In this document: positions 1 through 64,000 of the stretch, in pieces
How positions within the stretch are numbered: the first letter of the stretch is position 1
How the letters are laid out: each line of letters begins with the position of its first letter
Assembly (NCBI GenBank): GCA_002269645.1
Contig: NIVC01000525.1
Location: 124,001 to 188,000, forward strand
DNA length: 64,000 nt
DNA from: Macrostomum lignano
Taxonomy: Eukaryota
Direction: 5' to 3'
The notes under the pieces: model-generated
What the model saw: only the letters and a program-made list of their open reading frames with translations
Databases searched by the model: none
What the model was told of the DNA's origin: nothing
Made by a program: the position numbers and the translations under genes

Positions 1-1010
1 TCCTGATAATCAACAGTAGCCTAATACTCCTGATAATCAACAGTAGCCTAATACTCCTGATAATCAACAGTAGCCTAATACTCCTGATAATCAACAGTAG
101 CCTAATACTCCTGATAATCAACAGTAGCCTAATACTCCTGATAATCATCAGTAGCCTAATACTCCTGATAATCATCAGTAGCCTAATACTCCTGATAATC
201 ATCAGTAGCCTAATACTCCTGATAATCATCAGTAGCCTAATACTCCTGATAATCAACAGTAGCCTAATACTCCTGATAATCAACAGTAGCCTAATACTCC
301 TGATAATCAACAGTAGCCTAATACTCCTGATAATCAACAGTAGCCTAATACTCCTGATAATCATCAGTAGCCTAATACTCCTGATAATCATCAGTAGCCT
401 AATACTCCTGATAATCATCAGTAGCCTAATACTCCTGATAATCATCAGTAGCCTAATACTCCTGATAATCAACAGTAGCCTAATACTCCTGATAATCAAC
501 AGTAGCCTAATACTCCTGATAATCATCAGTAGCCTAATACTCCTGATAATCAACAGTAGCCTAATACTCCTGATAATCATCAGTAGCCTAATACTCCTGA
601 TAATCATCAGTAGCCTAATACTCCAGATAATCAACAGTAGCCTAATACTCCTGATAATCAACAGTAGCCTAATACTCCTGATAATCAACAGTAGCCTAAT
701 ACTCCTGATAATCAACAGTAGCCTAATACTCCTCATAATCATCAGTAGCCTAATACTCCTGATAATCATCAGTAGCCTAATACTCCTGATAATCAAAAGT
801 AGCCTAATACTCCTGATAATCAACAGTAGCCTAATACTCCTGATAATCAACAGTAGCCTAATACTCCTGATAATCATCAGTAGCCTAATACTCCTGATAA
901 TCATCAGTAGCCTAATACTCCTGATAATCAACAGTAGCCTAATACTCCTGATAATCAAAAGTAGCCTAATACTCCTGATAATCAACAGTAGCCTTATACT
1001 CCTGATAATC
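1..1010. repeat. 27-bp tandem minisatellite (TCCTGATAATCAACAGTAGCCTAATAC)n, in an intron of SLC35B2
   Basis: Unit visible from base 1, with AAC/ATC variants; degenerates after ~1010. Confidence 0.95.
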
Positions 1011-1228
1011 CATGGCAGCTTAATACCCGATAATCCCTTGCAGTTTAATATTTCGATAATCCCTTGCAGTTTAATATCCCGATAATCCCTTGCAGTTTAA
1101 TACCTGATAATCCCTGGTAGTTTAATATCCCGATAATTCATTTTGAGCTGAAACTTTATCCCGATAATCAAAGTACTTAATATCAGACAAAAAATGAACA
1201 GCAAAATATCCAGATTCATCAAACTCAC

Positions 1229-2351
1229 CTTGGCCCGCGACTTTCGTAATCCCACACCCGAGCCAGTTGCACAACGCCGCCCAGAGGCAGCAGCACAGAC
1301 CCGTAGCCAATCAGATTAGCCAGAAGGCGGCCCAGCCACCAGCCGTTACTGTGAGACCCAGCAGCTTCGCCAGCGCCCGAGTGCAGCAGGTAGCCAAGCA
1401 GGGCTGGCAGGCAGACAAAAGCGCAGGCGCTTAGCAACAGGCCGACGACACTGGATTTTTTAATTTAGGTTAGACGAAATGCATTTCTTACGTATGGGGA
1501 TCAGTTATGATTTTTTGAGTATATATATCGTTTAAAATGGGGTGTGGGATCCAGATATACCATCCGATTGGGTGTGGCATACAGAAATACCATCTGATTG
1601 GGTGTGGGATCTAGAGATACCATCCGATTGGGTGTGGCATACAGAGATACCATCCGATTGGGTGTGGGATCCAGATATACCATCCGATTGGGTGTGGCAT
1701 ACAGAAATACCATCTGATTGGGTGTGGGATCTAGAGATACCATCCGATTGGGTGTGGCATACAGAGATACCATCTGATTGGGTGTGGGATCTAGAGATAC
1801 CATCCGATTGGGTGTGGCATACAGAGATACCATCTGATTGGTTGTGGGATCCAGAGATACCATCTGATTGGGTGTGGGATCCAGAGATAACATCCAATAG
1901 ATTAGGGTAGTGAAATCACTCTGATAGACCAGATAGCAAACCAGAAAGCACAGGTTGTCAAATTGTAAGAAACAGTGATTCTGTGAGACAACTCTGAGAA
2001 TAGATAACTTATTATCCAATCCAACAAAAAAAGCAGATTAATAGCCAAAACAGCAGAAACAATGAAGACATCAGAAAATTGTTGGTGTTGAAACATATGC
2101 TAAATTACAATATGTGCAAAATTGATAATGCGAATATCAATTCGCTACACTCTACTGTAATGAATACTAGAAAAATGCACGAAATAACTAAGTCGTTTTT
2201 TTATTTAGTTATTTTCAATTCAATTATTATTGAAAATAGGAGTTAAAGCTCAAGTCCATGGCAGAAATCAGGTCCTATATGTTTCTGTAACATCTCCGTT
2301 GCTTTAGTACCTTTAACCTTACCGTTTTGAGTCACTGGTCGAACAATCCAT
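1229..2351 (-). CDS. SLC35B2: PAPS transporter 1 (SLC35B2/slalom-like), first two coding exons; gene continues off the left edge
   Basis: Exon 2351-2323 (ATG..CG|GTAAGG, phase 2) joins exon 1450-1229 (CTAAC branch..CAG|T; ends AG|GTGAG). Product MDCSTSDSKRVVGLLL...WWLGRLLANLIGYGSVLLPLGGVVQLARVWDY resembles the SLC35B2 N-terminus ([31 protein letters not shown]). Confidence 0.7.
1540..1890. repeat. 30-bp minisatellite with alternating A/B units (60-bp higher-order repeat), intronic
   Basis: CATCCGATTGGGTGTGGCATACAGAAATAC alternating with CATCTGATTGGGTGTGGGATCTAGAGATAC. Confidence 0.9.
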
Positions 2352-2775
2352 GAAGAGACCCCCCGAGGCCTCTCTATCCGGCCATTGAAACTTCCCAATA
2401 GCAATCTGGCCCGCTCAAGAATAGAGATCTATGTACTATATTTTGTCACTACAACATTTGCTAATGTATTTAGCGACCGTCGCCTAACCCCGAAAACCCC
2501 GGGGTTAGGGCCAGAGACAACTAGCTGCTGCTGACAGTCAGTTTTTTCTTCTAGTGCTAGTGCTTGAGAGCTGCAGAAGCCACTGTCTAAGGCCAAACCC
2601 CCGGGTTTTCGCGTAATGGGCCAAAAAATTCTACTAGAGTAGCCCAGCTGAGGTGAACCGTTGCCCTAGAATGTCCTATTGGAAATGACATATTTCAATG
2701 GCACTGCAGAGAATATAGCTTTTTCAGTCAATTAGGGCTTACGTGCATGCTTGGGCGCAACCTAGGGATTCACCC

Positions 2776-2887
2776 GGCCGTTTCTATTGGCAACACACGC
2801 ATGTAAGTCGCTATTGGACGGAATAGTAGTCACGTGACTGCTCTCAGCCAATAGCGACTTACATGTGTGTTGCCAATAGAAACGGCC
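2776..2887. promoter_or_regulatory. Palindromic element: four CCAAT boxes around a central GTCACGTGAC E-box, ~425 bp upstream of the SLC35B2 ATG
   Basis: Arms 2776-2817 and 2848-2887 are near-perfect inverted repeats. ATTGG at 2786 and 2813, CCAAT at 2848 and 2873, GTCACGTGAC at 2829-2838. Confidence 0.5.
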
Positions 2888-3019
2888 TAAGGATAGATTT
2901 AAGTATATTTAGTAGTTATATTTAGTAGTAGTGCGCATACATTGAATTTAATCCAAGATAGGTATGTCAATGTAACGGAGCTTTTGTCTATGGTAGCAAG
3001 GCTGGCACAGCGGCATTTA

Positions 3020-4290
3020 ATTCGGTCCAACAAGCATCAATTTGGTCCAACAAGCATCAATTCGGTCCAACAAGCATCAATTCGGTCCAACAAGCATCAA
3101 TTTGGTCCAACAAGCATCAACTTGGTCCAACAAGCATCGATTTGGTCCAACAAGCATCAATTCGGTCCAACAAGCATCAATTTGGTCCAACAAGCATCAA
3201 TTTGGTCCAACAAGCATTAATTTGGTCCAACAAGCATCAATTTGGTCCAACAAGCATCAATTCGGTCCAACAAGCATCAATTTGGTCCAACAAGCATCAA
3301 TTTGGTCCAACAAGCATCAATTCGGTCCAACAAGCATCAATTTGGTCCAACAAGCATCAATTTGGTCCAACAAGCATCAATTCGGTCCAACAAGCATCAA
3401 TTTGGTCCAACAAGCATCAATTTGGTCCAACAAGCATCAATTCGGTCCAACAAGCATCAATTTGGTCCAACAAGCATCAACTTGGTCCAACAAGCATCAA
3501 CTTGGTCCAACAAGCATCAATTCGGTCCAACAAGCATCAATTTGGTCCAACAAGCATTAATTTGGTCCAACAAGCATCAATTTGGTCCAACAAGCATCAA
3601 TTTGGTCCAACAAGCATTAATTTGGTCCAACAAGCATCAATTTGGTCCAACAAGCATCAATTTGGTCCAACAAGCATCAACTTGGTCCAACAAGCATCAA
3701 TTCGGTCCAACAAGCATCAATTTGGTCCAACAAGCATCAATTTGGTCCAACAAGCATCAATTTGGTCCAACAAGCATCAATTTGGTCCAACAAGCATCAA
3801 TTTGGTCCAACAAGCATCAATTTGGTCCAACAAGCATCAACTTGGTCCAACAAGCATCAATTTGGTCCAACAAGCATCAATTTGGTCCAACAAGCATCAA
3901 CTTGGTCCAACAAGCATCAATTCGGTCCAACAAGCATCAATTTGGTCCAACAAGCATCAATTCGGTCCAACAAGCATCAATTTGGTCCAACAAGCATCAA
4001 TTTGGTCCAACAAGCAACAATTTGGTCCAACAAGCATCAATTCGGTCTAACAAGCATCAATTTGGTCCAACAAGCATCAATTTGGTCCAACAAGCATCAA
4101 TTCGGTCCAACAAGCATCAATTTGGTCCAACAAGCATCAACTTGGTCCAACAAGCATCAATTCGGTCCAACAAGCATCAATTTGGTCCAACAAGCATCAA
4201 TTTGGTCCAACAAGCATCAATTTGGTCCAACAAGCATCAATTTGGTCCAACAAGCAACAACTTGGTCCAACAAGCATCAACTTGGTCCAA
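3020..4290. repeat. 20-bp tandem repeat (TTTGGTCCAACAAGCATCAA)n, ~63 copies
   Basis: Direct periodicity; explains the NKHQFGPTSINLVQQ ORFs. Confidence 0.97.
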
Positions 4291-4720
4291 ACGCTCGTGA
4301 GCCATTGGAGATACTCCTGCCCCCTTGCAACCGTCGGCGGGTTGTTGCGTACCGCTGGGATGTCAGCATCTCTCTACCAACAATTATCAGTCGCTTTTCC
4401 AGAGCTCTGCTGATGGTCGAAATCTGATAACCAACCGGAACTGTTCCTTCAACTTCTGCTGCATTTCTGCACTGTCAACAAAGGGTTTCTCAACTGCATT
4501 GAGTAGCAGTTGGACCTGAGGCTCTCGCAACTTGCCTTGGCAATTGCCACTCTTTTGCAGGCAACCTCTGCCGGCAGAGTTTCAACGCGCTGATGGTTGC
4601 TGTAAACCATCTTTTCTTTTACATTCAGCAACCTTGCAATGTCTTTTGGGTGTTCACCTCTGTCGAGTGCTTCGATCACAAGCCAATGGCATTCGTTGGC
4701 ACAGCACATGGTCCACAATT
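4290..4720 (-). pseudogene. Tc1/IS630-like transposase fragment (HTH domains only, frameshifted, no DDE domain)
   Basis: Helix-turn-helix-like segments across at least three frames; sequence runs into the 20-bp array where the DDE domain would begin. Confidence 0.6.
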
Positions 4721-5294
4721 GTGGGGCTGATCTTGCTCCTCCGCAGCAGTTGCAAATGAAGCTATGGACCAAATTGATGCTTTTTGAAATGCCGCTGTGC
4801 CAGCCCTGCCACCATAGACAAAAGCTCCATTACATTGGCAAACGTATCTCGGATTAAATTCAATGCGCGTATGCCCTAATGGGCTGCAAAAAGCTATATT
4901 CAGTATATACACAATATAAATAAATAGGCTAAAGTACACAGCAACTGACCAAATAACAAAATTAAACAAAGATAGTATGAAAGTTTCTCTCAAACACTGA
5001 ATAGTAACACCGCAGTTTCTAGGTAACAACATGATTAATCTAGGAATAACTGAGCTAATCTACTACACAAAAATATGAATAAAAATATGCCATGCAGAAA
5101 ACAACTCACTGGCTGGTTTAGTTTTCAATTTGGGCAGAAAGGACTAAAAATAATGTTTTATAAATAAAATAATTGATTTTTTTCACTAATTCTAGTAGTT
5201 GCGTAGGGCACAGACTAACACATATTATCCATGAAATATATTTTTAAATATTATACTGTGACAAAAGCACAACAAAAATTATATGAATCACAGT

Positions 5295-6485
5295 GATGCA
5301 ATCAGGTGAGCAAAAATCGCACAGCGATGCAATCAGATGAGCAACAATCTCACAGTGCTACAATCAGGTGAGCAACAATCTCACAGTGATGCAATCAGGT
5401 GAGCAACAATCTCAGTGCTACAATCAGGTGAGCAACAATCTCACAGTGCTACAATCAAGTGAGCAACAATCTCAGTGATGCAATCGATGAGCAAAAATCA
5501 GAGTGCTGCAATCAGATGAGCAACAATCTCACAGTGATGCAATCTGATGAGCAACAATCTCACAGTGCTACAATCAGGTGAGCAACAATCTCACAGTGCT
5601 GCAATCAGGTGAGCAACAATCTCACAGTGCTGCAATCAGGTGAGCAACAATCTCACAGTGCTGCAATCAGGTGAGCAACAATCTCACAGTGCTGCAATCA
5701 GGTGAGCAACAATCTCACAGTGCTACAATCAAGTGAGCAACAATCTCTGTGATGCAATCGATGAGCAAAAATCAGAGTGCTGCAATCAGATGAGCAACAA
5801 TCTCACAGTGATGCAATCTGATGAGCAACAATCTCACAGTGATGCAATCAGGTGAGCAACAATCTCACAGTGCTGCAATCAGGTGAGCAACAATCTCACA
5901 GTGCTGCAATCAGGTGAGCAACAATCTCACAGTGCTGCAATCAGGTGAGCAACAATCTCACAGTGATGCAATCAGATGAGCAACAATCGCACCGTGATGC
6001 AATCAGATGAGCAACAATCTCTGTGATGCAATCGATGAGCAAAAATCAGAGTGCTGCAATCAGATGAGCAACAATCTCACAGTGATGCAATCTGATGAGC
6101 AACAATCTCACCGTGATGCAATCAGATGAGCAAAAATCACAGTGCTGCAATCAGATGAGCAACAATCTCAGTGATTCGATCAGATGAGCAACAATCTCAC
6201 AGTGGTGCAATCAGATGAGCAATAATCGCACAGTGATGCAATCTGATGAGCAACAATTTCAGTGATGCAATCTGATGAGCAACTATCGCACAGTGATGCA
6301 ATCAGATGAGCAATAATCGCACAGTGCTGCAATCAGATGAGCAATAATCGCACAGTGCTGCAATCTGATGAGCAACTATCGCACAGTGATGCAATCAGAT
6401 GAGCAATAATCGCACAGTGCTGCAATCAGATGAGCAATAATCTCAATGATTCAATCAGATGAGCAACAATCTCACAGTGCTGCAA
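5295..6485. repeat. ~31-bp minisatellite (GCAATCAGGTGAGCAACAATCTCACAGTGCT)n
   Basis: Direct periodicity with 29-31-bp variants. Confidence 0.93.
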
Positions 6486-6535
6486 GATCAATATCAAGCT
6501 TCGAATAAAAACCGGATAGCCCAGTCTGCACTAAC

Positions 6536-6747
6536 CAGATATGCACCTGACGCAGAGTCAGGTCTCCAATCCTAGCAATCAGCCGCTGTCGCAATAAGCC
6601 CAACCTGCTAGCGGCAGCCGCAGCAGGTGAGAAGGAGGCCACATAGCTGTAGTAGTCAGAGCCGCTTGCGCCAGCTCCGTCTAGCTGCGACAGTCGGCTG
6701 TGATGCGACCGCCGCTGTTGGGTGGTAGCGCCCAGACAGCCGTTCAT
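6536..6747 (-). CDS. Candidate coding exon, possibly an alternative first exon of SLC35B2
   Basis: GC-rich open frame from ATG 6747 to a TG|GTTAGT phase-2 donor, compatible with the phase of the acceptor at 1450; no recognisable homology. Confidence 0.3.
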
Positions 6748-7237
6748 TGCTCAGTGGGAAAACTGCGGAACCTTTTCTCCCGCCGGCTGGAAATACGCGG
6801 TGCAGTTGCCGGTTATAACTTATCGACTATCGCATGCAGTGTGCATGGCATGAGAGACGGAATGGATCGCTTACATGTATATTACTACTAGTGTGCATTA
6901 CTTCACTGAGCCGGTTGAACCAATAAAAGAATATAGGGAGCAGAGACAGAATAGAAGGGAGTAAGACAATAAGAAAAAATGAACTGAATGGGAGTCCATT
7001 TTTTTGACGACTGCTTTGCAAAGAAGCAGCTGCTGACTCTCTATCCCTCTATCCACTGCTGTCAAGAGTCGACAAATGCGAGAGCGCCTATATGCGCACA
7101 CAAGTGGAAATTTTGTATATAGCTAGATTTTGAGCCCAATTTCAATCCCCGTTACGATTGATAATGTAATTTATAGGCGAATTATGATAAAACCGACAGA
7201 AATTCAGTCTCAAGGTGTGCAAACTTGGAGCAAGCAT

Positions 7238-7885
7238 AAAGGGAACGTTTATCTATATCAGGGGTCGGCAAACTTGTTTACCTCAAGTGCCAGATAGAGA
7301 AGATATAGATAAAGGGAACGTTTATCTATATCAGGGGTCGGCAAACTTGTTTACCTCAAGTGCCAGATAGAGAAGATATAGATAAAGGGAACGTTTATCT
7401 ATATCAGGGGTCGGCAAACTTGTTTACCTCAAGTGCCAGATAGAGAAGATATAGATAAAGGGAACGTTTATCTATATCAGGGGTCGGCAAACTTGTTTAC
7501 CTCAAGTGCCAGATAGAGAAGATATAGATAAAGGGAACGTTTATCTATATCAGGGGTCGGCAAACTTGTTTACCTCAAGTGCCAGATAGAGAAGATATAG
7601 ATAAAGGGAACGTTTATCTATATCAGGGGTCGGCAAACTTGTTTACCTCAAGTGCCAGATAGAGAAGATATAGATAAAGGGAACGTTTATCTATATCAGG
7701 GGTCGGCAAACTTGTTTACCTCAAGTGCCAGATAGAGAAGATATAGATAAAGGGAACGTTTATCTATATCAGGGGTCGGCAAACTTGTTTACCTCAAGTG
7801 CCAGATAGAGAAGATATAGATAAAGGGAACGTTTATCTATATCAGGGGTCGGCAAACTTTTTGACCTCAAGTGCCAGATAGAGAA
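7238..7885. repeat. 73-bp tandem repeat (9 copies), each containing a hAT-type terminus CAGGGGTCGGCAAACT
   Basis: Period 73 (7238, 7311, 7384...). The same TIR occurs inverted at 56164-56179. Confidence 0.9.
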
Positions 7886-8729
7886 CCTAAAGCATGACTG
7901 TGGGCCAGAGGAGAGAGAGGAGAGGGAATAGAGAAGAGAGAAGAGTTAGGGAAAGGAGGCGAGGGAATCAAGGCAACGAGAGGAGGGATTAAATCGAAAA
8001 GGGGAGAAGAGAGAGATAAGGGAGAGAAGAGGAGAGAGGAAAGGAGTGCAGAGAGGGAGAGATGAGGAGAGGAGATGAGCAGATAAGAGAGAAGGGATCT
8101 GAGATCAACAATATATAACCGAAAGTCACAAAAGACTTATTCACATTGCCTAGGGCAGCATTAGAAAATAAACATTCTATTTTGCTTTCTAAATCAGCTC
8201 TGCAAAAATGTTCCCAAGCAAATATCAATTGACTACTGTAAGTAGTTAATTGGGAAAGTAATAACGATCAGCACAGAAAGATACAAAAATGCTTTATACA
8301 ATGAGATGGACTGACTTTATATTAATGAAAAGTAATATTTAAGATTGCAGTTTAACAATATAGTGTTTACCTTGCATAGAATATATAAATTAATAGTCAG
8401 GTGTCAACAAGCTTGGCTCTAGCACTTGTATTATAAGAATGCCACAATATTTTAATTATAAAGTCATAGTTACTAATGCCATTTATTCAAAATAATATTA
8501 ATTTTTGCTTAGGTTTTTTCATAAGTAAGTAGCATAGCCAGGGCAAATCACTAATGACTATATGTATGGGTCTAATATATAAATCCAAATTATTATCAAA
8601 ATATAAGCTTGTCTCTTTCTACTCTCCCTTTTAGTTTTAACACTCTAGAGTTTCAACTTCATTGAATTTCTAGTTATATTGCCAATATAAAGAATGAAAG
8701 CTAAGACTAGTTTAATTTTATGCTAAATT

Positions 8730-9150
8730 AAAGGTTAGCAATCTTTGGCCCTAGGGCCAGATCTAGCCTCTGAAGCCTTCCAATCTGGCCCTAAGGCCCT
8801 TAATGATAAAGGATTGCATTTGGCCCCTTGCTATTTCACTCCACCTTCTTTCTTTTTCTCTTTCTCATACTCACCATTTTTATCCATATATTGGCCTTTT
8901 ATGGGGGTGCTCTGAGTGTTTCTAGGAGGTAATTATTGGGGTTGAAATAAGAAGAGATAGAACAAGGCATGTTCTGGGGTAAGGGAACCTAAATGGTTGG
9001 ATGAGATTAAGGTTTTGATCATCATCTATTGAGAAAATTGTTTATTTAAACTGGCATGAAACAATTGTAGTTTTTCACTTTTTTGTTATTGGCCACTAAG
9101 CCCTTAAAAATTGCTTTTTGGCCCTTGCTCTGAAAAGGTTGCCAATCCTG
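8730..9150 (+). mobile_element. Degenerate hAT (Charlie-like) MITE
   Basis: Starts AGGTTAGCAATCTTTGGCCCTAGGGCCAGATCTAGCC and ends GGCCCTTGCTCTGAAAAGGTTGCCAATCCTG, resembling decayed Charlie-type ends. Confidence 0.4.
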
Positions 9151-9704
9151 TATTAAACCTTTATATTAAACTCTCAATGTAAAACTTAGCATATTAGGTT
9201 TTAGTTTTAATATGTTGATTTGATTTGCAATATACTAGTAAGGATAGGTTTTAACATGTTGACTATGATCTAGTTTAATATCTTGACTTGGTTCTTTTTT
9301 AAAGCATTAACTAGATTCTAAATATTTTGATAAAAGATATCTTATATTTATATTTGGCATATAGCAATTCAATTTTTAAGATTTGCTAGTCTTTTTATGA
9401 ACAATTATAATTGGAAATAAAATTAAATTAGAAAGCCTATATATAGCTATAATATGTATAAATATTAATAATTAAAAATAATTTTTTTGTTTTTAAAGAT
9501 TATATAGTCCTAACAACTTTTATGCAAATTAGATTTCATGCAAATCAAATTAGATTTAACTAGCAATCTTCGCCCCCCGATGGGGGACATCTGGATAGAA
9601 TCTCTGTTCTCTACAAGTAACAAAAAGACAGCCAGAAAATCCTTCACAAAGAGCCAGACAAACTGCTCAAATGAAGTGAATTGCAATAAGAAATCTTCCC
9701 AAGA

Positions 9705-10340
9705 CCACAAGCATCCCCCAGATAGCAAGCATTCCCCAGATAGCAAGCATCCCTCAAATAGCAAGCATCCCCCAGATAGCAAGCATCCCCCAGATAGCAA
9801 GCATCCCCCAGATAGCAAGCATCCCCCAGATAGCAAACATCCCCCAGATAGCAAGCATCCCCCAGATAGCAAGCATTCCCCAGATAGCAAACATTCCCCA
9901 GATAGCAAGCATTCCCCAGATAGCAAGCATCCCTCAGATAGCAAGCATACCCCAAATAGCAAGCATCCCTCAGATAGCAAGCATCCCTCAGATAGCAAGC
10001 ATCCCCCAGATAGCAAGCATCACTCAGATAGCAAGCATCCCTCAGATAGCAAGCATCCACCAGATAGCAAGCATCCCTCAGATAGCAAGCATCCCCCAAA
10101 TTGCAAGCATCGCCCAGATAGCAAGCATCCCCCAGAAAGCAAGCATCCTCCAAATAGCAAGCATCCCCCAGATAGCAAGCATCACTCAGATAGCAAGCAT
10201 CCCTCAGATAGCAAGCATCCACCAGATAGCAAGCATCCCTCAGATAGCAAGCATCCCCCAAATTGCAAGCATCGCCCAGATAGCAAGCATCCCCCAGAAA
10301 GCAAGCATCCCCCAAATAGCAACCATCCACCAGACAAAAA
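9705..10340. repeat. 18-bp minisatellite (GATAGCAAGCATCCCCCA)n
   Basis: Direct periodicity; gives the DSKHPP repeat ORF. Confidence 0.93.
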
Positions 10341-10429
10341 GTAGCTAGAGCGACAATTTCCTTAGCTTTATAGTGGCTCCTTTAAATTGGCATGGCGCTT
10401 TATACCTTTACATTTGAAATTGTATATCT

Positions 10430-12305
10430 TGAATGTTTGACATGGTGGCTCTTTTATGTTTGACATGGTGGCTCTTTATTGTTCGACATGGTGGCTTTTT
10501 TATGTTTGACATGGTGGCTCTTGTATGTTCGACATGGTGGCTCTTTTAATGGTCGACATGGTGGCTCTTTAATGTTCTTCATGTTGGCTCTTTTATGTTT
10601 GACATGCTGGCTTTTTTATGTTTGACATGGTGGCTCTTTTATGTTCGACATGGTGGCTCTTTTATGTTCTACATGGCTGCTCTTTTATGTTCGACATGGT
10701 GGCTCTTGTATGTTCGACATGGTCGCTCTTTTGGGTTTGAAATGGTGGCTCTTTAATATTTGACAAGGTGGCCCTTTAATGTTTAACATGGTGGCTCTTT
10801 AAATTTCGAAATGGTGGCTCCTTAATTTTCGAAATGGTGGCTGTTTTATGTTTGACATGGTGGCTCTTTAATGTTCGACATGGTGGCTCTTTAATGTTCT
10901 TAATGGTGTCTGTTTTATGTTTGACATGGTGGCTCTTTATTGTTCGACATGGTGGCTCTTTAATTTTCGAAATGGTGGCTGTTTTATGTTTGACATGGTG
11001 GCTCTTTAATATTTGACAAGGTGGCCCTTTAATGTTTAACATGGTGGCTCTTTAATTTTCGAAATGGTGGCTCCTTAATTTTCGAAATGGTGGCTCTTTT
11101 ATGTTTGACATGGTGGCTCTTTAATGTTCGACATGGTGGCTCTTTAATGTTCGACATGGTGGCTCTTTAATGTTCTTAATGGTGTCTGTTTTATGTTCGA
11201 CATGGTGGCTCTTTTATGTTCGACATGGTGGCTCTTTAATGTTCGACATGGTAACTCTTTTATGTTTGATATGGTGGCTCTTTTATGTTCGACATGGTGG
11301 CTCTTTAATGTTCGACATGGTGGCTCCTTTAGGTTTGAAATGGTGGCTCTTTAATGTTTGACATTGTGGCTCTTTTATGTTCGACATGGTGGCTCTTTTA
11401 GGTTTGACATGGTGACTCTTAAATGTTTGACATGGTGGCTCTTTAATGTTTCACATGGTGGCTCTTTAATATTTGACATAAAGTCACATATATGTTTGAC
11501 ATGGTGGCTCCTAAATGTTTGACATGGTGGCTCTTTAATGTTCGACATGGTGGCTCCTTAATTTTCGAAATGGTGGCTCCTTAATTTTCGAAATGGTGGC
11601 TGCTTTATGTTTGACATGGTGGCTCTTTAATGTTTGACATGGTAACTCTTTTATGTTTGATATGGCTGCTCTTTTATGTTCGACATGGTGGCTCTTTAAT
11701 GTTCGACATAGTGGCTCCTTTAGGTTTTAAATGGTGGCTCTTTAATGTTTGACATTGTGGCTCTTTTATGTTCGACATGGTGGCTCTTTTAGGTTTGACA
11801 TGGTGACTCTTAAATGTTTGACATGGTGGCTCTTTAATGTTTCACATGGTGGCTCTTTAATATTTGACATAAAGTCACATATATGTTTGACATGGTGGCT
11901 CCTAAATGTTTGACATGGTGGCTCTTTATGTTTGACATGGTGGCTCTTTTATGTTCGACATGGTGGATCTTTTTTGTTCTACATGGTAACTCTTTTATGT
12001 TTGATACGGTGGCTTTTGAATGTCTGACATGTTGGCTCTTTTATGTTTGACATGGTGGCTCTTAATTGTTTGACATAGTGGCTCTTTAATGTTCAAAATG
12101 GTGGCTCTTTAATGTTCGAAATGGTGGCTCTTTAATGTTCGAAATGGTGGCTGTTTTATGTTTGACATGGTGGCTCTTTTATGTTCGACATGGTGGCTCT
12201 TTAATGTTCGACATGGTAGCTCTTTAATGTTCGACATGGTAGCTCTTTTATGTTTGACATGGTAACTCTTTTATGTTCGATATGTTGGCTCTTCTATGTT
12301 TGACA
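10430..12305. repeat. ~23-bp minisatellite (TTTGACATGGTGGCTCTTTAATG)n
   Basis: Direct periodicity, diverged copies. Confidence 0.93.
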
Positions 12306-12359
12306 TTGCGCTTCTTTGATGTTTAGCAGTTTTGTTGTGTTTTTAAGGTGTTTTAATAA

Positions 12360-12922
12360 AAAAATCTTTTTGCACTACTATGATTCGAACCCAGGTCGCT
12401 ACATTAGCATTCCAGTCTGTTCGCATCAGGGCTATCTCTTTTCAATTGGAGAACATGAATTGTGGCCCTTATAATTCAATTCTTACAGCAAGTCAATTGG
12501 AGTAAAAAGTTATGACATAATCAATTTCTCAGTCAGCCAGTATCAGTCTCAATTTAAGTTAGCAATATGGTTACGCAATTTAAATCAAGTCGTGTGTGCA
12601 TTTCTTCGGTACTGTTTTCAACTTGTTGTGATGCAATCTTTATCACAATCGGAATTCAGTCAGTCAGTTTTTTCTCTAGCATTCTTACAATGCATTTCAG
12701 GTCGAAAGAGCTGCTTGACCTTTGCAAAAAAGCATGTTTTTCGAATATTTAATCCCTTTAAAATTGAGCAATTTCTTAGCCAAGATGCATGTACCGTCCC
12801 AGGAAAATTTCTGATCGAATGGTGCAAGTTTGAAGAAAATCGGTTGAGCCATTTTTTCTGAAATCTATCGCATACCTACCTACCTACCTACCCACAGACA
12901 ACTCATTTTTAGTATATAGGAT
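12360..12922 (+). mobile_element. Non-autonomous Helitron/DINE-like 3' end with (ACCT)n microsatellite and a tRNA B-box-like segment
   Basis: AAGTTTGAAGAAAATCGGTTGAGCCATTTTTT..(ACCT)n..CAGACAACTCATTTTTAGTATATAGGAT resembles Lep1/DINE-type termini; GATTCGAACC at 12382-12391. Confidence 0.4.
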
Positions 12923-14294
12923 TTAAGAAGTCATCTATTACTTGAAAATACATTAGCTTGCTATATTAGCTAGTATTATTATTTCTAAGTCTAAACAATA
13001 AAAAGAATATATTTTAATAAAAAAACCTATACGAGTATATGCCCAATTTAAAAAATTTACTTGCTTTGCTGCAATTTAGTTTTTGCCTCTGGTTGCAACT
13101 TAGTTGTATCTGGCTATAATATGATCTCTGCTTTGTTTTATCATTTTTCTCTATCTTCATCTTTATCTTTTATTTGCCTTTTTTCTTCTCCTTTTGTCCA
13201 ATTTTTGGGTTTTTAACTTACTTTGGCTAGACCTCTTGCCACCTATCCAAATTAGCCAGGTTGGCTAGATGTTGGGCATGTATAAACACACACCCTTATA
13301 GATAATAAAATATGGTTTATAGATAATACTTAACTTGTCTTAGGCTTAATGCAAGTCTTAGGCTTAGGCTTTTTGTCTAAGTCACTTTGACCATCTATTA
13401 CCTTATGTTCCTAAGGAATTAGCTGATTAGATAAGATATTTAATTTAAGAGTGAAATATTTTATCTGATCATTCTTTTCTGTATCTGTCTCAATTAAAAT
13501 AATAGGGTCTGGTTGCTTACCTTCTATGCCTAGCCTGCTCTTTAAAAAAATGTCTAGAAGATAAAAATCTAATTTAAAAGTAGAAATACCAAAAAAGACT
13601 AAAATACAAATTAAAATAAAAATGTGAGATAAAATGTTAATGTAAGATTAGGGGCAATCCTTCAGTTTACAAACACCTATTTTGCTAATTTCAGTTTATG
13701 ATCACATTATAAGTTTTTTTTGCTCATTGTAAAACATAAAAACTGACAGTAGTTTTAAATGATTGTAAATGTTTTCTAATGTCAAATGTTTTCAAATGTC
13801 AGTTTGCTAGTAGCTTATATATCACCTTTGCTTTACGATCACCCAAATGTATAGCTTGTATTTCTTATTAAAATGATTGCAAACCAAAGCTGGCTATAGA
13901 AAAGTATATCAAATAGTCACAGAAAACTGCTGTCATTCTAGATCAAAGGCATTGATATATGAAATATTGAGACCACTATACTGTGGCTTCCAATTCCATG
14001 TTATACTTTTTCTATAAACTCTCAAATAGAAGCATAATGGAAATGGAAGCTCTTAGCCTTATTAAAATTAATCTTTGGTGCTATATCCTTTCACCTTTGG
14101 TTTATTATGATCATTTCCATGCACGTATTCTATTGAAATGATTGCAAACTAAAGCTGACAATACCTTTACCTTTATATGGAGTATATGGGCATTACCTTT
14201 ATAGTATTAACTTTTACCTAGCTCTTTGGTTTATAATAATTTTTATGTGCATTACATACTCAAATGATCGTAAACCAAAATTGATAGTGATATA

Positions 14295-15068
14295 CAAGGG
14301 GTGTCCCAAAAGTAGTGTTACTTTTCATTATATCTCTTGTTCTGCTGATCTAAATAATATCATTTTGCATAGATTTATAGCGGCAACTCTTTTCTTCATA
14401 TTAACTTTAACATCATTAAAAACAGACAATGGAAACAAAAGTTATGAACTAAAATGTAGCAGGACCTCAACCATAGACTTATAGTAATTTGACAAGCTAG
14501 TGGAAAGTAGCAAAAGTACTTTGGATTAAATGAACTCAAACTTCTTTGTTAGGCTGCTATGACAAAGTGATATCTATGGAAAAACTTGGAGAAGCATATA
14601 GCTTTTAAAGCAATAGAATATTTCAAACTGGGCTTCAGCTTTATTGCTTTTTGTTCCCTCCTTTTAATGCACTAAAAGTCCTGGATGTGCATTCAAGTGT
14701 TGATCAGAAGAGTGTGTTATATACCCTTTGGAGGATAGGGCACAGTTTAACCAAGATTCATGCTCAACTTTCATTGGCTCATGGGTCTATTGGAGTCATT
14801 CACCACAGTCATTTTGCAGTATTCATTACAGCCAATTACCCATTTGTGAGCTAATAATTAAAATTTTGTTAACTTGTTTACTTACTGTAAGTCTATGGTC
14901 GAGGTTCTGCTACATTTTAGTTTATAACTTTTGTTTCCATTGTCTGTTTTTAATGATGTTATTTAATATGAAGAAAAGAGTTGTTGCTATAAATCTGTGC
15001 AAAATGATGCTATTTGGATAAGCAGAACAAGAGATTGAAAAGTAACACTACTTTCGGGACACCCCTCA
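14295..15068 (+). mobile_element. Internally deleted mariner/Tc1 element
   Basis: 31-bp TIRs (CAAGGGGTGTCCCAAAAGTAGTGTTACTTTT at 14295-14325; inverse at 15038-15068, 3 mismatches), TATA flanks. Relic VDQKSVLYTLWRIGHSLTKIHAQLSLAHG resembles a mariner N-terminal HTH. Confidence 0.7.
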
Positions 15069-18000
15069 TATAAACATTGTTTAATAAACTGCTTTGTGGA
15101 CTTTTAATTTTGTGTATTTTTTGTTGGTCAATTTTGAACATGCCATTTTAAACACAAATGAGCAGCAGTTTTTGATGATACTCTTTTAACTTTTAACTCT
15201 TAATTTAACATTCTTTTCTATAGCTAGCTTTGGTTTACAATCATTTTAATGAGAAATGTACATTTAGGTGATCATAAGTAATAATAATAAGTTTGGCTCA
15301 GGCAAAGAGCCTGTTTGGCTAATATAATATAATTTATTTAATAATAATTCAAGAGGAGGCTATTAGTTTAAGTATGAGTTTTGTAAAAAAACAATAGAGC
15401 CTATAGTATTTGAAAAGATATAAGACAAAGATTGCCATATACAAAGATAGCCACAGCTGGAGATGGGGCCAAAGTCAAAAAAATGACAACTGATTTATTA
15501 TTGGATAGCATAGAAAGGGCAGATGTGGGGTTGCAAGGGGGGAGTAAGATAGACAATTAGAAGTATTTATTAATAATTAAGTTAAAGATGAAAATAGTAA
15601 GTATAGTAAGTATATTTTGTTTTACTAGGCCCTAATTGAATTTCATTATAAAATATGTTTTCTCTGAAACTTGAAGTTAGATATATATCTTGTCTCTATC
15701 ATAGCCAATAGGAAGTGAGGAAATATATAGACCTACTTCTATCCATGCAGCTATTCAGAGATATGGCCATCTTAGTATATGGCCATCTTGGTCATGCACC
15801 CTGTATGAACTTGATAGGGCAATTCTTCTAGTAAGTGATTAAAAAAAGTATATAGGTATTCAGTCAATATTAAATATCTAATGTAGATAGCTGGCAATAT
15901 TACTAAATTATTAAGCATTCAAAAAAAAGGTTTTTTAAAAAATTATAACAACTCAAAATAGGACATTTAAAAAAGCAAAGGTGATAGGCTATATAAGCTA
16001 TTAGCAATCTGATGTCTAAAAACATTTGACATTTGAAAACATTTAGGGGCCTACAATTATTTAAAACTAGGGCCTAGGCCTTACTGTCAGTTTTTGTCTT
16101 ATAACTTTTTTATATAGGCCTATATATTGATCATCACTAGGCCTATTTGAAGGGATTGTAAACCAAAGGATTGCCAGATTAGGAATGCCAATGTGTGATT
16201 ATTTGAACTGAAATGGGATTTTAGTATTTTTAATATACTTAATTTATATTATAATTTATAATAATATTAATAATTTAAATAACTGATTTTATAAATTATG
16301 TGGGTGTGCAATGTGTGGACAAAAAACCCAAACTAGGCCTGGTAGCCTAGTGCTAGCAAAAGCAGACCTAAACTTAAAAAAGCATAACATTACCTGAAGG
16401 TCACTGACTGACCCTACTTAAGAATTTTTCTGAATTAAATACAAAAATTTAATATGTTGCCAGAAAATGCAAGTCAAATTTTAAGCCTACTAGTTTGTAA
16501 CTGAGTTTGTTTGCCTACTTCTTATAAAGCACCCAAAATTTCAAAAAAACATACAAGATTGTATTATAATTTTTTAGCTGACCATCAACAAAAATTGTCC
16601 CTCATTCCTTTTTTTGCTAGGTTTTTAGTTGCTATAATAAATTTTTATAGAAACTTGAAACCCAAATTCAATATTCAAATCCATATTATTTAAATCTACC
16701 ATGGACCCAATCCAATAGGCCAATGGGTCAATGTGGAACAAATAAACGATGATAGTATACAGTATACATATACATTAATTTGAGTGACGCATTGCATAGC
16801 ATATCAGAAAATTCCAATATGAGATTGACTATAATAGTTTATTAAAACTAAACAGAGTACTTATAGGGTAGTCCCTAGGCCTAGACACAGCGGCCATGTC
16901 TCCTGCATAGCAAAATTACATATCCAATAGAAAGTGGGATGTCTCCAATGCGTAACTTTTTTGGTTGCAGGAATGTCCTTGATATGTATCCAATTTTTAT
17001 GATCCTCTAAAGAAGCTTGTTTTTAGGCCTACAAAAATGGTATAATAAATAATCAATAAAATTATAAGCATGATCTGTTCACCATTTTTCTATTTACCAT
17101 TGTGAGACACATTCTATATTAGACCTAAGGACATAGCTGCCATATCTATAAGCTCTAATATTATGGCCATGTCTAAGTATGGCTCTAACTAGGCATTATT
17201 ACTAAATAAGTTGCATTATAAATGTGTTATTATAATTATAATTATAGACACAGCCACCATGTCTCTAAGTATGGCAAAAACTAAAAGCTACCTGGCCTAA
17301 TTTTCAGTTTTGGGTTTGTATCTAGACAATGAATATAGGCCCCCAAATATAATCCAGCATAGCATAGGCCCTGTCTAATAAAAAACAGAAATCTGTTTTT
17401 GCCCACACAATTTATAAAATCTTAGGCCTAATTTTTATTTTCTTGTTATCCTTTAGTTATATTAAATTAAAGTTTAGGATACGTCTAAATAATAAATAAA
17501 ACAAACTCAATTGAAAAAGAAAACTAATATGCATAATCTAATACCATTGTACCAAAAGAATTAATAAGATTAGGCCCTATATAGAATTATTCTATTGTTA
17601 AATTTGATAAGATTATTGCCAGATTTGCTTTTGATGAATTTGTCCATGACCATAACCATAATGATTTTTTGCCAAATTTGTTTGTTGCTAAATTGATTAG
17701 GGCCTAGTACCTAAATAAATAGGCCCCCTAACCTAGGAACTAAGCAGCTAGGCCCATCTTTTAGAATCAAAATATTTAATACTTTATAATAATACTTTTA
17801 TAACAATAGAGTTGTAATGTATTTTGTTGATTATTTAGTTTAATACTAATAGTATATTAAAAATAATTTATTAAACAATCAATCACTAGGCCTATCATTT
17901 TTAATATAAATGGTTTACAATATTTGTTATATTAGATTTTTTAATCAATGCTGTCTTCCTTTTTGCAATGGCTAGAATTGTATATAAGAGGTCTAGGGGG

Positions 18001-18324
18001 CCTACAATTTTTGGGTTGATTTGGGGCTTATGTGGTCTTATCTAAAAAGTTAGGCCAATATAAGCTGATATGTCAAGTTTATACAATACAAGGTTTTTTT
18101 AATTCCTTACTTAAATACTTTTTTAAGATCATCGTTAAGTCGGTTAAGATAGTCATTTAAGATAGTCGTTAAAGATCGAAAATTTAGTCGCTCTTTAAAT
18201 ACTATATATATATATTATTGCAAAACTCGTACAACAGGTTTATGCACGAATATTTCCTGCTACTCTGGGTGTATTATTAAATACATTGAAATATATTGGC
18301 CAAAAAGGCTTCTTGCCTGAGCCA

Positions 18325-18325
18325 A

Positions 18326-18392
<67 letters not shown>
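18325..18392. repeat. (ACTT)n microsatellite
   Basis: Direct. Confidence 0.9.
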
Positions 18393-18394
<2 letters not shown>

Positions 18395-18744
18395 TCTTCC
18401 CCTCTACTTTAAACATCTCGCATTCCTTTCGGTTTACAATCACCTATTTTTTGCCACTTTTGGTTTAACGACCACCTTAAAATATTATGCTCAAATGCTC
18501 AAATCAAAAAAAGTAAATAAAAAAACAAAAAATATGCAAAGTTGAAAGTGCGGTTTGTTAGATGATGCTTATATATCAGCTTAGGTAAATGATAATTTAA
18601 AAGTGTAACGCAAATAGAAATTATTGTAAACCAAAGCTGGGTTAAAATTAATAATGTACATAATGCACATGCACTTAGGGTAAAGGTAATTTGCCAGCTT
18701 CGGTTTGCAATCATTTCAGTAGAGTTCATGTATGGAAGTGATCG

Positions 18745-19446
18745 TGTTGTGCCCGGGTGCATCACTTGCACCGATGAGCAATCTCTGGCTTTCGGTCAAG
18801 TGTGCCCGGCACTGCACACTCCCACCCCTCCCGGCCGCGTGCCTGCGTCAACCCCCCCTCTTTCTGACTGCGCCAAACTCCCCCCCCCAGTTGTGGCTGG
18901 CCTGGCCCCTCTGCCCCCCCCCCTTTTTGAGCACTTGTCAATTCCCCTCTTTTTTTGCTATATGCGCTACCCCTCCCTCAAAGGTGATTGGCCAACAAGT
19001 TGGTATTGCTCTGGGTTGTTGATAATGCTGTCTGGCGTGAAACCCTAGGGCTTACGCCAGGCAGCCTAAATAAATAGAGAACTGCTGGTGGCGGGGGGGG
19101 GGGCAAGGTGAGCGGTTGCTGTTGACGTCTGCCACTACAGAATCAATAAACTTCAACTGTGTGATGTCGAAATCTCAATACTACTATACAACCGAATTCG
19201 CCGCCTTGCCCACCGCCGTGCTGATTGGAAGTCATAAGTAAGACTCGCATCTGTATTTATTAATCATTTGGGACTCGTGTAAAGTGGGTACCGTACGCTC
19301 TAGGGACGGACTAATTGCCTTACCTCGACGCGATCCCACGCTCAGTAGCGGAGTCAGTCCGGTCAGTGGGCTGGCGCCAACTCCCAGGCTCGTTCGCTGC
19401 AGAATATTCTTAGGAAGCTGGTACGATCACGTGCAGTGACACAACA
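18745..19446 (+). repeat. 5' LTR (702 bp)
   Basis: Direct repeat of 25805-26554; TAAATAAATA near 19068, AATAAA at 19145. Confidence 0.93.
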
Positions 19447-19447
19447 T

Positions 19448-19465
19448 TGGTGCCGTGACCAGGAT
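19448..19465 (+). promoter_or_regulatory. Primer-binding site, tRNA-His type
   Basis: TGGTGCCGTGACCAGGAT, one base after the LTR; 16/18 match to the complement of the eukaryotic tRNA-His 3' end (TGGTGCCGTGACTCGGAT). Confidence 0.85.
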
Positions 19466-19612
19466 AGTTTAAGGGTTAGTTTACTAGTAGAGAACCTGGG
19501 TTGTACTTTTATGATCTAGCAGTTTCGAGTGCACTTGATCTTTAGTCTGATTTTCTGCCTAGACTGCTTGTAGTTGAATCTTTTCGTCTTGCTTCTCTTC
19601 GTCGCCGCCATA

Positions 19613-20525
19613 ATGGCCAACATCGATGCCCTAATTGACGCACTGGGCGCCAGAGTGCAGAACCAAATGAATATCGGACAGAGAGTCCCCAGACCGTCAA
19701 AGTTTGCCCTTGGACAGGACTTCCAAATTTGGTTCCAACAGTTTACAGCGTACTGTGAGGCTGCAGAAATCCCCGAGGAAGATAGGAAACAACACCTACC
19801 TAGTATGATGGACTTCAACTCAGCTTACCGAGCCATTGCCAACCTTGAGTTGCCAGACAATCTAGAGTTTGACGATTTTGTTGAGCGCCTTTCACAGCGA
19901 TTTAACCAGAATCACACTCCACAAGACAGTAAGATCGAACTGAGGGTCGGGACCACAAGAAGGTTGAATCTGTGGAAGACTATGCCGACGCCCTTCGAGA
20001 AATTGTCCGCCGGGCCTATCCGAACCTGCCGGTGGAACAGAGAGATGATTTTGCAAGAGACCGGTTCCTGCTAGGTGCCAGAATCGCTGATAGAATCCGT
20101 GAACACTTGCTACTGGTAGAATCCGGGTACCCTCGACGCAGCTTGTAGGCGTGTAAAGGCAGAGTATACATCCCTCCGCACAGCTCAATCGAGCACTGAG
20201 AAACCTTGGCCCTCAGCGAACGTATCCGCAAGTAACACGCAAGATGAGGCAGTCAGACTCCGCGAAGAGCTGAAAGAACTGAGAGCGGAGCTGCAAGTCC
20301 TGAAGGCTGGATCGGGAACTGGAGTCCGCTATCATAAGCACCCTAATCCCCAACCTTCCCAGGCTGCAGCACCAGCTCAGAGAACTTTCCAGTGTGGTCG
20401 TTGCCTTGAGACCACCCACGCGACTCAGCAATGCAGAAATCCTATAGTTTGCAATTACTGCAACCGGTCCGGTCACAAACGGGCCAGGTGTTTTAAACTG
20501 CAGAGAGACCAGCAGCAGACGGGAC
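19613..20525 (+). pseudogene. gag: gag, frameshifted, with two Zn knuckles
   Basis: MANIDALIDALG...FQIWFQQFTAYCEA...ESVEDYADALREIVRRAYP...CGRCLETH...CNYCNRSGHKRARC across at least three frameshifts. Confidence 0.85.
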
Positions 20526-23500
20526 AGGTCAGTTGTCGTGCCCTCTGCTGACGGTACCGTCCCTGTCAAGATTACGAATGTGTCGGGAGAACCTGTAGTA
20601 CTGACAAAAGGAAAGGAGATTGGCTGGTTCTCTCCCGTCCATGGCAGCCAACCAAATCATGATGAAGCACCCAAGGCACAAGTTAAACAGGTCTCTCTCG
20701 ACAAAGACTGGGATCCTGTAGAGCATCTGGGCAGCTGGGACTCGCCGGACTTGTCTGAAGACCAGCAGATGTCGATCATAAAGTTGATCCGTCAGAACAG
20801 AGATGTCTTCGCCAAGGACGATAGCGAGCTGGGTTCAACTGACCAGGCAATGCATACCATAGACACCGGGGACGCCAGGCCAACTAGAGAACCACCACGC
20901 CGCATCCCGCCGCACATAAGGCCAGAAATCGATAAAGAAATCGACAGGCTAATAGACTGCGGTAGGATCTGCGAGTGTCAATCCCCGTGGGTTAGCCCGG
21001 TCGTACCTGTACGGAAGAAGGACGGATCCATCAGGCTGTGCCTGGATTATCGCCGGCTAAACGAAGTAACCAATCCTGACCCATTTCCGCCGCCGTGAAT
21101 GGATGAAACTTTAGAGGCACTTGCAGGAAATGCTATTTTTTCAACTCTAGACTTGGCTTCAGGCTATCACCAGTGCTCGCTAGATCCTAAAGACCAACTT
21201 AAAACGGCATTTGTAGTTCCAAATAGAGGTCAGTTCGCCTGGCGATATGTGAGTTTTGGGCTAAGAAATGCCCCGGCGACTTTCGTCAAGCTGATGAACC
21301 TTGTCGTCATGGCTGGTCTGACATGGAGAGAGTGTCTTGTATATTTCGACGATATAATAGTTTTTTCAAAGTCTTACGAAGAGCATTTCGAGCGGCTGCA
21401 GCATGTTTTCGATCGCTTACGAACTGCTGGGATCCGCTTGAAAGCCAAGAAATGCCATTTCTTGTCCAAGAAAGCCAAGTTCTTAGGGCATGTCGTATCG
21501 TCTGAAGGTATTGCGACAGATCCTGCGAAGACAAAAGAAATTCGAAACTGGCCCACACCCAAGAATATAAAAGAACTGCAGTCATTTTTGGGGCTCTGCT
21601 CCTACTACAGAAATTTCGTGAATGACTTCTCAGTAAAGGCAGCCGCGTTGTTCAAGCTCATGCGCAAGGACTCACAGTTTATTTGGGGCCCAGAACAACA
21701 GCAGGCGTTTTCCGAACTCAAGCAATCGCTAACATCAGCGGAGATCATGGCCTATCCAGACTTTTCCGAGGGAGCTGGACCGTTTGTGCTGGACACCGAC
21801 GCCAGCTCAAAGATTGGGATCGGTGCAGTCTTGTCACAATGCCAACCCGATGGGTCAGAGCGCGTCATTGCCTATGGATCCAGGTCGCTGGCAGATTGTG
21901 AAAGAAACTACTGTACTACCAGACTAGAACTCCTAGCGATAGTTCACTTCGTAAAGCTGTACAAGTACTATTTGCTGGGAAGGAAATTTAAGATACGAAC
22001 AAACCATAGCGCTCTCTCGTGGTTGACAAATCTTAAGGACGTCGAGGGGCAATGTGCTAGATGGCTTGAGACGCTGCAGCGTTACGACTTTGAAAAATCG
22101 CACAGGAAGGGAATTTTCCATCAGAATGCGGATAGCCTTTCGCGGAAAGTTAGACAGCATTGGGCTCAAGACTCGTGCCCAACATGCAGCAGTCCACCCC
22201 TAGTTAAAGAACAGGTAAACGTAATGCTGGCTTGGCTGCTAAACAAAGATCATGTCAAGGAGGTTTAAAGTCAAGATCCAGCCCTGGTACGAATAAGGCA
22301 GTTTTTAGATGGCAAGGACACGCAGATAGACCCAATCATCAGTCCAACCATGAGAGAAATCTGGGCCCACCGAAATAGATAGAAGTGGACGATGAACTCT
22401 TCCTAATTCGAGTTCCAGGCACCTCGCGAAAAAAAATAGTCTTGCCTGACTGTCTCTTCGAGGAAGTCGCCAAAATCTTACACGATGGTGCAAGCGGCTG
22501 TCACCCAGGAATTAAAAAACCCAAGCGAAATTCAAACAGCGATTTTGGTGGCCGGGACTGTTCCGCAAGGTTGAAGAGTCCTGCCGGACATGCCTCGTGT
22601 GCTCAAAGTGCAAGCCAGGGCAAAGAAACAAAGCACCTCTCCAACCGATCCCAAGCTCCGCGCCGTGTCAGAGAATTATGTGCGACATAGTCGGACCGCT
22701 ACCTAAGTCAAAGAAGGGGTCAAGATTTGTGTTAACTATTCAAGATTCGTTCAGCAAGTGGCCCTGCGCTATCCCGTTGGTCAACCAGAGGGCAAAGACG
22801 GTGGCCCGTGCGATCTTCACGCACTGGATTTCATCGTTCGGCTGCCCTCGGGAGATCGTCACGGACCAGGGATCAAACTTTGAATCGGCCCTGATGAAGA
22901 GTCTATGCACGCTGTTAGACATCCGCAAATGCCGAACAACACCGTATCATCCGATGGCCGACGGCCAGGCAGAGAGTTTCAATCGCACGCTGAAGCACAT
23001 GCTGATGTGCCAGTTAGAGCAAGAGAATAAGGACTGGGAAGACTGCATCGCCCCAAGCCTGCTAGCATACCGCTCAAGCGTGCACAGAGGCACTGGATAC
23101 ACGCCGCATTACACCATGTTTGCCCGAGAGATGCAGCTCCCTGTTGATATAGATTTCTTAAGTGAGCGGATACCTGAGAGTTACCCAGAGTTCACCCATC
23201 GCTTAGCTGACAATCTTCAGCGGGCGCATGAGGCAGTGAAGGAGAACCTCAGAACCTACCAGCGGAAACAGAAGGAGTTCTACATGTACGACGGTCGGGC
23301 TCGCGGCGTTGAAATTTGAGAGGGAGACCTGGTTTTAGAGTATGATCCGGTGATAAAACCAAACGAAATACCGAAGTTCCACCGTTACTGGAAAGGTCCA
23401 GCGCGAGTCTTAGAGAAAGTTTCCGATGTAAATTTCTAAATAATGCACGAAGGGGCTCGTAGGCCGAGAGTCGTGCATTCCAATAACTTAAGGAAAGTCG

Positions 23501-23781
23501 ACGCAAACTCCAGGCAATGGCGTCCGCCGGCTCGGGAAAAACGTCGTGCAGAGGGTAGGGTCAAGGACCCTGAGCGACACTCCCGCCGGGCACCACCCGA
23601 CCCCCCGTTGCCGACCGAGCAGACCGCTGCGTATGACGATGACGAACCGGATGCCATTTGGGCTCGAAGAGTGACCCACCCGAAAGGTCAGACGGAACCT
23701 CCTCCGGTACACCAAGCCCAGCTCGTGCTAATAGGGGCGTCCCGCCTCGACGGTTCGGTAGCCCAATATTGTACTGACTGA
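20526..23781 (+). pseudogene. pol: pol (RT, RNase H, integrase with GPY/F), disrupted; protease missing
   Basis: RT: SPWVSPVVPVRKKDG, YFDD. RNase H: VLDTDAS, LELLAI. INT: HHCC, CDIVGP / TDQGSNF / QAESFNRT, WKGP. In-frame stops at 21096, 22266, 23317 and 23437; frameshift near 22520. Confidence 0.92.
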
Positions 23782-23975
23782 GCTGGGCACCTGAGCAGCC
23801 CAGTCAGGGCGTTGAGTCAAATAAAAACAATAAAAATTAATAAAAATCGTCAGAAATATGTGCTACGTGAGAGTTCTCAAGTGCGCTCGGAACTGCTGTG
23901 TACCGTATGGGTAAATAATACAAATAGCTGGTTACTGTACGCGTGGGTTAGTGGCAGAGTTACTCTGGAGACCCT

Positions 23976-24377
23976 GTGCCGAATCGGCCTGCCATTGCAG
24001 TGTCAGATCTTTACGACCTGCTGGGTGTGGAACGGTCAGCGTCCCAGAGGCAAATAAAGTCGGCGTTCCGGCAGCGCTCCTTGGCGATGCACCCCGACGA
24101 AGTCGGAATCGGAGGTACAAAGGCGTTTCAGAGAATAGTTTTCGCGCACTCTGTCCTGAGTGACCTATTTTACAGGGCTCTGTATGATAAGTTCGGAGAA
24201 GCAGCAATGTCAAACACCCTGGCTTACGCGCAGCTTTTCAGCCCCCCGCAAGGGGTCAGTTTCCCGAGTGAAGTGAAGGAAGGGTTGGAGCGAATGGGGT
24301 TCGTTGTGATCAGTGATGACGAAGGCGAGTCTGACTCACTGCCAACCGAAGTCGCGAACCGGGAGGCTGGGTCATGA
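23976..24377 (+). CDS. Retrotransposon-encoded J-domain (DnaJ/Hsp40-type) protein with acidic SIM-like tail
   Basis: DLYDLLGVERSASQRQIKSAFRQRSLAMHPDE...TKAFQRIVFAHSVLSDLFYRALYDKFGE matches the J-domain pattern; HPD at 24090-98. Frame open from 23952, GTG start. Confidence 0.85.
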   Translation: MPNRPAIAVSDLYDLLGVERSASQRQIKSAFRQRSLAMHPDEVGIGGTKAFQRIVFAHSVLSDLFYRALYDKFGEAAMSNTLAYAQLFSPPQGVSFPSEVKEGLERMGFVVISDDEGESDSLPTEVANREAGS

Positions 24378-25693
24378 CTGTCAAGCGCACTGGCCCGCAG
24401 CGAGTCCCGGAGGTAATCGAAGCCTCGTATCGCAAGCTGAGGAACCAGCTGGCTCAACATTTGCGAGTTGGTCGACTTGCTCAGGCGCAGGAGTGTCTAG
24501 AAGGACTAGAGAAGCTGTTCTTGGCTGAAGACCTAGAACCCCGCAGGTGGTTGTCCGATGCGATAGGAGTTGCGCTTAGTTTCATCGCGTCAGACGTGTC
24601 GCCGCGGAAGCATCGCCAGGGGTCGACCAGAAGGGGCCGTCGAGTTTTGTCAAACGAAGCGCTGACCGCATCGATCGGCTTCGTGTTGTCCTGTATTAAG
24701 AGGCGGGACCTCTTGGACGGTGGGGTGTTGCTAATGAAGCTGCGCGAGCTAACAGTGTTTGTAGCCCCGGACCAGGGGTGTGAAGATCGGGCGGAGAAGA
24801 GCGTCGATGAGGTCAACGCCGCGGACGTCCTCGACCTGGACTGCCCGCAAGAGGATCTGGGCGGTGATGCTGCAGATGACCTACTGGGAAGTGCGACCTC
24901 GTCGGAAGAAGCTCGGACGGACGAACTGATAGATGCGCACGCCTTCTTGTTGCGTCTGAACGCATGGGCCGGTGGTCTGTTTCTAGACGGCATGAAAGTC
25001 TGTGTCACGGTGGTAAATTCGCCATTCTATCTTCGACCTTCGAATGCCGCAACCGCTCGACTAATCGAAGACACTCGAGTCCACTTCGCGCTTGGCCTGA
25101 GGGCCGCTGCAGCGCCGCTTGCACCTGTATTAGAAGCAAATCTGCGGCGTTTCGTTGCGGGCTAGTGGCCGAGGGTAGTAGCCATCGGAGAAGCGGAGCT
25201 GGACAGGCGAACGGGCACGATTGAGTGGGATCAGCAGGAGGCCGCATTGCGGCTACAGGTGCAGCTTGCAAAGGGGCGGGATCTACCCCTGCTGGTCCAG
25301 CTGCGCGAGAAACGGAGCGGCCGTATCGAGTCAGATGGGACGGCCTGGCATCAATTCTTACGGCTTTTGGTCGAGTGCGGCTTTGAGAACGGACGCATCT
25401 TGGTGACCGAGTCGTCAGATTGGCCGGGTGATCGTCTTGAGCTCTACCTGGCGTCGTTACCGGGACTCAAGTTTGAGTTCACTGCTCGGGTCACGCACAG
25501 TCGCTGGCATGCCAAGCGAGTCGACAGGATACTGCTGGAACGCCTGCTCGTCGCGTTGTCTGCGCCGTTCTCGGGGAATCCGGGGAAGCCGACTGATGTC
25601 CGGGCAGCGGCGGCCTGGTTAGCGGAAGTGCGTCGTGACTTTTCCCTGTTGGCTCAGCTAGTTGCAAATGCGCGTGAATTTTATAAACTTTGA
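24374..25693 (+). CDS. Accessory ORF of unknown function (~439 codons, one in-frame TAG at 25163-65)
   Basis: ORF-track ORFs 24374-25165 and 25247-25693 are in the same frame, with no stop between 25166 and 25246; ATG overlaps the J-ORF stop (ATGA). Confidence 0.6.
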
Positions 25694-25804
25694 AGGGGTG
25701 ATTTGGGTGCAGCTAATTCTAATTCGGTTTTGTCAGTTCTTGTAATCCTGTTCAAATAATTTTCAGTCTATGGTATGAACCCACTTTTTGTGGTGGGGTT
25801 GTGG

Positions 25805-26554
25805 TGTTGTGCCCAACTGCACTTGCACCGATGAGCAATCTCTGGCTCTCGGTCAAGTGTGCCCGGCACTGCACTCCCACCCCTCCCGGCCGCGTGCCTG
25901 CGTCAACCCACCCCCCCTTTCTGACTGCGCCAACCCCCCCCCCCCCAGTTGTGTGTCAGCCCCTTATTATCTGCTCCCTTTTTCTTATTATGCCTTCCCA
26001 GCCGGATTGGCTGGCCTTGCCCCTCTGCCCCCCCCTTTTTGAGCACTTGTCAATTCCCCCCTTTTTTTGCTATATGCGCTACCCCTCCCTCAAAGGTGAT
26101 TGGCCAACAAGTTGGTATTGCTCTGGGTTGTTGATAATGCTGTCTGGCGTGAAACCCTAGGGCTTACGCCAGGCAGCCTAAATAAATAGAGAACTGCTGG
26201 TGGCGGGGGGGGGGCAAGGTGAGCGGTTGCTGTTGACGTCTGCCACTACAGAATCAATAAACTTCAACTGTGATATCGAAATCTCAATACTACTATACAA
26301 CCGAATTCGCCGCCTTGCCCACCGCCGTGCTGATTGGAAGTCATAAGTAAGACTCGCGTCTGTATTTATTAATCATTTGGGACTCGTGTAAAGTGGGTAC
26401 CGTACGCTCTAGGGACGGACTGATTGCCTTACCTCACGCGATCCCACGCTCAGTAGCGGAGTCAGTCCGGTCAGCGGGCTGACGCCAACTCTCAGGCTCG
26501 TTCGCTGTAGAATATTCTTAGGAAGCTGGTACGATCACGTGCAGTGGCACAACA
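25805..26554 (+). repeat. 3' LTR (750 bp)
   Basis: Direct repeat of the 5' LTR plus a ~56-bp extra segment (25952-26007). Confidence 0.93.
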
Positions 26555-28423
26555 ATCGTAAACAAAAGATGAGGGGGGATTTTGATGCCCTCGATTTGGA
26601 ATGAGCAGCATGGTTTTCTGCATGTCACTATTTGTTGCATTTGACATGCTTTCCTACAGCCAGCTTTTGGTTCACAATCATTTCAATTCAATGAGCAACA
26701 CATGTAGGTGATCGTAAACCGAAGACCTGGAATATAAGCTACGACAGTCTTACCATCTTTTAAAATAAACAAAGTCAGTTCGCCAACTTTTGATTTCTTT
26801 TCATTGGAAACCACCGTCAGGTTTTATGTCTCACAACTGTTTTTAGTGGTGATCGTCACTGTTTGAGGTGATTGTTAACCAAAGGAATGCCAAAAATCTT
26901 AGATCTATCATTGTGCTATAATGGCAAATGTTCTTAATCTTATAGGGCCTACTAGGCCTAATTGAGTAACTAATAAGCAATAAATTGCTTGTCTCAGACT
27001 TAGTCTTATAATAATAGATTAATCTATCCAATATAGGCCTATTAGGCCGGTTCCTAGTCATTTCGTCATCATCTCGGGTGTCTGGGGTGCTCACCTCGAC
27101 TAGGGTCAGTTCGTCATCTTAATTAGCATGCACTACCTGAAGAGAGTCATTTCGTCATCCACCAATCATATTAGTTCTAGGGGCCTAACTTCCAAGTGAA
27201 TTAATGTGGCAACTAAACATATTTATTTGGAATCCTAATTATCCCAGTCATTTTGTCATCTCGATTGATAAAACCTGTCGATCGATCGGTTCTGCTTGCT
27301 GCACCTTATAGTTAAAAAAAAGCAAAAAATAGTTTTACACTAACTCGAATCTTACACGATTAATTGGTTGATGACGAAGTATCCAGCATCTGCATAACTA
27401 AATATTTGGTCACTTCGTCATATTATTTTTCAAAGCTACTTTGCTTCTGGTAACTTCCTCATCTGATATGACGAAATGGAATATGACGATCTGACCAGTG
27501 ACCATTAGGCCTAATATAAGAACTCCAATGAGATTTAAAAATTCGGCCTTATTTTTTAATATTTTTATTTAATTTGATAAATCTAATTTGTATAAATACA
27601 AAGAAAAATTGGTCAAGTCATCAAAAGCTTACAAAATTTATATTAAAAAATTGTTTTTTTATTGTGTATTTTCCATTACTAGGCATTGTCATTTGCTCTT
27701 TAAATCATTTTTGCTTAAAAACTTCTTTTTGCTATTTTTGTTTAAATTTGTTTAACTAGGCCTAACTTCTATGCCTAGCCTAGTTTGTCATCTTTTTGCT
27801 TTTTATCATTTATTTATTCATGAACATTAGGCCTAGGCTTAATATAGCCAAAATAGTCAAAACTTTTGCAACAAAGCCTAAATTGCTAAAATTAAAAAGG
27901 TCAGTCTTAAACCTAAAATTAAAAAACCCAATGCCAAAATGAATACTAAGATGCAAAGTGGCATTAATAAAAAGTTTAAAAATTAAGAATATTCCTATAT
28001 CTTTAATTTGCTCCTAATATTGCTCTGACTTTGAGCTTCTAACCTAAGTCCTAAATTCCCAATGTACTGCATTGCTAGTCTATTCAATTCTATCTCATTT
28101 TAGATCAACCATGGACAATTTAATTCTTTTTTAAGTTTGGTAAATTTGGTATTAATCTAAAAAACAGGGTGTCAATTTGGTATTAAAGGTCCAAATCTAA
28201 GATGTCAAAAAATCAGGATGCCATGGCACTCATGCCAAAAAACCAGATAGATGCCAAGCAAACATTCTAAAATATGAGGCAATATATTGTGCCATAGGCC
28301 TAGCTAAAATCTTATGCATCTTGGCTAATTGGCAAATTTGAATTTTCAATGTGATTTAATAATATAACATATTTTCTGAGATGATGCTTACTGTATTATA
28401 TTTGCTAGATATATATATGACAC

Positions 28424-29215
28424 TTGTCATATAGCAATTAGTATAGCTACAACATGGCCCTTAGCATATGGTAGGCTACTTTAGCATTCATTTAACAAGG
28501 CTTGTGATATAGCAATTAGTATAGCTACAACATGGCCCTTAGCATATAGTAGGCTACTTTAGCACCATTTAACAAGGCTTGTCATATAGCAATTAGTATA
28601 GCTACAACATGGCCCTTAGCATATGGTAGGCTACTTTAGCACCATTTAACAAGGCTTGTCATATAGCAATTAGTATAGCTACAACATGGCCCTTAGCATA
28701 TGGTAGGCTACTTTAGCACCATTTAACAAGGCTTGTCATATAGCAATTAGTATAGGCCTAGCTACAACATGGCCCTTAGCATATGGTAGGCTACTTTAGC
28801 ACCATTTAACAAGGCTTGTCATATAGCAATTAGTATAGCTACAACATGGCCCTTAGCATATGGTAGGCTACTTTAGCACCATTTAACAAGGCTTGTCATA
28901 TAGCAATTAGTATAGCTACAACATGGCCCTTAGCATATGGTAGGCTACTTTAGCACCATTTAACAAGGCTTGTCATATAGCAATTAGTATAGGCCTAGCT
29001 ACAACATGGCCCTTAGCATATGGTAGGCTACTTTAGCACCATTTAAAAAGGCTTGTCATATAGCAATTAGTATAGCTACAACATGGCCCTTAGCAAATGG
29101 TAGGCTACTTTAGCACCATTTAACAAGGCTTGTCATATAGCAATTAGTATAGCTACAACATGGCCCTTAGCATATGGTAGGCTACTTTAGCACCATTTAA
29201 CAAGGCTTGCTACAA
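28424..29215. repeat. 77-bp tandem repeat (~10 copies, some with a 7-bp insertion)
   Basis: CTTGTCATATAGCAATTAGTATAGCTACAACATGG...CATTTAACAAGG, period 77. Confidence 0.92.
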
Positions 29216-29745
29216 CAAGATTTTTTGAGAAAAACTTCAAAAAAGCTTCAAAGCTTTCAAAAAGAGCTTTTTAGACTTCAGAAAGAGGAAGTAAAAAAAT
29301 TATATATAAGACTTTCCTCTCTCTTTCTCTACTTGGTCAATCTAAGACCCTTTGATATAATCTTCATACATCAGCTTTGGAAATGACACCTTGGCAAATT
29401 TCTGCTAGAATTATTATTCAAATAGAGACAATGATATAGGCTTATAATATAAGCATGGGTCTTATTTGATATAAAACCCATGAATCTTTGTCAAAATCGT
29501 CAATAAATTTTTAGTATATGGAGTTGCATAGACATGTTGATTAAAAAAATTTAATTTTCGCAATTAAATAAATGATGGAATTTCCTAGGACTATATGCCT
29601 ACACTAAGGGTTATTTCCCCAAAACAGTATTTGGTCTGTAAAAATTTAGCCATGCAATTCCTTATATTGAAAATATTTGCATTATTTCATGGCTGACAAA
29701 CAGCAGCTACATGTGTTGGGTGTGCATTAGATAGAGCTTCACTGG

Positions 29746-31518
29746 ATGCTGAAGCGGCGCATCATCATCCGGGACCTGGTGCTGCCAGGCCACATCAAGC
29801 GGGCTCGCCAGTCCAATGATGGCAACGAATCGGGCTCGGATGGCGAAGTTTGGCCCAGCGTCCAGCGCCTCCTGACGCTGTTCCCAGCTGACAGCTTCAA
29901 GCCAGCTCTGCCCCGCATCGCCTTGAAGCACCAGCTGTACAGCCTCTGTCTGCGACGGGCTTGCATCGATCAGGAGCTTCAGCAGCTGCGCGACTCCGGC
30001 CGGCTGCGAATGTTTAAAATTGGCGGCGAAACTGACGAAAGATTCGCTCTGATGCTGTCTGAAGAATTCGAAGCTTTTGCCCGGACTCGGCAAGGCCGCC
30101 TGCCAGATGTGGTCTTCAGTGAGCGCCAGTTCACTGTGTACTTTTATGTAATTCAGGTGCATTAGCATCTGACACAGACTGTATCAGCAGGTGCATTGGC
30201 ATCTGACACAGTGTAAACAGGTGTATTAGCATCTGACACAGAGAGTGTCAGCAGGTGCATTGGCATCTGACACAGTGTAAACAGGTGTATTAGCATCTGA
30301 CACAGACTGTATCAGCAGGTGCATTGGCATCTGACACAGACTGTATCAGCAGGTGCATTGGCATCTGACACAGTGTAAACAGGTGTATTAGCATCTGACA
30401 CAGACTGTATCAGCAGGTGCATTGGCATCTGACAGTTTTTCAGCAGGTGCATTAGCATTTGAGGCATGGTTTAAAAGTTGAATACTTAAATACGAGTACA
30501 AAGCATCATTTAATTGCATACACCAACCACTGCCAGGAAGGTACCTCAATCTGGTGCTTCGTGAGACCACAGACCTCAGTGTGACCCCGGGCCCGAATCT
30601 GCCCTTCTCTGATACGGAAATCTCCGATCTGGTGCAGGCCGGCTTCCTCACTGTGCGCGACTTCGGCTGCTACTGGGTGGCCTGTCCTGACATGGGCCGC
30701 TTTGTCAGCGTCTACCGAAAGATGCGCGTCAGGATTCTGCGGACTGTACGCCGCACCAAGTTCAAGGAGATGCTGCGCTCGGTAGGTTGCTAGGATTTAT
30801 TTGCATGGCTTCGCTGAAGTATTCAAAATCACACGAGCCGAACTGCAGTGTTTTGCTGAGACCTCTCCAAATGTTGCTCGGGCCGCCAGCCTCCCAGATC
30901 CTCAGTTGCTGAGCCAGCCTCCCAGATCCTCAGTTGCTGAGCCAGCCTCCCAGATCCTCAGTTGCTGAGCCAGCGTCCCAGATCCTTAGTTGCTGAGCCA
31001 GCCTCCCAGATCCTCAGTTGCTGAGCCAGCCTCCCAGATCCTCAGTTGCTGATCCAGCCTCTCAGATCCTCAGTTGCTGAGCCAGCCTCCCAGATCCTCA
31101 GTTGCTGAGCCAGCGTCCCAGATCCTCAGTTGCTGAGCCAGCCTCTCAGATCCTCAGTTGCTGAGCCAGCCTCCCAGATCCTCAGTTGCTGAGCCAACCT
31201 CCCAGATCCTCAGCTGCTGAGCCAACCCCCCAGATCCTCAGTTGCTGAGCCAGCCTCCCAGATCCTCAGTTGCTGGGCCAGCCTCCCAAATCCTCAGTTG
31301 CTGGGCGGCCACCCTCAACAGTCTGGGCCGGTAAATTTTATCCAAGCTGATCATGTGTAACGAATCCTAATGAAAGACCCGCCTCCCATTTCCAGGAGCT
31401 GGAGACCCGCCTGCCGCAGTCGTCTCCGCCTTTAGAGTACATGATGCACGATCTGGTTGGCGATGGCACTCTCCGGGCCATCGATACAACCTCCGGCGTG
31501 CTCTATCGACTGCCGTAG
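29746..31518 (+). CDS. STK19: STK19-like protein (winged-helix DNA-repair factor), 246 aa; exons 29746-30118, 30537-30781, 31396-31518
   Basis: GT-AG introns with consistent phases (1, 0). LFPADSFKPALPRIALKHQLYSL, FSDTEISDLVQAGFLTVRDFGCYWVACP, HDLVGDGTLRAIDTTSGVLYRLP match STK19. Confidence 0.88.
30160..30450. repeat. ~30-34-bp intronic minisatellite (GCATCTGACACAG core)
   Basis: Direct; STK19 intron 1. Confidence 0.85.
30886..31305. repeat. 28-bp intronic minisatellite (GCCAGCCTCCCAGATCCTCAGTTGCTGA)n
   Basis: Direct; STK19 intron 2. Confidence 0.92.
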
Positions 31519-31985
31519 TAGAGTGATTGAAGTTTTTGTAACTCGGAAAATCCATTGTGCAATTTTGTCATTGAATGTTTCTCTTTTTATTGGCTCTAAA
31601 ATGCGTTGTGCGTTGCTGTTTTAACTCAGCCAAAATATAACTTACCTAGCTTTGCTATGCTGCTACCGGTATGTATGTATTCTCAATATGCCTTTGATAG
31701 CTAAATATGCCTTGATTATAGCTACTCCAGCTGGTTGTCTGTAAGCCGACTCTCTTTTAGACAGTAATTTCTTTGTTTGTCCGTTGTACTCATATTCTAT
31801 CAATTTTTGTTTGTTTGTTGTTGTCGTTTCTCCAAGCCTGAGGCCCGCACACAGCCTGCTAGTTTTGTTGCGGCACACGGAGAGTCTCGCAGCCCGCAGT
31901 CTTTCCTGTGTACATAACAGAACTGCTTGCGCCCCGCTGCGCTTGGTCTGTCTAGTCTGATTTTCCAGCACAGCTTCCTCACTGG

Positions 31986-32008
31986 CTGTGTCTGTCTGTG
32001 CGTCTGCC

Positions 32009-32065
<57 letters not shown>

Positions 32066-32080
32066 GCCTGCCTGCCTGCC

Positions 32081-32113
<33 letters not shown>

Positions 32114-32132
32114 GTCTGTCTGCCTGCCTGCC

Positions 32133-32169
<37 letters not shown>

Positions 32170-32204
32170 GTCTGTCTGCCTGCCTGCCTGTCTGTCTGCC
32201 TGCC

Positions 32205-32241
<37 letters not shown>

Positions 32242-32368
32242 GTCTGTCTGCCTGCCTGCCTGTCTGTCTGTCTGTCTGTGTGACTGTCTGTCTGTCTGCC
32301 TGCCTGCCTGCCTGCCTGTCTGTCTGTCTGCCTGCCTGTCTGCCTGCCTGTCTGCCTGCCTGTCTGTC
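31986..32368. repeat. Compound (TGTC)/(TGCC) microsatellite
   Basis: Direct. Confidence 0.95.
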
Positions 32369-32687
32369 TCACTATTATTTCACCGATCTAAGCCCGGTTT
32401 TACCGTATCTTGCGATTTCAACACTACTGATTTGATAAATACAGATTGTAGTAGTTTTAAAAATATACAGTCGCAGTTTTTGTTCCTTTTCTGACTTTAA
32501 ATAGTTGATAGTGTGTGAATTATAGTATCTTATTATTGATTTTAGATTGATTGGCACTCTTACGAACGCACTCAATTGGTGTATTTTGTTGGTTCAGTTG
32601 TAGCCAGCTGGAATAATATAAATTTTGCAGGTGAAATCGGGTACTCGTAGCTTGTACTGTACCAAGCTGCTGTAGATTATAGCGATT

Positions 32688-32818
32688 CGCGGTAGTTTGT
32701 AAGTGTAGACTGGTAGATTGCCCTAAGCCGCGGTAGTTTGTAAGTGTAAGCTGGTAGATCGCCCTAGGCCGCGGTAGTTTGTAAGTGTAAGCTGGTAGAT
32801 CGCCCTAGGCCGCGGTAG
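32688..32818. repeat. 41-bp repeat x3 just upstream of TMEM11
   Basis: GCGGTAGTTTGTAAGTGTAAGCTGGTAGATCGCCCTAGGCC. Confidence 0.85.
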
Positions 32819-32884
32819 AGTGTAGCAAGTTGCAATTTCCATAGGCAGCCCATTAGCCCCCGCCAACGCTCCTCGCCGTGCTTC

Positions 32885-34236
32885 ATGTGGAGGAGGCGGG
32901 CAGGCATGTCGTCCGCTCACACATTCGCCGTTATTCGCGGCGACTCGCCAACACCGTCGTCGCGCGGCTCCGAGTCTAATGGCGAGAACGGCAACGGCAA
33001 TAGCAACGGTGGCCATGGCAACGGAAGTAGCGGCCTTAGCAACTCCAGCTACGAGGAATTCGAAGCGAAACTGGACGCTGCTGCAATCGAGGGCGTCGGG
33101 GTCATCATTGTGGAGCCGGCGCTGCTGGGCTGCGCCACTGCCAGGTGGATCGCCTGCGGCAACTTCCTCCACAAATCTGCCGTTCTGTCGGCTCTTGGCG
33201 CCTCCTGTTGCGCTGGCCTCGGCGCCTGGGGCTGCGGCGCCGCTTTTGCCGCTTCAAGTTGCGCCTCCGCTGGCGCCTACGAACTGCTCTGGGCCTGCGA
33301 CCCAGTGTCCTGGTGCGGCTGGCTGGACTGCGCTTGAATTAGACCTGTGTCTTCCCCTATCTACCCTGTGTCTTCCCCTATCTACCCCTGTCTCTGCACT
33401 ATCTACCCTGTGTCTTCCCCTATCTACCCCTGTCTCTGCCCTATCTACCCTGTGTCTTCCCCTATCTACCCCTGTCTCTGCCCTATCTACCCTGTGTCTT
33501 CCCCTATCTACCTTGTGTCTTCCCCTATCTACCCTGTGTCTTCCCCTATCTACCTTGTGTCTTCCCCTATCTACCCTGTCTCTTCCCTATCTACCCTGTG
33601 TCTTCCCCTATCTACCCCTGTCTCTTCCCTATCTACCCCGTGTCTTCCCCTATCTACCTTGTGTCTTCCCCTATCTACCCTGTCTCTTCCCTATCTACCC
33701 TTGTCTTGGCCTATCTACCCTGTGTCTTCCCCTATCTACCCCTGTCTCTTCCCTATCTACCCTTGTCTCTTCCCTATCTACCCCTGTCTCTTCCCTATCT
33801 ACCCTTGTCTCTTCCCTATCTACCCCTGTCTCTTCCCTATCTACCCTTGTCTCTTCCCTATCTACCCCTGTCTCTTCCCTATCTACCCCTGTCTCTTCCC
33901 TATCTACCCCTGTCTCTTCCCTATCTACCCTTGTCTCTTCCCTATCTACCCCTGTCTCTTCCCAATCTACACCTGCCTTTCCACCATCTTTAACCATACT
34001 GTGTCCGTATCTATCCATATTTTGTATAATCAGGTATAATCCAGTCCCGCCACTCGCCCAGGTACCAAGTGGAGCGGGACCTGTCTCAGCTGCGCTACAC
34101 CTTGCCCTACGCGAAGCTGTCCGCTCCCTGTGTCACCGTGCTGCGCCGTCGCGACACAACCAGACGGCGGGTGCTGCACTGCACCGCCGCTCTCATCGCT
34201 GCTGGGTTGGCCGCCTACTGGCTGAGCACTCGCTGA
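32885..34236 (+). CDS. TMEM11: TMEM11 mitochondrial membrane protein; exons 32885-33312, 34062-34236
   Basis: IIVEPALLGCATARWIACGNFLHKSAVL and WACDPVSW|YQVE...VTVLRRRDTTRRRVLHCTAAL match TMEM11 ([38 protein letters not shown]). Phase-2 GT-AG intron. Confidence 0.88.
33343..33975. repeat. 21-22-bp intronic minisatellite (CCCTGTCTCTTCCCTATCTAC)n
   Basis: Fills the TMEM11 intron. Confidence 0.93.
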
Positions 34237-34392
34237 TCTTTGTGGAGGGACAGACTCTAGCCTGGGCCTTTGTCGCTATGACCCGAATTAGTAGGCTGTG
34301 CAAAGAGTCCTCTGTGCGGTCCGCTTATTTACTGATCGCAGGCGAATTGCTGCCTGTGTTTAATTTATTGCTCACAAGGTGTAGTGTCTCAG

Positions 34393-34875
34393 CCCTGAGA
34401 ATCCCCTCCAACCCACCCCTGAGAATCCCCTCCAACCCACCCCTGAGAATCCCCTCCAACCCACCCCTGAGAATCCCCTCCAACCCACCCCTGTGAATCA
34501 CCTCCAACCCACCCCTGAGAATCCCCTCCAACCCACCCCTGAGAATCACCTCCAACCCACCCCTGAGAATCCCCTCCAACCCACCCCTGAGAATCACCTC
34601 CAACCCACCCCTGAGAATCACCTCCAACCCACCCCTGAGAATCCCCTCCAACCCACCCCTGAGAATCACCTCCAACCCACCCCTGAGAATCACCTCCAAC
34701 CCACTCCTGAGAATCGCCTCCAACCCACCCCTGAGAATCACCTCCAACCCACCCCTGAGAATCACCTCCAACCCACCCCTGAGAGTCGCCCCTACCAATG
34801 CCTGAGGGTCGCCTCCAACCAATGCCTGGGGGTCGCCTCCAACCCACCCCTGAGAGTTGTCTCCAACCCACGCCT
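34393..34875. repeat. 24-bp minisatellite (CCTGAGAATCCCCTCCAACCCACC)n
   Basis: Direct. Confidence 0.92.
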
Positions 34876-36535
34876 GAGAATCGGCGGTCCCTTGAAATTG
34901 GTGCAACTGAGGATGAATTCCATTTAGTTTGCCTATTGTATTTGGCAGAATTTGAGCATATCAACAGAATTGATCATCAATCATTGATTCGTGATTTTCC
35001 TGAACTCGTTGCAGTAGCTATAATGTTCGCAAATAATTTATTAATATTACTACTTACTAACTAGCATTAGTAGTATAGAAGTTTCACAGGTAGTACTGTA
35101 GCCTTAAAGTTGCCGTCATTTTCCCGGTTAAAACAATCATAAATTAATTGAAAAAATTCGGCCCCACCTCAGCGATCACTGGTTTCTGCTCACGCATTCA
35201 AAGCATTTTCTGTTCACGTTTAACTTAAAAACTCAATGTAATATCATCTCTTACTGGTATCATGCGCGTGGCAAATCTCTGATATTGCTGTTGTATTGGT
35301 CGGTTTGAAATGTAAGAAATATACTATAACTACTGCTAGTAGCTACTTTGTATAGTAGTTCATAGTCATCTATTTTTGATAGCTATTTTAGCTCATATTT
35401 AGTTTTGGTCTTTTTGTTGCAATTAGTTTTCTATTTTTGTCATCATGGTTACTTGGTTCGAATTCCCGCCAAAAAAATTGATTGATTCTTCGGTTGATTC
35501 CAGCTGGAATCAGCAGTAATTTCGGATGATTCCACAGAATGGAAACAGCCGAAGTTGAGAATCAACTGAACCAACATATTCCAGATGATTCCAGGTAAAG
35601 AATCAGCCGAATTTAATGGAAGGAATCTGCCAATTTAGGAATCAGCTTAATAGGACGATTCCACTTAAGGAATCAGCTAAATGTAGCTAAAGGAATCAAC
35701 CCACCTATAGGAAGGAAACTGTCAATACAGGGAATCAGCGCAGTCAGATGTTTCTAGGACAAGAATCACTCTGGGAATCAATTCAACCGCTGTTCTACTT
35801 TTGTCTTGCATAGTGATAGAATCGTGAGATTTACTCATTTCAATCGGGAAAAAATGGTAGATTGATATTAAATTTCACGCGGGCACCCTGTGGGATTGTT
35901 GTTGTGTTGTTGTCAAATACATTGTTTTTTTATGATGACAATGATGGTGCTTGGTGGTTTTGTCAACCACGTTTTTTGCTTATTGACTGAAATCGTGCTG
36001 TCTCATGTGCTTCCGCTGAAAAGTGGTCTTATTTTTCCCGATACATGTACAAGAAACTACTTGTAAAAGTAGCTGCACAGTAAATTATTCGGGTCTCAAA
36101 GTGGTTGATCTGCTAGGGTTGGGGATGCATCCGACACTGCTAAAGGACATTAATTTTTTATTACAAGCACCTTAGAGTTTTCTTAATGTAGAGTCAGTCC
36201 TGTGATCAACCCGGAGTACTCCGTAGTACTACGTAGTAAGAATCGTCCGACTGAGCTGAGGAATCAACCAGCAGTCGCGGGAATCAACTGAGGAATCAAC
36301 CAGGAGTCGCGGAATCAGCCGCAGAAGAAGACAATGTTCGGCTGTTTCTTTGGCTGATTCCGCACAATTAAATGTCACATGGGCTGTTTCCTCGGTTGAT
36401 TCCTGTACACACTGCGGATATAAGGCACGAATACGGTTGATTCCGGTTGAAATGTGCAGAGAAGAAACAGCCGAATTTTTTACAGGGTTTAGAAATGCAA
36501 CAATAAATTCATGTAAATTTGTTAATATGATGCGG

Positions 36536-36955
36536 CAATGCAGAGAATGTCATATTGGTGCACTGTGGTGTGGCAATGTAGTGAATGTCATATTGTTGCA
36601 CTGTGGTGTGGCAATGTAGGGAATGTCATATTGGTGCACTGTGGTGTGGCAATGTAGGGAATGTCATATTGGTGCACTGTGGTGTGGCAATGTAGGGAAT
36701 GTCATATTGGTGCACTGTGGTGTGGCAATGTAGGGAATGTCATATTGGTGCACTGCGGTGTGGCAATGTAGTGAATGTCATATTGTTGCACTGTGGTGTG
36801 GCAATGTAGGGAATGTCATATTGGTGCACTGTGGTGTGGCAATGCAGAGAATGTCATATTGGTGCACTGTGGTGTGGCAATGCAGAGAATGTCATATTGG
36901 TGCACTGTGGTGTGGAAATGTAGGGAATGTCATATTGGTGCACTGTGGTGTGGCA
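36536..36955. repeat. 38-bp minisatellite (GCAATGTAGGGAATGTCATATTGGTGCACTGTGGTGTG)n
   Basis: Direct, period 38. Confidence 0.92.
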
Positions 36956-38032
36956 TTTTCCACGCTTTCGGATAAGAAAACGTTGGCATTTCTCGAATTG
37001 AAAATGTTCAGGAATGCAAGCCTGTGCCGTGCAGCATCTGACAGGGAATCAAAGTGCCAATGATCAGTGTGTTTTGCACACTATACAATACTCAGGGCGT
37101 TAGTGAAAGTGTGCAAGATTTCATCTCGAATATAAAAGTGCGCCACTGTGCCGCAAAAGCGAGTGATGCCAGCACGCCCATCGCAACCGCCGCTTCTGTT
37201 TATATTGCTTCAACTCAATCTATATATAGCTTTGGATACATATACTAAGCCGGTTCCACATCCCTTCGTGACACAGTTGGCTGGCTATATTCGCTGACGT
37301 CAGCAACTTTTGTTTCCTCTAATTTCTGCCTCTAGGGGCAGCGCGCATGGCTCTCCAGCTGCTGGTGGAAGTGGAAATATCGGGCAAGAGCTGTGACCGT
37401 GCGGTGCGGCGGCCAGAAGGTCACGCTGGTCAGCTTCTGTAGTGAAGCCGCCCGTCCACTGCACCCGGCTACCCCTGGCTCGGACTGGACGCGTGGCATT
37501 TCAACGTCGGGGGGGATGGAATCGGAAGGTTCAGGAGGGGCGGAGGAGGACGCAGTGGAGTGCTTCAGCATCCAAGTATTGACTGCCTAGCCATGCCAGC
37601 CCCAGCCCAAGGCTCTATTAGAAGCACCCAGTTTTCCTGTCCGTTCAGCTGGCGCAAAAGGTACGCACGCAGATGATAGGCGGGGCCCGAACCCCTCTCT
37701 GCCTTGAACCCCAAGCAAGCGCGCACTCTTAAAAAACGAGATTTCGAAATTGTCCGTTAGCCTCTCCCCAGCTGCCTCCGCGCGCCATCGACCCGGGGCC
37801 AACGAGCGCAAACCCCCCCCCCGCCCCCTCCCCTCGACAGACACGATCCCGCGCTTGCGCCGAGGTTAAAAAAGGCCGACTTATCAAGCCGGCAGCCGAG
37901 ATTCGTTTTGAACGCGCAATCCGAATCTGCCGGAGAAAGAAAGTGAAGCGCCGACCAGAATCAAGAGAGAATCCAGACAAGAATTACGGTAGTAGCAGAA
38001 GCGAGTGCAGGACCGATCCGCATTAGCGAAGG

Positions 38033-48359
<10,327 letters not shown>

Positions 48360-48383
48360 GTGAGGCGACTCCCGCTACAACGC

Positions 48384-48500
48384 CACACACATTGTTTGCC
48401 ATTGCAATCTGCCACACACATTGTTTGCCATTGCAATCTGCCACACACATTGTTTGCCATTGCAATCTGCCAGACACATTGTTTGCCATTGCAATCTGCA
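48384..48500. repeat. 29-bp repeat (CACACATTGTTTGCCATTGCAATCTGCCA)n
   Basis: About 4 copies, resuming degenerately after the SINE at ~48861. Confidence 0.85.
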
Positions 48501-48517
48501 TGTCAGTCGGGGTTGTA

Positions 48518-48860
48518 ACCAGTGGGGTTGTAGCCTAGAGTGAGGTTATTGTAGCCTAGTGGTTAGACCGTCGGACTCACGACTTGAAGGTCGGGGGTTC
48601 GATTTCCCATTCCACTGATTCAATCTGTGTCCCTGAGCAAGACACTCAACTCTGCATTGCTTCAGTTCACCCAGCTGTAAAATGGGTGCCAGCATTAGCT
48701 AAGGTAATTAAGGGTGTGTGTTGCGACCCCCCCCCCCAGTCCTTGGACTGAACAGCCGTACGCAGCCTTCAGATACGCCGCGCAATAGCTGCGTCTGAGC
48801 TGTCGGTTGCACATCTGGCCCACTTAGGGCAGGTGTAATCAAATATTATTATTATTATTA
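48518..48860 (+). mobile_element. tRNA-derived SINE with conserved central domain and (TTA)n tail
   Basis: Box A TAGCCTAGTGG (48552), box B GGTTCGATTTC (48596), core TGTGTCCCTGAGCAAGACACTCAAC..CACCCAGCTGTAAAATGGGTGCC, TATTATTATTA tail. Confidence 0.8.
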
Positions 48861-50619
48861 TGTAATCTGCCAGCCACATTAATTGGCATTGCAATCTAGA
48901 CTAGCCTCTTCTAAAACTTCCAGTCGGACCCCCGATCAAGGACCTGGATTAGTCAGCACCTGGCACAATTCGCTGCAACAGCTTTCGTTCAAAACTGACC
49001 AAACCAGGCCTCGGCAACAGACTTCGTGTCCGGCTTCACTGATAAAATATGGTTCCGAAATTAACAACTCAATGAGTTACTTTAGTCTGATGTTTTAGAC
49101 TCAATTAGTGAATTAAAAGAAGCTACATGGGCGCCTTCATCTGTCATTTTATTTGCTGTTTTTTGTTAAAGGTTTTTTCTGAGACCAACAGAATCAGTCA
49201 TCGCTTGCTCACAGCACTCTTGTAGTCACTATACAAATCGAGTTTAGAATTTTTTCTGGTTCTCTATAGATAGCCCTGCGTTACTATTTCCCTATTGAAG
49301 TCTCAAAATTCGCTTATTCATTTTTTGTGCCTCACAGGGGTCTCCGTGACTGCCATGGCTACTTACCAGCTTATTTTAATTTTTAGTCATAAATCGCAGG
49401 TCAACTACTTACAGTAGACCTCGATCGAGATGTTCTTAGTAAATCTCGTAGTTTCATAATTCTCTTGTCAGACTCGAGCGCAGTATTAGTTTAAAACCTT
49501 TGAACTTATTACAGGATAATTAGCAGGCAAAATCTTTCCTTGGCATGACAGTATGTACAGGTGAGAGCATCGGCTAGTTTTTCAACCTGATATTTAATTA
49601 CAGAAAGCTGTCATTATTATAAAACCCAATTCTCTCTTTCTGTCTCCTTCGTTCGCTTTTCTGGTAATAAAAAATAAAATAATAATAATAGTAGTAATTA
49701 AATGATTTTATGCGCTACCCTGTCTGTTGCACAGATTCTAAAGGAACTAGATAGGCCCCTCGGGCACATATACTTCGTAAAGCAGCTTTCTAGCTCGTGC
49801 TATAATTTCAGTAGCAAAGAAGAATACATAAGATATTTTATAAATAAGGCAGCTGAAATGACTTTGATAAGTTTAGAAGCCCAAGCTTGCAGGCGTAAAC
49901 AACTTGCTAATTGGTTCAGCCATAATGTACATGAGCCAGTCCTCTGAAATGTACATAATAGCTTTAGGCTGGAATTCCGAGAAAGACAAATAAAAATTAC
50001 GGCGGGCGGGGGGGGTAGTGTGGAAAAGCGCGAAAGGGTTAAAGGCTGGAGGGTAAGAGCCAATAAATAAGCGGCTTTAAAAATACATTTAAATGCCTGT
50101 TTAACCTGCTACTGAACTGAAAGTAGTTTACAAGCAAATTTGCTGAATGGCCCATCTAGTAATTCTAGAATCTGTGGTCTGCTAATAACGTATAGAAAAT
50201 TAGGAGTTAGCTATAATTGATAGGTTGTTATGCTGCGGACTTTGATGAATTTATTCAACAATTTTTCGGAAATCCCCATAATATGCTCGTGCAATAAGTT
50301 TTTAAAAACTAAAAATAAATAAATGTAGCCCTTTATTAAATACATAGTGAGTACCCGCACACCCGCTCAACTATTCCCTATGCCATACTCGTTTTTTTAT
50401 TTTAAATTTATTACTGTTGTTAACCATTGAGTGTGTTAGCTTTAGCATAGCTGTGTCAACAACTGGAATGGGCCGGCCTGGAAAACCCGTGGCGTGGCCA
50501 GGGGGGGGGGTGGCAAAGGGACGGCAGCAATATGTGGGAAATGGCAGAGGCGTAGCCTATATGTACGAATACTATCATTAGCATAGCAGGTAGGAATGTA
50601 AGATTCCGCCTCGCGCTGT

Positions 50620-51900
50620 CTCCAAGCGTGCTGACGAAGGCGCCCGCGAATTGACGCTTCACGCGGGTGTCCAACAGAGCGCGATAGTAGCGCCGTGACC
50701 GCTGCTTTGGTGGTCGATAGAGCTGGTCGTGAAGCCGCAAGTCGCAGATCAGGAGTCGGTGGTCTGACCGGAGAGCCAGCGGAGCCGTGTCGCAGTTGGT
50801 GTCTCGGCGGCGCTCGCGAGTACCAACCAGCGTATGATCGAGTTGCACCAGTCTCCTCGTGGCATTTCGCCCGCGTGCGTTCCGTCGCCATCTCTTGCAG
50901 CCCGCAAAGGTGACCAGGCGGGTAGGGAGCTTGTGGAACTGGGTGTTCGTGGACACCAAGTCCAGCCGGTCAAGCAGATCCTCCAGCGCATCGGTGTTGG
51001 CGTTCTTCTTCTTCTTCTTCTTCTTCTTCGGGCGCGCTCGGGCCAGGGCCCATAACACCGGGCGTCAGACGGCGCCCGCCTTCCCGAGGAAGTTCAACAC
51101 CGCGACGCAGTTCTCGAAAACTGCCGCGGGCTCCGGGCTTGGCCCCAGAGGCGGCAGCGTTGTGGAGTCAGGGCGGGGCAGGGCGAGGCATGTTGGCGTT
51201 CTCGCGTCCCGCGACAAAGAGCGAGCGCTCGGACCTCCACGGAACTGCGTTCAGGTTTCAGAGCACCGCCAGCGTGTCTCGGTTGGCACTTCTTCTAGCT
51301 GCCCAGCCAGGTAGTCGAAGGCACGAGCCTCCTTGGGTTGAGCAGCGGCGGGTGCATACGCGCAGAACAGCCGGATGCAGCAGGCGCAGGTCGACCCCGC
51401 GCATCAGTCGCGGGGACAGCGAAGTGCAGTGCACGTTCTGTCGAAGGCGCGGTCCGACCAGTACGCTGACACCGCCCCGGCCGCGGTCGTCTGCCGACGT
51501 GTACAGCTGGAGGCTCTAGCCGGGTCCGAGGTCCACAGAGTGGAGCCCCGGCTCAGCCACGATAGAAACCTCGCACAGCATGATGAGGTCCAGCTGTAGG
51601 CCGTGATCGCCAGCTGGACGAGAATGATGCGACGCCAGGGGGCCTTCAGAGTTCGACAGTTCATCGTGCCGAGTCTGAGGCGGCCACCTGGTACAGCTGG
51701 GGCCAGATGGAGATTGGCCTCGTGGTCCCCGGCGTCACTCTGATAGGCGATCCATAGCTGAAATAGCAGGTACTGGTGGCATGGGCGCCTGGCCGCACCA
51801 CAGAGTCGCCCTCGCCAGTTGAGCAAAGATCTTCTGATTTAGTTTACCTGCCTTGGCCTTGGCCACGGCGGAGTCGACCAGGCTGGTTTCAGACTGGTAC
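50620..51900 (-). mobile_element. Decayed non-LTR retrotransposon (RTE-like) AP-endonuclease region, lacking RT
   Basis: LRLGTMNCRTL, LDLIMLCEV, VSTNTQF..LVTFAG, QLDHTLV and RSDHRLL EEP motifs across frameshifts. Confidence 0.75.
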
Positions 51901-52164
51901 AGCTGAGAGAGTGCTACTTAATTAGCTGAGCTCAGCTGTGTCATGCCGACTGTGGCATTGCCATTGTGACAAATTGTATGCTTTGGCAACTATAGGCCGG
52001 GGCCATCAGACGTTCTGTTGTTGACAGTTAATTTGAAAAGTATAATGCTTGGACCCCTAGCCTAGGTACTGTACTTATATAGTACTTATTACACAGGTCC
52101 GTGCTAGACTGTACCAATGCATCCCTCTCTAGTCTTATCTGCGTCGGCGCCACGGGGGGAGTTT

Positions 52165-52272
52165 CATATCTCTGAGACTCCATATTTCTGACACTTCATA
52201 CCTCCGTTAGGGTTAGGGTTAGAGTATAGGATTAGGGTTAACATGTCAGAGATATGAAGAATCGGAGATATG
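52165..52272. repeat. 29-bp inverted repeat enclosing TTAGGG-like repeats
   Basis: 52165-52193 vs 52244-52272 (~5 mismatches); GTTAGGGTTAGGGTTAG..ATTAGGGTTA core. Confidence 0.6.
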
Positions 52273-52750
52273 ACGTTTTGGAGATATGCAGTGTTCAAAG
52301 CAGCCTTTAATTCAAGCAGCCTATATTGCTGCGCATATTTCAAATGCAGGTCAGTAGAAAATATAAACGTAAACGACTGGGACGTTCAAGATTTCCGCAT
52401 CAATAGTTCTCAAATGATGAATCCAGCTCATAAAAATCAATAGTCGTTAAAAACGAAAACCATCGAACGGGATTTCGCGATGGTGGTTTTTGAGTGTATA
52501 AAGATTACAAGAATCAGGCGCTCCTGATTATCATGCTTTCTTAATTCTGTTTTTGCAGGGAGAGTATTTAAGTATAATTGTGTAATAGATCAACGCTTAA
52601 AGGTCGTTTTATGCTTATTACCTTATAGTATGATAGTTGGCGAACAGTAGATACTGTCTGGCTTCTTATAAAATTGTGATTTTTGTTATCGCATATATAT
52701 TCTCAAAATCAATTTAGCACTGTCGAAAGTATTTTCTACTATCCTAAATA

Positions 52751-55700
52751 ATGACTATGGAAAACGATGATGATCAACATTTAATGAAAGCGTTTGCTCG
52801 AAGGGGAGCACTGCGACAAAAGAATGTGCACGAGGTCAAGAATCACAAGTTTGTGGCTAGATTTTTTAAACAGCCAACATTCTGTGGACACTGTACTGAT
52901 TTCATCTGGTAAGTTATATAAGGCCTATCATTAGTTGTCCAGTAGGTAGGCTTGACAGGTTCAGTAGACACAAGGAGTTACTTATTTTTCAAAGATTGTC
53001 CTAGGCAAGATAGAAGTGCAGATTCTTAATAGAAGAAATGATATCTTAATGTAATATTTAATTGATATATGTACTCTTAGCTTACTTTGATACTTTCTAC
53101 TTTGCACAGATTATTTAAAGCAAACAAAAAATGTAATTGTAGTTTAGAGTATTTTTGGTAGTTTAGTCTAAGAAAGTCAGATTTTCTAGCAAGCTTATAA
53201 TGGTTATTTTTTAAAATCTATGACTATATTTTGTCCTTGATATTTAATTACATTTATACTCATTTCAATTTATTTTACTGGACAGTTTTAAGTATTTTCT
53301 TGTTAGTGTTTATATTTATTTCCTAGAACCCAGTAGGTTCATCTATTTCCTAAATAATTTTAATACCTAATCATAACTATAAACATTTGTATTCAGTATG
53401 GCTAAGATGTAGTTCTACATCTCTTCAAAAAATAAATAAAAGTGTTTAAATAGCTTATATCTATTTTTATTTAAGTTTTTAGGCAGTAAATAAGTACATT
53501 GGTGACAATAGTTTATAGGTATGAACATTTGTTGAGCATCTAGTACCATTTTAATAATTGAAATAAGAATTTTACATTTTAATATTTTAACCTATTTATT
53601 ATTTTTAATCTGATAATCAATAATTCTCAAATCATTTGAAGGGGATTTGGAAAGCAAGGATTTCAATGCAAAGGTAATATTCTAAATAAATATTTAATTG
53701 AAATTATATTTCTCTTGGTTTTTACTGTAAAACAAATACTAATCATTGAAATTTCAGTTTGTTCTTTCGCTGTGCACAAGAGATGCCACGAACTGGTCAC
53801 CTTTGCCTGTCCTGGCGCGGATCACGGGCCTGACACTGATGTGAGAATTTTTCCATACCTGTTTTAATTCATTTGAAAATATTTTACGTGTGAATAGATT
53901 TTTCATTATATACTTACCTCAATTTTACAATCGTTAAAAAAACTATATTTCATTTGTTAAAAATTGCAGTTTCACAACAATCACAAGTTCAGGGTCACCA
54001 GCTACACCAGTCCAACATTTTGCGACCATTGCGGCTCACTGCTGTACGGCCTGTTCCACCAGGGCCTGAAATGCGAATGTAAGCTCCATGATGAATTCCA
54101 GTTAAAGCCTGTCTGTACTTTCTTGATCCGCTGTCTCCTGCGTCGCCTCCAGCTATCATGCTTTTAGTCAGACTTTTCATTCGGTCCGCCAATAATGTAT
54201 AGTTGCCCCCTTATCAGGCATTTTCTCCACCCTAACCCTCTGATAAGCATTGATGCCCAATTCTAAAAGCAAGTAAATGTTTAAGAAAATATCGCTGTAT
54301 TGGTACAGCTGCCCATTCGAATTTTTCCGCCAGCGTACAGAACTATACAGAGTACCTTTGCGTTTGCTAAACTGGCTCTGTTAAAATATTGTGTTAGGAA
54401 AATTTATACTTCCTCTCGAATCCTGCACCCCATGTGGAAGTGTATAATAAGCAAGACCCAATGCAACTAATACAAGGGCGCAGGGCCTTAGCAATCGTTA
54501 CGATTTGTAATAAACGAAGCCATGAATTATTTTATTATATTGTTCAACAAGCTCTTCGCCGTTATCCATCTGCCGAAAATCCGCAGCCGTAGCTGCATGC
54601 AGCCAGCCAACCCGCCTCACTTGCCTCTCCCAACCCTCCCAATCCTTCAGGCTGCGACATGAACGTGCACAAGCGGTGCGAAAAGAACGTGCCAATGCTG
54701 TGCGGCATCGATCATACGGAGCGTCGAGGCCGACTGGATTTGAAAATTCGCAGCGAAGCTAATAAGCTTCACGTTGAAGGTGCGCGACAGGGGCGGATTA
54801 AAGGGCGATGATGTCACCATTTTCCCATTTCCTTTGGACTAAAAAAGGTCATCAACGCCCTCAACTTGCTCAGTATGGCGCCCGTCTCGTCTATATTATG
54901 GCGCTCCTCTCGTCTATATTATGGCGCCCCTCTCGTCTATATTATGGCGCCCATCTCGTCTATATTATGGCGCCCATCTCGTCTATATTATGGCGCCCAT
55001 CTCGTCTATATTATGGCGCCCATCTCGTCTATATTATGGCGCTCCTCTCGTCTATATTATGGCGCCCATCTCGTCTATCTTATGGTGCCCCTCTCGTCTA
55101 TATTATCTTATAGTTACAATCTCATTTTAAATTTCTAAATCCGCCGCTGGTGTCCGCAGACACGCAGTAGCCAGTGCAGATAGATCGCCCTCAATTTTGC
55201 TCATTTCTTAGAATCCTAGAACCAATTTATTCATATTCAGACCGGGCATGACTTGCTTGCCTCAAAAGTGGTGCTCTTCTTCCAGGAGCAAGAAACAAGC
55301 CGTGTGGTTTCTCCTTTTTTCATTATTGCTGATAAATTTATGCATCCTGCTCCCGGCCAGCGGTCGATTGCTACTGAAACAGAAGACAGTTTGTCTCAAC
55401 TCATTTTTATTAGCCATAGGTAAGAGCCTATGGCAAAAGTTCATCTGGGTTTAGTTTCTGAGAAAAAGAAGTATTTTGCAAGCAAGTTGGTTGCTGTTAT
55501 TCAAGTTTGTGCGTGTAGTTCATTGGGGGTACAGTTAGGTTTGTAAAGTATAAAAACATTTTTTTATGTCGTAGCTAAAATAGAGGCGATCGAGGAGCTG
55601 AAAGGAATGACAAGGACGTGAATTTTTGGCTGAGCCATGGAGTTCCGCGATCAAGCATCTGGATTGGAAAGCAATGGAAGCTTAAATTAAACAATTAAAC

Positions 55701-58700
55701 AAGCTTTCTAAATATTACCAGTTGGCTTCCGTAGATTTTTTTTGTAAGTAATATGCATTTTAATCTAAAAACATTAAATTAATCAGCCTTTAAGTATGTG
55801 CGTACCTAGTAAATCTAGTGCATGATTGTGAGCTAGAGTAGGGGAGACGGGAGAGAGATTGTCAGAGGGAATAGAGAAGAGAAATAAAATTCTAAAGGAG
55901 AAGAGAGGAGAGACTGAATAGGAGAGGAGAGAAAGAGGAGAGGAGAGGAGAGGAGAGGAGAGGAGAGGAGAGAAGAGAGAGGAGAGAAGAGGGGTGAGAG
56001 GAGAGACGAGAGAGGAGGAGAAGAGGAGAGAAAAGAAAAGAGATCATTATAGACAATAGAAGACACAATTACCTTAAGCAGGCCGGATTGCTATTGTGAA
56101 GTTTCAAAGAACTCGAGGGCCGGGTAGAGAGGCTTTGCAGGCCTCGTGTGGCCCGTGGGCCGAAGTTTGCCGACCCCTGCTTTGAACAATTCTATAAAAA
56201 GTTTAGAATCCTCAAATCCTCATTGAAATATCAACTTTATTTGTAAAGGTTAAAAGATAAAAGCGACGTTTTTTAAATACCTAGCATTCAGTTTCCACTC
56301 TAGATGCTTGATCTAATAGTGCTCCTTGGCTAAGCAGCAAAGGGTGCGGTCCCCAAGGGTGGAGCTTTTGGCAAAAGTGCGCACATTCTCTCTCTCTCTC
56401 TCTCTCTTTTAATCTGCGCGTGTGGAGCGCGCCCGCAGCCCGGCGGACAGGTGGGAAGCGGCAGCGAAGCCGGTTGTGTTTGCCTGATCCACCTCTGCGC
56501 CCAGCCTCCTGCTGCCTGCTCCATCGCTCCAGCTGGAGGGGGGGGGAGGGAAGAGGGCTAGTAGTATAGAGACAAATAGCCAGCTGCCTGATCTGTTTTA
56601 TAATTTCGAATACTACTGAATGCTACTACTGTTGCTGTATGTGTGTATTGCTGCTATTGGGTCGTTTATTTTCACAAGCTCGAGCTTATTTCAGTTTCGA
56701 GTTTCGGGCTTGTGAAGTTTCGAGCTTGGGATGAAGTTTCGAGCTTGTGAAGTTTCGAGCTTGTGAAGTTTCGAGCTTGTGAAGTTTCGAGCTTGTGAAG
56801 TTTCGAGCTTGTGAAGTTTCGAGCTTTTGAAGTTTCGAGCTTGTGAAGTTTCGAGCTTGTGAAGTTTCGAGCTTGTGATGAAGTTTCGAGCTTGTGAAGT
56901 TTCGAGCTTGTGATGAAGTTTCGAGCTTGTGATGAAGTTTCGAGCTTGTGAAGCTTCGAGCTTATGAAGGTTCGAGCTTCTAGAAATTTAGAGTTGCAAT
57001 GTCCTTTAATGTATTGTTCGTATCGTATTTTTTGAATGCATCAACCTCAATTGTTGGCATTCTGAATTTGGAGTTTCCCATGTTTTGGATACCATTTAAT
57101 TCGAGTTCCATATCTTTTGTAGTGCATATTTAATTTTGAGTATCGATAATTTTATAACTATTGAGTTTCTTTGAGTTTCATCAATTGTTGAATCTGAGCA
57201 ATCTGTGTATACGGAGTCTGCAGACTTTTGCAACTTCTGTGGTTCAGAGATGTTGGGTATTTTACTTGATTTGGAACTCTTTGCTTAATGCCGACTGGTA
57301 ATTTGATTCTGCCGCTTTGAAAAGCCCAGGACATGGTACCTTATTAAATTGCGTAACTAGCCAGTGCTGCTCTGATTGTTCTCGGTAGAGTATATGAGCC
57401 CGTAACAGTAAGAGGAAGGCATATCTATGCAGTACATTGATTCTTTTATCGGATGTATTAATTTCACGCACTAAATTCCGTATTCAATAATTATTAGTAT
57501 ATATAGAAATGGAAATTCGAAATGGATATTGAATTATTTTCATTAAGCAATAAATTCTGTTAGATTAGACGCTATGCATTGTATTATACACAATATATAA
57601 CCCATTACTGAGCAGTAATTATATTGATTATTTGCACAACAGATTATTATTATATAGAAATAATAACCGGACTGGAAGTATTCATTATTCCCCAACAACA
57701 TAACCGATATGGCAGAAGTACAATAGTTTCTGCATTCTTGAGTTTTGATTCAAAGCCATTTTCTGGTGCATACATTCCTGTAGTTTTGAGGCTGGTTGGG
57801 GCAGTTTTGAGGCAGGTTGAGGCAGTTTTGAGGCTGGTTGGGGCAGTTTTGAGGGTGGTTGAGGCAGTTTTGAGGCTGGTTGGGGCAGTTTTGAGGCTGG
57901 TTGGGGCAGTTTTGAGGCTGGTTGGGGCAGTTTTGAGGGTGGTTGAGGCAGTTTTGAGGCTGGTTGGGGCAGTTTTGAGGCTGGTTGAGGCAGTTTTGAG
58001 GCTGGTTGGGGCAGTTTTGAGGGTGGTTGGGGCAGTTTTGAGGCAGTTTTGAGGCTGGTTGAGGCAGTTTTGAGGCTGGTTGAGGCAGTTTTGAGGCTGG
58101 CTGGGGCAGTTTTGAGGCTGGTTGAGGCAGTTTTGAGGCTGGTTGGGGCAGTTTTGAGGCTGGTTGAGGCAGTTTTGAGGCTTTTGAGGCTGGCTGGGGC
58201 AGTTTTGAGGCTGGTTGAGGCAGTTTTGAGGCTGGCTGGGGCAGTTTTGAGGCTGGTTGAGGCAGTTTTGAGGCTGGTTGGGGCAGTTTTGAGGCAGTTT
58301 TGAGGCAGGTTGAGGCAGTTTTGAGGCTGGTTGAGGCAGTTTTGAGGCTGGTTTGGGGCAGTTTTGAGGCTGGTTGAGGCAGTTTTGAGTCCGATTAGTG
58401 CACTTTGACGCTGGTTGGTGCGGTAAAAGTCTAAATATAGTTGAACTAAAATAAAACTTTCATGGTCGCTCACAAGGAAGATAACTTATTACAGTCATTA
58501 TTGCATGGATCTCCTGTCTTCACAACATTTTCCAGTATCTGATCATCTTATTTTAAACCAATCGATCAAGTCTAATTTAGGAGCCGTGTGTCATATATAG
58601 GCCAGCAGAATATCTCCGGGTTGCCATGGCTGTCAAGCTCTCAGATTAATTGCTACAGCAAAACGCGACGGATTGTATACGTGATTCATCGGATACAAGT

Positions 58701-61122
58701 AATTCACGGGACAAGCGAGCGTAATTCAATGTACCTGTGTGTATATGGGATAAATGAGCCTTCAGAGACATAAGCGGAACCGAAGTCTACAGCCCTTGAA
58801 AACTAAATGACAGGATATGGCTCGACTAATGGATTGAGGTGTCGGATCGGCAAAAATGGCCTCGAAAGTGCTAAATTAGGTGTCTGGAGGCGCCAAAAGT
58901 TGTCTGAAATGGCGCCAAGTTAGTTGTCAGTAGGCGCCACTGAAGGTGCCAGGAGCAACAGTTGTTGTCAGGAGGCGCCACAGGTGTCAAGAGGCGCCAC
59001 AGGTGTCAGGAGGCGCCACAGGTGTCAGGAGGCGCCACAGGTGTCAGGAGGCGCCACAGGTGTCAGGAGGCGCCACATGAGGTGTCAGGAGCAACAGTAG
59101 TTGTCAGGAGGCGCCACATGAGGTGTCGGGAGCAACAGTAGTTGTCAGGAGGCGCCACATAAGGTGTCAGGAGCAACAGTAGTTGTCACGCCACAGGAGG
59201 TGCCAAGAGGCGCCACAAATTGTGTCAGGAAGCGCCACAATAGGTGCCATGAAGCATCACAGTAGGTGTCAGGAGGCGCTAAACTGGCCCCAATGGCACC
59301 AGTATAGTTTATGTCCTAAAGTTCACCTAGAAAGCTCATTTTGTACCTACCGCTATCCCGCAGTGATCGAAGGCAAAAACCTGGTCCCAATGGATCCCAA
59401 CGGCTTGGCAGATCCGTACGTGAAGCTCAAACTGCTGCCTGACGATAGCAATTCAAAGAAAAAGACCCGCGTCATCAAGGCCACGCTAAATCCCGTGTGG
59501 AATGAAAAACTGGTCTTGTGAGTACGATTTATGTTGCCGTAAATAAAGAACTAAATTGTGCTATGCATGTGAATTCGCCAATGGACATTAGCCAAGACGA
59601 TGGACATTAGCTACTAAGGTGACATGCATTAGCTACTAAGGCGATGGACATTAGCTACTAAGGCGATGGACATTAGCTACTAAGGTGACATGCATTAGCT
59701 ACTAAGGCGATGGACATTAGCTACTAAGGTGACATGCATTAGCTACTAAGACGATGGACATTAGCTACTAAGGTGACATGCATTAGCTACTAAGGTGACA
59801 TGCATTAGCTACTAAGGCGATGGACATTAGCTACTAAGGTGACATGCATTAGCTACTAAGGCGATGGACATTAGCTACTAAGGTGACATGCATTAGCTAC
59901 TAAGGCGATGGACATTAGCTACTAAGGTGACATGCATTAGCTACTAAGGCGATGGACATTAGCTACTAAGGCGATGGACATTAGCTACTAAGGTGACATG
60001 CATTAGCTACTAAGACGATGGACATTAGCTACTAAGGTGACATGCATTAGCTACTAAGACGATGGACATTAGCTACTAAGGTGACATGCATTAGCTACTA
60101 AGGTGACATACATTAGCTACTAAGGCGATGGACATTAGCTACTAAGGTGACATGCATTAGCTACTAAGGCGATGGACATTAGCTACTAAGGTGACATGCA
60201 TTAGCTACTAAGGCGATGGACATTAGCTACTAAGGTGACATGCATTAGCTACTAAGGCGATGGACATTAGCTACTAAGGTGACATGCATTAGCTACTAGT
60301 ACTAAGGCGATGGACATTAGCTACTAAGGTGACATGCATTAGCTACTAAGACGATGGACATTAGCTACTAAGGTGACATGCATTAGCTACTAAGGCGATG
60401 GACATTAGCTACTAAGGCGATGGACATTAGCTACTAAGGTGACATGCATTAGCTACTAAGGCGATGGACATTAGCTACTAAGGTGACATGCATTAGCTAC
60501 TAAGGCGATGGACATTAGCTACTAAGGTGACATGCATTAGCTACTAAGGCGATGGACATTAGCTACTAAGGCGATGGACATTAGCTACTAAGGTGACATG
60601 CATTAGCTACTAAGGCGATGGACATTAGCTACTAAGGTGACATGCATTAGCTACTAAGGCGATGGAAATTTAGTTTGTACAATATTCGATATCTATTGAA
60701 GCAAGCAGCTTCGCTTTTTTACTTTTTGCAAACACGATTTCGAACTTTCGCCGGCTCCAGCAAATTTAGAACATTCCAGACCAAGTTTTTGTCCGCAATG
60801 ATTTATGACCGAATCCGTTTTGCTTTACGAGCGATACCGTACGCTTCCCTACAAGCCTTCATGTTTTTCTATGCATTTTTATCTGTACAGCGACCTTCGG
60901 AAGGAGGACTTCGGCAAGAGGCTCTCAATCGAGGTGTGGGACTGGGATCGGACCTCACGCAACGACTTCATGGGCGCCATGAGCTTCGGGATCAGCGAGC
61001 TGGTCAAAGCCCCGGTTACCGGCTGGTTTAAGCTGCTCAATCAGGAGGAGGGCGAGTTCTACAACATACCCTGTCCTGATGAGATCACAGCCAATGTGCA
61101 GGAGCTGCGCACCAAGTTTGAG
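52751..61122 (+). CDS. PKC: Conventional protein kinase C, regulatory half (299 aa); exons 52751-52908, 53642-53673, 53758-53840, 53970-54078, 54651-54779, 59364-59517, 60891-61122; kinase domain lies beyond or is unresolved
   Basis: Pseudosubstrate [12 protein letters not shown]; C1[18 protein letters not shown]; C1[18 protein letters not shown]; C2 [28 protein letters not shown]. All introns GT-AG, phases consistent. Confidence 0.95.
54875..55107. repeat. 23-bp minisatellite (CTCGTCTATATTATGGCGCCCAT)n
   Basis: Direct. Confidence 0.92.
55830..56179 (+). mobile_element. 3' part of a hAT (Charlie-like) MITE with AG-rich interior
   Basis: Ends GGCCCGTGGGCCGAAGTTTGCCGACCCCTG, the inverse of the CAGGGGTCGGCAAACT at ~7845, which is likewise followed by an AG-rich tract. 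Confidence 0.6.
56694..56975. repeat. 16-bp minisatellite (GAAGTTTCGAGCTTGT)n
   Basis: Direct. Confidence 0.92.
57783..58388. repeat. 21-bp minisatellite (GAGGCTGGTTGGGGCAGTTTT)n
   Basis: Direct. Confidence 0.93.
58965..59280. repeat. ~19-bp and longer variant repeats (CAGGTGTCAGGAGGCGCCA)
   Basis: Direct, heterogeneous. Confidence 0.8.
59585..60667. repeat. 22-bp minisatellite with A/B alternation (CATTAGCTACTAAGGTGACATG / CATTAGCTACTAAGGCGATGGA)
   Basis: Direct. Confidence 0.95.
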
Positions 61123-61129
61123 GTTAGCT

Positions 61130-61300
61130 GGCATCCCGATGCATCCCACCATTCTGATCCCATCATGCCGGTTCGATCCCATTATCCCGATTCGATCCCA
61201 TCATCCCGATTCGATCCCATCATCCCGATTCGATCCCATCATCCCGATTTGATCCCACCATCTTGACGATTTGATCCCACCACCCCGGTTTAATCCCAAT
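61130..61300. repeat. 19-bp degenerate repeat (CCCATCATCCCGATTCGAT)n
   Basis: Begins ~8 nt after the PKC exon-7 donor. Confidence 0.75.
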
Positions 61301-62402
61301 ATCCTGAATATTTTTACTCCATCACCCCGAATTCAAGCCCATCCCTATTTAATCCTAACCACTATAGTTTAGCGCTATAGTTAAGCTACGAGCAGCTGCT
61401 CAGAGTCAAATGATGCTGGCAGCTGGACCAGTCTGAGGATCAGAGGCGATAAAACTAAATTGGGCATTTGGTCATAGCAGCCAAGGAAGAGTTTAGTAGA
61501 AGGAAATGCTTTTTTGGAGCTAGGCTTGCATAAATCAGAATCGCTTTTTGGGGATAAATTTGTGGCAGTATATGCTTCTCTCCTCGCTCATTCCTCGCTG
61601 TTACCCCGGTATCACACTCCCAACGCGTGATAGCAGAAGCAGCAGCGGAGGCTGAGAGCAGGGAGAACATTTTAGAAGATAGGAAAATGGGTGGAGGCGG
61701 TGGCGCGAGCTGCTTGACAGGGGCAGGGAGGCCTCGATACTGACAAAAGCGCGGGGAACAGGATGAATTCTCGGAGATTTTCCCATCTGTCCGGGCCTTT
61801 CTCTCTTTTTTTCTCGTCTCCACTGTCTCACCGGGTCTCGCATCCATACCACCACTTGCCGGGGTGAGGGGGGATGCTGCCGCGAGTACTGCAATCTTCT
61901 GTAGTCCCTGAGCAGGCTATAGAGCTATATTCCTTCTATCCTGGCATTGTCGCGTGGCCCTGCCTGCTTGCCTATTCCCCCCAGCTTGGCTGGCTGTCTT
62001 TCAAAATTAGAAGCGAAAATGATGATGACTTACCTAGGCGGGGTCGGTATGGGGATGGTTATTCATTTTTTTGCGAATATATTATTGCTTATCGAGTTTG
62101 CCACGCCCCGGCTGTTAATATCTTTCTGTTTAATCTGATATGAGAATATCAGTTTGGAATACATATTTAATAGCTTATCTAGACTCTCCCTAACTGCTAG
62201 GCTTCTTCTCAAGGTGACAAAAAAGCTTTTAAGCGACAGCAACTCCAGTTTTCTGGCAGTTAGCTGACAAATGTATCTTTATCCCTTATAGGCCCCGGCC
62301 TACTTTACCGCCCCCTGGCAACGCTCTTCCATCTCCTTGCCAGCCACAAAAACCAAACACTGGATTGCCGCCATCTCCCTCAGAACCAGCCGCATTTTCA
62401 GT

Positions 62403-63113
62403 CAACTGTAGGCTGACAACTGTAGTCTGTAGGCTGACAACTGTAGTCTGTAGGCTGACAACTGTAGTCTGTAGGCTGACAACTGTAGTCTGTAGGCTGA
62501 CAACTGTAGTCTGTAGGCTGACAACTGTAGTCTGTAGGCTGACAACTGTAGTCTGTAGGCTGACAACTGTAGTCTGTAGGCTGACAACTGTAGTCTGTAG
62601 GCTGACAACTGTAGTCTGTAGGCTGACAACTGTAGTCTGTAGGCTGACAACTGTAGTCTGTAGGCTGACAACTGTAGTCTGTAGGCTGACAACTGTAGTC
62701 TGTAGGCTGACAACTATATAGTCTGTAGGCTGACAACTGTAGTCTGTAGGTTGACAACTGTAGTCTGTAGGCTGACAACTGTAGTCTGTAGGCTGACAAC
62801 TGTAGTCTGTAGGCTGACAACTGTAGTCTGTAGGCTGACAACTGTAGTCTGTAGGCTGACAACTGTAGTCTGTAGGCTGACAACTGTAGTCTGTAGGCTG
62901 ACAACTGTAGTCTGTAGGCTGACAACTATATAGTCTGTAGGCTGACAACTGTAGTCTGTAGGTTGACAACTGTAGTCTGTAGGCTGACTAGTGAAGGCTG
63001 TAGGCTGACAACTATATATAGTCTGTAGGCTGACAACTGTAGTCTGTAGGCTGACAACTGTAGTCTGTAGGCTGACAACTGTAGTCTGTAGGCTGACAAC
63101 TGTAGTCTGTAGG
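62403..63113. repeat. 21-bp minisatellite (TGTAGGCTGACAACTGTAGTC)n
   Basis: Direct. Confidence 0.95.
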
Positions 63114-64000
63114 TTACGTGAAATTTCACTCTAGGCTACGAGTAGTCTCGGCAAAAGTTTTAAAAGCGAAATAATTTTAAATATCTCTATGTAGAGGTAA
63201 AAAAGTTGCGTAAAAGCTTCATTTTGTGCTGCAAAATTCTTGTCTGTAGAAAATGCAACTACGAGCTCGTAGGTCTGTGTTTTAAAAAACCTTTTTGGCT
63301 TCAATACTAAAGACTTACGAGCTATTCTGCTTTTGTTAATGAACAACAAGTTTACAAAAAAATCCTGACCTATGTTTTTTTATCCCAACACGCCCCATAA
63401 GTCAGTGTCATTGTTAACGTAATCTATCATTCAATAAGGCATTGGTCAGACTAAAGTAAAAAATCTGTTTTGTATGCAAAACAAAAAACAGTCTACAGTA
63501 GTCAGCCTCAAGTTGTCTGAAACTGTGGATGGTTTTGGGGAAGGTTCTGCAGTAGTCAGCCTCAAGTTGTCTGAAACTGTGGATGCTTTTGGGGAAGGTT
63601 CTGCTTCTGGGCCTCCTTGGCCTAGCCAATATCCTTGGCTTCTGTCTCTCTGTTCCTCTCGGCTCCATCTCTCTCTCTCCCCGGCTACGGTATCTCAGCA
63701 TTTGAGCACCTGGACCGTCAAACCAGCCTGCCCCATCGCCGCATCCCCACCTTCCCTCACCGCCTCTTCCGCTCCCAGGCCTGGGCCTCGGCTTCCACCA
63801 CCTTGCTGGCAGGCAGGCAGCTCCAGAAGCCTCCCGCACTATTGCCTGAGATATTACCCCCCCCCTACTTATCCTTCTTATTTTTTCTGTCCCCGCGTGT
63901 CTCGTTCGCTCGGTTTCACCCGTTATTGTCTGTCTGCTCTGCTGCCAGTGTCTATTCTAGCTAGCAATATAGCATTCTCTGTTTGCCCGGCTTCTCTTGC

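What the first reader, a model, noticed from the sequence alone, without database searches (positions are those of the whole stretch)
23952..25693. Ty3/gypsy retrotransposon carrying a J-domain (Hsp40) co-chaperone cassette in the env position
Seen: between integrase and the 3' LTR lies an intronless ORF with a full J-domain (helices I-IV, intact HPD), followed by a long second ORF; neither has a signal peptide or TM segment. Known: J-domains stimulate Hsp70 ATPase through HPD. Polyomavirus T antigens use a J-domain to remodel host complexes, and pestiviruses capture DNAJC14. I know of no LTR retrotransposon family encoding one. Inference: an element-encoded module that recruits Hsp70 for particle assembly or uncoating, or for dismantling silencing complexes.
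Basis: partly seen in the sequence, partly recalled or inferred. Interest (0 to 1): 0.92.

Follow-up and report, generated by a model that had tools for sequence, protein, structure and literature searches.

The report
Retrotransposons carrying their own Hsp70 co-chaperone
A whole group of jumping genes in a flatworm carries an extra, conserved gene built around a J-domain (the part that switches on the cell's Hsp70 chaperone), which may let the element turn the host's chaperone against the machinery that silences it; the copy in this window is itself broken.

Summary
The window has a complete-ended Ty3/gypsy element (LTRs 97.5% alike, 4-bp target duplication) with a J-domain (Pfam 55 bits, HPD) after integrase. 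The second ORF is a helical domain plus a TatD-like fold lacking most metal ligands. This copy is decayed: gag/pol breaks, a frame break after J, and one stop. The cassette is no one-off. Against a sister subfamily, synonymous sites are saturated while pN/pS is 0.21-0.29, like pol. In the same genome 94 of 150 J-like hits lie just behind an integrase. I read six families: all have J plus the same helical domain, five have HPD, one adds a chromodomain and three add the TatD-like domain. ORF3 and pol trees share their main split. A splice acceptor precedes ORF3 in 6 of 6, as for env. Named relatives are only Macrostomum lignano proteins. Function is inferred: most likely a nuclear Hsp70-recruiting adaptor against host silencing (0.45), otherwise particle or RT chaperoning (0.25). 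Against: one young family lost HPD and another spread without J. I found no report of this in 10 literature searches.

The parts
18741..18744 (+). 5' copy of the 4-bp target-site duplication
   Evidence: same 4 bases at 26555-26558
18745..19446 (+). 5' LTR (TG...CA)
   Evidence: 674 of 691 aligned columns identical to the 3' LTR
19237..19243 (+). candidate splice donor (A|GTAAG) in the 5' LTR; inferred
   Evidence: A|GTAAG at the same relative place in 5 of 5 A/B-type leaders examined, with different upstream bases; no RNA joint seen
19448..19465 (+). primer-binding site
   Evidence: directly after the 5' LTR; same motif in L043, L024 and L033
19613..20551 (+). gag, broken by frameshift and stops; zinc knuckles
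20526..23781 (+). pol (RT, RNase H, integrase), broken; protease region deleted
   Evidence: Pfam RVT_1, RT_RNaseH, rve, Integrase_H2C2; about 640 nt gap against L033-L036
23995..24000 (+). candidate splice acceptor directly before the J-domain; inferred
   Evidence: one TT[AG]CAG per interval examined, 0-16 nt before the J start, in 6 of 6 families
24006..24188 (+). J-domain with HPD at 24090-24098
   Evidence: PF00226 55.1 bits; pN/pS 0.21-0.23 vs subfamily B
24300..24323 (+). hydrophobic core plus acidic tail resembling a SUMO-interacting motif; post hoc pattern
   Evidence: 4 of 6 families; 0.7-2.3% of shuffles; 0 of 6 gag/pol controls
24374..24377 (+). J stop overlapping the ORF2 start (frame break in this insertion; one frame in subfamily B)
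   Evidence: L021 is the same insertion site
24410..24751 (+). clade-specific helical domain with a basic loop; no known family
   Evidence: leave-out profile from three other families scores 38.7 bits vs best shuffle 6.9; no Pfam hit in this copy
24923..25693 (+). TatD-like domain, probably catalytically dead; in-frame stop at 25163-25165 in this copy
   Evidence: pN/pS 0.29
25786..25804 (+). degenerate polypurine tract
   Evidence: cleaner in sister copies
25805..26554 (+). 3' LTR

Best explanation
The cassette is the third gene (ORF3) of a clade of Ty3/gypsy retrotransposons, most likely of Macrostomum lignano. SHOWN: a modular protein of J-domain, acidic linker and clade-specific helical domain, with a TatD-like fold (window lineage) or a chromodomain (another family) added, inherited with pol and under purifying selection. 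INFERRED: it is translated from an env-style spliced subgenomic RNA; in the window's lineage the splice would form the start codon. It acts in trans as a soluble, probably nuclear adaptor. The add-on modules (SIM-like motif, chromodomain, dead nuclease fold) would select a chromatin- or RNA-bound silencing complex, and the J-domain would switch on host Hsp70 there to loosen or destabilise it, as polyomavirus T antigen does with host complexes (recalled). My odds by step: selected element gene 0.93; Hsp70 use through HPD in most families 0.65; silencing machinery as target 0.45.
For: Selection: pN/pS J 0.21, helical 0.22, TatD-like 0.29, RT 0.25, INT 0.11; shifted-frame controls 1.0-1.8. Clade-wide: 94 of 150 J hits within 1.5 kb behind an integrase hit, chance about 1.5e-4 each; four more families read directly. 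The split of TatD-bearing from other families appears in the RT, INT and ORF3 trees with support 100/100, 100/97 and 98/96. HPD in 5 of 6 families. A sister J-domain models at pLDDT about 90 and matches Ydj1 J at 1.3 A. Chromodomain PF00385 47.7 bits in L046. SIM-like motif in 4 of 6. No TM segments. Acceptor 6 of 6 and donor 5 of 5. The L046 ORF3 is a named stand-alone protein, PAA78660.1. Host J-proteins act in TE silencing: SILENZIO with HSP70 (PMC8616336, section read) and planarian DNAJA1 stabilising PIWI (PMC11663942, passages).
Against: The young L043 family (LTRs 99.85% alike, open frames) has no HPD and no SIM-like motif. Four independent recent insertions (L033-L036, LTRs 99.3-99.9%) lack J and the helical domain, so ORF3 is not needed in cis. 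Four B copies carry H-to-R in HPD. The SIM and splice patterns were chosen after seeing the sequences, and shuffles ignore that the linker is acidic. The L046 chromodomain seems to keep only two of three cage aromatics (cage positions recalled). The host J-proteins cited promote silencing, not its reversal. No localisation, binding or activity data exist.
Confidence: 0.45

Rival explanations
1. ORF3 recruits Hsp70 to the element's own particle, for Gag assembly or uncoating or for folding RT and integrase.
For: Same selection and HPD data; soluble protein without TM segment; J-proteins assist virus assembly and disassembly (recalled).
Against: A chromodomain inserted in one family and a SIM-like motif in four are hard to explain by particle work; elements lacking J spread recently.
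Confidence: 0.25
2. ORF3 is a nucleic-acid or chromatin tether that protects cDNA or steers integration; the dead TatD fold and the chromodomain are interchangeable binders and the J-domain is secondary.
For: The TatD-like fold is conserved without its ligands; L043 keeps it but lost HPD; L033-L036 keep only its C-terminal part; human TATDN2 binds R-loops (PMC10711561, abstract).
Against: The J-domain, not the add-ons, is the part shared by all six families read; three families lack the TatD-like domain.
Confidence: 0.17
3. The cassette was once useful but is now dispensable and decaying across the clade.
For: The window copy is broken; its two haplotypes differ with pN/pS 0.5-0.7, intervals spanning 1; deletions of J recur.
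Against: Open 322-, 332-, 333- and 571-codon frames recur in many listed copies of four families; long-term purifying selection.
Confidence: 0.08
4. Independent captures of paralogous host J-protein mRNAs, with the selection signal inherited from the host genes.
For: The host J repertoire was not read; 56 of 150 J hits had no integrase hit upstream.
Against: Same position, same acceptor and same helical domain in all families; trees share their main split; saturation of synonymous sites is alike in ORF3 and pol.
Confidence: 0.05

Closest known systems
Bdelloid rotifer LTR retrotransposons with non-env ORF3 (GDSL esterase, DEDDy exonuclease; PMC5408684, abstract and sections 3.3 and 4 read)
   Same: Family-specific captured domains in the env position, no TM segment, modular exchange, including a 3'-5' exonuclease fold.
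   Different: Their catalytic residues are intact and the paper reports no significant departure from neutrality within the genome; here the nuclease fold lacks its ligands, selection between subfamilies is strong and the shared module is a J-domain.
Polyomavirus T antigens (recalled)
   Same: N-terminal J-domain with HPD followed by an acidic linker with a short motif and further domains.
   Different: No homology beyond the J fold was tested or seen; the carrier is an LTR retrotransposon.
Host chromatin or piRNA J-proteins: Arabidopsis SILENZIO, planarian DNAJA1 (PMC8616336 section 2.11; PMC11663942 passages)
   Same: J-domain plus Hsp70 acting on transposon-silencing machinery.
   Different: Host-encoded and pro-silencing; here the gene is element-encoded and the direction of effect is unknown.
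TatD nucleases (PF01026; TATDN1/2/3; PMC10085689, passages)
   Same: Fold and motif order; the central glutamate motif is kept.
   Different: Both central histidines, the C-terminal acidic motif and the second N-terminal histidine are replaced.
Chromoviruses (recalled) and errantivirus env
   Same: A chromodomain in an LTR element; a third ORF probably made from spliced RNA.
   Different: The chromodomain sits in ORF3, not in integrase; ORF3 is not a membrane glycoprotein.

Membership tests
Ty3/gypsy LTR retrotransposon | LTRs with TG...CA ends, target duplication, PBS, PPT | tested here: met
Ty3/gypsy LTR retrotransposon | pol order RT - RNase H - integrase | tested here: met
   protease deleted in this copy, region present in sisters
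Named clade (Mag, CsRN1, Gmr1/Osvaldo, Mdg3) | RT tree placement with reference elements | not tested
J-domain protein | four-helix J fold | tested here: met
   Pfam full-length match; model of sister L045 against J structures
J-domain protein | HPD motif | tested here: met
   window and 5 of 6 families; absent in L043
J-domain protein | stimulates Hsp70 ATPase | not testable with these tools
   bench assay needed
Class A/B Hsp40 | G/F region, zinc finger, C-terminal peptide-binding domain | tested here: not met
   only PF00226 (and Chromo or TatD) among relevant Pfam hits in 6 ORF3s; class C-like
DnaJ-X (PF14308) proteins | X-domain after J | tested here: inconclusive
   Atlas lead at 0.76; PF14308 finds no match near its cut-off in the genome and none in 5 helical domains
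TatD nuclease | TatD profile match | tested here: met
   29.8 bits vs cut-off 27; best PDB sequence hits are TatD proteins, E 0.008
TatD nuclease | two-metal ligands (HxH, Glu, His, His, Asp) | tested here: not met
   by alignment to three canonical TatDs only the first His and the Glu remain in A/B, only the Glu in L043; ligand roles from PMC10085689; no usable model of this part
Env-bearing errantivirus | ORF3 with signal peptide and TM anchor | tested here: not met
   max KD19 at most 1.49 in all 7 sequences
Heat-inducible HSE-bearing M. lignano LTR families (PMC12801592) | canonical HSE in the LTR | tested here: not met
   0 of 6 LTRs examined have a perfect three-unit HSE; LTRs of L044-L046 not examined

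The most novel reading that the evidence does not exclude
A retrotransposon clade has evolved its own T-antigen-like, modular Hsp70 co-chaperone: a fixed J-domain with swappable targeting modules (SIM-like motif, chromodomain, dead nuclease) that points the host chaperone at transposon-silencing complexes. It would be a counter-defence protein encoded by an animal LTR retrotransposon that works through the chaperone system; I know of no earlier case (recall plus the searches listed).
Probability: 0.4. Interest if true: 0.92.

Novelty: new variant of a known kind. Interest (0 to 1): 0.8.

Why it matters
Few animal retrotransposons have a known protein that acts on the host. Here a conserved accessory gene with a recognisable biochemical switch (HPD) is spread over many young families, in what is most likely a laboratory animal with transgenesis. 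Natural variants (HPD lost, J deleted, chromodomain or dead TatD added) form a ready comparison series. That makes it directly testable whether a transposon can co-opt Hsp70, and whether it does so to fight silencing or to build particles.

Tried and rejected
Word-index homologue search with ORF2: none. Full HMMER scan of 1.84 billion representatives: 6 hits, 2 M. lignano gene models and 4 ordinary TatDs. Profile searches with J+helical (4 hits, 1 M. lignano, 3 generic J-proteins) and helical alone (2 hits, both M. lignano): no relative in another species, but these collections cover few flatworms and rarely annotate transposon ORFs. Metagenome scan: 31 loci, 0 with gag/pol, TatD-like or helical hits. 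Single-sequence model of ORF2 was unusable (pLDDT 37). The helical domain gave only generic helical matches, Z at most 8.1; the DnaJ-X lead was not confirmed. One search was circular and was replaced. Expression: no RNA holder listed; the four runs laid were contigs that behave like DNA and showed no donor-to-acceptor joint, which is no evidence either way. The stop/start overlap as programmed coupling is not supported, since both copies showing it are one insertion site. No similarity to two host TatD fragments. A Gag-ORF3 complex prediction was not run. Earlier scan findings: none. Ten paper searches showed no report of a J-domain or TatD ORF in an LTR element; I judged most listings by title and abstract start only.

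Full report
Observation. The window holds an LTR element from 18745 to 26554. The LTRs match at 674 of 691 aligned columns, the ends are TG...CA, and there is a 4-bp target duplication, a PBS and a degenerate PPT. RT, RNase H and integrase come in Ty3/gypsy order. After integrase, frame 23952-24377 matches Pfam DnaJ over the whole profile (55.1 bits) with HPD at 24090-24098. ORF2 starts at 24374, overlapping the J stop, and runs to 25693 with one in-frame stop at 25163-25165. Read with X at that stop, it matches TatD_DNase at 29.8 bits against a cut-off of 27. gag and pol are broken and about 640 nt of pol are missing. Public contigs cover both ORF3 breaks without differences. So this copy is real but dead.

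Copies. A DNA search of genome G000 gave 27 matches, and I fetched 19 larger stretches. L021 is 97% alike and its ORF2 is open, but it has the same 5' flank as the window, so it is the same insertion on another haplotype; L022 and L023 are likewise one insertion. Subfamily B (L022-L027, 67-68% nucleotide identity) has J, linker, helical and TatD-like parts in one frame, with scattered stops and one frameshift in L027. L033-L036 are four separate recent insertions (LTRs 99.3-99.9%, different flanks) that lack J and the helical domain. Counts are lower bounds and may include haplotype duplicates.

Selection (pairwise Nei-Gojobori, stops skipped). Window against subfamily B gives J-ORF pN/pS 0.21 (bootstrap 0.14-0.29, 111 codons), helical part 0.22 (0.16-0.31), TatD-like part 0.29 (0.22-0.35), RT 0.25 and INT 0.11. 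pS is 0.69-0.82, at or near saturation, so corrected dN/dS is unreliable; pN/pS is the conservative figure. The RT value is inflated by a shifted stretch in L024. The same DNA pairs read in shifted frames give 1.0-1.8. Window against L021 gives 0.5-0.7 with intervals spanning 1, as expected for decay after insertion.

The clade. The window J-domain finds 150 scored places out of 213 candidates. Of these, 94 lie within 1.5 kb behind one of 150 scored integrase-tail hits on the same strand, against about 1.5e-4 each by chance. The 56 others include the window itself, truncated copies and probable host genes that I did not read; 57 of the 150 integrase hits had no J hit. I read one member of each of four further families. 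L043 has a 571-codon frame with J-like, helical and TatD-like parts and no HPD; its LTRs are 99.85% alike. L044 (322 codons) and L045 (332) have J with HPD, an acidic linker and the helical domain. L046 (333) adds a chromodomain (47.7 bits). At least three more groups (292- and 327-codon frames, and C487) are known from positions only. RT-RNase H identity to the window is 56-64% and J identity 40-48%. A profile from the three TatD-less families finds the window's helical domain at 38.7 bits against a best shuffle of 6.9 of 1000, and L043's at 14.1. RT, INT and ORF3 trees all separate TatD-bearing from other families (100/100, 100/97, 98/96; 8, 7 and 6 rows), although two ORF3 branches are long and other forks are open. 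This fits one acquisition of J plus helical domain, inherited with pol, followed by module gain and loss.

Host and range. The only relatives outside G000 are proteins named Macrostomum lignano, one 99.7% identical to L046 ORF3, so the host is most likely that flatworm (inference). The databases label them J-domain proteins, not transposon genes. No other species was found, with weak coverage.

Expression (inferred). In 6 of 6 families a single TT[AG]CAG lies 0-16 nt before the J start. Four families have their own ATG behind it. In the window's lineage the acceptor is followed by TG, and 5 of 5 A/B-type leaders carry A|GTAAG in the 5' LTR, so a splice would form the start codon at the position of the sister families' starts. 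Subfamily B also has an upstream in-frame ATG, so this is not the only route. Gene model P0008 joins the L043 LTR to its acceptor; it is a prediction. PAA78660.1 and PAA83624.1 are stand-alone ORF3 proteins. PMC5730564 (passages) says its GenBank annotation came from RNA-seq transcripts; that these records come from it is inferred from their locus tags. I obtained no RNA junction.

Domains. The L045 model has a confident J-domain (pLDDT about 90; Z 10.9, 1.3 A to Ydj1 J) and an all-helical C-terminal domain with only generic matches. The TatD-like domain keeps the central glutamate but, by alignment to three canonical TatDs, lacks both central histidines, the C-terminal acidic motif and the second N-terminal histidine, which are metal ligands according to PMC10085689 (passages). 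It is probably a pseudo-nuclease, yet conserved. A SIM-like motif lies in the linker of 4 of 6 families (0.7-2.3% of shuffles; 0 of 6 gag/pol controls); the pattern was written after seeing it and the consensus is recalled. A basic loop is shared in the helical domain. There is no TM segment.

Mechanism. The constant part is the J-domain with the helical domain. The variable parts are reader-type modules that fit chromatin or nucleic acid. I therefore favour a trans-acting nuclear adaptor that brings Hsp70 to silencing complexes (0.45) over particle or enzyme chaperoning (0.25), tethering (0.17), decay (0.08) and repeated host capture (0.05). Host precedents link J-proteins to transposon silencing (PMC8616336 section 2.11; PMC11663942 passages on planarian DNAJA1 and PIWI; the primary papers were not held). 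Against: the HPD-less young family, the J-less recent insertions, and the absence of any functional data.

Novelty. Non-env ORF3s are known (PMC5408684, abstract and two sections read). Ten searches showed no LTR element with a J-domain or TatD. The recent survey of M. lignano LTR elements (PMC12801592: parts 1-2 of 6 read, whole text and 5 supplements searched by term, supplement 1 read) has no mention of DnaJ, TatD or ORF3 in its text; its supplement hits are transcript annotations. PMC13524379 (term search) mentions neither Macrostomum nor DnaJ. Subscription journals, Repbase and that survey's reference 16 were not visible and may mention it. Verdict: a real, selected, clade-wide and apparently undescribed accessory gene; a new variant of a known kind; interest 0.8.

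Noticed in passing
L033-L036: Recent insertions whose RT is about 92% like the window's but whose integrase tail and TatD remnant resemble subfamily B: apparent recombinants between lineages, with J and the helical domain deleted.
   Followed up: partly
L038:7228-8582: Mini-element: short LTR start, C-terminal TatD-like part, full LTR, with a 4-bp target duplication.
   Followed up: partly
L043:6020-6226: A young multi-copy family whose J-like domain has lost HPD and the acidic linker; a possible decoy or Hsp70-independent form.
   Followed up: partly
L046:3156-4154: Chromodomain inside ORF3 rather than on integrase, in an animal gypsy element.
   Followed up: partly
L045 ORF3 residues 185-315: With the J-domain left out, the Atlas still ranked a DnaJ-X cluster first (score 0.76, low); not confirmed by Pfam.
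   Followed up: partly
window 29731-30165: Probable host exon with a weak STK19 match (26 bits, cut-off 27).
   Followed up: no
window 18574-18743 and 14109-14286: The element sits in a repeated sequence with inverted relatives at 13.7-16.0 kb, possibly a MITE-like element.
   Followed up: no
window 1-12324 and 28423-63604: Many minisatellite arrays (periods 4-77 bp, up to about 1.9 kb), 37 rows from the tandem repeat search.
   Followed up: no
L040, L041: Host TatD genes with intact C-terminal motifs, unrelated to the element's domain by pairwise comparison.
   Followed up: partly

Follow-up and report, generated by a model that had tools for sequence, protein, structure and literature searches.

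A conserved SUMO-interacting-motif-like sequence next to the J-domain of a third ORF in Macrostomum lignano Ty3/gypsy retrotransposons

The third ORF of a Ty3/gypsy element

The window, a 64,000-nt stretch of a Macrostomum lignano contig (NIVC01000525.1, positions 124,001 to 188,000), contains a Ty3/gypsy LTR retrotransposon at 18745-26554, with LTRs, primer-binding site, target-site duplication, gag, reverse transcriptase (RT), RNase H and integrase all present. The features of the element located below lie on the plus strand. The 5' LTR (18745-19446, TG...CA) differs by 17 substitutions over ~690 aligned bases from the 3' LTR (25805-26554), which follows a G-rich tract at 25791-25804, and the element is flanked by a 4-bp target-site duplication, ATCG, at 18741-18744 and 26555-26558. 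Its primer-binding site (19448-19465), which we take to resemble tRNA-His, is followed by a frameshift-broken gag with a zinc knuckle (19613-20551) and by pol (20448-23480), which survives in pieces (RT, RNase H, integrase) with stops, frameshifts and a stretch missing near 20525. A 5.8-kb relative of the element (run X5, contig 26) keeps gag-pol and carries 638 bases absent from the window at 20525; it skips 23514-25544, so that nearly all of ORF3 is absent. Long minisatellite arrays also occur in the window at 2879-4400, 10430-12400, 28423-29309 and 42978-45000, with units of 20, 23, 77-83 and 35 bases.

Between integrase and the 3' LTR lies a third ORF, which opens with a J-domain (24006-24188; Pfam PF00226 DnaJ, E 8e-15; AlphaFold2 pLDDT mostly ~90) carrying an HPD at 24090-24098; by its modelled J fold and HPD, the product is a J-domain protein. 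The domain continues into a folded, family-specific helical extension (24189-24296) in the AlphaFold2 model. An earlier sequence-only reading of this DNA had noted a SUMO-interacting-motif (SIM)-like stretch following the J-domain, and we confirmed this: bases 24300-24335 encode FVVISDDEGESD (F-V-V-I-S-D-D-E-G-E-S-D) in the J-domain frame, with the core at 24300-24311 and a serine in CK2-type context at 24312-24314. In the AlphaFold2 model of the window J-ORF, residues 1-98 are folded, while the motif is low-confidence coil (block pLDDT 58).

Further downstream is a five-helix domain common to the J-ORF families (24410-24760), which has a basic Arg/Lys loop from 24599 and is out of frame with the J-domain in the window. 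Foldseek returned no match for its fold at E<=0.001, and the best Atlas score was 0.75. The best VIA match, to cobalamin-cap helical bundles, had a Z of 7.9, which is inside the chance range, and no fold was assigned. The weaker acidic DVLDLDCPQED that had been ascribed to 'ORF2' was located at 24824-24856, in the next frame and also between integrase and the 3' LTR, with similar stretches at the equivalent place in families B and D. This second motif is found again behind the helical domain of families A, B and D. It does not satisfy the acidic-run pattern, and it has changed in 4 of 6 family B copies; it is a possible weak second site. A TatD-like domain (24926-25693; Pfam PF01026, E 1e-6) follows, with a stop at 25163-25165 in the window copy. 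It starts LIDAHAF, without the second His of the usual HxH, and codon changes between families A and B comprise 98 synonymous and 75 nonsynonymous ones.

The motif had also been described as a C-terminal tail, which did not hold up: in families B and A3 it runs in one frame into what the window presents as 'ORF2', so it is an internal linker motif, and in the window insertion the reading frame is interrupted within the linker, somewhere from about 24330 to 24375. Neither the motif nor the frame break is likely to be an assembly error, because a 483-nt contig of run X1, which may be related to the assembly's source, spans 24211-24693 with zero differences. We examined whether an ATGA overlap at 24374-24377 is a stop-restart signal and rejected the idea, since its ATG corresponds to a Met inside the family B protein and the sole two copies represent one insertion. 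The second of these, L068, is the only close copy of the window element, and the upstream flank common to both identifies them as the same insertion. The two differ in the J-ORF by 5 amino-acid changes versus 2 synonymous changes, and in the remainder by 10 versus 6. Because these differences are mostly amino-acid changes, the window copy is not under selection now; it is decayed, and its motif is probably just a remnant from its ancestor.

A donor-like site, GTAAGA, in the LTR (19238-19243) would, together with an acceptor at 23999-24000, supply the J-ORF start codon, and a similar donor/acceptor pair is found in the family B copy L070. In several families the acceptor directly precedes the start codon; in A and B, LTR donor and acceptor would jointly supply it. 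Judging by these sites, ORF3 is probably made from spliced RNA. No LTR-to-ORF3 joint was found in the contigs of four runs each for the window element and a family E element, a result that has no bearing on expression. The window LTR contains no canonical heat-shock element, and we therefore abandoned the idea of a connection with the heat-induced families of PMC12801592.

J-ORF families and conservation of the motif

We searched the M. lignano genome with the window J-ORF and scored 150 of 214 candidates. Among 40 stretches fetched around varied hits, RT or integrase lay upstream of the J-domain in 21, and most of the remainder were host J genes. An RT tree gave good support to lineages A/B, C, D, E, F, G and H with the branching order among them not settled; a quick integrase tree places H with A/B. 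Common to all families are the J-domain with its folded extension, an acidic linker and the five-helix domain with its basic loop. In sister families a single protein runs from J-domain through motif to helical domain, sometimes with a TatD-like domain, which is additional in lineages A, B and H. Lineage G has a chromodomain inside the linker, in the motif's place, as does an outside protein, P0093. In lineage H, both the HPD and the motif are missing.

Several members have features of their own. Family H (L035, L038, L044, L092) has a 571-residue ORF with a J-like domain lacking the HPD and no acidic linker, keeps the TatD-like domain and is present in many near-identical copies. The chromodomains of L039 (G000:C245, minus strand) and P0093 retain two of three aromatic cage positions (Y and W) of a cage as in HP1. 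The third cage position is V or L, and because one of the three aromatics is thus replaced, H3K9me binding is not assured. In family D, L034 has a tandem duplication of pol and J-ORF, and in L045 a deletion fuses RNase H in frame to the J-ORF, corresponding to the public gene model P0087. The family C copies L067 and L083 have the primer-binding site TGGCGCCCGAAC, which we take to resemble tRNA-Lys and which is unlike that of A, D and H despite the common ORF3. A longer-protein search with the window J-ORF returned just 3 ordinary DnaJ proteins, a search with alignment A5 gave 3 proteins, none new and useful, and a metagenome contig scan with A5 confirmed 0 of 16 candidates.

To score the motif, we used the strict patterns SIM-a/b/r as given in the available text of PMC3631770 and a relaxed pattern, [PILVMFYWC][ILVM]x[ILVM][DSE]3, which allows F, Y, W or C at position 1 and was set after the data from the genome families had been seen. 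Linkers were cut from 12 families, including A3 and F2, which are decayed copies without RT beside them; G2, in which the frame stops short of the helical domain, and L031, L081, L084, L088 and L089, which are near-duplicates or truncated, were left out. Conservation among family copies had been named as the check on the original claim, and it did not refute that claim: the relaxed pattern occurred in 9 of 12 family linkers versus 0.44 expected from shuffles, and in 4 of 7 deep lineages versus 0.26 expected. Composition shuffles of the window's own 36-residue linker yield it 2.6% of the time. The strict patterns, which the window copy fails, occurred in 3 of 12 families (0.64 expected), 1 of 7 lineages (0.39 expected) and 1 of 5 outside proteins (0.63 expected).

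Because the relaxed pattern was set post hoc and the families share ancestry, P values for it within the families overstate the case, and we therefore turned to sequences that had played no part in setting it. A profile built from just the helical domain, leaving the linker unused, retrieved 9 proteins from among 1.84 billion. Two were named gene models of the same species, one was a weak repeat hit and one lacked most of the linker; with P0088 replaced by its full-length cluster member P0095, five outside relatives were kept (P0089, P0090, P0092, P0093 and P0095). The pre-fixed relaxed pattern was present in 3 of the 5, versus 0.40 expected (P 0.004). P0095 carries a tandem of VIEISDEE, a strict match, FVEVDED and VIIVDTD. 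Family D (QVEISSES) and P0092 (TVSVSDED) keep the HPD with only weak versions of the motif.

The pattern is concentrated in the linkers, where 10 hits fell in 1,001 residues, compared with 3 in the long frames lying upstream in the same elements (14,145 residues) and 0 in 11 J frames of the host (2,708 residues). Of 30 own-genome loci, 19 of which are near-identical family C copies, 28 have an intact motif and the other 2, both decayed copies, an altered one. Across five sister pairs, 26 of 35 motif residues were identical, compared to 162 of 388 linker residues outside the motif. Between families A and B, its 9 codons differ by 4 synonymous changes and 1 conservative change. The serine is encoded by TCN in E and E2 and by AGY in A, B, F and F2, and its retention across these two codon sets points to selection on the residue itself. 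The motif is retained between lineages whose J regions are just 27-39% identical and whose linkers are 36-132 residues long; it is separated from the J extension by 3 to 81 residues, and it is in tandem in C2 and P0095.

These data bear directly on whether the motif arose by chance in an acidic linker and is shared by descent alone. SIM patterns are loose, the linkers are very acidic, the families are related and the relaxation was post hoc, all of which would favor chance. The composition shuffles, the out-of-sample test, the higher conservation of motif over linker, the synonymous excess and the serine codon-set switch largely refute it, and we consider chance very improbable. On the sequence evidence, the motif is very likely a selected, conserved short linear motif.

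The kind of motif

A SIM core is defined as four residues, mainly V, I or L, in the available text of PMC12751080, and F-V-V-I has at least three hydrophobic residues of four, mainly of these types. The sequence-only reading had likened the motif to canonical SIMs, which holds for the hydrophobic core followed by serine and acids but not for core position 1, where F fails the strict SIM-a pattern passed by B (IVVISDD), A3, C and P0095. Across 14 instances, the cores are V- and I-rich, acids lie on the C-terminal side in all 14 (S-D-D-E-G-E-S-D in the window), a serine directly follows the core in 9 and a CK2-type site is present in 8, as scored with the generally known CK2 consensus. Position 1 is F or Y in 8 of the 14, unlike the SIM preference for V, L or I. 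The motif is better conserved than its flanks and is predicted by AlphaFold2 to lie exposed in a disordered linker. PML and Daxx are examples of parallel phospho-SIMs. The class is described as loose motifs with downstream serine or acids in the portion of PMC12751080 available, and the sequence features listed above fit that description. The flatworm motif likewise resembles the SIM-a phospho-SIMs, as presented in the accessible part of PMC3631770, in its four-residue hydrophobic core, the serine and acids that follow and the predicted disorder, and differs from them in having F, Y or C at position 1 in most flatworm families, outside the strict pattern.

The unusual first position raises other assignments. 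A docking strand for a non-SUMO partner, or an autoinhibitory fold-back on the J-domain or helical domain, would be in keeping with the frequent F or Y at position 1, the W at position 3 in E2 and F2, the upstream residues common to E and F that hint at a more specific pocket, and the failure of most instances under strict SIM patterns. We nonetheless think this unlikely: the floating position of the motif and its tandem occurrence argue against it, AlphaFold2 leaves the motif unpacked against the J-domain, and the beta-branched core with downstream serine and acids fits SIMs.

An Atg8/LC3-interacting motif (LIR/AIM), which would link Hsp70 clients to autophagy, was also weighed. The LIR core pattern is [WFY]xx[ILV], which F-V-V-I, Y-I-L-I and Y-I-W-I fit, and the pocket of Atg8 overlaps with that of SUMO. 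There is, however, no enrichment of the LIR core, which occurs in 8 of 12 linkers versus 5.7 expected and in 4 of 5 outside proteins versus 3.2; the motifs of B, A3 and C and the best motif of P0095 have no aromatic residue; and the acids here follow the core, whereas LIRs usually have acids before it. We regard this assignment as improbable. Taken as a SIM, a rather likely assignment on these features, the motif is predicted to bind SUMO.

The host encodes possible partners for such an interaction. It has SUMO genes, with strand 2 groove residues conserved over 44 aligned sequences, and 24 zf-MIZ (SP-RING) matches. These PIAS/ZMIZ-type matches fall in several groups and suggest a SUMO ligase family expanded beyond assembly redundancy. 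Seven identical intronless SUMO genes (L071-L077) were also observed, six of which form inverted pairs on three contigs. The SUMO encoded by this genome has exactly the sequence of a protein labelled Macrostomum lignano at NCBI.

A proposed role and its relation to known systems

Our main reading, to which we give a probability of roughly 0.45, is that the motif is a SIM that would tether the J-domain, and with it Hsp70, to SUMO-modified nuclear proteins, most plausibly loosening SUMO-dependent silencing complexes on the element. The core would add a beta-strand to the SUMO groove in parallel orientation, and the acidic run and CK2-phosphorylated serine would contact the SUMO basic patch. Binding of SUMO on a modified protein would be the adaptor step, after which the HPD loop would recruit and stimulate Hsp70 on the tagged protein, while the helical domain with its basic loop may give nuclear import or a second contact.

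A chromodomain replacing the motif in G and P0093 fits a targeting slot in the linker, as does the lack of both HPD and motif in H, each of these being one evolutionary event; D and P0092 retain the HPD beside weak motifs. piRNA silencing in flies depends on recruitment of SetDB1/Wde through contacts between SUMO and SIMs, as reported in the available part of 10.1101/533091. Repressors would be a natural client because this silencing relies on such contacts, the data being from flies and the host here a flatworm. An anti-silencing purpose for the motif/J-domain pair is a reasoned guess that we hold only tentatively. We are similarly hesitant about the wider proposal, in which ORF3 would be a SUMO-targeted Hsp70 co-chaperone whose exchangeable reader, mostly a SIM and once a chromodomain, aims it at silenced chromatin to pull SUMO-dependent repressors apart.

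The same conservation of the motif could reflect a SIM that serves the element's own proteins, by bringing ORF3 to SUMO-rich nuclear bodies, by promoting its own SUMOylation, or by directing Hsp70 to SUMOylated forms of Gag, integrase or integration-site factors; even a dampening effect on the element is conceivable. Placed in this slot, a chromodomain could steer integration, as in chromoviruses, as well as act against silencing. Viral SIMs, moreover, often act on a protein's own SUMOylation or localisation (NS5, LANA and BGLF4 in the available text of PMC12751080). The joint absence of motif and HPD in H, a single event, suggests instead a pair acting on one client, and we judge service to the element's own proteins unlikely.

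For the main reading, tethering to SUMO-modified proteins, a parallel in manner of working is polyomavirus large T antigen, which combines a J-domain with LxCxE. Both systems place the J-domain of a mobile element, with its HPD, in cis with a host-binding motif that has an acidic, CK2-type flank. They differ in that the flatworm ORF3 is carried by an LTR retrotransposon, its motif is SIM-like and its target putative, and it has no LxCxE, helicase or origin-binding domain: LxCxE is absent from the window J-ORF, and Pfam gives just DnaJ, TatD or Chromo in these ORFs. Like T antigen, ORF3 pairs the J-domain of a parasite with a targeting motif, which in ORF3 is probably aimed at SUMO.

Other systems share parts of this arrangement. 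HSV-1 ICP0, KSHV K-bZIP and LANA, and EBV BGLF4 (PMC12751080, available text) are likewise parasite proteins in which a phospho-enhanced SIM-type motif is joined to an effector; theirs is a RING ligase, SUMO ligase or kinase, whereas that of ORF3 is an Hsp70 co-chaperone domain, with SUMO binding predicted. Bdelloid LTR retrotransposons with non-env ORF3 cargo (GDSL, DEDDy) also carry a captured ORF between integrase and 3' LTR, probably on a spliced message, and the main text of that paper (PMC5408684) does not mention DnaJ, TatD or SUMO. In plants, SILENZIO with MBD5/6, as far as the accessible account goes, resembles the flatworm protein in that a reader module brings a J-domain to chromatin, and differs in being host-encoded, recruited in trans and a J-protein serving silencing. 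DNAJ1/2 with SUVH1/3 are further plant chromatin J-proteins. Since plant J-proteins can work on either side of silencing, they give no guide to the direction of an ORF3 effect.

In the literature searched, at listing or abstract level and with few subscription journals, we found no retrotransposon-encoded J-domain or J-plus-SIM protein. The main text of a 2025 study of LTR elements of M. lignano (PMC12801592) does not mention DnaJ, J-domain, TatD, chromodomain or SUMO, and among the matches listed for its five supplements there were only host genes or tree labels. According to the part of that study available, M. lignano has transgenic tools.

Silencing suppressors encoded by transposons are familiar from plants but scarce in animals, and how Hsp70 reaches SUMO-modified chromatin is an open question. 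The SUMO link of Hsp70 direction to chromatin is circumstantial in the available text of PMC9305344. If the wider proposal is true, ORF3 would serve an animal retrotransposon as its own counter-defence to SUMO/piRNA silencing. The combination of a J-domain with a conserved SIM-like motif points to a likely class of clients for ORF3, and if the motif binds another partner, it is even so the best-conserved contact site in a retroelement protein not described before.
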